Source: Neophaeotheca triangularis
Taxonomy: Eukaryota
Reading direction: 5' to 3'
NCBI GenBank assembly: GCA_054600435.1
Contig: BAAIJX010000011.1
Span: 372,001 to 436,000, forward strand
DNA length: 64,000 bases
Under the pieces are notes generated by a model that had not been told where the DNA came from, ran no database searches, and was given only the letters and a program-made list of their open reading frames with translations. A program made the translations under genes and the position numbers. Shown piece after piece: positions 1 to 64,000 of this stretch. Each line of letters begins with the position of its first letter. Position 1 is the first letter of the stretch.

Positions 1-62
1 AGTTTAGCTCACTTCCTGCAGTCTCGGCCAACAGACGAACCTCCGACGTATCGAAACACCGC

Positions 63-1076
63 CTACTCCTTGCCCTGCACGCTGTCACTGCCTAAACCTT
101 GCCTCTTCAAGCGATCCCCTTTCACCTTGGCCGCCTGTAAATTCCTCTGCGCCTTCTCGTCCAACCCCATAGCGCTCTCCTTGTTTCGCTTAGCCCTCTC
201 ATCAATCTTCCCCACCTCATGCTTCCCACCCGGCAACACGCCCTGCGGCAACTTCTGTCCCTTCTCACCCCTAATAGCCCCCTTGCCAGGCAAAGCGGGG
301 TTTCCCGTATTCCTGAATTTACCCGCCGTGCGCTGCGTCCAAGTCGCCTCCCCAATGCCCTCCCCGACTCCCGCACCGGGATCCAAACCCATAGCCCTCA
401 GTCCCTGAATCGCTTCCGCATCCCCCTTCGCGGCCCTCAGCCTCAAACCCCTCCTCTCAAGCTTCGCAAACCGCTTCGCCTTGTACGCTTCCAACCGCTC
501 ATCGGGCGTCTGCAACGGCGGCCTCTGATCGACAGGTTTCCCAAAAGGCGCAACGATCCCGGCAACGATGTAATCCACCGCCGAGCTAACTTTCAGCCGA
601 TGCAACTCCACCGTGTCCCCCTCGACCAAGCTCTCGTTCGGGTCATGCACAAGGTAATCCTTATGGTCGGCAAAGTACTTCTGCACACGTGGTTCGTAGC
701 GTTGCGAGGGGATGCGCACTTTGACCGTCTTGGCCATGCGGCCGACGGAGGTGACGACGCCGATGACTTTTCTGCTCGCTTTGGCTTGGGATTGGGCTTT
801 TTGGCGTAGGGTCGCCTCGTGGGGGGGCAGGGGGGTCGTGGTGTGTTTGAGAAGTTGGAGGGGGATGTTGTGCGGGAGCTCGCGCTCGATAAGCGGTTTG
901 TGGTCGTTTTGGGAGTGCCAGGTTGGGGTGCCGAAGTTGGGGGCGGGGGGGTCAGGGGTGCTGTCGGTGATGGAGGGGGAGGTTTGCGTTGCCAGGCAGC
1001 GTTTGCAGGTCCATTGTGCTGCTTGAGATTGGGCGGTCAAGGTCCGGAGAGGGAGGGTGAGAGCTCGCCGAGACAT
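63..1076 (-). CDS. MRPS17: Mitochondrial ribosomal protein uS17m
   Basis: Intronless ORF from ATG 1076 (MSRRALTLPLRTL, presequence-like). Contains the S17 motif KVIGVVTSVGRMAKTVKV...YLVHDPNESLVEGDTVEL followed by a fungal C-terminal extension. Confidence 0.88.
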   Translation of the reverse strand: MSRRALTLPLRTLTAQSQAAQWTCKRCLATQTSPSITDSTPDPPAPNFGTPTWHSQNDHKPLIERELPHNIPLQLLKHTTTPLPPHEATLRQKAQSQAKASRKVIGVVTSVGRMAKTVKVRIPSQRYEPRVQKYFADHKDYLVHDPNESLVEGDTVELHRLKVSSAVDYIVAGIVAPFGKPVDQRPPLQTPDERLEAYKAKRFAKLERRGLRLRAAKGDAEAIQGLRAMGLDPGAGVGEGIGEATWTQRTAGKFRNTGNPALPGKGAIRGEKGQKLPQGVLPGGKHEVGKIDERAKRNKESAMGLDEKAQRNLQAAKVKGDRLKRQGLGSDSVQGKE

Positions 1077-1761
1077 TTTGGTCGTGGTTGGGCGGCAGGG
1101 AGTGCGAATTGAGGTTGAGAGATGCCTTTGCGAGCCCGCGATGATTTGAGCTCGTCGCCAGACGCTGTACAACGTTCGGAGGTGGTCGAGTCTCGCCGCA
1201 AATTCCTTGGCATGTCTGACACCCAAACACTAAACCTACCTTTACCAACCATGAAGGTACCTTAGTAGTCACGACTGTCCGTGTGGTTTGCGCAGGACGA
1301 TATTGTGCTCACACCAATGGGAGTGACCTCTATGAGAGTGTTATGGGAAAGGAGGCAAACAACTGTAGAATACAGTGTGTGCCGTAGACATGACATGCGA
1401 ATAAGTATCGAGCGTACTGTAATCTCGTCGGTCAAAAGTTGAACCTGAGCAGATTCGATGACTTTCACAGTTCGAGCTGGGAGCAGAGAAATTGTTTGGA
1501 GGGCTATCAATACGAGGCCATTTTCACAGCCACAGAGTAGAGCATCCATAGTGCGACTAGCCATGTAGCTCTCATCAACGCCGCCCGCATCGCCCCAAGC
1601 GCCATCGCCGAATGCACCGTTCGTTCGCTCGTGTTCATGGAAAGAAAACGCCATTGTCCTCACTCTCTCGATCTCTTCATGACAAGCCCATCGTCGTCGT
1701 CATCATCGTCACCTCGAACACTCTGCCTACGGGTGTCACATATGTTAGCAAAGCCCCTCGC

Positions 1762-3657
1762 TCAGGGGATCGTACTGCCCCTTTGCGAAGACTCGACGTC
1801 AAAAGGATCGTACCCCTCGGGCTCCTCTGTAACACCATTGGCCCCATCCGTACCATCCGTGCCGTTAGTGGCCTTGACAGGACTCTCCAAACCGACGTCG
1901 CGCGCTAGCGTCGCCTGGTTGGTGACAGAAGCCGTGCCGACTGGATCCATGAGCGTCTGCCTGCGCACCTTGAGCTTCTTCTCCGCCTGCTCGGAGATGC
2001 GCGTGAGCTCGCTAACGAAGGACTCACCCCACCAGGCGGAGGTGTACTTGTTGACGTATCTGGCGAGTTTGTGGTAGTTGGCTGCGCGCTGCTCTTCGCC
2101 CATGGTGACCGAGTCGTGGATGGCATCGGCGAGCTCCTCCGTGTTCCAAGGATTGACGACGATGGAGCCATTGAGAGATTGCGCGGCGCCTGCAAACTCG
2201 GACAGAATCATGGAGCCGTGACGTTCGGCTTGGCAGGCAATGTATTCGTAGGAGACCAAGTTCATGCCGTCGCGGGTGGAAGAGACGAGGCAGACGTCAC
2301 TGACAGCGTAAAGGGCGATGAGCTCGTCGAAGGAGACGGACTTGTGCAAGAAGTGAATGGGCTGGAACTCGACGGTGCCGAACTTGCCGTTGATACGGCC
2401 CACAAGCTCGTTAACGACGGCGCGAAGGTTTTGGTACTCTTCGACGTCCTGGCGGGATGGCACAGCAACTTGGACCAGCACGACCTTGCCAATCCACTCA
2501 GGGTGCTCGGTGAGGAAGACTTCGAGAGCGTGGAGCTTTTGCGGGACACCCTTGATGTAATCGAGACGGTCGACGCCTACGATGATCTTGACGCCCTCAA
2601 ACTTCTTCTCGAGCGTCTCGATGCGACGTTTGACATTGGCCTTTTGTAGACCAGAAGAGAACTTCTCTGGGTCGATGCCGATGGGGAACGCGCCGACAGT
2701 AATCAACTTGCCCTGGTACTCTACGCCGTTGGGAGTCGTGGCAAGACCCAGAATGCGTGCACAGGATGAGAGGAAGTGTCTGGCGTAGTCATATGTGTGG
2801 AAGCCGAGAAGGTCGCAGTGGAGGACGCCCTCGAGGATCTCGTTGCGGACGGGAAGGATGCGGTAGATCTCCGAAGAAGGAAAGGGAGTGTGAAGGAAGA
2901 AGCCGAACTTGACATTGTTGCGCCTGTTGGGTCCCTTCTCCAACTCCTTGCGAAGCATGGCAGGAAGAAGCATGAGGTGGTAGTCGTGCACCCAGACCAG
3001 GTCGTTATCCTGCACATCCTTGGCGATTTCCTTTGCGAACAGCTCGTTGGCCTGGTAGTAAGCCTCCCACGCCGACTCATCGAAAGTGATTTCACCCGGG
3101 TGGTAGTGGAAGAGAGGCCACAGAATTGAGTTGGAGAAGCCGTTGTAGTGTCTATCCGCCAGCTCATCGTCCATAAAGATAGGCACAGCACCGTATTCCT
3201 TAAAGAGCCTCTCCTTGACGTGCTTCACCTCATCCTCTGGGACCTGAACACCCGGCCAGCCGTACCATTGAAACTCCGTGCTCTTGCTAAGACCCGACAG
3301 ACCTGAAACCAGGCCACCGGAAGACATGGAGAAATCGTAGTGGCCATCCTCGGAGCGCTTGATGGTGATGGGGAGACGGTTCGAGACTAGCAGGAGACGG
3401 CCTTTGGTACCGTCATCGGAGCCTGCACCGACGGACATGGTTGGTGTAACGACGGGGGTGTTGGTGGTGGTGCTGAGGCTGTCTGTCGGGCTTGGTGTTA
3501 GCGAGGCATTGGAGGAAGCGCGCAAGCGTGGTGCAATGTCTGGGTGGTCGGCGTGGCCATGAACTCCTTGGTCGCGGATAAGACTCTCGACGTAGGCCTC
3601 CTGCTGTTGCCTGGCGGCATGTTGGAGAGCAATGAGCTCTTCGTTTGGCGCAGACAT
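1762..3657 (-). CDS. TPS1: Alpha,alpha-trehalose-phosphate synthase (GT20)
   Basis: Motifs LLLVSNRLP, SSGGLVSGL, WVHDYHLMLLP, GFFLHTPFPSSE, VGVDRLDYIKG and RDGMNLVSYEY. A likely alternative start at ATG 3438 is discussed under findings. Confidence 0.96.
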   Translation of the reverse strand: MSAPNEELIALQHAARQQQEAYVESLIRDQGVHGHADHPDIAPRLRASSNASLTPSPTDSLSTTTNTPVVTPTMSVGAGSDDGTKGRLLLVSNRLPITIKRSEDGHYDFSMSSGGLVSGLSGLSKSTEFQWYGWPGVQVPEDEVKHVKERLFKEYGAVPIFMDDELADRHYNGFSNSILWPLFHYHPGEITFDESAWEAYYQANELFAKEIAKDVQDNDLVWVHDYHLMLLPAMLRKELEKGPNRRNNVKFGFFLHTPFPSSEIYRILPVRNEILEGVLHCDLLGFHTYDYARHFLSSCARILGLATTPNGVEYQGKLITVGAFPIGIDPEKFSSGLQKANVKRRIETLEKKFEGVKIIVGVDRLDYIKGVPQKLHALEVFLTEHPEWIGKVVLVQVAVPSRQDVEEYQNLRAVVNELVGRINGKFGTVEFQPIHFLHKSVSFDELIALYAVSDVCLVSSTRDGMNLVSYEYIACQAERHGSMILSEFAGAAQSLNGSIVVNPWNTEELADAIHDSVTMGEEQRAANYHKLARYVNKYTSAWWGESFVSELTRISEQAEKKLKVRRQTLMDPVGTASVTNQATLARDVGLESPVKATNGTDGTDGANGVTEEPEGYDPFDVESSQRGSTIP

Positions 3658-4591
3658 TGCTGTTGGCTTACCAGACGTGGAGGTGTTGTGTCGTTGGTAG
3701 GGAATTGGTAGGGACGTAGTAGGTCAAAGAGGGTAAACTTACACAAAGGTAGAGAGGAATCGGGTTTATGTGCGGTCGCGAGTGAAGAAGAAGCGAGGTG
3801 AGTTTGAGAGGCGTGGCTTCCCGATTCTTGTGTAAAGTGCTCGACGGGGAAGTTGCGCCTTCCTTCGCAAGCTTGAGGTTATTCGCTTTAATTCCACCTC
3901 ACTCGATCTTGCTAAGGGGAAATTGAGACTTGGGGTGAGATCAAGGGAGAAGTGTAGTCCAGGCACAGGTTTGCACTCTTCACTAGCGAAATCATGGAAT
4001 GTTCGAGGGCTTGCAAACGAACAGCTTCCCAGGTATATGGAAAAACAGAGCCCTGCTGCTCGGATGTAACAATGAGGTCACTGTTGAGGCGGCGAGTGAT
4101 GGTGATGCCAGCCTCACGGAGTTATAGAAACGATTGGAGCGAGTGGGATTGATCACAGCCAACGAGATTGGTGTAGCAGTATTGGTAGAGGAAGGTGTTA
4201 CAAGAAGCAAGATGGCTGTCCAGACGTTCTAGAGCACATGCTTCGAGAGGAGTGAAGTGCATGTCATGGTTTTGCGCCATCGGCAGACCTCCCCTTATCA
4301 TTTCATAACAGCAGTACCTAGGTACCTACCTAGCCAAGCTAGCCAGCTTGATTACTGTCGGCAGCCACATGGTAACACATGGCAGACCACCGGCAATCGC
4401 GGGCAGGGCAGCTTTCGGAGGTGAGTACCGACTCCGCTGTCAAGCCTGCCCCTCTCGGGCTTGCCTGGAGCAGAGTTGCGCGCTTCGCGAGACGCGTCTA
4501 AACCTCCGAGCTGCCCTCTGGATGTGATGGTGATCGTTGACATCGTTCCGAACTTGCACTACGAGGACTCCGACAGACAGACAACAATAAC

Positions 4592-5824
4592 ATGTCGGAC
4601 TCGGAACTCTCGAGTGCGCCAGCACACCCTGCTGACTCAACTATTGAACAATGTCTGCGGCAAATTGTACGGGCAGCGGTCAAAGCCGAGGACGAACTCT
4701 CCGTAACGCAAGCGAGAACGCGCGCCGAAACGGAACTCGGTCTCGATGCAGGCTACCTCAAGGGCGATCCGAAATGGAAGGACAAGAGCAAAGACATCAT
4801 CCACACTGCTTTCAACGACCCTTCCACACCTGTCAAGGCAAAGAAGACTGCACCCGCCGCCAAAGCTGGTACGAAGCGTAAATCTGACAATGCTCCTCCC
4901 ACCAAAGGGAAGAGGAGAAAGAAGTCGCCTGTCGTGGAGTCAGATGATGATGACGATGACGGCGATTTGGAATCATCGGTAGAGGAGAAGCCTGCTCCCA
5001 AGACGAAATCAAGGGGTAAAACGGGCCAAAAGGCGGCTGCCGTGGACTCGGAAGAGGAAGATGGCGATTTCGAATCAGAGGCTGAGAAAAAGCCGGCTCG
5101 AAAAGCTCGCGCTAAACCCGCCAAAGCGCCTGCACGCGGACGCAAGACCGTAGATGAGAATGAGGACGAGGACGAGGAGGAAGCTTCACAGTCAAAGCCA
5201 AAGCCATCTGCCAAAGAAGAAGACGAGAGTGAGCTCTCGGCGCCTCCAAAAAGCGCGTCGCCCGAACCTCCCAAAGCACAACCAGAGGACGACGATAGCG
5301 ACATGTCAGTACTAATCGACGACCCTCCACCGGCGAAGAAGAAGCGCGGAAAAAAGTCCACGTCCCCACCAGCAGGCAAAGCCAAGACCACTAAAACCGC
5401 AAAGACCACCAAGGCGACCTCGGCCAAATCACAAGGCAAAGCACTTAACCCAGACGACGAGGAAGTCAAACGTCTTCAAAGCTGGCTGGTCAAGTGTGGC
5501 ATCCGCAAGCTCTGGCACAAGGAGCTGGCCAATTGTTCGACACCCAAGGAGAAAATCAAGCATCTGAAAAAGATGCTCGAAGACGCAGGCATGACAGGCA
5601 GATTCAGTGCGGAAAAGGCGAAGCAGATTAAGGAGGCTAGAGAGCTCGCGCAGGAGATTGAAGAAGCTAAGAGGTTCAATGCTCAGTATGGCGATCGCAA
5701 GGGCCGCAAGGGGAGCGGCGGGAGCGAGGAAGAAGAGGATGCCGAGGAGGAGAAACCGAAGAGAAGGTTGGTGCCGAAAGGGTTGGTCGACTTTGGTGAT
5801 AGCGGGGATGACGGGAGCGATTGA
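4592..5824 (+). CDS. HIRIP3-like acidic/basic nuclear chromatin protein
   Basis: 410-aa intronless ORF with an N-terminal helical DEK-C-like segment and a long K/E/D-rich disordered region. The C-terminal block CGIRKLWHKEL...LEDAGMTGRFSAEKAKQIKEARELA resembles the HIRA-interacting protein 3 family. Confidence 0.7.
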   Translation: MSDSELSSAPAHPADSTIEQCLRQIVRAAVKAEDELSVTQARTRAETELGLDAGYLKGDPKWKDKSKDIIHTAFNDPSTPVKAKKTAPAAKAGTKRKSDNAPPTKGKRRKKSPVVESDDDDDDGDLESSVEEKPAPKTKSRGKTGQKAAAVDSEEEDGDFESEAEKKPARKARAKPAKAPARGRKTVDENEDEDEEEASQSKPKPSAKEEDESELSAPPKSASPEPPKAQPEDDDSDMSVLIDDPPPAKKKRGKKSTSPPAGKAKTTKTAKTTKATSAKSQGKALNPDDEEVKRLQSWLVKCGIRKLWHKELANCSTPKEKIKHLKKMLEDAGMTGRFSAEKAKQIKEARELAQEIEEAKRFNAQYGDRKGRKGSGGSEEEEDAEEEKPKRRLVPKGLVDFGDSGDDGSD

Positions 5825-6666
5825 CGAGGTGCTGGGATTACGACCGTCTGTTCGATCGAAACCTTCGCAAGAGGAGAGACGCTGGCTGCTGCGAGCGAAC
5901 GTCCTGCTGGCGTGATTTGATACTGGAACGACTGACGAGATCAAACGCTAAGTAATATAACATTTGTCCTCGCTGAGTACGTCAATAAATTCCCCCTCTG
6001 TGTGGCCTATGAAGACTGAGACTAACCAGGTTTGTCAAGACAATCGAGATAGCAGATCCACTCATCATCCTGCCATGCTCTCAGATCAGCCCCCTCCTGC
6101 TCTGGATCTATCGTCGTCGCATTGATGCTTAATATTAGTGCCTAGGTATATAACAAAAGCCACCTGCAGCATTGCAATTTGCAACTGGGTACTTCCAGTT
6201 TCTCCTCTCCAATACCAAGGACTGGGCAAGCCTGCTTGTTGGATCTAGCAAACCGGCACGCGATAGATAGCGAAGTGTGGCGTCTTCTGTGAATTTTTGA
6301 TTGTTCGAATAGTTATTGCAGTACTACATATACGTGAACGATTACCATGCACTTTCGATGATTCGTTAACCGGACAGATCCGTGAGTTATTCCCCAATAA
6401 CGTGTAATGTGATTAAAAGTCCATGTACCTTAGGTACCTTATTAGATGTCGGGTGGCCGAGACTCGCTAGTGCTGTCGCGGACCTGCGGTAGCTCACAGG
6501 TCTGCCGAGACTTCACATACGAGGAGCTCGGCACGTCACGATCTCTCTCTCCGGCTCCCAACCGCATTTCTCCTTTCACAATCTCCACAGTTATAATCGC
6601 TGAACTCAACTTCGCCGTTGAGCTTCAGCTGTCACTACCTTTGCGACTTCGCCTTGCCTCGACGCA

Positions 6667-9498
6667 ATGGCAGCTTCTCACGAACAAATCAATCAAGTCT
6701 CTGGACCCGACTCCATGAGCAAGCCGCCACAAGCTGGAGGCTCCAGCATGGACGCCGGTGGCCCCTCTTCAGGTAGACCGCCAATGAACAGTAGAAACCC
6801 GTCCACGGTTCCGGACGGCCAGGGAGGAGGGGGCGCGAAGAAAAAGCGCCACCGCGGCGGCAAAAAGCGTCGCAATCGTCGCCAGAGCTTCCTCGCACCC
6901 TCAGAGGCCACTGACACGGCCAACGAAGAGCCTCAGCAAAGACCTACGCTGCAGAATATCGCGCGACCGTCGGCGCAGGAGGCTAGCTTTTACCGCTTGC
7001 AGAGTGGTGCTGGGAGTAATACAAGTCTGGACAGTGAGGCCTTGCTCGATCATAGGGATCAAGGGCCGAGGCAGCGATCGAGGAGACAGAGTCTTCAGGG
7101 CAGTTTTGCTCGCGCCAGTCTGCCATTCAATCGCCAACAGGGACGGGGAAGCCAGACTTCTGGGCAGGCCGGGGGATTGCGCTCGCGGATGGTCGGCAGA
7201 CAGAGCGCTGTCGCTGAAGAGGACGACGAAGATACCACTGATCGGACGCCATTGCTGTCAGCTTCGCGACCAAACACTGGATCTCGACAGGGCTCATCGA
7301 CCACGCAAGGCGGGTATGGGGGAATGTTCCGCCGTCGTGGCTCGGTGGCTTCAGGTTCTTCTTCGAAAAAGAAGGGAATGAACAGTCATCGCCATGCAGA
7401 CATTGATGAGGAGGAGTTTGATGTGAATAACCCGCCTTCTGTGCCTGGCTCGCCTAAGCTCGGATCTCTTGACGACATGATGATCAATGAGATGTCGAGC
7501 TCCGGTCCTGGCAAAAACCGCGACGCCGTGATTAACATTGATGGCGGTGACGAAGCGGACGAGCATCTTCTGTCCAGCTCTTCGGAGAGCTTGAAACGGA
7601 GGGCTACCGTTGCCGACTTGGCCGAGCGAGACGTTTGTTTCCCTGTTGATGCTGGGTTGTCTGAGATTGGTGAGGAAGATGATCATCACTCCACTGCTGG
7701 GTCGAGTGGACGAAAGTCTAGACGGCGCGGCAGAAGGCAGTGGCCTGATCTTGAGATGCTTCAAGAGTGGAGTCGCGAGGAGAAGGAAGAGAGGACGCAA
7801 GAACAGATTCGTGCGAAGAAGATCTCTGAGCCCGTCCTTGTTGGCGGTCGCTTGAGATCTCGCAAGCCCATTTGGCATCGCGAGGAAGATGACATGCCAT
7901 TCCGCTTTACCTACTTCAACGAGATGCTCGAGGAGACGATCCATGCTAGGGCGATTTCCGACCTTTGCCAGGATGGCACAACTTTTAAAGATCTATTCCT
8001 ACCGGATCCTTTGGAGTACAGTGACGACGACACCGAGGACGATGAGTTTGGGGAAGAGTCCGCCATGCATTGTCATCCTACTTCGCACTCGATGAACGGC
8101 AGGGTCATGGGTGGCCATCAGTCTAAGAAGCAGTCTGTCCCGAGCGAGCGCGGTGACCCAGATACCAGCAAATCAGGTACAGGCTCGAACACACCTTCTG
8201 GTCCACAAGAACGAGGACAGTCCCGGAAGCGCGCATCTAAGAGATACGGCCCCCGTCCTACGTTTTGGCTCGACGTTCTCAAACCCACAGAGATGGAGAT
8301 GAAGGTGCTCGCCAAAGCATTCGGTATCCACCAGCTTACGACTGAAGACATTCTCATGGAAGAGCCTCGCGAAAAAGTCGAGCTCTTCCAAAACTACTAC
8401 TTCATCAACTACCGCTCCTTTGAGCAAGACAAAGACGATGAAGACTACATGGAACCCATCAACTTTTACGGTGTCGTTTTCCGTGACGGCGTCATCACCT
8501 TTCACCACGCCATGACGCCCCATCCAGCGAACGTCCGCCGCCGTATCCGCCAACTCAACGACTACATGTCCCCAACAGCCGACTGGATCAGTTACGCCAT
8601 CATCGACGACATTACCGACGTCTTTGCACCGCTGGTCCAGCAGATCGAATCCGAAGTCGACGAAATCGACGACGACATCTTATACCTGCACACGCATAGC
8701 GGTGACGAAAAGAAGAACTTGGAGGAAAAGCACCGCAACTCCGACGGTAAGAAGTCGAATTTCGAGAAAATGTCTGGTCATCCCAACAATTCCGAGCGTG
8801 GTCAAGCCTACAACAGCAACAACAATGGCAACAACACCGCCAACTCCAACTCCAACTGCAACGGCGGTCGTGAGATCCAAACTCAGGGCGACATGGGCGC
8901 GGAAAAAGCTAAGGGCGAAAAAACCGCGGGCGAAACAGGAGGCGATATGCTGCGTCGCGTCGGCGAGTGCCGGAAAAAAGTCATGGGACTATACCGCTTG
9001 CTCGGTAACAAAGCAGACGTGATTAAAGGTTTCGCCAAACGTTGCAACGAGCACTGGGAAGTCGCACCCCGCAGTGAAATTGGCCTGTACCTGGGAGACA
9101 TCCAAGACCACATCGTGACCATGACGGGGAACCTGAGTCACTACGAGAAGTACGTCACCCCCCTTTGTTTGCCACAAACTGCGTCAAATGTCAAGCTAAC
9201 ACACTCTGTCCTCCGTCGCAGCCTCCTCAGCAGAGCCCACTCCAACTACCTCGCGCAAATCAACATTCGCATGAACGAGCGTGCCGAGCAAACGTCGGAC
9301 GTGCTGGGCAAACTGACCGTTCTTGGCACGATTGTGCTGCCTATGAACATCATCACGGGAATGTGGGGAATGAACGTCTGGGTCCCGTGGCAAGGGGATG
9401 AGGGCAATTTGACGTGGTTTTGGCTAATTACTGGCGGTTTGGCGCTTTTTGGTGTCGTGAGCTTTTTTATTGCTAAGAGAGTTTATGGGATTGTTTAG
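6667..9498 (+). CDS. ALR1: CorA-family Mg2+ transporter, Alr1-like
   Basis: Motifs FWLDV, FGIHQLTTEDI, YLGDIQDH and the GMWGMNV signature, followed by two TM helices. One in-frame intron at 9150-9221 (GTACGT...GCTAAC...GCAG). Confidence 0.92.
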   Translation: MAASHEQINQVSGPDSMSKPPQAGGSSMDAGGPSSGRPPMNSRNPSTVPDGQGGGGAKKKRHRGGKKRRNRRQSFLAPSEATDTANEEPQQRPTLQNIARPSAQEASFYRLQSGAGSNTSLDSEALLDHRDQGPRQRSRRQSLQGSFARASLPFNRQQGRGSQTSGQAGGLRSRMVGRQSAVAEEDDEDTTDRTPLLSASRPNTGSRQGSSTTQGGYGGMFRRRGSVASGSSSKKKGMNSHRHADIDEEEFDVNNPPSVPGSPKLGSLDDMMINEMSSSGPGKNRDAVINIDGGDEADEHLLSSSSESLKRRATVADLAERDVCFPVDAGLSEIGEEDDHHSTAGSSGRKSRRRGRRQWPDLEMLQEWSREEKEERTQEQIRAKKISEPVLVGGRLRSRKPIWHREEDDMPFRFTYFNEMLEETIHARAISDLCQDGTTFKDLFLPDPLEYSDDDTEDDEFGEESAMHCHPTSHSMNGRVMGGHQSKKQSVPSERGDPDTSKSGTGSNTPSGPQERGQSRKRASKRYGPRPTFWLDVLKPTEMEMKVLAKAFGIHQLTTEDILMEEPREKVELFQNYYFINYRSFEQDKDDEDYMEPINFYGVVFRDGVITFHHAMTPHPANVRRRIRQLNDYMSPTADWISYAIIDDITDVFAPLVQQIESEVDEIDDDILYLHTHSGDEKKNLEEKHRNSDGKKSNFEKMSGHPNNSERGQAYNSNNNGNNTANSNSNCNGGREIQTQGDMGAEKAKGEKTAGETGGDMLRRVGECRKKVMGLYRLLGNKADVIKGFAKRCNEHWEVAPRSEIGLYLGDIQDHIVTMTGNLSHYEKYVTPLCLPQTASNVKLTHSVLRRSLLSRAHSNYLAQINIRMNERAEQTSDVLGKLTVLGTIVLPMNIITGMWGMNVWVPWQGDEGNLTWFWLITGGLALFGVVSFFIAKRVYGIV

Positions 9499-10207
9499 AG
9501 GGGGTTGAAATGGGGGATACGCTAGATGGGTTTTAGGGCGTGGGCTACTGGGTAACGGTGCATTTCTGGTGTCGGTGGCGAGCTCTTATCCTGTGGCCGT
9601 GGTATTTGTCTGTACACTAGGGATGAAGGAGTTTGACTGGTCAGATTCCTCGTTGCATCAAAACTAAAAGGGGCCATATAGCAAAAAACGTGGAACAGGA
9701 CGCATTGCCCATTTACTACCAATCGACCCATCTCTCGTTTAGGACGCTGTTCTCAGCTACCTCAATGTTTCTACGGTGCTTGCTATCAGCATAGGAAAAC
9801 AGCAAGTAAGTTTCCCCCTCACCAGCAATCTGCTCTGCGCCGTATATTAACGTGGCTTGCCCACAGGTGAGTAAATGACCTCTCATTCCAGTCTGCGGCC
9901 AGAAAGTATCGACACCCCCAGTGATAGACAGCATTGTCTATACCACAGTCACTGGAAGTTATACTGCTTGACCTCCATGCACGCGCGGCGGACCTGGTAG
10001 TCGTGGCTCGATACGTAGGATGCGTAGTCTCGCCGTCAATGTTCTGCGAGGTCGACTATACCCCTTGCCTGCTCCGGTATACTTCTGGATTCTTTCAACC
10101 CACTCTCCCTACCACACTACCACCATCGATTCATCCGACCTCGTCAACCAAGTCGTATCAACCACTTTATCAATCTTTCCACTCACAATCGACTCACGCC
10201 CCCAGCC

Positions 10208-10468
10208 ATGTCTGATCATACCACTTTCTACCCGATCGACATCTCCTTCAACGGGGACGATGACTTCGGCCCATCCATCACTCTCAACTTCCTTAGACTG
10301 GGCGACCTGAAAGCCGTCTACTACTCCGCTTCCCCCGAAACGCAGGACGGTGACCCAGAGTGGACACAAGACGACGCCGACGCAGACACGGCCTACGAAG
10401 AAGACTCGGACGACACCGACGACGACGATTCAGACGACGACGAAGAGGACGAGAAGAAGTCCAAGTAG
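10208..10468 (+). CDS. Small acidic hypothetical protein (86 aa)
   Basis: ATG in good context (GCCATGT), strong C-ending codon bias, D/E-rich tail ending KKSK. No family recognised. Confidence 0.5.
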   Translation: MSDHTTFYPIDISFNGDDDFGPSITLNFLRLGDLKAVYYSASPETQDGDPEWTQDDADADTAYEEDSDDTDDDDSDDDEEDEKKSK

Positions 10469-13416
10469 CGTAGCTTGGTAAGTTGCTGGTAGTTGGGTAT
10501 TCTGGATGCTCGAGGCGTGGCTGATGATCCTTGTAGTAGCCTTCGGCTGCTAGTTCGACCAATATCGCCATGTCTTGGACCGATGAGGCGGAACTAAGGG
10601 CGCTCTTCTTCTAAGTTCAAGGAAACGGTCCCGGCGTTCATATGCGCAGATGAGGCGCTTCCAAGGTTGGAAAGGAAAGGGGATTTTCATATTCTTTGAA
10701 TAGGAAGTTGTATCTCAAGCTTCCCATCTCTCCTAGGCAAATCCACGTCGCAGGAAATACAATACATGCTCCGTGTGATCACAATGCTTCATTCGAAGCC
10801 TGCTACGCCTCGAAAACCACCTGTGTACGTCAGCGAGGATTCTGTGCTGTCGTAATTGGAAGAGCATTGGTAAAATGCGTCGTAAGCAGCCATGGAGGAG
10901 AGTAGGAACCAGTACAGAAATCTGAAGGGTAGAAGGGGAGCAAATTGGGTGATTTGAAGAAGCAGCTGTATTAAACACTCCTTCCCCGTAGCGTAAAGTG
11001 AGGTAGGTGGTGGACGCGGTCTCCCTAAGTTTCTCCCGTCTCGCCCAAGCCTTTATTTCTACAAGACCTGCACCTGCAATTCCTCACATCCGACTGACCT
11101 ACAAACATTCAAGGCAATTAACCAGACTCAGGTCAGCTGAGTTTCACGCATTCACTAAACCAATACTGACTATAGGCCACCCTATTATGTTCTCTTGCGG
11201 CCAGTGGCTTCCAGGTCCACCAACCACCCACGACTACCACGAGCCCAGTTCCACCGTCACCACAAGCGCTTCCACATTGCACGTTTGCTCACCTTGCACG
11301 CCTGGACTCGGTTGAACTTGTCCTGAGTTATCTTGATGAGAGCGGTACTCAAGGTCCTACCTTGACAAGGAAATTGAGCAAGGGTGCGTAGACCGGACGA
11401 GTCTGCTAGACAGCCGTCGTGCCTTAAGGCTGACGGAAAGGGCGTCTCCAGTCAGCAAACGGAGGTCCAAGAGCCGGCACCGCGTGCACCGCCAAAGAAG
11501 CAGGTACGTGGTATGGGCAAGAGCTGTTTTGTTTTGGCGATTGTGAAAGCAGAGAGCGCCGGCGGTGAGACCGCAGTCAGACGGTCAGACCTGAGTGACA
11601 CCTCGGTGGATTCCAAGGAGTTAAAAAAGTCTGTTGTTTCTCTGATCCACGACCGTGTGTCCAAAACAGGCAGCTGTGAGAAAGCGCAGGTGGAATCGTT
11701 TCAGTATGATCGACAGCTAGACCACTATGAACGGTCACTCTATGAACGGTCACGAGCCACACCGGCTCGGGTTGCCTTGCAGAGCAAAGCCAAGGTCTGA
11801 CACCCATTAGGTATTCTTCCTTCTCCGGGCGAAGTCTCGAATCCACCGTGGAGAAATGCACACCCCTTCAGACAACGCAATGAAACGTAAATGCGTCGGG
11901 AGCGGTGGGAAAAAAGTATCATGGCAGTAAACAGTAGTAGTGAAACCTCGTTCTGTCGACAATGCCAAACGCTAGCCGCCCGGTCCACGCAAAGTGCCCG
12001 CCCGCGGAGTGCTTGATATCAGGTTAGGTAGTCGTGATGATGACCGCAACTGTTGATACCGGCCTTACTGGTATTACCTTAGCCTCGAAGACGAATACCA
12101 CGAGAATTCGAGGCAAAGGTACGTGATGGCGTTTCAACGGCTATCACAGCATCACGAGCGAAGCACAAGGGTGTTACTCGACGGAGAGCAACCGCCTTCA
12201 CGGTAAGCGGAATGGTGTAGCAATAGTATTGGTCACTACTGCTTTCCGACAGCCGGGGTTGCGTTGGCTGGCTCGCCTCGCTCTCCAATTGCCCAACTTG
12301 GCCTTGGTTTGTAACGTTAGGGTCCAGGGGGAAATGGCAGAGCAGGTGGATCAAGATCAAGAAGGGCGAATGCAGAGGCGGGAAGTGGTGAGTAGTCAAG
12401 TGGATGCTCTTCTGCAGGGCGGCATTACTACTTGTCGTCACCGCGGACAGGACAGTGGACACCGCTCGGGATGGACGGCGGGCGCCACAGCTTGAGCCAA
12501 AACATACTGTACTACTGTAGCTACACGTGGTACTGAGAGGTAGTTGGCACTAGGTGGTAGTAGCAACAGTTGTGCTCGTCTATTGTTGTAGGTATGTAGA
12601 CAGGCTGCTAAATCTAATGATGAGGAGACAGAGACGCAGAGGCAGAGCGAAGGAGGCTGAAGGGACGGACGGTACTACATTAGATCTGTGGCTTACCGGG
12701 AAACGTCGCCAACGTCGTGTTGGTTGATCGACACATACCTACCTAGGTAGTCAAGTAGTATACCTGGGCATGGTACAGATACAGTAGTAGTACTTACAGT
12801 ATGCTATCCATGCTAACCCCAATAGTCGAGCGCAAGCGCGGGCCAACAGCCCGTTCGCGCCTTTCATCTTTCGTCTCGTCTTGCTCTCTTGTATTTGCTG
12901 TTGACGTTGCCCTCTGGCCGCTACCCGATTTGGATGTCTTTCCACTCGGACTCCTCTCGTCTCGGTAACATTACCTCCTACCTACTTATTACCACTGCGG
13001 GCTGGCACCACTTCCATACTCTGTACCCTTGTACCTGGTAGCATCCCGACGACTCTTCATCTTCTTCACCCACCCATTTCCACCCCCCAAGGTTCACCCG
13101 TTGAACGAATCGCGGACCTCGATCAGCACAACGGCGTCCAGCTCGAGGACAAGACTACCCAGGTAAACTTTCGACCCTTTCGACCCGTCGCCCGTCACGC
13201 CCACCTACCTTACCTTTACTTGTTCTGGCTGACGACTGCTCAGCGTCACGTTTGCGCACTCCTTTGCCCGTCCGTTTCTTCTTCTATTCAATCCTCGCTT
13301 CACCACTCGACTGTTTCAGCGCTGGACGATTCTACCCGTTTGACTTCCCATAATTGCACCTCGCACAACGCACGTCCAGCGGACCACAGCCTGTCACATG
13401 CCACACATGCTTGGAC

Positions 13417-14778
13417 ATGTCCATGTTGCTCACTATCCCTCCGAAGAGCGCAACTGACTTTGGTGGCCGGCACACCGATGACTTTCACTTCCGAGACCCG
13501 ATACCAGCACTGCGTTATTCCCCTCGAACCAAGCACGACTCTCCCGTGACAACGCTGCAGGGCAGCATTGCCGATCGCAATCATTACGACCAAAACAGGC
13601 ACATCATGTCAACACCCCATCGAGGCTTGCCACCTCCAGCCGCAATGTCTCTGCCCGACCCCGCCAGACAGTCAGGGCCCATGCTCAATCAGTCTCTGGG
13701 AGCTATGCCAGCGCCCCCGAATCAATGGCATGGGCAGGAAGACTCAATGCGAAATTGGCTTTCTGCAAAAGCTGAGGAGGACAAGCGAAAGCAAGAAGAG
13801 GAAAAGACGCGGCAGGAAACACTGCGACTCGAACAGCGTCGGATCGAACAGTCGATGTTGCGAGAATCATTGCAAGGCGGAGTCCCTCCTCAGATGGTGC
13901 CAATGATTTACGCGGGTATTGGAGGCGCAAATCTTGCCAACGTCAGCTTAGATTGGCTCAGTCAGTACTCTGCTCAGCTGCAGGCAGCGCAACAGCAGCA
14001 AGTACAACAGACTTCGCCTGAGACAAAACGGGACACTCGTATGCTGGGCCAAGGCCAGCCTCAGTTTACGGCAACCCAGGCTCAACCCCAACCCCAACCC
14101 ACACAGGCCCAACCACCTGGCCCGCTACAGACGACTTTCTCGGCCTATCCAACCGGACCCGGTTCGCCTGGTGGCAAAGGCAGGCAAGTGTCCAACTCGA
14201 CGCCTCGTTCTGCCCCAAACAAAGGCTTGCCGAGACTCACGACCAACGAAATGTACGTTCAGCAACCCCCTCAGGCGGCAGCTGGAGCCCATCCTTTGCA
14301 GCAAAGCCAGACAATGCAGCAAGAATCCTCCCCGTCGATTTATTTCCATCATTGGGTTCCACCCAATGAAACAAAATCGAACTCAGGCGGCAAACAGTCG
14401 TCGAAAGACGAGGCACCATCGTCGGCTCACCCGGGCTCTCAGCGATCCGATGACTATAGAGAGTCGCCACGCAAACGAAAAGCTCAGGGTGGGCACCAAT
14501 CCAATCCTCCCCCATCCTCAGCCGGCCCACAATACACGTCGCCTTCATTCTCAACAATATCATCGAGTTCCGGTCGACCAAAGAATCACGCAAGGTCACG
14601 AAGTAACCCATCAGCAGAGAAAGACGAGGGGGCAGCACGGCCGGGTAATCGGCGGGATGGTCGGGAGGGGCAAGAAGAGCGGAGGGTGCGGGAAATGTCC
14701 AACCAGCATTTTGAGCGGCCGGGTCCGCCGTACGCTGAGGCGGAAAGGGGCGGTCAACGAGAGAATGAAAGACGGTGA
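13417..14778 (+). CDS. Q/P-rich fungal hypothetical protein with a coiled coil
   Basis: Long ORF from ATG 13417. Contains the conserved-looking block WLSAKAEEDKRKQEEEKTRQETLRLEQRRIEQSMLRESLQGGVPP and the motif SIYFHHWVPP. Probable 5'UTR intron at 13163-13243 (GTAAAC...GCTGAC...CAG). Confidence 0.75.
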   Translation: MSMLLTIPPKSATDFGGRHTDDFHFRDPIPALRYSPRTKHDSPVTTLQGSIADRNHYDQNRHIMSTPHRGLPPPAAMSLPDPARQSGPMLNQSLGAMPAPPNQWHGQEDSMRNWLSAKAEEDKRKQEEEKTRQETLRLEQRRIEQSMLRESLQGGVPPQMVPMIYAGIGGANLANVSLDWLSQYSAQLQAAQQQQVQQTSPETKRDTRMLGQGQPQFTATQAQPQPQPTQAQPPGPLQTTFSAYPTGPGSPGGKGRQVSNSTPRSAPNKGLPRLTTNEMYVQQPPQAAAGAHPLQQSQTMQQESSPSIYFHHWVPPNETKSNSGGKQSSKDEAPSSAHPGSQRSDDYRESPRKRKAQGGHQSNPPPSSAGPQYTSPSFSTISSSSGRPKNHARSRSNPSAEKDEGAARPGNRRDGREGQEERRVREMSNQHFERPGPPYAEAERGGQRENERR

Positions 14779-15376
14779 CGAGGCTGGATTTGAAAGGACG
14801 GTCGCAACAGTGCGTTCTTTTGCTTTGTACATATGTTGTGAAGGGTGCGGATTGGCGGTGGGCTGCTGGGCGGTGGGTTTTGTGGCCTTTTATATCAAAC
14901 GATACCCAAGGGGGCTTGCATGTTCAGTACATATGGCGTCGAATATCATATACATCTGCGAATGATGTGGGTTTCCATATGACAAGGCGGATAGGTGGGC
15001 TTGGGTCTGCTGTCCATTTATCAATTCGTTCCATGTCACTGAGAAGTATCGAGACGCATAGAATGGGATATCGATATCAAACCTGGACGACTGAACGCAA
15101 CGGCTGAGAAGCGTGAGATTGTTGGCCTTTCAACTTGCGAGGGCTGTTGTGTGTATGTCTATTTTGGTAACTCTGACTTTTTGCTATTAGACAGGTGGGA
15201 GTATCTGGCATATAGAGGTACCTTAGTAGTTGCAGGACATTAAAGCTCGTGTATATAAGTGGCGCTCGCTGTGGCTGTTTCACTTTCGTGGGCACTCAAG
15301 CGGGCTTGAAGCTCAAAGCCGACTCTCAAGGAACATTTCTCATTCATCCCCCATCAATTCACACACAAAACCGTCA

Positions 15377-16590
15377 ATGCTCTCCAGATTGGTCTCGAAA
15401 CCAACCAGGAGCCCAAAAGCAGCAACAAGATGTAACCCCATAGCCACTCGCGGAACCCCAAGACCGCGCCTCACAACAAACGCACCACCAGCCTTCCTCC
15501 TCCTCCTCCTCCGCCGGCCCGCCTCAACCTCGTCCCCCTCCTCCACGCGCTGGAAAGCCCGCCAAACCACCGACACCCTCGCCCGCGAAGCCAAAGTCGC
15601 CGGTCTCAAATCCCGCGCCGCTTACAAACTCCTCGAAATCGACCACAAACACCGCATCTTCGCGCCTGACCAAACCGTCGTCGACTTGGGTTACGCGCCG
15701 GGCAGCTGGAGTCAGGTCGCTGTCAATCGGACTCGGCCGCGCGGCAGGGTCGTGGGCATTGATGTCATTCCCGCGCAGCCGCCTAGAGGGGCGAGTAGTA
15801 TTCAGGGGAACTTTTTGAGCCAGCGGGTTCAGGGCGAGGTTAGGGAGTATGTTAGGGAGTGGGGGAGGGGGAGGGTTGGGGGGAAGATGGGGGTGGCAAG
15901 TGCGGGGGCTGAAGAGGTTGGAGGGGTGGGGAAGAGTGTGGTTGAGATGGAGCGGGAGCAGGGGCAGGCGCGAGATGTTGGGGCTGGGGCAATGGAGGGG
16001 TCTGTTGAGGCTGGGTTGGAGGGGAAGGAGACTTCGCTGCCGCCGCCGCTTTCGCGGAAGCAGGTGGATGTTGACGAGGGCAGAGTGGTGGATGTGGTGC
16101 TCAGTGACATGTCAGAACCCTGGCCGCTCGTCGGCGCGACGTGGATCAAGAGCGTTAGTAACCCGTATCGCAGGATGATGAACACGAGCGGAATGCCCTT
16201 TAGAGATCACGCCGGGTCTATGGTGTGCAACGCCCATCTGCGAAGCTTGTTCGATTCATCTGCTAACTAGACTGTAGGATCTCTGCCTCGCGGCGTTGGT
16301 CTTCTGCTACGACACTCTCGCGACCGGCGGCCACTTTTTATGCAAGTTCTACCAAGGCAACGAAGATAAGGTGCTGGAAAGCCGGCTGAGGAAGCTTTTT
16401 GAAAAGGTTCATCGTATCAAGCCTGACTCCTCGCGAAAAGTAGGGACCGCTGGATTTGCTCTTGTTGTGCTGCCGTCGTCGGGTTGAGCGAGGAGCTAAC
16501 CAACTATTTCAGGAGTCCAAGGAAGCTTACTTCGTCGCCCTGCGACGGAAAGCCAAAGTCGACCGGGAGAGCGTATTCTTTGAGAATTGA
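15377..16590 (+). CDS. MRM2: Mitochondrial rRNA 2'-O-methyltransferase (FtsJ/RrmJ)
   Basis: Presequence-like start MLSRLVSK, then motifs KSRAAYKLLEI, VVDLGYAPGSWSQ, VDVVLSDM, FLCKFYQG and KPDSSRKESKEAY. Introns at 16223-16277 and 16440-16512; stop TGA at 16588-16590. Confidence 0.9.
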
Positions 16591-16960
16591 GAGCCGACGG
16601 TTTTCCATGGGTGGCTCAACGCCTTCCCGTCACAAATCGGTATTTTACACGAATGTCTTCGCAAGGGTCCACCGAAGAAGTCGGCAGCTCTCCAGACTTG
16701 AGAGGCTTGAGCGGTCTAGCGTCCGCGGAGACATTCACTTGGTCCTCTTCGCTCGCGGCGTCCAGCGCCACGGGAGCTATGTCGGGCGGGTATAACATTC
16801 GAGGTGGTAGCCCGGAAAAGCCTTCTGTGGATAAAGCGTAGGAACACCTCGCAACACAGCGTTTGCACCCCTTGGAGATGGTCGGCCGCTTCAAATGTCA
16901 GTCCTGCGCTGAGTCCGATGTTTTGAGCAACGTGTCTTCTCTGCGCAGAGGACGCCAATC

Positions 16961-17377
16961 TCATCGAACACTCCGATCCCCGATGGCAGTCGTACCCAAA
17001 GCCCTAACAGGCACAGCAGGCATCTCCCAAACCACGCTGTCCCGCCGTCCAATCTCGACAGGGCTGTCGCTGCCCATTTCAGGATTCTCGACGGTCTCGT
17101 GAACCAGCACGCCCGTATATTTCCTGGAAAAGCTATCGTCGACCTCCTTCCTCATCATGGAAATTCGCCCATTCCTGCCGGATGCAGATCGACACGTTTT
17201 GGCCTTTTGGTCCTGTCTGCGCTTCCGCCATTCGCGGTAGACGATGAATGCGAGGGTGGAAAGGGAAAACGTCGTCACAACGATGCAAATGGAAAGGCCG
17301 GCTATGAACGTGGATCGCTGAATCGTGATTTGGTTTGCCGGGGTGATGCACTCTCTGGCGGGAGTTTGTTGAGGCAT
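16961..17377 (-). CDS. Small single-pass membrane protein
   Basis: 138-aa ORF with one hydrophobic helix (FIAGLSICIVVTTFSLSTLAFIVY) followed by a basic stop-transfer segment REWRKRR. The cytosolic tail carries PVEIG/VWEMPA. Confidence 0.6.
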   Translation of the reverse strand: MPQQTPARECITPANQITIQRSTFIAGLSICIVVTTFSLSTLAFIVYREWRKRRQDQKAKTCRSASGRNGRISMMRKEVDDSFSRKYTGVLVHETVENPEMGSDSPVEIGRRDSVVWEMPAVPVRALGTTAIGDRSVR

Positions 17378-18052
17378 TGTTTTCGTCTAGTAGACCTGCT
17401 ACCTGAGCTGATGGCTTATAAGAGTGAAAGGAAGATGCTAATACAATGATGCGAACGAGAGTTTACAGGATTATCTACCAATCTCGCTCGACAGCCTCTC
17501 CTACTATTATATCGTTTTTTTTTTCTTTCTCAGTGAGTGTTCGCTTTTGCAGCCGCCGACAGCAACAACGGGCGGCTAGATATCGTCAGTATTGCGCTGT
17601 ACCTCCGTATGTAAATAAGTAGTCTTGGTAATGTAGTTGGAGCGCTTGCTGAAGCAAACAGCAGCTGCATATCTACACCCAAGACGTCGGCGAGCATTCG
17701 CCGATGCTCTCCTTGACACACAACCCTAAGCGCTACTGCAGCGAGCTTGGCAAAGGTGTTGGCACATACAGCAAAAGGCAGAGGCAAAGAATGATAATAA
17801 GAATAAGATGGTGAAGTTTGATTTGCTGGGACCACACTACCATGCTGAACGATAAGATCAGCCCCGACTCCCGACTCCCGAGCCTCCAGGGAGAGACTAA
17901 TGAGAGTTGGATTAATCTACCCGTGACTACGGTGCGGTGCGGTGCGGTGCAAATCATTATTCAGGTTCAGATTGCCCCTTTTGGAGAGGCTTGGGATCGA
18001 TATGTCAAGCCTTGGCCTTTCTTGAGAATATGCAGTAATGTGGGCTCCTATT

Positions 18053-18081
18053 CCATTATTATTATTATTGTTATTGTTATT
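18053..18081. repeat. (ATT/GTT)n microsatellite
   Basis: CATTATTATTATTATTGTTATTGTTATT in the region upstream of GT paralog A. A (GA)n run follows at about 18141-18157. Confidence 0.75.
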
Positions 18082-18716
18082 ACCTCCGTACCACTCCTCC
18101 TACACCACCTCAGGCGTGGATAATCTTGAGCGAGAGCAAGGAGAGAGAGAGAGAGAGGCCTTGCTCGGCTGTTGGAATCTTGGCCATGTGGCTGATCAAG
18201 AAAGGAGAGGGAGGGCTGTACTACCAACCTTAAGTACTAGTAATATGTATTACCTTACCTACCAGGTACCTATAGTAATCGTTAGTAGTAGTCCCTCCCT
18301 CCCTCCCCCGAGTCCCTCCCCCAGTCTGAGAAGTCGGCACGCTTGGCATATCGGAAAGGGGAGCCTTTGACTTTTTTTACCTTTTCGCCCACGCAGCGGA
18401 GCCGCTGGATAGCGTTGCCCTACCGTGGCCTTTTATCATTCTTACCTTTCCACTACTTCCACCCCTTCCGCTTCAAAAGCCGCTAATCAACCTTTCCAAT
18501 CCACTTCACTACTGCTTGTCGATCGCCCGCCCGTTCCCCCCCCTCCCTCGTGCTATTGCGACTGTTGCTGCTACTGCTGCTGCTTTCCTCTTCCACCTAC
18601 AACCGCTCTCCGCTTGTATTCCATCACGACTTGCACTCAATCTACTTTCATTGATCCCTTCGCTTCTCTTTACCCTCTCCCCCCCTACTACTCGTCCTCG
18701 CCTTGTTGCCAGAGGA

Positions 18717-20606
18717 ATGTTGCAGACGGCGCGGACGAGGCAGGTCCTATTGCTGTGTGCCGTGCTGTTCGTCCTGACTTTTGGCTTCCTGATATCGCAT
18801 AACGTATGTACCTCCTCCTATAAGGCTGAACATAGGGCTGAAACCCCATCATCGTTCTTCACCACGCCAATCCCTTTCCTATTAATGCATGTTCATGTTC
18901 ATGTGACTGACTGACTGATTGACTGACATTGCCCATCTCTACAGCATGAACGCATAAAAGACACCTATCACGAATACACCCGTCCCAATACCAATACCAA
19001 TACCACTCCTCCTCCTCCTCCTCCGCCGTCCGCTCCATCCTCCCCCGCCCCTGAGAAACAAAACACGGAGACTGCGAACAAACCATCCACTCTCACGCCC
19101 AGGCCGAGGACGGACAAGCTCCATGTCTTGCTGCCCGCTTCCAACCCGGAGGTCAATCTCTGCAAAACGCTCTTGACCTCTGCCATACTCGACTACCCCA
19201 TCCCGACTCTGATAGCATGGAACGAGGATTTCGATAAGCGTGAGTGGGCTGATGTTGCAGAGCTCTTTGGTGGGAATAAGCACTGATAGGTTGTAGATTA
19301 TTTGCTCGGGTCCGGAAGCCATGTAGCAAAGATCACCCGAGTCCTGGAATGGATGAACGCCCAAGACGCTTCAGCCGACGACGATCTCGTTATTATGATG
19401 GACGCTTACGGTTCGTTCAATTACTATGACAACCCTGGGAATAAGCAAACTCATCTGGATGCAGATATTTGGTGGCAACTGCGTCCCGAGGTGCTCATCG
19501 ACCGCTACTATGCCATCAACGACGCTGCCAATGCCCGCATCCAAGAACGGATGGGCCGCGCGGCCGACATCGAGGGCATCGAGCAGACCATTATCTTTGG
19601 CGCCGGTAAGCGATGCGCCCCCAATCAGGTACACACAGTCGCCTGCTACCCCATTCCGGAGTCGCCTCTCCCCGATGATGTTTACGGCGCCAACACCGAC
19701 ACGGTCATGGGACGCAACAAATACACGAGCTTGCGCCAGAGATACTTGAACTCGGGCTACGCCATCGGGCCTATGAAGGAGATGCGCGCCATGTTCGAGC
19801 GCGCCCGGGAAAAGGTCGAGGCAATGAAAGACCAAGAGGACTTTGACAATGGCAGCCATGGCTCGGATTTCATGTACCATGGCAGCGATCAGTCCATCTT
19901 CAACATCATGCTCGGCGAGCAAGAGTTCCAGCGAGAAGTCATGAGGCGGAGACATCTCACGGATGAGGAGAGGGCAGCGGGCAAGGAGAAGGCCAATCCG
20001 ACATACATCGAAGGCACCCTTGTCGACGACCCCATCAACCCCAGTTTCACTCACGAAGAGATGGAGCACAAGGAGGGCAAGCCCGACGAGTTCGGCATCG
20101 GACTCGACTACTTCTCCGATCTGGGCCAGCAGACGGTCAACGCCGAGGACGACGCCGGATACATGGTCTACGGCCGCGATATCGAGGAGCAAGTCCCCTT
20201 CCGACACATGTTCGACTGCCCTTCGCGCGTCAAGGGCGAACTGCCAAAGGAAGTCACCGACAACCCCGACCCCTACGCCCTGGAAGCTTCCAACGAGCAT
20301 ATTCCCTGGACCGACGTCCCCCTGTACACCAACGTCTGCTTGGACCGCATCCCCGTCATGATCCACCACAATGGCGTCAAAGAGGCACGCGAATACGCCT
20401 GGACGCTGACGTGGATGCAGCCGCACGCGCGCAGGATCATGGAGTCGATTGTCAACGGCACAAGTCCGGAAGGCTCGTCGGAAGAGAAAAAGGGCGGTGC
20501 GCACTTGCCCGACGGCCAATATCTGAGCTGGGGCGAGCTCTGCCCCTTTGAGTACGAGCATGAGATCTTCCGCGATGTAGAACCCCTGCCTAAACCCGGG
20601 CGCTAG
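18717..20606 (+). CDS. Type II membrane PLOD/LH3-like glycosyltransferase, paralog A
   Basis: Exon 1 MLQTARTRQVLLLCAVLFVLTFGFLISHN is a signal anchor. Introns at 18804-18944, 19240-19296 and 19411-19464. The spliced product has a Pro/Thr stem and the motifs MMDAYDIWWQ, IIFGAGKRCAP, YLNSGYAIG, SDQ, GLDY and IHHNG. Confidence 0.8.
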
Positions 20607-20808
20607 AATCTGAATTCGAGGCGACTGTATTAGAGATGCAGAGAGAAATGCACCCATGGCTGGCTGTGGATCGCAAAGAAAAGACACGATATATATAGCA
20701 TTGTTTGTAGTTACTGCCAGTTAAAGACCTTTTAATACATGCACGCCATGCCGTTCAATCCACCACCAATCAACCCAAACCCCCCCGACCCCAGCCAAAC
20801 CCAACCCA

Positions 20809-22512
20809 TTAGTGATTCGCCGGCAATTCCCAAGGCCCCTTGCCATCCCTAAACACCTCTTCGTGGTAGTCTCTGCAAATCTCATCATACCGCAACCAGC
20901 CGTCGGGCGAGCTCACGGCACTGGAGCCCGCACGCGCCCCGCCCTTCCAAATCTCCTCGGGCCACCACTCCCGCACCGTCGATTCGTTGTACCCGCTCAC
21001 GGCCACGGGCGTGATGGGCGCGTAAATGTAAGCGTCGTACAGGGTGCGGACGTGCGATTGGAACCAAACCAAGGGCCACCACGTCTCGCGCAGTTTCTTG
21101 CGGCCGTCGCGGTGGGCGTTGTGGTGGATGACAGCCGGGGTGATGCCGGTGTAGACGTCGGTGAGGAGGGGGACTTCAGTCCACTTTGTCCAGCGCGGGA
21201 GGCTTCTTTCGTTGGAAAAGGTCCAGAACGGTGGCACCGAGACCTCAATGTCTTTCTGGATGCTGTTCATGCGCTGGTGGTAGGTGTCGATGCCACGGGA
21301 TTCTTGAGCTTCTTTGAGCTGCGTTTCGTTGCTGAAGACCGCCCACTCGGTGTCGTCCTCGGCGAAGACAGTGTTGAGACCGATTTCGCTGCCGTAGTCG
21401 ACGCCGATGCCGAATTCAAAGGACCCATCGTGGCGCGCAGCAGCCTTCTTGCGGACTTCTTCGATATGCTCCGGGTTAAAGTGCGAACGCGAGCCATAAC
21501 CGGAGACTTTGGCGCGGACGCGTTCAGAGGGAGAAAGGGCGTCTCGCCGCAGCATTTCGCGGTAGACTTCTTGGTCGCCGAAGACGTGGCTGAAGATGTA
21601 TTGGTCAGAGCCGAAGTTTGCTTCGGTCTTGGCCTGTTCAAGGGTCTGGTTAAAGAGCTTGCGCATGGCTCTGACGGTGCCGATGCCGACGCCGGAGTTG
21701 AGGTACCGCTGCCTGTTCTTGATGTAGGGGTTGTCCTTGTTGCCGACATCAGTGTCGGTGTCTGGGCCATAGATGTCGCTGACCAGAGATGACTGCGGGA
21801 CGGCGTAGCAAGGCGGGTCTTTCTCCGACCAAGGCCAGCAGCGCTTTTGGCAGCCAAAGATGATTTCCTGGTGGATGTTGTACTTGTCGACGACGCTTCC
21901 CAGGTCCCGTCTGGCCCTTGCGTCCGCCCTACGGTTAATTGCAAAGTAACGGTCCACGAGCGTCTGCGGACGTAATTGCATCCAGATGTCGAAACCGTCG
22001 ACCATCAAGACCAAATCGTCTTGGTGGCTCTCGTCAAAATGGTCCACAAACTCATAGATTCCTGAGATCTTGTGCAAATGGGAGCCACCGTCAACGAGCT
22101 TCGGGTCGCTAAAATCCTCGCCCCAATTGATAATGACCGGACTCGGATACCCCAGGACCCCGGCACTGACCAAAACCTTGCACAGGTTAGAATCGGGGTG
22201 ATCTGCTGGTATCACGATATGCAGATTCGCCGGCCGGCTGGAAGAGCTGGCAGGGACCGATGGCATGTGGTAGCCGCTGTCATGCTTGATTTTGATCAGT
22301 CACTTGGTTGCTGAGCTGCATCGGTGAAGGGTTCGAGGACCTACCTGCATCAAGTACAGCCCGAGCGCGCATAATGACAAGGCAAATGCTATCACTACCT
22401 TGCCTTGCCTCGCGAAAAGCGTGCTCCAGCCTGTGGCGCTGCCATCACCACCTCTACTGCCAACACGGTGGTACGCGGGCCTTTGCTGGCCGCCCATCCC
22501 AAAGATTCCCAT
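20809..22512 (-). CDS. Type II membrane PLOD/LH3-like glycosyltransferase, paralog B
   Basis: Exon 1 from ATG 22512 encodes the TM VVIAFALSLCALGLYLMQ. Intron at 22285-22344 (GTAGGT...ACTGAT...AAG). Motifs MVDGFDIWMQ, IIFGCQKRCWP, YLNSGVGIG, SDQ, GVDY and IHHNA. Confidence 0.8.
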
Positions 22513-23223
22513 CAACTCAGGGCGGGAGAAGGGCAAATGAAGTGCTTCTCTCGTCGGAAAGGGGGGACTGGAACGGCAGAAGGGATTCGTAGAGTAAGTC
22601 GGACCTCCAAGAACGCACGCAAACAGTACGAGGGTCGTGCAAGATCAGACGGCGTCGTATGTTACAGTAGATGGGTGTTAGTCTCCAGATATCATTGTAT
22701 TGTGCTCACGTGTCGGTAGGTAGACAGCCTCTTGCCAGCAGGAGGTCTGATAAGGTAGTTCTGTTGCTCGAAAAGTATAGGTAAGGTACAGTAGGTAGGC
22801 GTAGTAAGCTGATGATCCGGGAGGCGGTTTGGAAGGCATGGACGGCCCGCGGAAGCCAGGGCGGAGCAGTCCGAGCTTGTACACACATGCTCTTCGCCGA
22901 GTCGGCCGAGACCTCAGCCCCTTTGCCAAGCTTCCTTACCCTTGAGCTGTCCTCATCCTCAGTTCCTGGGCCTTTCCTGTCGAGCCTGAGCGAATCGACT
23001 ACACACCGGACGTAATAGTAGTATTAGATTGGAGAACAATAGTTACACGTGTAAACGGCTAGACGCTCAAGCAAGCTGGTTGACAGAATTGAATCTATAC
23101 GAGGGTATCAAAATTTCGACCAGGCTATTAAATACTACGCCCTGTAGATCAAACAAATATTCTACACACCAACTCCGCGCTGAAGCAGGCCCCCGCTTGT
23201 TGTCGTTTCCCTCGTTGCGTGCC

Positions 23224-24888
23224 TCATCCGGGCTGTGAAATTGGATGGAAGTAACTCTCGTCCAGCACTTGGTACATGACTTCTTCAGACCCCCGGCAAA
23301 GCTTTCGCCATGTGTAGAAGCCTCCAGTGTCGCTCCACGCACCAGTTCGGCCGCGCATGCTGATCTCATCGGCGTCTTCGGGTTCGGCGTTGTACCAGAG
23401 CATGCCTGCAATCTGCTCCTCGGAGATCATCCTTGTATCTTGTTGGCTGCTAGCCTGACGCAGCGCTTCGGCTTCTGCCTGGAACCACAGCTTCTGCCAC
23501 CACAATTGCCGCAATCCCTTTTCGCCAGTGAAGTGCATCGCGACCGGCGCTTCATTCGTTATCGCGTTGTAAAGCAGTTCCACGTCCTCCCACCCTACTT
23601 TGTGGTTACCCTGAGGGTCCGCAAGTTGTCGAGCTTCGAATGGGCGCTGAGAGTCGCGAATGTCCTGCGCCAGCTCGAACTCGTACGGACTACCCGCGGT
23701 GTTGGTGTAGTTCAGATCTCCCTGGAGGCCGCGAACGTGGACCGAGTCGACTGGCCTCATCCAAGCAAGGTATTGCTTCCAAAAGGCAAGTGTCTGAAAG
23801 ATGCTAGACTTGTAATCGATTCCAATGTGATACTCGGTCCTGTCGGTCTCCAAGGGAATCGAGGGAACGTTCCTGATCACTTGAACAGAATCATTGCCAA
23901 TTTCGTTCCCGTACCGCACTTGCTTGTACTCTTCCATGAGTTCTGGCTTTTGAGTAAGCCTGGCGTAATTTTGCGCCCCAAAAAGCTCGGCGAAGTAGAA
24001 CTGGTCAGAGTCTGTCGTGTGATTGACATGAATTAGGTCCAACGTATCCCTGAACAGGTCTCTCATATCTTGCACTGGCCCCATGATCGTTCCAGAGTTC
24101 AGCCATTTCGGCATGTGCTGCTCCTCTTTGCTGCCTGCTGTCCTTGGGCCGAAGGCGTAACGTGGGAGGTTGAATGCTTGAGGCACTGCCCAGCAGGCGG
24201 GTCTACTAAAATCAATCGGCCAACAGATTTTGTCTGGGCCGAAGATTATCGTCTGCCTCATATCGTGCGCCTCGAAAATCTCAGCTCCGAACTGAGCTGC
24301 TGTGTGTTCATCTGCTTCTCGGTTGAGAGCATAATATCTCTTGATCAGCACGTCGGGCCGTAGTTGGAACCAGAGATCGTAGCCATCCACAATGAAGACC
24401 AAGTCTTCGCCATACTCGCTGCTTGTCTCCAACTGATCCAAATAGCCCAATATTCCCTCTACCTTTGCCAAGTGCTGGACGTAGGCATTCTCCTCTTCTG
24501 CGTCGCCGAAATTGATAAAGACGGGAGTAGGATAGCCCAGGATTTGCGCCGATAAAAGAAGCTTGCAAAGGTCCTCGTTGCTACTCGTCGCGGGTATGAG
24601 AAGGTGGAGACGACCCTTGTGAGGATGCGCCGAGTTGGTGTTGCTGGGAATCGAGGTGATGGCGTCCTTGAGCGCACCGGCACCGTCTAATGTAGCATCC
24701 TTTGCTTTGTTGACATCCTGGCTGACCGCGGCGGGGCCGCGAAGCGCGACAAAGGTAAGCGAGACGCCAATGAGGATAGCTACGGCGACGGCAGCCCGCA
24801 CGAGTTTCGAAGTCGCTATTCTCTTTAGCGTGCTCTCATGCGGACCAAATCTGCCAGAAGTCGAGAAGCGTTCCTTCAACGAAAGCAT
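23224..24888 (-). CDS. Type II membrane PLOD/LH3-like glycosyltransferase, paralog C
   Basis: Intronless, ATG at 24888. TM AAVAVAILIGVSLTFVAL; motifs IVDGYDLWFQ, IIFGPDKICWP, WLNSGTIMG, DSDQFYF, GIDYKSSIFQTL and MHFTG. Confidence 0.82.
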   Translation of the reverse strand: MLSLKERFSTSGRFGPHESTLKRIATSKLVRAAVAVAILIGVSLTFVALRGPAAVSQDVNKAKDATLDGAGALKDAITSIPSNTNSAHPHKGRLHLLIPATSSNEDLCKLLLSAQILGYPTPVFINFGDAEEENAYVQHLAKVEGILGYLDQLETSSEYGEDLVFIVDGYDLWFQLRPDVLIKRYYALNREADEHTAAQFGAEIFEAHDMRQTIIFGPDKICWPIDFSRPACWAVPQAFNLPRYAFGPRTAGSKEEQHMPKWLNSGTIMGPVQDMRDLFRDTLDLIHVNHTTDSDQFYFAELFGAQNYARLTQKPELMEEYKQVRYGNEIGNDSVQVIRNVPSIPLETDRTEYHIGIDYKSSIFQTLAFWKQYLAWMRPVDSVHVRGLQGDLNYTNTAGSPYEFELAQDIRDSQRPFEARQLADPQGNHKVGWEDVELLYNAITNEAPVAMHFTGEKGLRQLWWQKLWFQAEAEALRQASSQQDTRMISEEQIAGMLWYNAEPEDADEISMRGRTGAWSDTGGFYTWRKLCRGSEEVMYQVLDESYFHPISQPG

Positions 24889-26327
24889 CACCTCTCCTAT
24901 GCCTGTCCCTCAAGGCATCAATGGAAGTGGTTTGCTGCGTTCCGCTTGCGCTCGGGGGTGGAAGAAGGCAGTAAGTTGGCCGGGAACAATAAGGATGACA
25001 AGAGTAATAAGACAGCAGCGCGATGGTTTTGAGGAGCGTTGTTGAAAGTCGGGCGAGGATCGGCGAAGAAGCTGAAAGTCTAGGTATGTGAACTGAATCG
25101 CGATGAAGTCAATAAATTTAAAGCCCGCCCAAGGGAGGGAGGATTTGGCAACCTAGCCGTTCCGCGGATCGTTTATTCTAGGAGAGCCTTGCCGAAAGCA
25201 GTCGACAGGCTGCGAGGCTGCAAGACACAGGGAGGCGCAAATTGGGTTAAAACTTAACAGAGATTGCCCAGGAGCAAGGCCAGGTAACTAGCATAAATAG
25301 GCATAAGTCAAATCACTGCCTACCTCCTATACTGGTAAGGCCGGGCATTGCAGTTCTTGGCGTCGGACTACAACAGCTCTGGGCTGGCATGATTCGTGAA
25401 GGGTACCTCAAGGTACAGTACCCGACAGTAGTAAGTCTTTGCCATAGGTTTGGTCTAAAGTCGCCTTGCCTAAGCCTCTTGTGAGTCTTGTCGGCTGGCG
25501 GATCATCATGGGCGGTTTCTACTTACTAACGTTAGTCACGGACTTGTTCGATCACGTTATCCTGCCTGCACTGCCTGCTAGACTGCCACCCGCCACCCGC
25601 CGTCGCACCTCATCTTAATCATGAATGTCGTTTTCATGTCGACTTTACATTAATAAACGTCAAGTCAAGGAATGACATGACGACTGTCACAACGCTTCTC
25701 ACCTACTCTAAGGGGAGGCAGGGCCCGTGTTACTGTTCGGCAGTCATCTCCAACAGGTAGGTAGGAGGGTACCTTGCCTCAGGAGGTAAGGGAGGACCAA
25801 TAATAATACTCGACCGGACGGATCTATACAGGTTCATACAAACGAGACAGCGCTGCATTAAGGCTGGGGTACGAAAGCACTCCAGGATACCTACACAAGG
25901 GGTTAGATAGGTAAGCAAGGTAAAGAAAGTGACAATAATCTGTGAAGCTGCAGGTGGCTGAAACCAATTCAAACGCTGCCCACGCACTCTCCCGTCTGCT
26001 GTCTCTCTCTCTCTCTTCTCTCTCTCTCCGGCCAGTCGTTGCCCAGCTGCAGCGAATCAGGCCGGCTACCCCACACCCCACCTGCCGCAAGCGTCCATCG
26101 GGCGTGGTCGAGCCCCTTCGGCTGTTTGGAAGTTGAACTCCTAACAATAATAATAATCATGGTACCTACCTGATCAACATTCACAGCTTCGTGCATGCTA
26201 CTGGCGACAGTCACCCTACCATTGAGATAGCAGCAATCTACCATACTATACCGCACTTGCAGCCGCGCCTTCTGGGAACAGCTCTACACCGGAGCTCAAG
26301 CGCGCTCTCCCAGCGCTGTGAGGCGCA

Positions 26328-27619
26328 ATGGCGTTTCTTTTCGGCAGAAACAAACAACGGTCCGCCCAGGACCTGGTCAAATCTACCAAAGAGCAACTCC
26401 AAAAGCTCGTCAAGGATGATGGCCAGACTGCCAAAGTATGCTAGCTTTAGCATCATCTTCGCGATCGTGTGTGCTGACCAGCAACCCATTCAGACTGAAG
26501 AGGACCTTTCCCGCTCCCTGTCACAGATGAAAGTCACGCTTCAAGGCACGCCCGAACTCGAAGCGCAACCCGACCAAGCCTTCGCACTAGTCTCCCAGAT
26601 CCTAAACGACTCGCTGCTCCCGCTACTTGTTGCCAACATCTCAGATTTACCCTTCGAAGCGCGCAAAGATACCCAAACCATCATTTCCAATGTCTTCCGG
26701 TTTAGGAACCCAGGCTCTACAGCGAGTGAGCCCGACGCACTTCGAGAGGTACTTAGCCGGCAGCCTGAGATCATCGTCGCCCTGTGCAACGGCTACGAGA
26801 AGAGGGAGAGTGCGAGCCCATGTGGTGGAATTCTGAAAGAAGCCTTGAAGTGGGATGCCGTGGCTGCAGTGATACTTTACGACGAACCGCGTAACGACGG
26901 AAAATTCATCGACCTGGGCGAGATTGACATCTCCAAGCCCTCGTCGGGTCGAGGAGTCTTTTGGAAGTTTTTCGACTGGATCGACAAGTCTAGCTTCGAA
27001 GTCTCGGCGGATGCTTTTGACTGCTTCCGCTTGATCTTGACCAAGCACAAGCAGCTCGTCTCGCAGTACATATCCGTCAACTTCGACATGTTCTTCGACA
27101 AGTATAACAACATATTGATCAAGTCGGAGAGCTACGTGACCAAGAGGCAGAGCATTAAGCTGCTTGGCGAAGTGCTGTTGGATCGTCAATTCTACGAGGT
27201 CATGACGAGATATGTCGACTCTGGAGAGAACCTCAAGTTGATCATGTGGCAATTGAAAGACGACCGGAGAATGGTGCAGTATGAAGGCTTTCACGTTTTC
27301 AAGGTAGGTGACAAGCGCGGCTCGGCGTCTCTGGTGCATTGACAAGAGCTCGTGGCTAAGCGAACGTTCGTCACAGATATTCGCTGCAAACCCCAACAAG
27401 TCACCCGAGGTCGAAAAGTTCCTCATCATGAACAAGCAGCGACTGCTCCGCTTCCTGCCGCGGTTTCTTGAGGACAGAACCGAAGACGACCAGTTCAACG
27501 ACGAGAAAGCATGGCTGGTCAAGGCAATTGGCAACTTGCCAGACAACACCAACGCGGTGCGTTCTCCGGGTGCCAGCGATGGCGAGAAGCAACTCAACAG
27601 CGCCCAGGTGCGATCGTGA
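26328..27619 (+). CDS. HYM1: MO25/HymA scaffold protein
   Basis: Start MAFLFGRNKQRS; introns at 26436-26493 and 27304-27376. Motifs LPFEARKD, FEVSADAF, YVTKRQSIKLLGEVLLDR, YEGFHVFK/IFAANPNK and DDQFNDEK. Confidence 0.93.
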
Positions 27620-29077
27620 GTCGTGACGCAGTGACGCAGTGAGGCCGTTTGTTCTTTTGGTTATGCGCTTTTGCGACGGCGTTGGTGGGCAATGAGAAGC
27701 TGCTGAGTCTTTGAACGATGAAGCATATATACCATCGGCGTAGATGGAGGGATCACGAGGCGCTGATATTGTTGGAGCGGTGCCTTATCACTTACCACGG
27801 TTAAAGCATCACTCGGGCATTGGGACGGCGATACTGGGACAGTCGGGGAGCAAACACTCGGTAGGATAGCGAGAGGATCTCAGAAAGATCCAAGCCAACG
27901 ATCGAACAACTGCTATGAGGTACTTTCAAGGAACGGCGCAACAGAGGTTCTGCCCGTCGTATTGATTCCGTTCTCATTGCATGGCTTGAAAGGCAAGTTT
28001 CCGTTAGGTCCTCGTTCGAGCGAGCATGGCAATGTAGGTAGGCAATGCGATGTCGTGCTAAAGGGATGTCCATGGTCGGCCCCTGCTTGGAAGATAATTG
28101 AGATGCACAGCGCTAGAAATACTACCCCTTGCATGACACTTCTCCGATTTACAGCCGCGACAGCCCGTCCTTTCGGATCGTGTGAAGGCATTTCCCGAGC
28201 ACTGACTGAGTCGAGTGCCAAGCGGCGTGTTCATATCTTCACCACTTGCACCTACACAATAATAATTCCTAGGTACTCTGTGATATTATATGCTTTGCTC
28301 TGTGCACCAGGACTAGTCATGGGTTGTGGCTCTCGGCGGGTTTACGAGGCGAAAGACAGAACGACTTATCACAAGTGCCTACAGTAGATAAAGGGCAAAG
28401 ATTGTGGCGTTCATGTAAGAGACCCGAGATTCTCCAGTATCCTCGATACAGTAGGTATGTTATGTGGCTCCCAGCTCCAGAGGATTAGATGAGTTTTATC
28501 CATCTCAGAACCTTGTAACAAATGCTGTATATACGTAGTACACACACCCGTGGACGTCAGGGTCCGCTCCCTCTCCCGCCGCCAGCCCAGCCCTAGTATA
28601 CATAGGTAAAGGTACCTAGGTAGTACCCGTGGACCTAAAAGACGAAGATCCGGTCGACGTCATACTGCATTCACACACAGGGCACCCGACCTAAGTTGCT
28701 AAGGTAGGTACCTGGTAAGGTAACTTACGGTACTTCCACGCAGCATGGATCTTTGCCTTGAGAACTCTCATACTGCAATAATAACCTACGACTACACTAG
28801 TACTCTCTACTCTTGACTACTGACTGCCTCCGACTGCTACTACTGACTACTGCCTGCACTGCGCAAGATTCATCCCGTCGCTCTCAGGCCTTCTGCTGCT
28901 GCAACACCTCCTTCCTTACCTAGGTACTGCTGATTCGCCTAACCTATCGTGCTTTTTCTGTTCCTGAATAGCATTCCGTCTGCCCAAACAAGCCCGCCAG
29001 ACCAAAGCCTTGCCGACACCACCGCTTAGTCCAACATCTCGTTGTCCTTGTCTGCCTCGCCTCGGCTGTACACTCCT

Positions 29078-29190
29078 ATGCCCTGTCGATCTGGAGCACG
29101 ACGCCCATGAGGTCCTTCAACGTGGCTGACTACGCGCCTCCCGACTCCTGTTGGCGCTGTACCTCCCACAGACGGCGCCCTACGCCATGA
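29078..29190 (+). promoter_or_regulatory. Two chained uORFs overlapping the histidine kinase start
   Basis: uORF1 at 29078-29110 (MPCRSGARRP*) and uORF2 at 29107-29190 (27 aa). Each stop overlaps the next ATG as ATGA. Confidence 0.55.
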
Positions 29191-32100
29191 ACCCGCACCC
29201 GCCAAAGTCACCCGCTAGTCGAGAATCCGACAACGACGATGCCGACCAAGCCGGCCAGTATTCAAACAAAAGACCACCTGCGCCCACAAGGTCATCTGCT
29301 GGGAGTGCAGGGCGACCAACTCTCATGAGGTCACCACCTGGTCGTCTGTCCCAGATCACGAGGTCTCCGGACGAGGGCGAAAGATGTCCGTCTACAGCGA
29401 CAGATCAGGGAGCTGCTGGCGATGGGGCCAACGAAAGTGAAGTTGCGCGCCAGGCAGGCAAGACTACCGGAAATGACAAGCAAAAAGGCAGGGCCCAAGA
29501 CGCCTCAACAGCTGAGGGAGACATTGCTAAGCTTAGAGATGCAGTGAACGCGAGGCTCATGATGCAGCAACGACAGCGGTCAAGCTACGGCTCAGCCGGT
29601 TCGGGCCATACCACGCGCGTGTCGCCGATCAAGGAGGAAGATTCTGCTACCATGTCGCCCTCGCTCACAGCGGCTTTCGCGAGCCCAGGCGATGTGCCTC
29701 CAGTGAAGACTTCTTCTTCGATGTCCACCGAATCCACCGAAAGCGCCAAAACTATTCGCGGTTCTGTCCCTGGAACACCCGCAGCAAATGCGCCCTTACG
29801 TACACCTTCTTATCCTTTCCCATATGTGCCAGGCACTCCACGAAGCTGGCCGTCACAGTTCCATCAGCCCTTTACAAACTTGTCGCCCACGGTCACTGCG
29901 CGGCCCAGTGGCGACCGAGATACGCCCGGAGCAAGTAGTGGTCTTATGTCAGGAGGTACCACTCCCGGTGCTGCTGCCGCGGCTTTTATGCCTGGTAGCG
30001 CCACCTTTCAGCCGTCTGAAGATCCTCGATATCCAACGCCAAATATCTACGACATGGTGTTGAGACTCAACTGCGAACCCGGTCTCGAGGCTTGGTGGGC
30101 TATGGTGACGAATCTGATGCATGATGATTACAAGGCGGAACGAGTGACTTTGGTCATGCCTGCTGACCCTACAGACATTGAGAACGTACCGTGGGGACAG
30201 AAGGCTACATTCAGTATGAATGGCCCGGAAGAGTTTGTGCCACCCCGATACACGTCAGATCAGCGCTCTACTCGGCCGCAGCCAGTCCGGCCAGATCTCA
30301 CACTGAGGGAGCCATCCACCGAGATGTCGGATGTAAGCCCGCAGAAATTACACCCCGAAAGGTTGCGTCCGGGCTTGCAAGCGCGACACTCGTATGCCGG
30401 CCACGGCCGACCGCCAGCTCGCGACGTGAGCAACGAAGTTTCCGAAAAGTCCGCAGCTAGACCACTTGGCCCACAGCGCATGGCAACCCATCACGTAGGA
30501 ATGAAAGGCGATGCCCCGCCTGCGACGAATCTAACACGAATGCTTCCTTCTCAGCAAAGCATTCGCCATACATCACTCAGCGATCCCGAATTTAGCACCG
30601 TTGCCGGCGAGAGAGACGCCGGCCCGTACGCTGAGATGTTTTCATCGTTGCGTGCGCTCAATCACGAGACTCGGCCTTTGATTGAACCAAGTGGAGTCAA
30701 CCGCGTATTGGAGAGAGGGCGTGTAGTTACCGTTACGCGAGACTACGTTGCTGAGAGTTCAGATTCAAGCAATGGTACTAGTTCCGCCGGAGGCGGCAGC
30801 GATGCAGGCTTGACAGATGCTTCCAGAAGATCGGAGCTAGATGCCAAGCAACCGTTTTTCAGCAATTATCGAGGCGTATTCACGGCCGAGAACCGGTTGG
30901 AGATGAGACGTGATTATGAAGAATACGAACAGCAACCTGCCTCTCCTTGGGCCCAATCTCCAGCTCCGTCTCCAGCGATACAAGCAGATGAAGAGAGGAA
31001 TCCCTTCTTCGCATCTGAAGAACAACACGTCGAAGAGTCTTTCAATCCGGAGGGGACACCCAAGGATTATTCCCAGTACGGACAGGTGGAAGCGATTGGC
31101 ATCGACCGAGCAAGCACTGTGATACATGTGCCGCTGGTGCACCCAACTCTATCTCAACCGATGCAGTCACTCCGCATGAGCACGCAGCAGGAAGAATCCT
31201 CTGAGATACCCCCTCGCAACGATACACTGGACTATGAGCGACGGGCTCCAATTGCGGTGCTATCTATCCTAAGCTCAACTGTACCTTACCCACAAAATCT
31301 CACGCACTCTCTTAAGCTTCTGGGACCCCACCTCGCAACGTCCTTTGCAACTTCTCAACAATTCTCGACCGCGAGCCAACAGCAACTCAGCATTCGCCAC
31401 CGCCGCACGACATCGGGCCACCCAGCCAGTTCGGCGCCAATGACTATAGAGCCCACCACGCTTGATGACATCGTCAATGCGGAACTTGGCGAGCCTTCCG
31501 GATCCATGTCAGGGAGTATAACGAGCCCTTCCGACTACTCTGGCAAATCGCGCTATAGCCCGAACAACTCGTTAGTGGGTACCCCTGGCTGGGATCCTGC
31601 TTCTTATGGATGGACCCGATCAGTGACAGGGACCCCGGCAAACAATACCTCTGAGATGGTGGATAGCTACTTTGATGCCAAGAAGCGGACTGGCCAGCGC
31701 CCTGCTAGTGGCACTGCCCCCGGTTCTTCGGCGGCTCAAGTAACCCCAGCGAAACAGGCAAGAAGAGCGCCGAGTCAAGAAGATTCATCGCGAGCGAATA
31801 AGCAATCGAGCGAGGAGCCATTCAGGGCACAGGGGAGTGAACGAAAGACACGAACTCTTTCTTACAGCAAGGAAGAGAATGCGTCTTTGCGGAACGTGCT
31901 CGCCACAGAAAATAGCCCGACGCAAGCTGCTGAGTCCGGGCATCCATCCAAATCGGCGATGAGACAGACGATGTTACCTGCATCAGCCGCTAACGACCAC
32001 AAACACTCCCTCCTTCATTCATATGGAGCGGATTATGCAACTTCTTTCGGTTCTGTACCCAATCCCAACGTGGCTCCACTCGCGTCGCCCCGCACTGTCC

Positions 32101-35100
32101 ATGGAAGGAAATCTTCACATTCGGAGTCCACTGACATGCCGCCACCCTCTGAGCGACTCCTACGAACCATTATCGACTCCTTGCCTGTCCAGATCTTTAC
32201 GGCTGCGCCCGAAACCGGGAAAATGACCTGGGTCAACTCGAAATTTTTGATATATCGAGGACAAGAGTCCCGCCAAGTCTTGAGCGAGCCGTGGGAAGCC
32301 ATTCATCCCGAGGATCGAGACGAGTACATGAATTCATGGAATCGATCTTTGCGCACTGGGCAACAACTGCAGCAGAAAGTTCGGCTCCAGCGCTTCGACG
32401 GCAGCTATCGTTGGTTCTATGTCCGCGCAGCACCGCTCAAGGACAAACGCCAGCATATCGTGCACTGGATTGGTACAAACATGGACTTTCACGAACAGCA
32501 TATTGCAGAGACCAATTCTGCCAGACAACAAGAGACAGCGGCTTCGGAAGCCAAATACCGTGCACTTGCCAATTCGAGCCCGCAGATTGTCTTTGCGGTC
32601 AACAAATCCGGAGGAATCACCTTCTGCAATACTCAATGGTTCTATTACTCCGGTCAGACCGAAGCTGAAGCCTTGGGCACGGGGTTCATGGATTATGTCC
32701 ATCCAGACGATCTGGTAAAGTGCCGGTTGCCATCGTTCCAAGATGGATCCAACGAGGCCACCAACGTCCCGACTTCGATACCCACCGAGCTCAGAAGACG
32801 CAAATCACTGTCTCAAGCATCTTCAAGTGGTTCTTCAGAAACTGAAAAGGGCGCAATGTCCAGCTCTGATTCATCAAGCTCGCCGAGTGTGCAAATGCCT
32901 CAGCGTAAGCTGTCTGAGCTTGCAAGTACCGGCATTCTCAAGGTATCTCGAGATGCCGATGGCAGACCTTCGTACTCGACTGAGGTACGCTTGAAGTCCA
33001 AAGAAGGCGAGTTCAGATGGCACCTTGTCCGCGTGCTGCTTGCAGAGCCACTCGTGCAGGCTCACAACGAGGAGGAAACATGGTATGGTACCTGCACGGA
33101 CATCAACGACCACAAGACTCTAGAGCGTGACTTGAAAGAGACCATGGACGAGAAGTCTCGGTTTCTATCAAACATGTCTCACGAGATTCGCACGCCATTG
33201 AACGGGATAACGGGCATGGTCAACTTTCTCATCGACAGCAGCCTCAGCTCTGAGCAAATGGAGCATGTCAACATCATTCGTGCAAGCACGGAGGGCCTTC
33301 GAGGACTGATCAACGATATCCTCGATCTCTCCAAAGCCGAGGCCGGTATGATCCAGCTCAACATGGATTGGCTGCATGTACGCTCTCTTATTGAGGAAGT
33401 CAATGACTTGACGTCTGCAATGGCCATCGATAAGGGCTTGGAGCTGAATTACCTAGTCGATGAAGATGTCCCGGCCATGATCAAGGGCGATCGTTTCCGC
33501 ATTCGCCAGATCTTACTCAACGTCATAGGCAACGCTATCAAATTCACAATAGAGGGCGAAGTTTTTGTGCGCTGCAGCACATTCACAGATGAGGATGAGC
33601 CACCATCGAAGCGCGAGATCTGCATCAAGTTCGAAGTCATTGACACGGGACGCGGCTTTACCGACCGAGAAGCACAACACCTCTTCAAGCGCTTCAGTCA
33701 AATCGACGGCAGCAGTACTCGACAGCACGGTGGCACTGGTCTTGGTCTCGTTATTTCACGCCAATTGGCCCAATTACATGGAGGCGACATGAGTGCCAAA
33801 GGCGTTCCAGGCAAGGGGGCAACGTTTACCTTTTTGATCAAAACAGCACTGCCATCAAAGACTGATATGCCACCAAAACCTCCGCCTACTCCAGGGCCAG
33901 GGGCGATGCTGGATACACCTGCAACTGTTCCAGCGATTCCGCCAATCACTGGTGGGAAGATCCCGACCCCTCCAGGTATCACGTCTAGGGCAGCTTCATT
34001 ATCTAGTCAGTCTCCTGGCAACGAACAAATCTCGCCTAGGACGATCGACGAGCAGTTGATTCGTACTGCCTCTCCTTCTATTGCTTCTCCAGACGCGGCT
34101 CGCGGTTCTCCAGCAATGTCTTCAGCAAGTTCGGACCCATCGGTGCGGTCACTCGCTCGTACAAGTATTCGGTCCGAACGGTCTTCAGCATCCTCGCTCC
34201 AAGTAGAGGCCACCGTCGCCAACCCGCCTATGAAGTTATCGCTCCCGAGCAGCCCTCGCCTGTCGCAGTCGGAAACTCCAGGGTCTTTGTCGACGGGTTC
34301 CATCGAGTCTGGGACATCGCAGGACACTGTAAGACCCCTTTCGCCTAAAGAAGGCAAAGTTTTGTCCCCTGGAGGATCAAGTCTGGTACCCCCGATGTAC
34401 TCGATCCTCGTGGTCTGCCCCCTCAGGTACAGCCGAGATGCCACGGTTCAGCACATTGAAAAGACACTGCCCAAAAGCATTCCCCATCAGATCACAGCCC
34501 GCGAGACTTTGGCCGAATGTCAAGATATGATTGGCGGCGAAGATCCCGTCGTTTTTTCGCACGTCGTCGTCGTGCTTCAAGATGTTAGGGAAATCGCAGC
34601 TCTGATGGACAAACTTCTGTCCTCGCCATCCCATTCTACCACCACCATTGTCATCATCACCGATCTTTCGCAGCGCCGCAGGATCATGGAGCAAGCGAGC
34701 TCAAAGCACGACTACGATGCCCTCATCGACATTCGGAGGTTGCGCTTTGTCTTCAAACCCCTGAAACCCTCTCGCTTTGCCGTCATCTTCGATCCACGAA
34801 AGGAAAGGGAAATGAGTACTGACCGCAACCAAGACAGCGCACAGCAAGTTGCCACCAGCCAGAAGCAAGTCTTTGACGAACTCACTCTCAGACTGCGCGA
34901 CAAAGGCAAGCGCGTGTTACTGGTCGAGGACAATAAGGTCAATCAAATGGTGCGACTCTCGGCTTCCCTCGTCAGCTTACTCTCCCAATTCCTCGGTGCT
35001 AACACAAACGATACTAGGTGATCCTCAAATTCCTCTCCAAAGTCTCAATCCCTGTCGAAACAGCCCTCGACGGCGTACAGTGCACGGACAAAGTCTTCTC

Positions 35101-35446
35101 TCACCCGCACGACTACTACTCCATCATCCTCTGCGACCTGCACATGCCCAATAAAGACGGCTACCAGACGTGCAAGGAGATTCGCAGCCGGGAGCGCGCC
35201 GAGAACTATGCGCACGCCCCCATCATCGCCCTCTCGGCCAACGTCCTGGGCGATGTCTACCAAAAGTGCGTCGAAGCAGGTTTCAACAGTTACATGACCA
35301 AGCCGGTCGACTTCAAGGAGCTTAGCAATGTGCTCATGCGGTTTATGGATCCTGTGGAGCCGGGGAAGCCACATGAGTTCATGAAGGCTGCGAAGAGGGG
35401 TTCGCATAAGGGCAGTGGGGGGAAGAAGGGGGCCGGGTCTAGTTGA
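29187..35446 (+). CDS. Hybrid histidine kinase PAS-PAS-HisKA-HATPase-REC (group V / PhkB-like)
   Basis: Two PAS domains (WEAIHPEDR, MDYVHPDD), H-box FLSNMSHEIRTPLNG, N-box ILLNVIGNAIKFT, G-boxes DTGRG and GGTGLGL, and receiver VLLVEDN...ILCDLHMPNKDG...TKPV. Intron at 34950-35017. Confidence 0.92.
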
Positions 35447-36648
35447 GGGAGAGTGTTGCTTTTTCTATTGTATTCTTGAGCGTACGTTTTTCGCAGCATA
35501 GCGTATGGTGGATTTGGCATTGGCGATTTTGAGTGTAACGATAGAGCGACTTTGACCATGGTGGTTTTTTCTGAGTGTGTTGTACTTTTTATTTCTTGGA
35601 GTTTTACTGTATGCCTGTATACCTAAATGGAAAAATGGGGACTTTCCGAGACGTTCTGAAAGTCCCACGTTCCACGATGCATTTTGTCAAAGCATAAGAA
35701 CACTAGACATGTCAAGCTCTACCTAGGTAAGGTAGCCTCACTTGACGTACCCACGATGACCGTGCTACAGATGGCCGACGGGGTCGGGGTCATCCATCAT
35801 GTGATGACCCGGTCCACCGACTCTGTCCAGTCACTGCGATCAAAAGTTGAACAACAACGTCTGGTGCTGTGATTCGAGCTTTTGAGTGGAACCACGGTTC
35901 GGTGCTCTATCTAAACGCTATCGACGATACTACAAGATCACATTGACAGGAATTCGTAGCAGTAGTATCAGTCGAATACAGTAGTTCAGGGACTGTTGAC
36001 GAATGTCGTTTTCTAGGACTGATCTCTTTTCGTCTTTGGGAACAAATGCCTTTTTACGCTTAAGCTTACGTGGGACCTGCAAGTTCCGATATTCTAGTCC
36101 GGTTTATTAGGTTACCATCACGTCTTATTGGTCTGATGCGACCGGAGTACATATTGAGGTTTTGGTGTTTTGTGCTATGATGTAGCAGGCCTGCATTTTG
36201 ATGTTTGTATTGCTTTCCGCATCTCTTACCTCAATCTCATCAAGAAAACAAGGCGTTTTGGCCGGTCAGGTCGGACTACGACTAGCAGGTCTTGACATAG
36301 ATGGCTCAAGCGAACGTTAGGAGTTGTAATCCATCTCAGACGCTGCCATCAGTCTCTAAACGACCACTCACAAATATCAGCACTGGAACTGTTGTTCTTC
36401 TAAACGTGATATTAGCCCAAACTCGAACCCTGACTCCTACCTCTCAAGAGGCGAAGCACGAAGAACGTGGGGCACCACAACCCCACGATTCCCCTTCGGC
36501 TCCCGCCAACTCTCCACTCTCTCGAGGTCCCAACTCTCCTACCACCTACCTACCTCCCTTTCCTTGCTGTGCCTGCTCGAACATCCCCCCCGAAGCTCGA
36601 GAATCACTAACACAACCAAACCCCGCTCGTCTCCGACCACCACCCGCC

Positions 36649-37602
36649 ATGGCGCCCACCTCAACCCTAATCAACAAGCTCAAGGTGCAGCTCAAGCTCT
36701 CCATCTCCCGGCTGCGCATGGTGCAGCAAAAGGACACGGCGCTAGCCAAACAGTCCCGCCGCGACATGGCCGCGCTGCTCGAAGTGGGCAAGATCGAGAG
36801 CGCGCGCATCCGCGTCGAGAACATCATCCGCAGCGACATGAACACCGAGCTCCTCGAGATTCTCGAGCTGTACTGCGAACTCCTAATCGCGCGAGCGGGG
36901 TTGCTCGAAGCTAAAGAGTGCGATGTCGGGTTGGAAGAGGCGGTTTGTAGTTTAATCTTCGCGGCGAATCGGGTTGAAGGGGTTAAAGAGCTGGGGACAG
37001 TCAAGGCGTTGTTGGTCGAGAAGTTTGGCAAGGAGTTTGCGTTGGCTGCGCAGGAGAATCGGGAGGGCAAGGTTGGGGAGAGGGTGAGTAAGAGGTTGTT
37101 GGTTACGCCGCCGAGTCGGGAGCTCGTGGATTTGTATTTGGAGGCGATTGCTGAGGCTTATGGGGTCGATTGGCCGCCGGGAGCGCAGGCTGCGAGGGAT
37201 AGGACGGCTGCAGGTGAGGACGATGGCGACGACGACGAGGAGGGTGATGGCGATGACGACGATAGCCCGTCTGGAGGGCAAAAGGTCAAGGCCATGGAGC
37301 CGGCTTTGGAGAACGACCGAGAGTTGAGCAAGGCCACACCACCGAGAGATCTAGAGGGCGGTCCCAAAAGCCCCGTCAGCGTCGTGCCACCTAGCCCCAG
37401 CACAGATAATGTTAGACCCAAAGTCAACCTGCCGGGTCCACCTGATCTAAAACCTGGGAAGAAAATGGTCGATGCCAGCAAGGGCAAGGCCGAGCAAGAC
37501 AAGAAGAAAGAAGAGAGGGCGGCCAAGGACAGCGGGCCTGGCGGGAAGATCCCCGATGTGGACGAGCTGAGTAAGAGGTTCGCGCAGTTGGGGAAGAAGT
37601 GA
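36649..37602 (+). CDS. IST1: ESCRT-III-associated Ist1 (DUF292)
   Basis: KLKVQLKLSISRLRMVQQK...ESARIRVENIIRSD...LELYCELL, with a C-terminal MIM-like DELSKRFAQL. ATG at 36649. Confidence 0.92.
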   Translation: MAPTSTLINKLKVQLKLSISRLRMVQQKDTALAKQSRRDMAALLEVGKIESARIRVENIIRSDMNTELLEILELYCELLIARAGLLEAKECDVGLEEAVCSLIFAANRVEGVKELGTVKALLVEKFGKEFALAAQENREGKVGERVSKRLLVTPPSRELVDLYLEAIAEAYGVDWPPGAQAARDRTAAGEDDGDDDEEGDGDDDDSPSGGQKVKAMEPALENDRELSKATPPRDLEGGPKSPVSVVPPSPSTDNVRPKVNLPGPPDLKPGKKMVDASKGKAEQDKKKEERAAKDSGPGGKIPDVDELSKRFAQLGKK

Positions 37603-38472
37603 TAGTGCTACTGGCATTGGTATTATTGCGTCGAGAACCGATTTGGCTCCATGAATCGGATCTTTCTCCGTGATCCCTCTTAGTCCCCCTCTGGCTGCTA
37701 TCGGCTTCAATATGCCCTCCGACGACGCCAACCCGGATTGCGACTCTTCCTACCGACGCAGCACGCGGAAGTCTTGAACAGCAGTGCCTGTGCTATGGGG
37801 ATTTCCAAAGCTGGTTTTCATAGGAATAGGGGCTTATAAACGACGGGAAAAGCTTAGTAGGGGCTCATGATAACGTCACCAAATTCGTACCGAAAGTTGC
37901 TAGCGACCGCGCTTGCTTGCAAGGCATCGACAGACTTAAAGATCGCCCAAATCCGGCGATAGATGGCCGGATGCGGTATGACAGATAGTAGCGAGCGGAG
38001 CTGGGGCGCTTCGCTCTTTGATGGCGATCTCGGAAGCCTTGGGCTGGGAATTGTAACAGTCGCTCTTAGGCTTGATTTCATAGGTAGTTGTATGAGACGT
38101 TGGCTGTGGTTTTCCGCCTCCCTCGACATTAAATCTACCCCCCCTACCCCCGGGAGTCTTCCTCCAAGTCTATCGCTGTCAGACATGATTGTCTCATTGA
38201 CAAGAACTATATATATAGTCTAAAGGGTATCGCAAGACCGAGCTTACCGGGTTGGCCTCCAGCAATAGCTTCGAACAGAATGAGGCGCTCTCCCACAGTA
38301 GTTGTGTTTGTTCCATAGAAAAGCCGAAACCCACAGTGACTGCGAAGCTTAAACCATGAGACACTCTTCGGCATCCTTCGCATCATGTCCGCCCCGAGAA
38401 CAACGCTGACACCCACGAGCACAGGTAATGCCCATACGTTGACCCTATCCCCTTCGCGGCGGCCCCGCACAC

Positions 38473-39675
38473 CTAGCGCCGAGAGCCGCCAGAATTATGT
38501 CGAGGGCTACGGCTCCTGCGGCGGTCGTCCCGCTCTCTGCGACTCTCAGGTGAGCGGCGACGTGGGCTGCGACTTCTAGCTTGGCGACTCGCCTCGTCCC
38601 TACGAGAATGACCGTGGTGATGGCGACGATCATCATGTCGGTGGCGGTAGTGAGACCTGTCCAAGTCTGCATATTCTTTGTCGTCATGCCTGGACCGATG
38701 GGAACGGTGCCCTCGATCTCCACGCTCTCGCTCTCCACGCTCCCGGTTGCTACGCTCCCTACTGTCGAGCTTTCCGTCGCCATCTTCACGCCTCCTGTGA
38801 CCACGCTCTCCGTCGTCACGCTTCTTATCCCCACGCTCCCTCCTCCTCTCACACTCTTGATCCTGTTTCAGCTGATCCAGCTCTGCTTTTTGCTGCTTCC
38901 TGTAAGCCGCCTTTTCGGCCTCATGCTTCCGTACTGCTGCCGCACCTGCATTCATCATTGCAAGCGGGTCGCTCGAGGATAGTCTGACTTGAGCACGCTC
39001 CTTCCTGCCGGTGTCTTCGTTTCCCCAGACATCCTTTTCTTGCACAGTGTCGAGAGATTTAGGCTGTGCGGGCGCAGTGGTCGAGGAGGTGTACCAAGGG
39101 TTGCCGCTGCTGCTGTCGCTTTTGGAATAGCCAGTCGCGTCCTTGAAACGCATATTCTGCATTTGCTTCTCCGCGTCGTCCTTTTTGCGTCGCTTATGGC
39201 TGTCTTCGGCTTCCCGCTTCCTTCTCTCACGCTCATCAGGCTCAACGAACAACTGAAAGTGTCCGTCGGCGTCATGGATCGGTGCATTGCGGTCTCGCTC
39301 CCCCACGATCAGCCTCGAGCGCTGTGCCTCCCCTTCGCCCTCTACATCCTCCCGCGCATATCGCATTTCCCGGTCTTTTTCATCTTCGCCGTGTACTCTC
39401 TTCCTCTTCTTCTCCCTCGACCTTCCATCACCCGTATCCCTGCTGTGCTCGGATCGTCTAGGACCATGCTCAGGAGCTCGAGACGGAGGCGAAGGAAAAG
39501 TCGGGGGCGTCTCACCCCTAAGGCGGGCAATCCTGATAGCCGCATCTTGAGCCTCTAAACGCTCCTCTTCTTCCTGCTCGCGGCGCTTTGCAGCAGCCTC
39601 ATCACGCTTGACCTGTTCAATGGCCTGGGTGTTGTAGACGTTCCAGCTCTTTTTGCCAAGCAGATGGAGCACCAT
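38473..39675 (-). CDS. CIR N-terminal domain protein (LENG1-like, putative splicing-associated)
   Basis: Start MVLHLLGKKSWNVYN...VKRDEAAA, a central SDPLAMM motif and an RS/RE-rich tail. Confidence 0.8.
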   Translation of the reverse strand: MVLHLLGKKSWNVYNTQAIEQVKRDEAAAKRREQEEEERLEAQDAAIRIARLRGETPPTFPSPPSRAPEHGPRRSEHSRDTGDGRSREKKRKRVHGEDEKDREMRYAREDVEGEGEAQRSRLIVGERDRNAPIHDADGHFQLFVEPDERERRKREAEDSHKRRKKDDAEKQMQNMRFKDATGYSKSDSSSGNPWYTSSTTAPAQPKSLDTVQEKDVWGNEDTGRKERAQVRLSSSDPLAMMNAGAAAVRKHEAEKAAYRKQQKAELDQLKQDQECERRRERGDKKRDDGERGHRRREDGDGKLDSRERSNRERGERERGDRGHRSHRSRHDDKEYADLDRSHYRHRHDDRRHHHGHSRRDEASRQARSRSPRRRSPESRRERDDRRRSRSPRHNSGGSRR

Positions 39676-41488
39676 GTTGGAGTCACTGTTGCTACTGGGA
39701 GGTGGGTCAATGGCCCGCGAGTCGTAATAAGCAGGTAACGGGCAATACTCACTGTCTAGCTCGTCACAGGCGGTTGGTGATATGGCGCGATTGCTAGCGG
39801 GATCAGGGCAGTTTCGCTCCTCCCGGGCTTGATTCTTGTGGAGTCTATGCATCGCGAGGTGAGTATGAAGCCGCCGTGGTGGGATAGAGAAGTAGAGGTG
39901 ACGGTGAGTGCTTGCAAGGCGCCTGTGTGTGGATATGCCCGGACGCTACCGTGTACCTACAGATTGATGTGTGAAGGCTTTGAGCTGAGCTGAGCTGACT
40001 TGCGTCGTACCGTGTAGGGCAGGGACCTCGGTAATATAAGGTAGACAGCTGGAGGTGATGGTATAATTGTTAACAAGTGAGAATGACTGGAGTGCTGCAT
40101 AGACTAAGGTATGTAGTAGGTGGGGGCCATAATAATTGTGAAGTGGAAGGTAGGTAGCTTACACCCCACCCCGCATTCAGCTAGGCCAAGCTCGAGCTAG
40201 CGGCGATCGGTGGATGCATTCCGTCTCCCGTCTCCACCTGCACTGGCCTCGAGGTCAGGGCGTGGTCGGGAGGTAGCCACCTGGCCACGCGCAATGGGCT
40301 TTGATGTTGACTATCGGATGCCTGGATACTTGCAGGGAGGGAAGAGGGGGCTCATCAGTGAGCGTCTTTGAGAAGAGGTGTAGCTCGCGCTTCGACGGGA
40401 CAAGATGCTGGGAGCAAAAGTCTAAGTCTACGCGGCAGTACCATCAAATGCAAGCAGCATCCCAGTGCCCAGGCTTGACCCTTTGACCTTCGACCCGCAG
40501 ACCGGACGGCGGCAAGGCAAGGTACTAGCAACGGAATGGTCGATACGGGAGCCTTCGGTCTGATGATGAGGTGGACAAGGCTTGCTGATGCGCTGTCTTG
40601 ATCTGAAAGCAGTCGACGAATAGGTAAGGTATGCCCAGTATCCGCCAGATCATTGGTGAAGCAGAAGCCGTGTCACCAATATCAATACTTCTCGCGTCTT
40701 GTCTTGACTCGAAGAGTCCCCCCTCATGCTACAAACCGTCTACTACCAGTACCTAGTTTCAGCAAACCATCTCCGCCCCACCTGGGCCGCTTTACAATGT
40801 ATTTCCCTTGGCGGTAGCATGCCACCCGCAACAATGAATAATTATGGCAGGGCGCTACTGCTTTGCTGGCCCGGAGAGATCGTTAGCATAATAAGAGGAT
40901 GCCATACGGATGTTATCATGTACATGGTAACTTGTTCTAATTAGGCTGAGGTGGATATAAATTGAAAGTGCTAATATCGGCTCGAGCCATTGGTCTACCG
41001 TGGCACAGTAGTGGTACTGGCGCCGCCAGCTTTTACACTTTGGGATGACACGCGCCAAATTCAATGGAAACACTCTCCGCCACAACGGTAACTTTCGCCC
41101 TTCTCGTGTAAAACAGCTTGGAAAGGCCGCAGCTGGCCTGATGTGCATTATTGTTGTTCGACGCCTGGACAAGGTAACGTTTGCAGCAAAGACTGATGAC
41201 CCGGCGTGAGAGGTTCCAGCCATGCCATTCCCACCCACCGTTCACCTGTAACCAAGCACTGCTTCTCCTTCAACGCTTCATACTTCATACCCTTCTCTAC
41301 CGACACTTACTCCGACCACCTCTCGCGACTTAAGTATTGTACAACTATCGGGCCCGAGACTCTACTCGGCCTCTCAGCAAACGCTTCGAGTCTGACCTGA
41401 CACTTTCGTACTCGCACTCGCTTCCCTCTTCCGTTCTATACCTCCACCTCCGTCCAACTCGTCCACTTGGAGTACTCTACACCTCACA

Positions 41489-42410
41489 ATGCCCGTTTAT
41501 CTCCTCCACGGCTTCCGCTGGCCTCGCCCTCTAATTCGCATCCACATCATCCTCCAGAATCTCGACGACGCTGCAGCAGAATGGCTCTGCCAGCCGCAAA
41601 CCACGCGCGTCATGCTCGAGAACTTCCACCAGCTCTACCCAGACTGCATGCCCAACCTGCCCAACCTGCGCTTCATCGAGCAATACGACCCGGAAGACTT
41701 GTCCGCTGAGTCAGCCACCCAGCCGTACGCTTACGTTGCGGACGTGGTCGAGGAGATCAAGCTCGGCGCCGAAATCGACGAGATTAGAGGCAAAGGCATG
41801 GCATCGGAGCAGTGGGAGAGCATCATGGATTTGCGGGACAAAGTCGCACCGGACGAGAAGGTGGCCTGGTGGGTGGTTGTTTGCGGCGATGAGGAGCGAT
41901 GGGCCCCCCCTGTGGACTCTGAGAGCGAGTACGAGGTTGAAGATGCGGACGAGGGCGTAGGCACAAACGCGAGGCAAGATAGCAGCGGCAGTGGGAGCGC
42001 AGAGTACAACTTGCCAATCAGAGGAGCCAATCAGCAAAGCACGCCAGCCTTGCCAGTGCAGCCTCAGACTAAGCCATCTCCATCGCCGGCACCGGTGCGG
42101 TCGTCGGCGCCAGCAGTCCAGCCTCCAGCTATCCCTTCCAAGGCATCGCCGGAAGCTCCGCAACGAGAGGAGGGGGGGAGGGGTTTCCGCAAATTCTTCA
42201 GTTCCAGTGGGCGCTCCAAGACGCCGAAGAAACGCAAGAGGTATGTAGAGCCTTTTGCGATTTAGGAATGTTAGCTAACTGCAAAACAGCATGAGCAAGC
42301 TCTTTCAGAGAGAAGACCGCGAGGAAGAGCAGCCCCCTATGCCATCAAATGGCGCCGCTCACGCAGAGGCCGCTGCTTCACGTGGCGGCTCAGGAACTCC
42401 ACGGAGATGA
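41489..42410 (+). CDS. flbE: Developmental regulator FlbE-like
   Basis: MPVYLLHGFRWPRPLIRIHIILQNLDDAAAEW, LRFIEQYDP, QPYAYVAD and WWVVVCGDEER. Intron at 42241-42289; stop at 42408-42410. Confidence 0.82.
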
Positions 42411-43137
42411 CGTGGTGTCAATGCTGGGCAGTCCAGCGTGGCGACGGGTCTTAATGATCGATACAATCGGTCTACCAAACTCTGCTTGCTCACCGGACTC
42501 GTGCGAGGCCATCAGCATCTTGCTGAAATCCGCAAGGTTCGCATGACCAAAAACATCTAGCGTTTGCGACACCACCGCTTTAGCGAGGTATTGCCTATCA
42601 CCAGCTCGACTTGCTCTGGGTAAAAAGTGCTTTGGAATGAGAGATGATGATTACGATGGAATGAACTGGCTGACATGGTGTTTTACGGGAGAGACATCAA
42701 CGATAATCTGGCTTGACTATCGACTGCCAGATAACTCGGTACGGGAGGGGGCTCGATGCTAAAAGAGGCAGGGAGCATTTCTGTGAAGCGTTTCTCTGCG
42801 CATCGGCTACAACAGTGACTGCAGTGGGGGCTTTCGTTTACTAGGCCTAAATTGTAGATGTCCTAGCGCAGTGCTGTATTTCAAATGGTTGATAGCTACT
42901 ACATAGCTTGCGATGATTTCCAATTGACACCGCCGTCACATGAAACCGTGCAATGCATTCGCTGAAAGCTGCAAGAAACGCCGAGACTTCAACGTTACTT
43001 AGTATTCGCGTCAGGCTCCCTCCTAGTTAGTCGTCGGCGCTCCACAACCTCTTCGTTGGATATGGCGCGTACAGGCTCGCCCGCCAATTCGACATCTCTC
43101 AATACGACATCACGTACCCTTCCCCCTCGCCCCAAAA

Positions 43138-44113
43138 CTAATCATCATCAGGATTGAAAACCTCCTCCACAACCCTCCTTCTGCCAGCACCACCGGCAAC
43201 CCCAGCCCCCTCGAACAAACTCATGCGCCTCCTCTCCGCCTCCTCCTGCGCCAGCCGCTCTTTCTCCTCTTCCTCCGCTTTCCTCTGATCCGCTTCCACC
43301 TGCTCCTCCGCACTCAGCACACTAGCCGGGTCCCTGCCTTCCTCCAGCATCCCCTGAATTTTCGCCAGTGCTCCGCTCATGATGGCAGCGAGCGAGGGCC
43401 AGGGCTCGAAGGGCAGGGCGCTGAGCGGGTCCAGCCAGGTTCTGGTATCTTTGGATAGAGAGGTGAGGGCTGGGTTTGAGGGCGGTTGGGTGGGCGCTTC
43501 GGATGTGCTGGTGTATGCGGGTTGCGCTTGGGCTGGGGAGTCGGTTGTTGTGGCTGCTGTCTGGGCTGGAGTGGTGGTGCCGTTGGTGGTTTGAGCCGAT
43601 GTCGTGGCGTTGGGTGCTTGCGCTTGGCTATCTTTGGTGTTCGGTTGGGAGGAGGTAAGCTCTGGGAGTGGTTTGCGGAAGGTGGGGGGGACGGTGGTTT
43701 TGGATATGTATTTTGCGTAGGATAGGAGGTCGTCGACTTTTACTTCGCGACGGGCGCTGCCGTCTGCTGCCGTGTTGCTCGAAGGTATTGACGCTATTTC
43801 TTTGCGGAGATCCGCTAGGGTTCGGAGGGTGGTCTTGATGGTTTCGTCTAGGGAGTTGGTTGTTGCTTGGAGCTGTTGGATACGGAGGCGGTTCTGCTGG
43901 TGTTCTTGCACTGCATGATTGTGAGTTTCGTTTGGGTTTCATTTCCTATCTCCACGACGACTAACGTTGTTTGAGATGCCTTTCTATCTCCTCATCGACA
44001 GCTACAAGCTCCTCTGCCGCGGCGGGAGACGGGTTGTAGGCGGCTATGGAGTCTGTGAGGCGCTGGAGACTTTGTTCCATGCGCTGGTAGCTTCCCTGGA
44101 ATTGCGCATACAT
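43138..44113 (-). CDS. MED4: Mediator subunit Med4
   Basis: Exon 1 MYAQFQGSYQRMEQSLQRLTDSIAAYNPS; intron at 43911-43965. Motifs DLLSYAKYISKTTVPP and FEPWPS...IMSGALA. Confidence 0.87.
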
Positions 44114-44993
44114 GGCGAGCCTCTCGAGAGCAGCTCGTGGTGTTTGCGAGGACGAAGGGCTAGAGTTGTCGTTTGGGCCTGAGGAGTGCCTATGAGGTGA
44201 GGTGCTGTTTGATTGGTGCGCATTGAAGTAGTCCCCGTGACGGCTGGTCTACAGTAAGTAAGCCGAACTCTATCGTCCTTCACTCGAAAACCTGCTTTAA
44301 GCGTGCCTTACGCTTTCGGAAACACAAGCAGTCACCTCGAGTGGCTCCCGCTCAACAACGGCAACAGAATATTAATATTTTTGCCAAAGACCGCTCTCGG
44401 ACCACTCCAACACTGAAGACCTCCAGGGCTGTAGTGTTTCGAAAAAGACATGTGACGTGTATGCGAGGGAAGCCTGCCGACCTCGACTTTGCGAGGTACC
44501 TAACTCTGTGGTAGCACCTACTCGTCTAACAGACGGCTCGAATAGATCATAGCGTACCGACGAACGACACGATATCGCTATCACGTACGGTAGGCTAGGA
44601 TTCAATTTACTCGTCTTACCATCCCGCGGCAACTCAAGGGGTCGAGGCGCCAATCTGAAACAGGAGGCTCGATCAATGTTGTCGCCTGAACCACTCCCTA
44701 CCTGAAGCCAAGGAAACCTCTTACATCCGACTGCCTATATCAATCACACTTGCAGCTAAATAAAGCCGTGACACTCAGAGTAGGCTCGTCTCGCCCGGTG
44801 CGTCCATAGGACTCGGGACTCGGTCCTCGGTCTCAAGAAATCATCGATGCAGTAGTGAGTGCTAGAGCCAGTGTCGCCCATCTGGACACAATGGACGTCG
44901 GTTTGTCTTGCTTTTCGGTCGCGTCTATTCAAATCCTGGTGCTGGAGTACTGCGGCGCCTTACTACTTCGAGAACCATGAAGTGCAGCCAACA

Positions 44994-46247
44994 ATGCTCG
45001 ATCGGCATTTTCGACGTTGGTACTGGGCAAACCATCGAGAGGACCACTTGTCCCGGACATTGTTAGTGAATGATCACGGATCCTTCATGCCCGGCGAGTC
45101 ACTCAAGGCCGCAATGAGCGAAGAAGTCCAGACTGCGCTTCCGGTGCAAACAGTTACGGTGCGGACAACAACGACGAGCACGATCTTGTTGACAAGTTAT
45201 GCGTCTGGAGTTGGCGACTTTGCATCGGTGACTTTTGCTTACTCTCCTTCCGTATCACCAACAAAATCTTGGACGACGTCGTCGCAAAACAGCGACAGTC
45301 CTGCGGTCAGCTCAGACTCACTCTTACCACCTGTCGGAGCTCGAGTACCACTGTCGACTACGCAGGGATCATCAACATTTTCAATGGGTCAGGAAACTAC
45401 AACGAGCTCGCTATCAACCTCACCTGAGGAAAGCTCAGAAGTTGGCTTGGAAAGCCAGGCGACGAAAAACGCCATCGTCGGAGGGCTTTCTGGTGCCATT
45501 GCGGGACTGGTGCTCGTTGGCATCCTGCTTTGCGTTTGTCTCCGGAGAAAGAGGCAAAAAAGCCTGGAGCCTGACGAACTTCCGGACGACAAAGAGAAAG
45601 GCTACCGGCCCAGCTTGTCTAGCAAGTGGAATGGTGTGATCGGCACCAAGGGTTCAGAGACGACGCCCCCCAAACCCGAGGGCGGAAAGTCCCCAGTAAT
45701 AATCGATGACCATCTTATCCGCATGAGCCTGGACCACTGGGAGCGACCATATGCACACAACGAAGGATATCGAGAATCCATGGGTCCGGGTCTATCACTC
45801 CGTTGCACAAACCCAGATCCATCGAGGCCAGAATCTCCCGCACTACCAGCGCCAGCACATTCTCCTGCAAGCTTCCTGAAACGACAAAGATCAGCCCTGA
45901 CTGCTGTCCTGCTCAACGCCAGCCGTTCGCCAGCAAGTCCAAACTCCTTGGCAGTGCCAGCGCCAGTCTCGACAGCAAACCGACCACCGTCGCAAGACAA
46001 TACAATAGCTGCGAACGCACCGTCCTCCAAATCTTCATCTTCCATAATCCGTCCAAAAACACCAGAAGATCCCTTCCTCATGCCACCAACGCAGCCACAC
46101 GCCCATCACACTCCCTCCCGACCGCTCTTGACGCCCATCCAGAGCGCCACCTCAATATCTTCGGCGAGCCGAACCCTAAGCAACATGGGCAGCGCTATGC
46201 TCAACCCTTTCCGCTCACGCTCAAACGTTAACAGCGACTTGCGCTGA
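44994..46247 (+). CDS. Ser/Thr-rich single-pass membrane protein (cell-surface-sensor-like)
   Basis: S/T-rich ectodomain, TM AIVGGLSGAIAGLVLVGILLCVCL, basic RRKRQK and an S/P-rich cytosolic tail. The true start is uncertain. Confidence 0.65.
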   Translation: MLDRHFRRWYWANHREDHLSRTLLVNDHGSFMPGESLKAAMSEEVQTALPVQTVTVRTTTTSTILLTSYASGVGDFASVTFAYSPSVSPTKSWTTSSQNSDSPAVSSDSLLPPVGARVPLSTTQGSSTFSMGQETTTSSLSTSPEESSEVGLESQATKNAIVGGLSGAIAGLVLVGILLCVCLRRKRQKSLEPDELPDDKEKGYRPSLSSKWNGVIGTKGSETTPPKPEGGKSPVIIDDHLIRMSLDHWERPYAHNEGYRESMGPGLSLRCTNPDPSRPESPALPAPAHSPASFLKRQRSALTAVLLNASRSPASPNSLAVPAPVSTANRPPSQDNTIAANAPSSKSSSSIIRPKTPEDPFLMPPTQPHAHHTPSRPLLTPIQSATSISSASRTLSNMGSAMLNPFRSRSNVNSDLR

Positions 46248-46733
46248 GATTCCCACTCGGGACACTCAATCACTACGTATGCTTCGGATCCCTCGTGGCG
46301 CCATCGGCCGCATAGCGATCCTTTTGAACTCGATAGGCCGAGTGTAAGGAATAGTCGGGCCACACAGGAGACGAGCAAGTTGCGAGATGGCGACGACGAC
46401 AGTGGTGATGGTAATGGGTATAGTAGTCTTGAGAATGGCTATGCTGGGAAGATGCATGGGTTGCAGGGGCGCGTGAGCGCTTATGAGGGTACCTGAGATA
46501 TTTGAGCAGAACGCTCTGGATTTGTCTAACACGTTGCGCATGTTCATATGAATGATACGATCAGATGAAATGAAGCGTGGGAGGAGTCGTCAGGGTGCAC
46601 GAGGTGCTGGTCCACCTCGCCCGGAAGCTCTCTTAGTAGTGGAGCTCTATAGTATCAAGCCATCTAACCAATTCCGTTCTCGTTGCAACACCTTTAAGCA
46701 TGCATGATATCATTGTCGGCAATGCTAAACTCC

Positions 46734-48525
46734 TCAAAGGGTATAAGTGAATTCAGGATTCTCCCTATCCGTCAAGTCCAACCACTCTTGATTTTCCAAC
46801 TTCACATAACCCTCACTTGCCCTGACTTTAGCTTTCAATCGGTTTTGGTATTTGCAGTACCAGTAGATGAAGTATAAGTCGCACAGGCAGACGGCCCAGC
46901 AGGCAATGATCACGTAGCAGGCTGTGAAGTAGCGAGGAGCATCCTCCGGGCGGAAGACCTGGGGTCCTATCAGGTTGCCTATGCAGTAAAAAACAAGGTA
47001 GAGGGCTGCCTGTTGATGGATAGTGGTCAGCTACGGACTGGGCTATTGGCTGGTTCCATGCTTTTTGTGACTTCTCCGGGTCATGGAATGGTTAGTCAGG
47101 CAAGGTCGACATACCGTAGTCGTCTTCTTCGTATACCCAGCTACGTTGGTACTGATCAAACTCAACAGAGCCACGAACGGCGTCGGAGAAGCTTGCGTGA
47201 GGTAGTAGCCGGCCAGTCGCCCGTTGGAGTTATCGAGCGGTAGGGCGACGATGAGTATCATGCCTAGGATACTTATCCACAGCCCGAAAGAGGCGAAGAG
47301 CAAGCGGTTCTTGTATTTGTCGCCCAGGTAGCCGCAAGCAATCAGAGCAACTATCTCTACGACGCCACCAGGTGTGCCCCAATACAGAGAAGCTTCTTGC
47401 GAATAGCCGAAGGAGACGATGAGCTGAGAGAAGAAGTTGGTAATGCCGCCTGTGCCAGTGAAGAAGTTAGCTCGATGTATTTGTACAATCAGCCATGTTG
47501 GATCAACGTACCATTGGGGATATCGGCTACTAAGGCAAAGAAGGCAAACGCCCACGTCAAAGGGTCTGTGAGTGCTTCCCGGAGCTGGTAGAGCTTGTAG
47601 TGTTTGTTGCCGACGCCCTGTTGGTTGACTCTTATCCGCTCGAGTGCGAGCACTCTGTCTTCCCTCTTCAGCCAGCGAGCATTCATTTGGTTGTCCGGCA
47701 TGATGAACAGAAAAACTATCCCGACGCCTACAGTCAGTAGCCCAAATGCCAAAAACACCGTCCGCCAGCCCGCAAGCAGAGCTCCGTGTTTCCGCTCGCC
47801 CACTGCTATGCCGTAAGCAACAAGGCCACCCAAGATTTGTGCCCAGCCGTTAAAGCTGAACCAGATGCCTGTGCGGAGGCCTTGCTCGCGCTTGGTGTAC
47901 CATTGACTGGTCAACAGTGCGAATCCCGGCGTAACGGCGGACTCCAATGCTCCGAGAAAGAAGCGTACGGCCACAGCTCCGGCGAAGCTATCCACGGCGG
48001 CGAAGCATGCAAGCGTGGTGCCCCATGCAATTATCATGAAGGAGGAGTATTTGGCCAAGGGCAGGCGCTGAAGAAGATATGCGGATGGGAATTCGAAAGC
48101 TAGGTAGCCGAAGTAGAACATGCTGCCGAGCCACTGGTAGTCATCGCCTTGTAAATTGATATCGCTTTTGAGGCCCATGATAGATGCGTAAGATATGGAC
48201 GTTTTGTCGAGGTAATTGATACCGTATATGATACACATAATCTGGCGCAACAAGTTAGCGTGTCTCATGTCGTACCTAAAAAGACTACGCTTACGGGCAT
48301 CAAGTGCCAATCTATCCTTCGAAGTAGTCTCTTGTTCGTCGCATCGTCAATCTCAATTACTTCCCCTTCCATGCCCTGGAAGGCTTTCATAGCCTCATCG
48401 GCATCGTGCGAGTGTGCGAGGATCTTGGCATCGGCACCGTTCTTTTGGAGGTCATCTTGAATATGCTCTGGTAGGTTCTGATCGATATGAGGATCGATAC
48501 GACCCTTCTCATTCATCGTAGCCAT
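46734..48525 (-). CDS. MFS allantoate permease-like transporter (Dal5/ACS family)
   Basis: Motifs LLRRIDWHLMP, NYLDK, WLGSMFYFGYL, RFFLGALE, WYTKREQGLR, NVAGYTKK, IGNLIGPQVF and DLTDRENPEFTYTL. Introns at 48242-48294, 47450-47511 and 47010-47114. Confidence 0.9.
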
Positions 48526-48544
48526 TTGGTCGCGACCCGACGCT

Positions 48545-48594
48545 GAGAGAGACAGAGAGAGAGGAGAGAGAGAGATAGATAGAGAGAGAGAGAT
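48545..48594. repeat. Imperfect (GA)n microsatellite in the permease 5'UTR
   Basis: GAGAGAGACAGAGAGAGAGGAGAGAGAGAGATAGATAGAGAGAGAG, immediately upstream of ATG 48525. Confidence 0.8.
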
Positions 48595-49676
48595 AGACGG
48601 TGCGGTAAATAGTAACAAGAGCAGAAAGGGGAGGAGATGAAGGGCTTATTATGAACCGTGGTCTGATGCTAGGTAGATCCTCTGCTCAAGGTTACCGACA
48701 ACGGGCGGATGATAAGAAGCGGTTGATACATCACGACAGTTTCATGACTTACCTTACGTAGCAGCGTGAGAGCTACGTTTGTTATTCGCACTGATGTCGA
48801 GTAGTGGGGTGCCCGCATCGACGGAAGATAATGTGTGCAAAGAGCTTCCCGATAGGGAAGGTGGTAAACCTGTGGTCGGGGAAGCACGCGGGCGTCGAGT
48901 GGACATCCAAGTGTCTGCTTTGGGCGGTGATTGGTCCGGTCACTACCTGTACACGCTGATGATAGCTGGCTGCAAAACTTCTGGCAGAAATTGGAAGGCA
49001 AGGAGATGGAAGCATTCGTTTGGTGGCGGATGGCAAACGCGACCCTACGAGAAGAAAGCGAGAAGGGATTGGAAGATGAGGTTGGTCAAGAAAGCGGAGG
49101 TGATGGGCTTATCTATGCCAAGCCAGCTCAAGGCCTCTCTGCCGGTGCTTGTGTTCCTTGCTGGTAGAGCCAAGCTTGAACTCATCATACGCCTAGGTAG
49201 CTACCTACCTAGCTCTGTACTGTGCAGGTTGATCTCCCGATAGGATGATAGCATCTTTGCTCGGGGGAGAGTGCTGAGTTGTTGCCATCGTCGAGGAAGT
49301 CTCTCAACGAGATTCCGAGAGAATCACCAGAAGTCTGGGTACAAGCTTCCACTGGTCAGCTACGGACTGCAACCTTCTGACTTGTCAGAGCAGGTCGTTT
49401 CAGTCGCAAAGCGGCCATGGCGGCCAAGCTTGTGGCGGACCAATTTGTCGCCCAAGTTTCAATTAGGTTGAAGTCCGCCTTTGGATTCTGGTCGATCGTC
49501 GCACGTCGTTGTAGTAAAGACTTCAGATACTTATAAACGGCTTGCCTAGCCCGCGTCGTCAATCTCTGCATTCTTCACTCCATGACGCCGTGCCGTACGC
49601 ATGCTGACCTCCGAGACTTCCTTAGTCTTCCAGAGAGCGCCTTATGCTCCCAAACGCCATGCAAAGGTACACCAAC

Positions 49677-50420
49677 TCAAATGCACCAGCGATAACTTGC
49701 GTATCTCCCCGCCGTCTCACTCTTCCTTATGATCTTGACAACCTGCCCTTTCCTCACACCCAAAAACTTCGCCACAGGATCTTCAGACTTGATGCGCGGA
49801 AGCTGCGTCTCCTTCAGCCTGTACCTCTGCAACAAGTACTTCTTCTCCTCCGGACTCAGGACCTGATGCTTCGGTACCAGTTCGTGCTTCGTGATGTTCA
49901 CGAGCAAGTCTTCTTCCTTGAACACTTCCAAGATCCTCGGTAGAAGTGTGGGGATGAGTTTCAGTGCAGCAGCCGTCGGCGCAACGGTGGAAACGAACAC
50001 TCCGGTGTAGTAGTTCTGCTTGTCGATCTCGTGCGCAAAGTTCTTGAGTTGCTTGATACCAACATTGCTATCGTTGTTGAACTCGAAGTGAATGGTGCCG
50101 ATCTCAGACTCGGGGTTTGGTTTCGCTTTACTGGGCATAGCTGTGTACTTTTTGATTGTTTCCGGGGTCGGGCGCGCGGTGAAATTCATGCGACCGCGTT
50201 GGGGGATTCCTTGGTCATCGGCGCATTGCATACGAAATTCGTCGAGCGAAATGTTGAGCTCGTCTTCGGCGATTTCATAGCCCTGAGCAACCGCGTTAGT
50301 GAAAGCTCAGAGAGTTGGACGTTGCTTCAAAAGGAGACTGACTCGATCGGCGCACATCTGTTTGGCGGTTCTGAAGATTCTCCATAGTCGCGAAAGCTCG
50401 CGCGTGTTCTCGTCGGCCAT
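49677..50420 (-). CDS. RPB5: RNA polymerase I/II/III common subunit Rpb5
   Basis: MADENTRELSRLWRIFRTAKQMCADR/GYEI with an intron at 50283-50342. C-terminus LLVNITKHELVPKH...QLPRI...RKSETAGRYASYR. Confidence 0.96.
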
Positions 50421-50623
50421 GGTGGCAGTGTGTGGTAGGTCACGGCATGTACTTTGAAGATGGAAGTGGTGCAGGAGCTCCATTTCGAGAACTTTTGGTC
50501 AAGAGCAACGCGGAGGTGAAGCCGCAATATAGCCGGCAATGTGGTCAGTGCGCTAGCACTTCACAACACATGCCTCTTAAGACATCAGCAGTAAACTTGA
50601 AAACAACACATCCCCGCTGCAGC

Positions 50624-51736
50624 ATGTCTGCCTCGTCTATACCAAACCTCAACACCTTGAGGTCTGGACCGGGTAGAACACGCTCTCGAGGCGCTAGGCG
50701 CGGATGGCCACCAGGGCGAGGAGACGAGCAATCGGCACAAGACGCAGCTTCCTCCAAGGACAAGATCGTTCAGCAAACGGACAACGACGCCCTGAGCTCT
50801 CGGCTAAGCGCAGCGTCTTTGGGCTATTTTGCCAATCGTGATCCGTATACGACAGATCTTTCGGTGTCGGGCGAGCCGATTATTAGACGCTACCCGATCA
50901 TCAACCTTGGAACCTACGTTCGGACGGCGGCAATCGACAAGCTCGTTGATCGCTTCATCGAAGCGGAACCCCGTGGGAGAAAGCAAATCGTCTCTCTGGG
51001 AGCTGGTTCTGACACCCGGTTTTGGCGACTAGCTGCAGACAAGCCAGACGTCAATATCATTTACCACGAGCTGGATTTCGCTTCAAATGTCAAGCAAAAG
51101 CAGGACGCAATTGCAAGGTCTGATCGACTAAGACATGGTATTGATCATGCCAAGCAGCGTTGTGCGACCTACGACCTTCGTAGCCTCGACCTGAGGGACC
51201 TCGCGTCGGATGCTCCGCCTGAGATCTCGGACCTGGAGAGCGATACCCCCACGCTACTACTAAGTGAATGCTGCCTATGCTATTTGCCACCGGACACGGC
51301 AACCAAAGTGTTGCAGTATTTTTCTCGTCGAATTTCAAGTCCACTTGGTTTGGTCCTTTACGAACCTATCCGCCCATTCGATCCATTCGGTCAGACGATG
51401 ATCACCAACTTGGGTTCGCGTGGCATACACATGCAAACCCTGAAGCGTTATTCTTCGCTCGCGGCGCAAAGGCAGCGTCTTCGCCAAGCTGGGTTCGTCA
51501 ATGGCCAGGGCGCTCGAGATGTATGGCAGATTTGGGAAGACAGGGCGTGGGTAAGCCAGGAAGAGCGGGAGAGGGTAGAGAAACTGGAATGGATTGATGA
51601 GATCGAAGAGTGGAAGCTGCTTGGGAGTCATTACTGCGTAGCGTGGGGCTGGCGTGGTGACACTTTCACGAACGCTTGGGATGGCGTTGAAGGGGGAATG
51701 ACTTCTGAAGAGGCAAGGCAGGATGACCTTGATTGA
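50624..51736 (+). CDS. PPM1: Leucine carboxyl methyltransferase 1 (PP2A methyltransferase)
   Basis: Motifs VQQTDNDA, PIINLGTYVR, QIVSLGAGSDTR, LSECCLCYL and DEIEEWKLLGSHYC. ATG at 50624. Confidence 0.92.
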   Translation: MSASSIPNLNTLRSGPGRTRSRGARRGWPPGRGDEQSAQDAASSKDKIVQQTDNDALSSRLSAASLGYFANRDPYTTDLSVSGEPIIRRYPIINLGTYVRTAAIDKLVDRFIEAEPRGRKQIVSLGAGSDTRFWRLAADKPDVNIIYHELDFASNVKQKQDAIARSDRLRHGIDHAKQRCATYDLRSLDLRDLASDAPPEISDLESDTPTLLLSECCLCYLPPDTATKVLQYFSRRISSPLGLVLYEPIRPFDPFGQTMITNLGSRGIHMQTLKRYSSLAAQRQRLRQAGFVNGQGARDVWQIWEDRAWVSQEERERVEKLEWIDEIEEWKLLGSHYCVAWGWRGDTFTNAWDGVEGGMTSEEARQDDLD

Positions 51737-54179
51737 GAGGCCGGCGTCTTACGCCTTCTGTGAGGGTGCCCCTAGGATTGGACGGAGAACATCATTGTGC
51801 CGGGTCAGAATACAGACCGTACTTGGCACTGAAGTGACGATACAGGGAGCCCGAGCAAAAGCGACTAGCTACTGGGTTAATATGGGACTACCTCAAGTCT
51901 ACGACGTTTCGGGAAAATGCTCAACGCATGCTGGCCTCCAGTTCTTCTGTGTCCTGCTAGGTCGCATGGCTTGAAGACTCGCTTTTTGAAGCAGGCACAA
52001 ACACAATGGACAGCGATCGAAGACCGCCCGCCACATTTCGTAAAACCGGAGAGGGCAACGGCGGTGTGCGCGCGGCCCACTTCTCTTTTTAGCTTCTGAG
52101 AACTGGCGGCTATCGATCTCGGCCATCGCAACTCTTCTCTCACAAGCGAAATCTTCGTGACTAGGGCGCTTCGGTAATGTGCGATATGGGCGGAGAGCGA
52201 ACCGCGTACCGAGCACCATTTAGATGGGTGTAGGGACGGGCGATCGTGCAACTCGAACAACCTTCAGCACAAGCACAACTGTTCAGCGTAACCTCGAGTG
52301 GACAAGACTGCCTATGATATGGTTCGTGCCAGAGCGAAAGCAGAAGGGGCTAGCAGGAAGAGCAAGTGTAGATTCCTCTACGGGAAACTCCCGCCGTCAA
52401 GGTCCGAAGCACACAGACGTTTTTGGCATACCGGTAAGAACGTAATCGAGAAGCTGGCCCGTTGTGCGGTGCGATGTTGAGATCGCGAGCGGAGTGATCC
52501 CGAATACCGGTATGTCGGGTGTACCAAACAGACCGCTGTGGTACTGTATCGCGAGTGCTCACCGCGAGAATGTCGTCTGAGCTGAAGCGTCAGCAGTAGT
52601 CACTTTCGCATTCGCATTCTCAAAGATTCTATGATGCACGCCTTGAAGCTGAGGTCTGTTGGTAAGGATCGGTGCCGGTCAGGCTGAAGGATGCAGGCAT
52701 GCAGGTGAGGTCTTATGAATGTCGTTCCTACGCTAACCACTTTTGGCCGCAGCTGACGGAGCTGCAGGCGGCAGCAGCACATCTTGCAGTCTTTCGCGTG
52801 TACATATGTTGGTGCTACCCTCGACGTAATCCCACTGGTCGTACTTGCATGGCGGATACTTACCATGCGTAGTGGTTTACAGTGCGAAAGTTTCGGTCCC
52901 GCGCGCGCAGCCAACCAGGCACCGAGTAATCGTGTCTTGCCGCACTCTCCTGCATTCCAGCGTGGGCACAATTCTAGCGGTCCAACAAGGAAGCGGATTC
53001 GGACGGCGCCATCAATGCACACTTGGACTTGCGATGACTTCGGTGGCTCATCGCCGGTGCGGCTGTGCGAGAGAGGACCGAGAGGTGTCAGAATGTCTCA
53101 GTCGCGTGCGGCCCTAAATTCAGCTTCTGGAGTTTTGGAGCTAACAACCATCGAGTTCCCATGCCATGCCAGGATGGGTTACCCCTGTCGCCTTCTGCAC
53201 CTATCAAGGCCTTGCTGGTTGCGCTGGACTACGAACCAACTTTCCAAAGCTTTGACCCCTGCCAATGAGGCTCAGAGATCCTTGTCGACGTAAGAATAGC
53301 CGATTTGAAGCCGTCGAAGGGTCCTCATCCAGCTTGTGCGCATAGCTATGAAGCCGCGCTCGAGTTTTGCCATGGTGATCAAAGCTTGAGAGAGGGGCAA
53401 GGTTGCCGCCAGCTTGAGCGCAAAAGACTCCTTCGATGCCCGTCTGACAGCTCAACCCTCGACGAACACGCTATTTTACGCTCCATCTGAACCAACTTGC
53501 CGTCTGAAGAACCAAGCAGCCTATCCTTCAACAGGTCATCTACCTGGTTGGTATTGATGGCCCGATTGATCTAGATTGCGGAATCCCGCATCGTTTGTCC
53601 CAGTGATTTGTTAGCCTCCGACTTGCCGCGTATTGGACCAACACGCATTGCATGAGGCTGAAATGTTGGCGTTTCTAGTGTTTCATTCCTCTCAGTTCTT
53701 GCACTCACGAAATAGTAGTGGAGGCGGAGTCGAGCGGCGAGGCCAGCCAACCGCTTCGCCTTCGTCCGGGATGTGGTGCCTTTTTCGTCAGGCATGGCCA
53801 CCGTCGTCCGAATTGGCGAATGCAACCTCTTCCGGACGCCTTCGGTAGTACTCAAGGCAGGTTTCTAGGTCCAGCCGCAATTCTTCGGGCAGCACAGGTC
53901 ACGATGGCTACTTGTCGTGCTCGCATCAAGAAGCAGGTGGATGTGCGCTGTATAAAGCCAGCGTTCTCCATCGCGTGAAGCTCTTCTTTTGGGCCTACAG
54001 CAACTAAACAATATCGCGTCGAGTATAACTTGGGAAATCCTCGCATAAGTCGCCGACCTTCGTTACTGCTATACCGCTCTTCTTCTTCTCCCTACTTCAT
54101 TGAATTCGTGAAACCAAGCACAATCGCACAACGGACCTTGCAACCAGGCAGCTGGTAAACCCAAAGACCGAAAGCAACA

Positions 54180-55140
54180 ATGTTCCGCAACCTCGCTTTG
54201 GCCACTGGCCTCCTGGCCCTGACAAACTCAGTCGTTGCCGTCGACCAGGCCGTCGACGCGGGACTCAACACCAAGCTCGCGGGTGCCACTTCTCAATTAG
54301 AACGTATGGCCATGCTCGACAGCGACGAGGATTGGATCTTTGACTTCACGAAGCAAGAGTACTATAGCTTCGCGCCTGGCGGTGTCGTCAACATGAACGC
54401 CGCCACATTTCCTGCTGCCGTCAGCAACGGACTAACTCGTAGGTTGCACACTCCAGGTCGTTTGTTTCGACAGTAAGCTAACAGCGACGCCTCAGTCGCA
54501 ATGCTCAACCTCGGACCCTGCGCAATGCTCCCACCGCACTATCATCCGCGCGCCAGCAACTATGTCGTTGCCGTTGAAGGTAACACAACCACCTACATGT
54601 ACGAAGAGAACGGCGCAGAGCTCGTGACCACAAATCTGCAAACTGGCCAAGCGACCATCTTCCCCCAGGGGAGCATGCACATGATGGCCAACACCGGTAA
54701 GTTTCCCTCGCTCAGGGCTCGTACGATCGAAGCCTTCCGTCGCGCCAGCTTCCTATCCTGGCGACTTTTGCTTGTACCACCCCCTGAAACGACCTCGGAC
54801 ACGGGCTTTCAGCCTGTTGCTGAAGCTCTCGTACCACCTATCCCACCAACCCAAAGCAGGCACCGCAACTTCGCAAAAGTCGAGCCATTTCGCTAACCAG
54901 CACCTTGCTATTGTATTAGGCTGCGAAAAATCTCAACTAGTCTCCGCTCTCAGCAGTTCCGATGCTGGCACTAACAACATCGGCAACGTCTTCACACAAG
55001 GCTTCCCCGCCGATCTCGTCAACGCTGCTTTTGGTTCGCAATTCGCTGGCGAAAACGCGGCGGAGAACATGGTACCCTTCGGAACTGGCGCCAACTATGG
55101 TACTGCTGAGTGCCTGAAGCGCTGTGGTATCGAGCCGTGA
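54180..55140 (+). CDS. Secreted spherulin-1/germin-like cupin
   Basis: Signal peptide MFRNLALATGLLALTNSVVA; cupin motifs PCAMLPPHYHPRA and FPQGSMHMM. Introns at 54439-54495 and 54697-54919. Confidence 0.88.
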
Positions 55141-55952
55141 AGCTCGCGTATGGGGCCAAGGGCAGGTTCGTCTTGAGGCAGGAAACATCAGTTTTGGCGT
55201 TGGTTGGTGTGTGATGCAGCATTTGTGGGGGTCTTCGATGCTCTCTTCTTCGGCCGAGCATTGCTCGGCGACGATACGAAACTACTAGTAGACGAGAGTC
55301 ACTTGCTACGACATTCATTGAGCTTATGCCATCTCTATCTCCGCTGGGCAGTCTTTTTCTTTTTTTCTTTTTCTTCTTGCTATCTGTCTCATGTCACGCA
55401 CGCTCCCGTAAAGTCCATTGGAGTATCTCATCATGATCGTCGGCGAACTCTCAAAAGTCGAGAGGACGCCATCCGTCCCAGATACCAACTTCCATGTAGG
55501 ACGACGCATGTAGCCTTCCCAGGTTTCTATCGATCAACGTGGGCCACATCGATCATTTTCCACCTCCAACACTCCCAAAGTGGAGCCCAGATCCAAATCG
55601 AATTCAAGCGCGAGCTCCAGGGCTCTCTCTCTATGCGGTATGACGTCGAGGCTAGCAGCTGTCAACTCTAATTTAATCGCCTATCTGCTGCGTTCTTTGC
55701 AGTGCCGCGGATAGATTCCCGTAGTTGCGAGTACTTGACTACATGCATGGCCTGGATATGGGGAGGATGTGTATTGGGAAGTGTGATCATGGTCCAAGTT
55801 GATACCGAATACTTCTTTCCATGTCCTCTCTCCCTTATTCCTCTAGCTAGAATTCTTCTAAGCGACAGTTGGTAACTCAAACCGAACAAGGCGCGTCGAC
55901 GATAAGCCGTGCAGCCTCTCCAAGCGTCCCCAAACCAAAACGGAAGCCCACC

Positions 55953-56636
55953 ATGCCCCCAACCATCCATCTAGTCCGGCATGCACAAGGCTACCACAGC
56001 GTCAGCGAAAAAGGTCACACGATCCGCGATCCAGAGTTAACCCCCGAGGGCATCAAGCAATGCGATCAACTCCGCGACAAGTTCCCTCACCACGATAACA
56101 TCGAACTCCTCCTCTCCTCTCCCTTGACCCGCACACTGCAGACAACACTGCACGCCTTTTCGCCGTGCTTGCCGCGCTGTCAGCCTATACTGGCTTTGCC
56201 GTATGCGCAAGAGACCACAGCGGAGACTTCAGATACGGGGCGGCCGGGGCGAGAGCTAGAGCAGAAGTTCAATGCTACCAAGCGGGTGGTTGATCTGAGT
56301 CGAGTAGAAGAACGGTGGTTCGACCATTCAGGAGAGTATGCCACGGACGTCGGGAGTCTGAATCGGAGAGCTCGAATACTGCGACAATGGCTTAAGGCTA
56401 GAGCGGAGAGGGAGGTTGTCTTGGTTTGTCATGGGATTTTTTGCCATTATCTGACTGGGAAGGTTGATTCTGGTGGGAACCAAACCGAGGGCTGGTGGAA
56501 AGATGCTGAGGTGAGGAGTTATATTTTTGGCGATGGGGAGGATGCACCGATCGAGGAGACGGCTGAAAGTAGAATTGCTAGGAAGAGGAGGGATTTGGCC
56601 ATAGATGGTGAGACAGAGGTGCGGTTACCGAATTGA
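55953..56636 (+). CDS. Histidine phosphatase superfamily (phosphoglycerate mutase-like) protein
   Basis: Motifs IHLVRHAQG, LTPEG..Q, SSPLTRTLQT and VLVCHG. Confidence 0.88.
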   Translation: MPPTIHLVRHAQGYHSVSEKGHTIRDPELTPEGIKQCDQLRDKFPHHDNIELLLSSPLTRTLQTTLHAFSPCLPRCQPILALPYAQETTAETSDTGRPGRELEQKFNATKRVVDLSRVEERWFDHSGEYATDVGSLNRRARILRQWLKARAEREVVLVCHGIFCHYLTGKVDSGGNQTEGWWKDAEVRSYIFGDGEDAPIEETAESRIARKRRDLAIDGETEVRLPN

Positions 56637-57062
56637 GGTGATTTATGCTTGGACTGGCATTCGAGATCTGTAGGATAGCTTGCTGTCAACCGTCTGGCTC
56701 TCGACACGAGTTGGAAGGCTACTTACGTTCCTGGTTCCCCCATTGAGTGCTGTATCAGCCTTCTCGCATACTCCTCTTTCCCCCGGTCTCCTGGTGGTTC
56801 TTTTTGCTCATTGCTAATAATAAGCGCTGGTGTTCTCTACACCGAGAAAGTTCGAAGAGCAGAAGCACACAGAACAGTGTACGCGACAGGCGTTTGTGCC
56901 GTTGCACCGTCTCTCTCTCTCTCTCTGTAGCGTCGCATGCTGTGTGCAATGCGGACCCTCCGCCCTTTGCCGAGACCATGGTCTTGGTGTACGTGTTGAT
57001 TGTTTCATGCCATGTGCCCGTCATAGTGCATTCAGTCGTAAACCCGTATTCACGTCAATGGT

Positions 57063-57962
57063 TCAACCCATAGCAAGATCGCCTTCTTCAGCAAGCTGGT
57101 CCATGGGTTCCTTTGGCTCTTGCGCTTCGTGAAACTGGATAGCATCGTCGATGTAACTCAGAACCGCGCCCACGCTGTCTTCATCCTGGACATCTAGCTT
57201 GAGGAAGGACACAAGACTGAAGTCGTCAATCAATTGCCCAACAGCGCGATTCAGCTTGGCAAAGGCCTCGCCCGACATGGTCTCCTTCGCATCAGGATGC
57301 TCGCCATTATCTACGCCTTCCTTGTACTCGTACATCAACCCGCTGTCCGGCGCATCTTGTAACAATGTCATGTCTGGGTCGACGAACTTCTTCAGGTCTT
57401 TGCGTGCAACGGTGCCCTTGACCAGATCCATCTTGCTCAAAATGTTGACATGGGGCAACTCGAGCATCAGCATAGCGCTCATGGCGCTCAGCGTACCGGC
57501 GAAGAACTTGGCGCGATCCATGATGAAGGTGCTTTCGAGCAGGTACGCCGCGCACATGCTGATGTTCAAGGAACCCCTCGTCAACTCTTTGACCAGCCGA
57601 GGCAGGATGGGTACATGAGTGTACAGCTCGATCTGGCCAGGCATGTCGATAACAATGAGCATATCGTCGGACACTTCCTCGAGTGGATCGGTAACGAAGT
57701 CCAGGTTCTCCATGAGGAACTCGAAGCAGTAGATAAGTCCTCCGTTGGGCCCGAGGTGAAGCTCCTCCATGACGTCTTCGAGAGATATGAGTTCCTTGAT
57801 GTCGACGTCGGGTTCGTAGACAAATTCTTCAGCGGCCGGATCGAGGTTGACGTAGAAGCAGCTTCGGCGGTTGTTTTTGAGGTGTTGAATCAGGGACGAG
57901 CAAAAGGTGGTTTTGCCGGCGCCGGCCGGGCCCATGATTATAGTGCCATATCGAGAACCCAT
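57063..57962 (-). CDS. GPN3: GPN-loop GTPase 3
   Basis: Motifs GPAGAGKTT, VNLDPAAE, LGPNGGLIYCFEFL, DMPGQIELYTH and NILSKMD. Confidence 0.92.
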   Translation of the reverse strand: MGSRYGTIIMGPAGAGKTTFCSSLIQHLKNNRRSCFYVNLDPAAEEFVYEPDVDIKELISLEDVMEELHLGPNGGLIYCFEFLMENLDFVTDPLEEVSDDMLIVIDMPGQIELYTHVPILPRLVKELTRGSLNISMCAAYLLESTFIMDRAKFFAGTLSAMSAMLMLELPHVNILSKMDLVKGTVARKDLKKFVDPDMTLLQDAPDSGLMYEYKEGVDNGEHPDAKETMSGEAFAKLNRAVGQLIDDFSLVSFLKLDVQDEDSVGAVLSYIDDAIQFHEAQEPKEPMDQLAEEGDLAMG

Positions 57963-58043
57963 GTTGAATTCTCACGTTGTTTGATGTTGTTGTGATTGCT
58001 GCTGTTGACGTTGTTTGTGGTAGTCTTCGAGTAAAAAGAAAGA

Positions 58044-58059
58044 TAGGTACTAGTACCTA
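58044..58059. promoter_or_regulatory. 16-bp palindrome TAGGTACTAGTACCTA in the GPN3/kinase divergent promoter
   Basis: Perfect palindrome, and a member of the recurrent AGGTA/TACCT promoter arrays. Confidence 0.45.
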
Positions 58060-58390
58060 CCTTAGGTAGTAGGCGTGCAAGCGTGCTGCTACTGAGGTGA
58101 ATGGCTGACATGGTTTATTATTAAGTCAGCCGGACCCTCTACGTTAACTTAACACCAGTGGCCTGTGCTTATCCAAGGTTCATGCATACAGCACAAGCCC
58201 ATGTACCTTCCACCTAGACACTCACTGTACGATACACTATACACCACACCAAATTAGACGCTCTTGCGACTCCTGCGAATGCCATATCGTCTCGCCCGAA
58301 TCTAACACATATCCAATCGACACCCACACTGAGACTCTTTGGCTAGACGGCTGGGAGTCGGCATCATTACGTCTGCATCTCCCTTCCGCC

Positions 58391-58399
58391 ATGACATGA
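58391..58399 (+). promoter_or_regulatory. Minimal uORF (ATG ACA TGA) overlapping the kinase start
   Basis: In GCCATGACATGAG, the uORF stop overlaps the in-frame ATG at 58396. Confidence 0.5.
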
Positions 58400-61300
58400 G
58401 TGGCCTGGCACCAGCGCCCGCCATGGACAGGGACAAGGAGCAGAAGATGTCGCGAACAGACGCGCAGGTTCAGCGTCTCTTTGAACGTCTGAGAGATGAG
58501 ATACCCGACTTCCAATTCGACGAGGCTATCGATCCCTTCCATTCCAGCTACGACGACTGGCACGTTTTTGGCAGGCATCGCCCACGTCGCACAGAGGGCG
58601 CTCGCAAACCAAGCACCCACTCTGCATCTAGGGAGCATTCGCGGTCTAGTAGCGCGAGGCCGAGCTCAGAGTACGATGACGCGGGTGACAGTTCGTCCGA
58701 GGATGAGAAGGAGGCGGTGACGATAGTAGCGAGAGTGTCAAAGCATACTACCAGACTGGAGAGGGAGTTTAAGATATGTCAGGCGCTGGCTCGGGACTCT
58801 GAGACGGACACGGGATGCTTCGTCAAGCCGATCAAGTTTTCGAAGATGCCGCCCAGACGGTCAGGAGATGTGACCCTGGCCGTATCAATAGTGGAGGCAC
58901 CCGGCGATAATAAACTGAGGGACCTTGCCGAGTTTGGGCCAAATTTCTACAACGCTACGCCCAAGGAAGAGAATCTGAATCCCTTGAGCCCAAAATCAGA
59001 GGACCCAGATAGGAGATTAAGTCAGCATCCGGACGTTCCTCTTCTGGTTTTCCTAGACTTTGCGTGCGGAGCGAGCCATGTACTAGAAGTGTTGCACGGT
59101 CATGAGATAGTCCACGGGGAGCTGAGGGGGGATGCATTCCACTTCTGCGAGGATACCAAGTCAGTAAAGCTTATGAACTTCGGCTCTGGCTCTAGGAGCT
59201 TCGAATCTGGCCTGAGCGCAGCTGTCTGGACGAACTTGATGGCAACACTAGGGGTGGAGCACAAATTGCAGTTCATTGCTCCAGAGCAGACCGGGCGGCT
59301 CCCCGCGGAGCCAGACTCAAGGACGGACATCTACTCTCTTGGTATCTTACTCTGGACTATGCTGACTGGGAGGCCTGCCTTCGAAGGAGAGTCGCCTTTG
59401 GATATTATGCAGAACTTGTTGTCGAAGCGAGTCCCGCCAGTCTCAAGCATTCGTGGTGATATACCGGATGCTGTCTCTGCAGTGATACAAAAGATGACCC
59501 ACAAGAACATAGACGAGCGATACAACAGTGCAGGCGCTGGCGTTCGACACGACTTTGAGCAACTCAGGCACATATTGACAGCCGGAAACGTGGAAGCGCT
59601 GTCAAGCTTCCGGCCCGCAAGCAAGGATGTATCGTGTTTCTTTTACCTACCAACGCATCTGGTGGGCCGGGAAGAGCAGCAGAACCAAATCTTGGAAGTC
59701 ATACGGCGCGCTGCCCGGCGGCTTGCACGCGCTGCGCCTGTTACTAAGAAGGGTTTGTATAGTCTGAGCTCTGGGTCTGCTTCCATGATATCCGGTGAGC
59801 GACCGGGCTACTGTCCACTCGATGAAGACCTTATCAGCGAGAGCACCTCTTCCGGAGATCGAGAGCGGGATTCCAGAGTGAACAGTGCCACGGACATTCA
59901 GCCGTACGACATACTCAAGAACCAGGACCGTCAGCTCTCGCGCGAAAGCATTGACAGCTCTACCAATGCGTCCCAACGCTCCGACGACGTCGAATTCAGA
60001 ACATTCGAGGCAAAATCTTCGCTAGAAAGCCGTAACTCTGACGGCATCCCTAGGGCTCCTTCCGTCTATGGTCTTAACAGCGAGACTGCGCCCTCTAACC
60101 TCCTGCGTGTAGCACAGAAGCTCAAGCGGAAGGGAAGGACTGAGGTCATTGCTGTAGCGGGCGAAGCAGGGCATGGCAAATCATCACTGCTACACAGCGT
60201 TCAGAGCAAAGCGCGAGGCTACTCTTTCTGGACTTCTGCCAAATTCGACCAGATAAAGCGAGCACCTTTCGATCCATTGCTACGCGTCATGTCTTCACTT
60301 TTTCGACAAATTTTCTCCGAGAATGACCTCAACACACCCTTTCACGACAACGTTCGCACATGCATCCGCCCTTTTTGGCCAGTGCTAGCACCTTACCTAG
60401 ATCTGCCGCTTTGGCTCCTCTCTCCGGGCGTAAATGGCCACACTTCCAGTACAACCTCTTTGCAGGCGAACGGCAATGGTTCTCTTGGTTCGATACCGGA
60501 GAAGCGTGCGTGTAAACCAGCTTCGACTCAAGAATGGCTGCGGTCAGGCGGCTCCAACAAGTCTTCCAGATTAAGACATGTCTTCGTCAACGTCCTTCGC
60601 TTGTTAGCCTTGCAAAAGGTCATTTGTCTCTGCCTGGATGACGTACAGTTCGCGGATCAGGAGTCGCTTGAGCTTCTGCAAAACATAGTGTCGTCTCATG
60701 TGCCGATCGTACTCGTCTTGAGCTTCAAGAAAGAGGAGAAACTACCTGCAAAAACGCTGACTTTGCTGGAAAAGGCTACGTTGGTTGAAGTGGGCCCCTT
60801 TAGCGACGACGAAGCTGGTCAATATGTTGCAGACACTCTTCGACGGTCGAAGGAGTCGTGCCTGGCTCTGACAGCTGTAGTGCAAGAGAAGACGCAAGGC
60901 AACCCATTCTTCGTCCGCGAGATGCTCGACTCCTGCTATCGCAAGAAATGCATCTACTTCTCCTGGGCCGATGGACAATGGGAATTCAGTCTCGACCGGG
61001 TTTTTGATGAGTTCAGCAGCCCTGACGCCAACAAGTTCAGCTCCAACGACTTCATTGCGCGTAGGCTGCTAGAACTGCCCGTAGACTGCCAGGCACTTCT
61101 CTCCTGGTGCTCGATACTCGGCAACGTCGTCTCCTTCGAAGTGGTCAAAAAAGCTATGAGCTGCGACTGTTCCACTAAAAGCCCCAAGGAGTTCATTCCA
61201 ACAACTTCTAAAGATCCCGTAGCTGGGCTTCAGGTGGCCTTGAAAGCCTTCGTTCTCATGCCTACTGAAAACGAAGACCGTTTCAGATGGTCGCACGACA

Positions 61301-64000
61301 GGTACATGACCGCTACCGAGACACTCAATCAGAACTACAGGAAAGCAGAGATGCACTACGTGATTGCATGCTCGCTCATGAAGCACTATCCTTATGATGC
61401 CGCAACGCAGCCGAACAAAAACCTCTTCGAGCAAGCACGCCACGTATGCGAAGCAAACGAAGTAGTCAAGCTTCGCGAGACGTGGAGGGAACCATTCCGA
61501 GATCTTTTGTATCAAGCCGCCGAAACGGCCAGGGAGACGGGTGCGAGATCGATAGGGCTCTACTACATCAAACATTGTCTCGATTTGCTGGCCGACGATC
61601 CTTGGGCAGAGAGCGAGGCCACAGACGCTTCATACACCGAGACTTTGACACTCCTCACGAAGGCCGCCGAAGCCTACTGGTACCACGGCGATGTGGAGAA
61701 AGCGGAGAGTATTCTACATGAGATCTTCAGCCATGTTCGCGACCCAAAAGATAGAGCACCAGCTGCTATAATCCAGAGCCGCATGTACGCCATCCAGGGC
61801 GACAGCCGGAGCGCATTTCTCTCCCTGAAGCGCGCGCTTGGCGACTTGGGTATAGACTTACCAAGCACCGATTGGAAGACCTGCGATGCAGAGTTTGAAC
61901 GCCTCATTGGCCAACTAAAAGCCAAAACGGTTGATCTTAGCGGCCTGAGCCTTGACGACGTAGACCATGATCTTCTCACCATTGGCGCGCTCATGGTCGA
62001 GCTCCTCTCGGCAAGCTTCTGGACGGACACTCTGCTTTTCTATGAAGCTACACTGAAGATCATGCAGGTCTATCTCAAGCGTGGGCCTTTCCCTCAAGTT
62101 GGTCTTGGCTACATCCATCTCGCCGCGCTCGGAGTTTCGAGATTTGGGCTGATGCAGTGCGGCATGGAATTCGGTAGCACAGCGCTCAAGTTCTTCGAAA
62201 CTTTCCATGACGAGTCTTATACCGTTGGTCGAGGTCTTACTCTACAAGGCTTGTTCGTTGGACACCTACAAATGGATATGCATGCGCAATTTCCCTCGCT
62301 TCATAGAGGCCTGGAGTCTGCCATTGCGGCTGGCGATAGAATTCTTCACTTGCTCAACATGGGCGCCATTGCAGCGTACAGGTTGTGGGGCTCGGAAAAT
62401 CTGCAAGAGGTTGAGGCGTATGTTCTTTCTGTAGCTGACGAGTTTCCCGACTGGGCGGTGGACCTTCGAGGGGGAGCTATTCTTACTTCAGTGAGGCAGT
62501 TTTCTCGCGCGCTCTGTGGGAAGACGTATGCCAGAAGCCCGTCGACTGTCTTTGACGACGAAACACACACGAGCGAGCAATGGGCCAAATTTGCTCAGTC
62601 GCGCGCTTCTAATCCTCTCCGCCCGTTGGCAATCTACAACAGCTACAAGATCGAAGCCCTATACCGCTTCGGCTACTATCGAGAGGCTTACCAGCTTGGA
62701 CAGGACATGGAGGGCAGCATCGATGACCTCATGTCAATGCGAAACGTTTACTCGATTTGCTTCTACCGCGCGCTTTCTACCTTGGCAATTGTCCGTGTCG
62801 AACCCGATAGATCAGACAAGGAGCAGCTTCTGCGACGTGTGGCCAACCTCCGGGCAAGGATCGAGATCGCCGCATCCATCAACACCGCCAATTACGCCGT
62901 CTGGCTCAATCTCATTGATGCTGAGCTAGCGGACGTCAATGGAGCCTACGGGAAGATGTTGAGCTGCTACGAAGCCGCCGTTGACCATGCGGTGCTTCAC
63001 GGGTTTGCCCTTGAGGAAGCACTAGCTCTCGAACTTTATGCCGACTGGCTTATTCGCAAGGGTGCATCCCGGCCGGCACGGGGTATCGTTCTGGACTGCA
63101 TATCAGCATATCGCAGGCTATCCGCACAAGGCAAGGCCGAGCACGTAACTGAGAAATACGACTTCCTCTTGTTTGGAACGCGAAGCAATACGACAGCTGA
63201 TGTTGGGACGCAAACTGTGGATATCACGCCTCAGAGCACTTCGTATACTGGTCTCGATCAGCACGCTATGGACCACGGAGCGCAGACTTCAGAAGACAGG
63301 ACGAAGGAGTGGCTCGAGCCTCGGGATTCTGCTGCTTCAGCTCAAGCACATGGTCAGGATGTGGCAACGGCAATGCCAGGCGGCATTTCTGCTGTGGGGT
63401 TGGATATGATCGATCTCGCCAGTATCCTCGAGTCTTCTCAGCTATTATCAAGTGAATTGGAGGTTGAAAAACTGCTCAGTAAACTCACAGAGATCATCGT
63501 CGAATCTACGGGCGCTGGCCACTGCGGCATTGTAATAGAAGATGGGGAACGTGGCTGGTGCGTAGCCTCGATTGGGTCCCCAGAGGGCGTTGAGGCGCCT
63601 GTTGATGGCATACCCCTCGAGAAAGTCGACGATCCTGTTGCGAGACAGGTCGCACTATACGTGCTGCGTTTCAAGGAGTCCGTTTTCTTGAGGAATGTCT
63701 TGGAAGATGAAAGATTCGCCAACGTACCGGAGCAGTGGCTTGCGGCCAACCCAGACGGCGCTAGCATGATAGCAATACCTATCTTGCACGGTGATGACGT
63801 TCTGTTGGGCTCTCTGTATTGCCAGGCTGCTCCCAACACCTTCACAGAGCGAACAGTCACTCTGATGAAGCTCCTGGTTAATCAAATCGCAATCTCTATC
63901 GCCAACGCCTTACTCTTCAAGCGAGTCGAGAAGGTGTCGGCGACCAACTCGTCCATGCTCGAAGTGCAGAAGCAGGCGCTTGATCAAGCTCGGGAGTCGG
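58396..64000 (+). CDS. Kinase-like/AAA/GAF hybrid histidine kinase (group X; Chk1/Mak2-3/PhkA-like), truncated by the window end
   Basis: I read this ORF manually because it is absent from the ORF track (no stop inside the window). The frame from ATG 58396/58423 carries PFHSSYDDW, kinase-like HGELRGDAF, NFGSG, FIAPEQTGR and DIYSLG, Walker A GEAGHGKS (~60160), CLDDVQFAD, KTQGNPFF, WSHDRY, and a GAF region SSELEVEKLL...LVNQIAISIANALLF. HisKA and REC domains are expected downstream. Confidence 0.9.
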   Translation, partial: MSGLAPAPAMDRDKEQKMSRTDAQVQRLFERLRDEIPDFQFDEAIDPFHSSYDDWHVFGRHRPRRTEGARKPSTHSASREHSRSSSARPSSEYDDAGDSSSEDEKEAVTIVARVSKHTTRLEREFKICQALARDSETDTGCFVKPIKFSKMPPRRSGDVTLAVSIVEAPGDNKLRDLAEFGPNFYNATPKEENLNPLSPKSEDPDRRLSQHPDVPLLVFLDFACGASHVLEVLHGHEIVHGELRGDAFHFCEDTKSVKLMNFGSGSRSFESGLSAAVWTNLMATLGVEHKLQFIAPEQTGRLPAEPDSRTDIYSLGILLWTMLTGRPAFEGESPLDIMQNLLSKRVPPVSSIRGDIPDAVSAVIQKMTHKNIDERYNSAGAGVRHDFEQLRHILTAGNVEALSSFRPASKDVSCFFYLPTHLVGREEQQNQILEVIRRAARRLARAAPVTKKGLYSLSSGSASMISGERPGYCPLDEDLISESTSSGDRERDSRVNSATDIQPYDILKNQDRQLSRESIDSSTNASQRSDDVEFRTFEAKSSLESRNSDGIPRAPSVYGLNSETAPSNLLRVAQKLKRKGRTEVIAVAGEAGHGKSSLLHSVQSKARGYSFWTSAKFDQIKRAPFDPLLRVMSSLFRQIFSENDLNTPFHDNVRTCIRPFWPVLAPYLDLPLWLLSPGVNGHTSSTTSLQANGNGSLGSIPEKRACKPASTQEWLRSGGSNKSSRLRHVFVNVLRLLALQKVICLCLDDVQFADQESLELLQNIVSSHVPIVLVLSFKKEEKLPAKTLTLLEKATLVEVGPFSDDEAGQYVADTLRRSKESCLALTAVVQEKTQGNPFFVREMLDSCYRKKCIYFSWADGQWEFSLDRVFDEFSSPDANKFSSNDFIARRLLELPVDCQALLSWCSILGNVVSFEVVKKAMSCDCSTKSPKEFIPTTSKDPVAGLQVALKAFVLMPTENEDRFRWSHDRYMTATETLNQNYRKAEMHYVIACSLMKHYPYDAATQPNKNLFEQARHVCEANEVVKLRETWREPFRDLLYQAAETARETGARSIGLYYIKHCLDLLADDPWAESEATDASYTETLTLLTKAAEAYWYHGDVEKAESILHEIFSHVRDPKDRAPAAIIQSRMYAIQGDSRSAFLSLKRALGDLGIDLPSTDWKTCDAEFERLIGQLKAKTVDLSGLSLDDVDHDLLTIGALMVELLSASFWTDTLLFYEATLKIMQVYLKRGPFPQVGLGYIHLAALGVSRFGLMQCGMEFGSTALKFFETFHDESYTVGRGLTLQGLFVGHLQMDMHAQFPSLHRGLESAIAAGDRILHLLNMGAIAAYRLWGSENLQEVEAYVLSVADEFPDWAVDLRGGAILTSVRQFSRALCGKTYARSPSTVFDDETHTSEQWAKFAQSRASNPLRPLAIYNSYKIEALYRFGYYREAYQLGQDMEGSIDDLMSMRNVYSICFYRALSTLAIVRVEPDRSDKEQLLRRVANLRARIEIAASINTANYAVWLNLIDAELADVNGAYGKMLSCYEAAVDHAVLHGFALEEALALELYADWLIRKGASRPARGIVLDCISAYRRLSAQGKAEHVTEKYDFLLFGTRSNTTADVGTQTVDITPQSTSYTGLDQHAMDHGAQTSEDRTKEWLEPRDSAASAQAHGQDVATAMPGGISAVGLDMIDLASILESSQLLSSELEVEKLLSKLTEIIVESTGAGHCGIVIEDGERGWCVASIGSPEGVEAPVDGIPLEKVDDPVARQVALYVLRFKESVFLRNVLEDERFANVPEQWLAANPDGASMIAIPILHGDDVLLGSLYCQAAPNTFTERTVTLMKLLVNQIAISIANALLFKRVEKVSATNSSMLEVQKQALDQARES

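What the first reader, a model, noticed from the sequence alone, without database searches (positions are those of the whole stretch)
18717..24888. Cluster of three diverged collagen-glycosyltransferase (PLOD/LH3 GT)-like type II membrane enzymes in a fungus
Seen in the sequence: three adjacent genes (A+, B-, C-) each have an N-terminal signal anchor and stem, then the same ordered motifs: LH(V/I/L)xxPA..LCK; D(A/G)(Y/F)D; IIFG..K.C(W/A)P; (Y/W)LNSG..(I/M)G; SDQ; G(L/V/I)DY.S; PxxxHxx(G/A). Established knowledge: the glycosyltransferase domain of animal lysyl hydroxylase 3 has the same ordered motifs (DSYD, FSAE..CWP, FLNSGGFIG, DDDQ, LDHKSRIFQNL, VHGNG), which bind Mn2+ and UDP-sugar. Paralog C reads IDYKSSIFQTL at the corresponding place. 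Fungi have no collagen, and no lysyl hydroxylase domain is present here. Inference: these are secretory-pathway (Golgi-type) GT-A enzymes acting on an unknown acceptor such as a wall or exopolysaccharide glycan, glycoprotein O-glycans or a glycolipid. The paralogs are highly diverged, have different intron counts (3, 1, 0) and differ around the acceptor-site acidic patch (GSDQ, GSDQ, DSDQ). This argues for an old, retained cluster with sequential or heteromeric roles, i.e. a candidate uncharacterised glycosylation pathway.
Basis: partly seen in the sequence, partly recalled or inferred. Interest (0 to 1): 0.78.

Follow-up and report, generated by a model that had tools for sequence, protein, structure and literature searches.

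The report
Three LH3-type sugar transferases, clustered
A black-yeast-like fungus carries three old, neighbouring copies of a membrane-anchored sugar-adding enzyme related to the one that puts glucose on animal collagen. In other fungi the same genes sit beside the genes that make and import UDP-glucuronic acid, so together they probably build an undescribed acidic sugar chain.

Summary
Window 18717-24888 (Neophaeotheca triangularis, Dothideomycetes) holds three paralogous genes: A (+, 3 introns, 545 aa), B (-, 1 intron, 547 aa) and C (-, no intron, 554 aa). Each has one N-terminal signal anchor and the same ordered motifs.

They belong to Pfam GT_PLOD. B and C score above the curated cut-off; A does not. 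Models of C and of an A-clade orthologue match the human LH3 GT domain and mimivirus R699 at Z 21-23. The next folds score about Z 12. The Mn2+ ligands (DxxD and His) are kept in all three clades. Acceptor-side residues differ by clade.

A, B and C are ancient orthogroups found across several classes of Pezizomycotina. Locus tags and metagenome contigs show the genes stay adjacent in many fungi.

New here: in 11 of 17 long related loci the C gene lies within 10 kb of a UDP-glucose dehydrogenase and a TPT-type nucleotide-sugar transporter. The window itself has neither.

Best reading: three retaining, secretory-pathway transferases acting on one glycan, probably one containing glucuronic acid. 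A B-C heterodimer is predicted (0.76 against 0.01 for the best control) but not shown.

No member has been studied at the bench, as far as my searches reach. This scan had noted stand-alone LH3-type enzymes before in other organisms, but not this cluster.

The parts
18717..18803 (+). Gene A exon 1: start codon, short basic tail and signal anchor (VLLLCAVLFVLTFGFLISH)
18945..19239 (+). Gene A exon 2: Pro/Thr-rich stem and first GT strand (LHVLLPA..LCK)
19297..19410 (+). Gene A exon 3, ending in DAY + G, the first part of the DxxD metal motif
19411..19464 (+). Gene A intron 3: 54 nt, in frame, GTTCGT..CAG, splitting the DxxD motif. Several public gene models read through it.
   Evidence: No RNA cover.
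19465..20606 (+). Gene A exon 4: rest of the catalytic domain (IIFGAGKRCAP, YLNSG, GSDQ, GLDYFS, His at 20364-20366) and stop codon TAG
   Evidence: RNA-library contigs at 19746-20013 and 20120-20270.
20809..22284 (-). Gene B exon 2: whole lumenal domain (DGFD at 21999-21988, His motif PAVIHHNA at 21138-21115) and stop codon TAA
   Evidence: RNA-library contigs.
22285..22344 (-). Gene B intron, 60 nt, GTAGGT..CAAG
   Evidence: Skipped in one RNA-library contig.
22345..22512 (-). Gene B exon 1: cytosolic tail and signal anchor (GKVVIAFALSLCALGLYLM)
23224..24888 (-). Gene C, one exon, 554 aa: signal anchor, helical stem and GT_PLOD-type GT-A domain (DGYD at 24387-24376, His motif PVAMHFTG at 23547-23524) with fungal insertions and a C-terminal extension
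   Evidence: RNA-library contig at 24253-24433.

Best explanation
A, B and C are three anciently diverged paralogues of the LH3/R699 (Pfam GT_PLOD) family. They are type II membrane proteins whose catalytic GT-A domains face the ER/Golgi lumen.

Each should bind Mn2+ and a UDP-sugar through a DxxD motif with an aromatic residue, a conserved Lys, an S-D-Q motif and a His. By analogy with LH3 and R699, each should transfer the sugar with retention, giving an alpha linkage.

The donor and metal residues are kept in all three clades. The acceptor-side residues are fixed differently in each. I therefore infer that they catalyse different, probably successive, steps on one secretory-pathway glycan, possibly as a B-C heterodimer.

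In other Pezizomycotina the same genes are clustered with UDP-glucose dehydrogenase and a TPT-type nucleotide-sugar transporter. The glycan is therefore most likely built with UDP-glucuronic acid imported into the Golgi, that is, an acidic wall, exopolysaccharide, glycoprotein or glycolipid glycan.

Shown: homology, fold, motif conservation, age of the paralogues, conserved clustering, and transcription with splicing of B.
Inferred: retention, donor, acceptor, pathway order, localisation and dimerisation.
For: Family and fold
- Pfam GT_PLOD is above its cut-off for B and C.
- The AF2 model of C has pLDDT 85.3 and pTM 0.83.
- Foldseek's top hits are all LH3 or R699, with E 1e-10 to 1e-8.
- VIA gives Z 22-23 to LH3 (rmsd 2.5-2.9 A, 224-241 residues aligned) and Z 21 to R699. 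The next hits, GT6, GT8-like and A64R, score about Z 12.
- The A-clade orthologue P0254 models at pLDDT 84.3 and gives Z 23.0 to 6wfv, with 227 residues aligned to the 233-residue chain.

Active site
- Collinear profile alignments to LH3 and R699 map DxxD, K89, E141/W145, D191, and H253/N255. Residue roles come from passages read in PMC6082870 and PMC10342707.
- Metal ligands are kept in all clades. First Asp: 88/93 in A, 96/102 in B, 111/114 in C. Second Asp: 92/93, 93/102, 111/114. His: 92/93, 96/102, 112/114.
- Four Cys are conserved in all clades.
- LH3 E141-equivalent: Gly 90/93 in A, Gln 101/102 in B, Asp 114/114 in C.
- LH3 W145-equivalent: Ala 74/93 in A, Trp 89/102 in B, Trp 113/114 in C.

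Age of the paralogues
- Three clades have SH-aLRT 99-100. A and C each span Dothideo-, Eurotio-, Lecanoro-, Sordario- and Arthoniomycetes, and C also Leotiomycetes.
- B also holds cluster genes from loci that look non-Dothideomycete (FastTree).

Clustering
- Consecutive tags for all three genes: Saxophila (001304-06), Septoria linicola (G120950-70), Recurvomyces (006245-47), Friedmanniomyces (10721-23).
- B-C adjacent: Cercospora zeina, Elasticomyces, Acrodontium, sp. NU459 and a second Recurvomyces pair.
- Of 17 non-redundant loci of 15 kb or more with a C-type gene, 15 hold a second paralogue, 11 hold UGDH and the same 11 hold a TPT transporter.
- UGDH and TPT are the only neighbour families that recur across lineages.
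- The window's own flanking genes are absent from all 76 loci.

Expression and complex
- RNA-library contigs lie on A, B and C, and the B intron is spliced.
- B-C complex: score 0.76, best of 3 controls 0.01. That mark was reached by 51 of 78 solved complexes and 2 of 108 mismatched pairs. The runs agree in at least 64% of contacts and partner pLDDT is at least 84.
Against: - The window itself (64 kb) has no UGDH or TPT gene, and its genome is not held. A link between this trio and UDP-GlcA rests on other fungi.
- 6 of the 17 long loci lack UGDH. Four of them (L002, L003, L005, L006) are close relatives of one another and carry only C followed by B.
- LH3 and R699 use UDP-Glc. In LH3, UDP-GlcA is only a weak inhibitor (PMC10342707 passages).
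- The position equivalent to LH3 Asp190 is Ser in all three clades, and LH3 D190S loses Glc-T activity. So the sugar pocket is not LH3's.
- A lacks the equivalents of LH3 E141 and W145, both needed in LH3. A may have another chemistry or be non-catalytic.
- A is below the Pfam cut-off.
- The predicted B-C interface residues are less conserved than the average position: 0.42 against 0.54 in C and 0.46 against 0.59 in B.
- A pass in the complex test does not tell which family member binds. R699 itself is a homodimer (PMC12279948 abstract), so the pass may partly reflect family likeness.
- The locus lineages are inferred from similarity, and the loci are not independent samples.
- No enzyme assay exists.
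Confidence: 0.6

Rival explanations
1. The enzymes use UDP-glucose, as LH3 and R699 do. They add alpha-1,2-glucose (kojibiose-type or Glc-Gal-type linkages) to wall or glycoprotein glycans. The nearby UGDH and transporter in other fungi serve another step, or are neighbours for other reasons.
For: - The closest solved relatives are both UDP-Glc-dependent alpha-glucosyltransferases. R699 also makes kojibiose (PMC12279948 abstract and passages).
- The C clade keeps an acidic residue and a Trp at the LH3 E141 and W145 positions.
- The window trio has no UGDH nearby.
Against: - UGDH and TPT recur next to these GTs in 11 of 17 long loci, in several lineages and arrangements. They are the only recurrent neighbours.
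- Ser replaces LH3 Asp190 in all clades.
- Three divergent paralogues are unlikely to share one donor and acceptor.
Confidence: 0.2
2. A is a non-catalytic or regulatory paralogue that partners the active enzymes, rather than a third transferase.
For: - The A clade has Gly and Ala where LH3 has the essential E141 and W145: 90/93 and 74/93 (W145A data).
- A is below the Pfam cut-off.
Against: - The A clade keeps DxxD, His, Lys, S-D-Q and the N255-equivalent Asn at 88-93 of 93.
- Its fold matches LH3 at Z 23.
- Such conservation of the donor site is not expected in a scaffold.
Confidence: 0.12
3. The three genes are redundant duplicates with the same activity, kept together only by tandem-duplication history.
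For: - They are adjacent paralogues.
- Aureobasidium and Recurvomyces carry extra copies.
Against: - The split predates the classes of Pezizomycotina.
- Each clade has its own fixed acceptor-side residues.
- Identity is only 28-40%.
- The flanks differ between lineages while the genes stay together.
Confidence: 0.06
4. They glycosylate hydroxylysine-linked galactose on fungal collagen-like proteins, as LH3 does on collagen.
For: - Family membership.
- Collagen-like proteins are reported in certain fungi (PMC12279948 introduction).
Against: - There is no lysyl hydroxylase domain and no GT25 partner among the ORFs scanned.
- No G-X-Y repeat of 7 or more units occurs in the window or in any of the 76 loci.
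- Acceptor-side residues differ from LH3.
Confidence: 0.02

Closest known systems
Human LH3/PLOD3 N-terminal GT domain (galactosylhydroxylysyl glucosyltransferase; PDB 6fxk, 6fxr, 6wfv, 8zgc)
   Same: - GT-A fold at Z 22-23.
- DxxD motif with an aromatic residue, plus a His metal site.
- Lys89-equivalent, CWP loop, LNSG and D-x-S..FQ motifs in the same order.
   Different: - The fungal proteins are stand-alone and membrane-anchored. They have no accessory (AC) or lysyl hydroxylase domains.
- From the ranges I estimate about 150 residues of insertions and an extension of about 85 residues with a conserved Cys.
- Ser replaces Asp190.
- The E141, W145 and N255 equivalents vary by clade.
- There is no collagen context.
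Acanthamoeba polyphaga mimivirus R699 (collagen GGT and kojibiose synthase; PDB 9dyt, 9dzs, 9e92; PMC9546862, PMC12279948)
   Same: - A stand-alone LH3-type enzyme without a hydroxylase.
- Z 21-22.7.
- Best sequence-profile hit in the PDB, E 0.067.
- Dimeric (abstract of PMC12279948). A dimer is also predicted here.
   Different: - R699 is soluble and viral, and is set beside collagen genes.
- It is specific for UDP-Glc.
- The fungal genes form three membrane-anchored paralogue clades tied to UGDH and a transporter.
Retaining GT-A enzymes of the GT6 and GT8 type (alpha-1,3-GalT, GTA/GTB, UGGT catalytic domain, LARGE1) and PBCV-1 A64R
   Same: General GT-A fold with a metal site, Z about 12.
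   Different: They score about 10 Z units below LH3 and R699 and do not share the ordered motifs.
Cryptococcus neoformans UDP-GlcA supply (UDP-GlcA transporter Uut1; PMC5790919)
   Same: Same concept: cytosolic UDP-GlcA is imported by a nucleotide-sugar transporter for lumenal glycan synthesis. I read passages of the paper.
   Different: - It is a basidiomycete, and I saw no gene clustering mentioned in the passages read.
- The transferases are different.
- I did not test whether the cluster's TPT is related to Uut1.
UGD plus glycosyltransferase-group-1 two-gene cluster of Wangiella dermatitidis and other Eurotio-/Sordariomycetes (PMC4059230)
   Same: A fungal UDP-glucose dehydrogenase gene kept next to a glycosyltransferase gene (passages).
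   Different: - The transferase family differs (Pfam group 1, GT-B type, no signal anchor mentioned).
- No transporter is described in the passages read.
- It is not the cluster described here.

Membership tests
Pfam PF25342 GT_PLOD (LH3-type GT domain) | Score above the curated gathering cut-off (27 bits) | tested here: met
   B scores 34.1 bits (33.5 for the full-length protein) and C 32.3 bits. A scores only 14.6 bits on its long ORF, and there is no hit for P0241. A is placed in the family through 40% identity to B and through fold.
Pfam PF25342 GT_PLOD (LH3-type GT domain) | GT-A fold closest to the LH3 GT domain | tested here: met
   C model: Z 22-23 to LH3 and 21 to R699, with the next hits at about 12. 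A-clade orthologue P0254: Z 23.0. B was not modelled alone.
Pfam PF25342 GT_PLOD (LH3-type GT domain) | Non-canonical DxxD with an aromatic residue (LH3 D112, Y114, D115) plus His253 as Mn2+ ligands | tested here: met
   Aligned. Conserved in 88-114 members of each clade. The geometry in the model could not be inspected because no coordinates were available.
Pfam PF25342 GT_PLOD (LH3-type GT domain) | Glycoloop with the uridine-stacking Trp75 | tested here: inconclusive
   A conserved W/Y/F (C residue 127) lies a few residues from the aligned position of Trp75. The alignment there is not reliable.
LH3 glucosyltransferase activity (GGT) | Asp190 and Asp191 of the poly-Asp helix | tested here: not met
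   The Asp191 equivalent is conserved, but the Asp190 equivalent is Ser in 92/93, 94/102 and 114/114 members. LH3 D190S has no detectable Glc-T activity (PMC10342707).
LH3 glucosyltransferase activity (GGT) | Glu141, Trp145 and Asn255 at the acceptor and sugar site | tested here: not met
   C has Asp/Trp/Thr, B has Gln/Trp/Asn and A has Gly/Ala/Asn. No clade keeps all three.
PLOD/LH multidomain enzymes | GT domain followed by an accessory domain and a 2OG/Fe(II) lysyl hydroxylase domain | tested here: not met
   Only GT_PLOD is found in the three proteins. The aligned part of LH3 is the GT domain.
Collagen glycosylation system | Collagen-like substrate, lysyl hydroxylase and GT25 galactosyltransferase in the genome or neighbourhood | tested here: not met
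   None among 29 window ORFs or 126 ORFs of related loci. No G-X-Y repeats. The whole genome could not be searched.
Numbered CAZy GT family | Assignment by CAZy | not testable with these tools
   No CAZy library is on hand. The LH3 and R699 papers I searched contain no mention of CAZy.
Type II Golgi/ER glycosyltransferase | Short cytosolic tail, one signal anchor and a lumenal catalytic domain with disulfides | tested here: met
   One hydrophobic segment in each protein, after a basic tail. Four Cys are conserved across clades. Localisation itself was not tested.

The most novel reading that the evidence does not exclude
Pezizomycotina carry an ancient, so far undescribed Golgi glycan-synthesis cluster. 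It consists of UDP-glucose dehydrogenase, a dedicated nucleotide-sugar transporter and up to three LH3-type retaining transferases, with B and C working as a heterodimer. It makes the glucuronic-acid-containing wall or extracellular polymer whose nature in ascomycetes has remained unknown. The window shows the three-transferase core of this system after its separation from the supply genes.
Probability: 0.35. Interest if true: 0.75.

Novelty: new variant of a known kind. Interest (0 to 1): 0.6.

Why it matters
Glucuronic acid has long been reported in the walls of Alternaria, Fusarium, Neurospora, Aspergillus and other fungi. The polymer's nature is described as unknown (passage of bioRxiv 10.64898/2026.02.21.705424).

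A conserved cluster that joins UDP-GlcA synthesis, a transporter and three uncharacterised lumenal transferases gives concrete genes to delete and enzymes to assay. These genes occur in tractable fungi, including Aureobasidium, Zymoseptoria and Alternaria relatives.

The finding also shows that the 'collagen' glucosyltransferase fold has a large radiation in fungi. The profile search found 1300 representatives at 50% clustering, with no collagen context in the window or the loci examined. This matters for how GT_PLOD hits are annotated.

Tried and rejected
- The window's own genome is not held. UGDH, TPT and further paralogues elsewhere in N. triangularis could not be sought.
- phmmer of C alone against the PDB gave only chance hits, E 0.7-0.9.
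- This scan had no earlier notes on this sequence or place.
- tblastn of 14 window flank ORFs against the 76 loci gave no hit.
- tblastn of UGDH and TPT against the window gave no hit.
- No G-X-Y repeats were found.
- Of the 16 long family representatives, 12 matched only GT_PLOD and 4 matched no family, so no fused domain was found.
- Predicted B-C interface residues are not more conserved than average; they are less so. Conservation therefore gives no support for the interface. A surface-only comparison was not possible without coordinates.
- RNA: only one metatranscriptome held part of the stretch (share 0.18). Most of A, the A introns and most of C have no cover, which shows nothing either way.
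- Literature: seven searches found no paper on fungal GT_PLOD proteins or on a UGDH/transporter/LH3-type cluster. Subscription journals are not searched.
- My recollection of Fusarium and Hypocreales acidic galactofuranans with alpha-Glc or GlcA on O-2 of galactofuranose, and of a GlcA-containing Aureobasidium heteropolysaccharide, could not be checked. I do not use it as evidence.
- The EPS review PMC4621709 (passages) gave nothing specific.

Full report
**What is there.** The stretch 18717-24888 holds three genes.
- A, + strand: exons 18717-18803, 18945-19239, 19297-19410 and 19465-20606, giving 545 aa.
- B, - strand: exons 22512-22345 and 22284-20809, giving 547 aa.
- C, - strand: 24888-23224, giving 554 aa.

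All introns are short GT..AG introns of 141, 57, 54 and 60 nt. My B model equals, residue for residue, the NCBI protein MBLNU230_g0902t1 of Neophaeotheca triangularis. This is a Dothideomycete of the order Neophaeothecales. A and B are convergent, 202 bp apart. C lies 711 bp upstream of B on the same strand.

Each protein has one hydrophobic segment near the N-terminus after a basic tail, the layout of a type II signal anchor. Over the long exons A and B are 40% identical and A and C 28%.

**Family and fold.** Pfam finds only GT_PLOD (PF25342). B scores 34.1 bits and C 32.3, against a curated cut-off of 27. A scores 14.6, below it.

Profiles of the fungal family hit only LH3 (6wfv) and mimivirus R699 in the PDB. 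The E-values are weak (0.07-0.2).

An AlphaFold2 model of C (pLDDT 85.3, pTM 0.83) finds LH3 and R699 as its only strong Foldseek hits (E 1e-10 to 1e-8). VIA-align gives Z 22-23 to LH3 (rmsd 2.5-2.9 A, 224-241 residues) and Z 21 to R699. GT6, GT8-like and A64R enzymes follow at Z about 12.

I therefore modelled an A-clade orthologue, P0254 of Cercospora kikuchii, which is 61% identical to A's last exon. The model has pLDDT 84.3 and gives Z 23.0 to 6wfv and 22.7 to R699. The GT-A/LH3 assignment therefore holds for the A and C clades by fold, and for B by Pfam and by 40% identity to A.

**Active site.** I read passages of PMC6082870 and PMC10342707. They say:
- LH3 binds Mn2+ through Asp112, Asp115 and His253.
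- It stacks uridine between Trp75 and Tyr114.
- It needs Asp190, Asp191, Trp145, Glu141 and Asn255.
- Lys89 lies near the sugar.

I aligned 309 family members (93 A, 102 B, 114 C). The two Asp, the His, the Lys, the S-D-Q motif and four cysteines are kept in all three clades.

Three positions are fixed differently in each clade.

| LH3 position | A clade | B clade | C clade |
|---|---|---|---|
| E141 | Gly 90/93 | Gln 101/102 | Asp 114/114 |
| W145 | Ala 74/93 | Trp 89/102 | Trp 113/114 |
| N255 | Asn 91/93 | Asn 88/102 | Thr 98/114 |

The Asp190 equivalent is Ser everywhere. I read this as a shared donor and metal machinery with three different acceptor or sugar pockets. The four conserved cysteines fit a lumenal domain. 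This is inference.

**Age.** A maximum-likelihood tree of 91 rows gives three clades. The rows are the three window proteins, 84 named proteins chosen from the three hit lists, and 4 metagenome sequences.
- C: 31 rows, SH-aLRT 100.
- A: 28 rows, SH-aLRT 100.
- B: 28 rows, SH-aLRT 99.
- A and B are sisters (98).

The A and C clades each contain Dothideomycetes, Eurotiomycetes, Lecanoromycetes, Sordariomycetes and Arthoniomycetes; the C clade also contains Leotiomycetes. Among named proteins B is Dothideomycete only. In a FastTree run with 24 added ORFs from metagenome loci, the second GT of Chaetothyriales-like and Leotiomycete-like clusters also falls in the B clade (support 95). The tool warned about long branches there.

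The profile search found 1300 representatives at E 0.001 or better, and 649 at 1e-30 or better, in the 50%-clustered library.

**Clustering.** Locus tags in the names returned show the following.
- All three genes on consecutive tags: Saxophila tyrrhenica, Septoria linicola, Recurvomyces mirabilis and Friedmanniomyces simplex.
- B next to C: Cercospora zeina, Elasticomyces elasticus, Acrodontium crateriforme, Dothideomycetes sp. NU459 and a second Recurvomyces pair.
- A next to B, with C five tags away: Zasmidium cellare.
- A and C three tags apart: the lichen fungus Chrysothrix.

A scan of metagenome contigs gave 76 loci, which form 56 groups at 95% nucleotide identity. Among the 17 groups that hold a C-type gene and at least 15 kb:
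- 15 hold a second paralogue. L034 and L059 do not.
- Three (L018, L019 and L054) hold A, B and C.
- 11 hold a UDP-glucose dehydrogenase within 10 kb.
- The same 11 hold a TPT/UAA-type nucleotide-sugar transporter. L042 has a weak twelfth.

Examples:
- L054: B, TPT, UGDH, A, C.
- L018 and L019: B, C, TPT, UGDH, A.
- L046: TPT, UGDH, C, B. Its C is 99.8% identical to an Aureobasidium pullulans protein.
- L012: UGDH, TPT, C, B. Its B gene groups closely with an Alternaria atra protein.

In an all-against-all comparison of 1283 ORFs, UGDH (16 loci) and TPT (18 loci) were the only neighbour families recurring across lineages. The rest were shadow ORFs or local synteny. None of 14 flank ORFs of the window occurs in any locus, so the GT genes travel together while their surroundings change.

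A public Friedmanniomyces gene model fuses a TPT transporter to the B orthologue, which indicates adjacency there too.

The window itself has no UGDH or TPT. The four related locus groups L002, L003, L005 and L006 carry only C followed by B.

**Expression.** One marine metatranscriptome holds contigs on parts of A, B and C. One contig skips exactly 22285-22344, my B intron. This shows a spliced B transcript. For A and C the contigs lie inside exons and could also be DNA.

**Complex.** A prediction of the lumenal domains of C (88-554) and B passed its test.
- Score 0.76; best of 3 controls 0.01.
- The mark was reached by 51 of 78 solved complexes and 2 of 108 mismatched pairs.
- The runs agree in at least 64% of contacts, and partner pLDDT is at least 84.

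The tool warns that close relatives of a true partner also pass. R699 is a homodimer (abstract of PMC12279948). The interface includes a B-clade-specific segment (P..PVAVSG). Overall, though, the interface residues are less conserved than the average position in both clades. I treat the heterodimer as a lead.

**Mechanism.**
- Most likely (0.6): three retaining, Mn2+- and UDP-sugar-dependent lumenal transferases act on one glycan. By comparative context, that glycan is built with UDP-GlcA brought in by the clustered transporter.
- Main rival (0.2): they are alpha-glucosyltransferases like LH3 and R699, and the UGDH link concerns another step.
- Less likely: a non-catalytic A, simple redundancy, or true collagen-type glycosylation. 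For the last I found no hydroxylase, GT25 or collagen repeat.

**Known or new.** The homology itself is already in databases: Pfam pre-computed hits, and the cluster name 'PLOD GT domain-containing protein'. Earlier notes of this scan describe stand-alone LH3-type enzymes in Naegleria, Ostreococcus, bacteria and phages. I did not check those notes.

I found no paper on the fungal proteins or on the UGDH/TPT/GT cluster in seven searches. Subscription journals are outside the library.

A different fungal UGDH-glycosyltransferase pair (UGD plus a group-1 GT) is described for Wangiella (PMC4059230, passages). A 2026 preprint states that glucuronic acid occurs in the walls of Alternaria, Fusarium, Neurospora and others, and that the polymer is unknown.

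**Limits.**
- There is no genome for the window's species.
- Locus lineages are inferred from similarity.
- The loci are not independent samples.
- Donor, acceptor, retention, localisation and dimerisation are all inferred.

Noticed in passing
window 19411-19464; proteins P0241, P0243, P0244, P0248, P0249, P0253, P0260, P0273, P0279, P0307: The third intron of gene A is in frame (54 nt, no stop) and splits the metal-binding DxxD motif. Of 55 family proteins matching the motif pattern, 42 have DxxD intact, 10 carry an 18-residue insert there and 3 a 17-residue insert. So public gene models of several species read through it. The 18-residue inserts resemble each other at the protein level (G[SA]F[ND].Y...N..H..A), which is odd for an intron. 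L054 has an unambiguous intron (58 nt by my count, with stops and a frame shift) at the same position and phase.
   Followed up: partly
P0219 (Friedmanniomyces simplex B0A55_10723): A public gene model joins a TPT/UAA nucleotide-sugar transporter (about 350 aa) to a truncated B orthologue. It is probably two neighbouring genes merged, and it fits the transporter-GT adjacency seen in metagenome loci.
   Followed up: partly
P0139, P0151, P0263, P0277: Four proteins labelled Quercus suber (cork oak) are 55-60% identical to the fungal B and A proteins. They are most likely fungal contamination of the plant assembly.
   Followed up: no
P0311: An A-clade protein of Purpureocillium lavendulum is named 'dihydroorotate dehydrogenase' by its sources. 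The name does not fit the family.
   Followed up: no
L060-L075: A fourth, single-copy branch of the family is about 30% identical to A, B and C alike, and is sister to C in the midpoint-rooted tree. It stands alone, without UGDH, TPT or a second paralogue, near GH72 glucanosyltransferase genes in some loci. Its Pfam GT_PLOD score is higher (49.9 bits) than that of A, B or C.
   Followed up: partly
L076 and L046: Aureobasidium-like contigs show two separate loci: TPT-UGDH-C-B, and A-B with a second B-type copy. The B clade is therefore duplicated in that genus.
   Followed up: partly
window 1765-3723 (-), 6622-9495 (+), 29130-35018 (+), 58333-63999 (+): Other genes in the window include a GT20 trehalose-phosphate synthase, a CorA-type Mg2+ transporter, a large PAS-containing hybrid histidine kinase, and a kinase-like/AAA/GAF protein running off the window end. 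Of these, only the CorA and histidine-kinase ORFs were among the 14 flank ORFs tested against the 76 loci, and neither recurs beside the GT genes.
   Followed up: no
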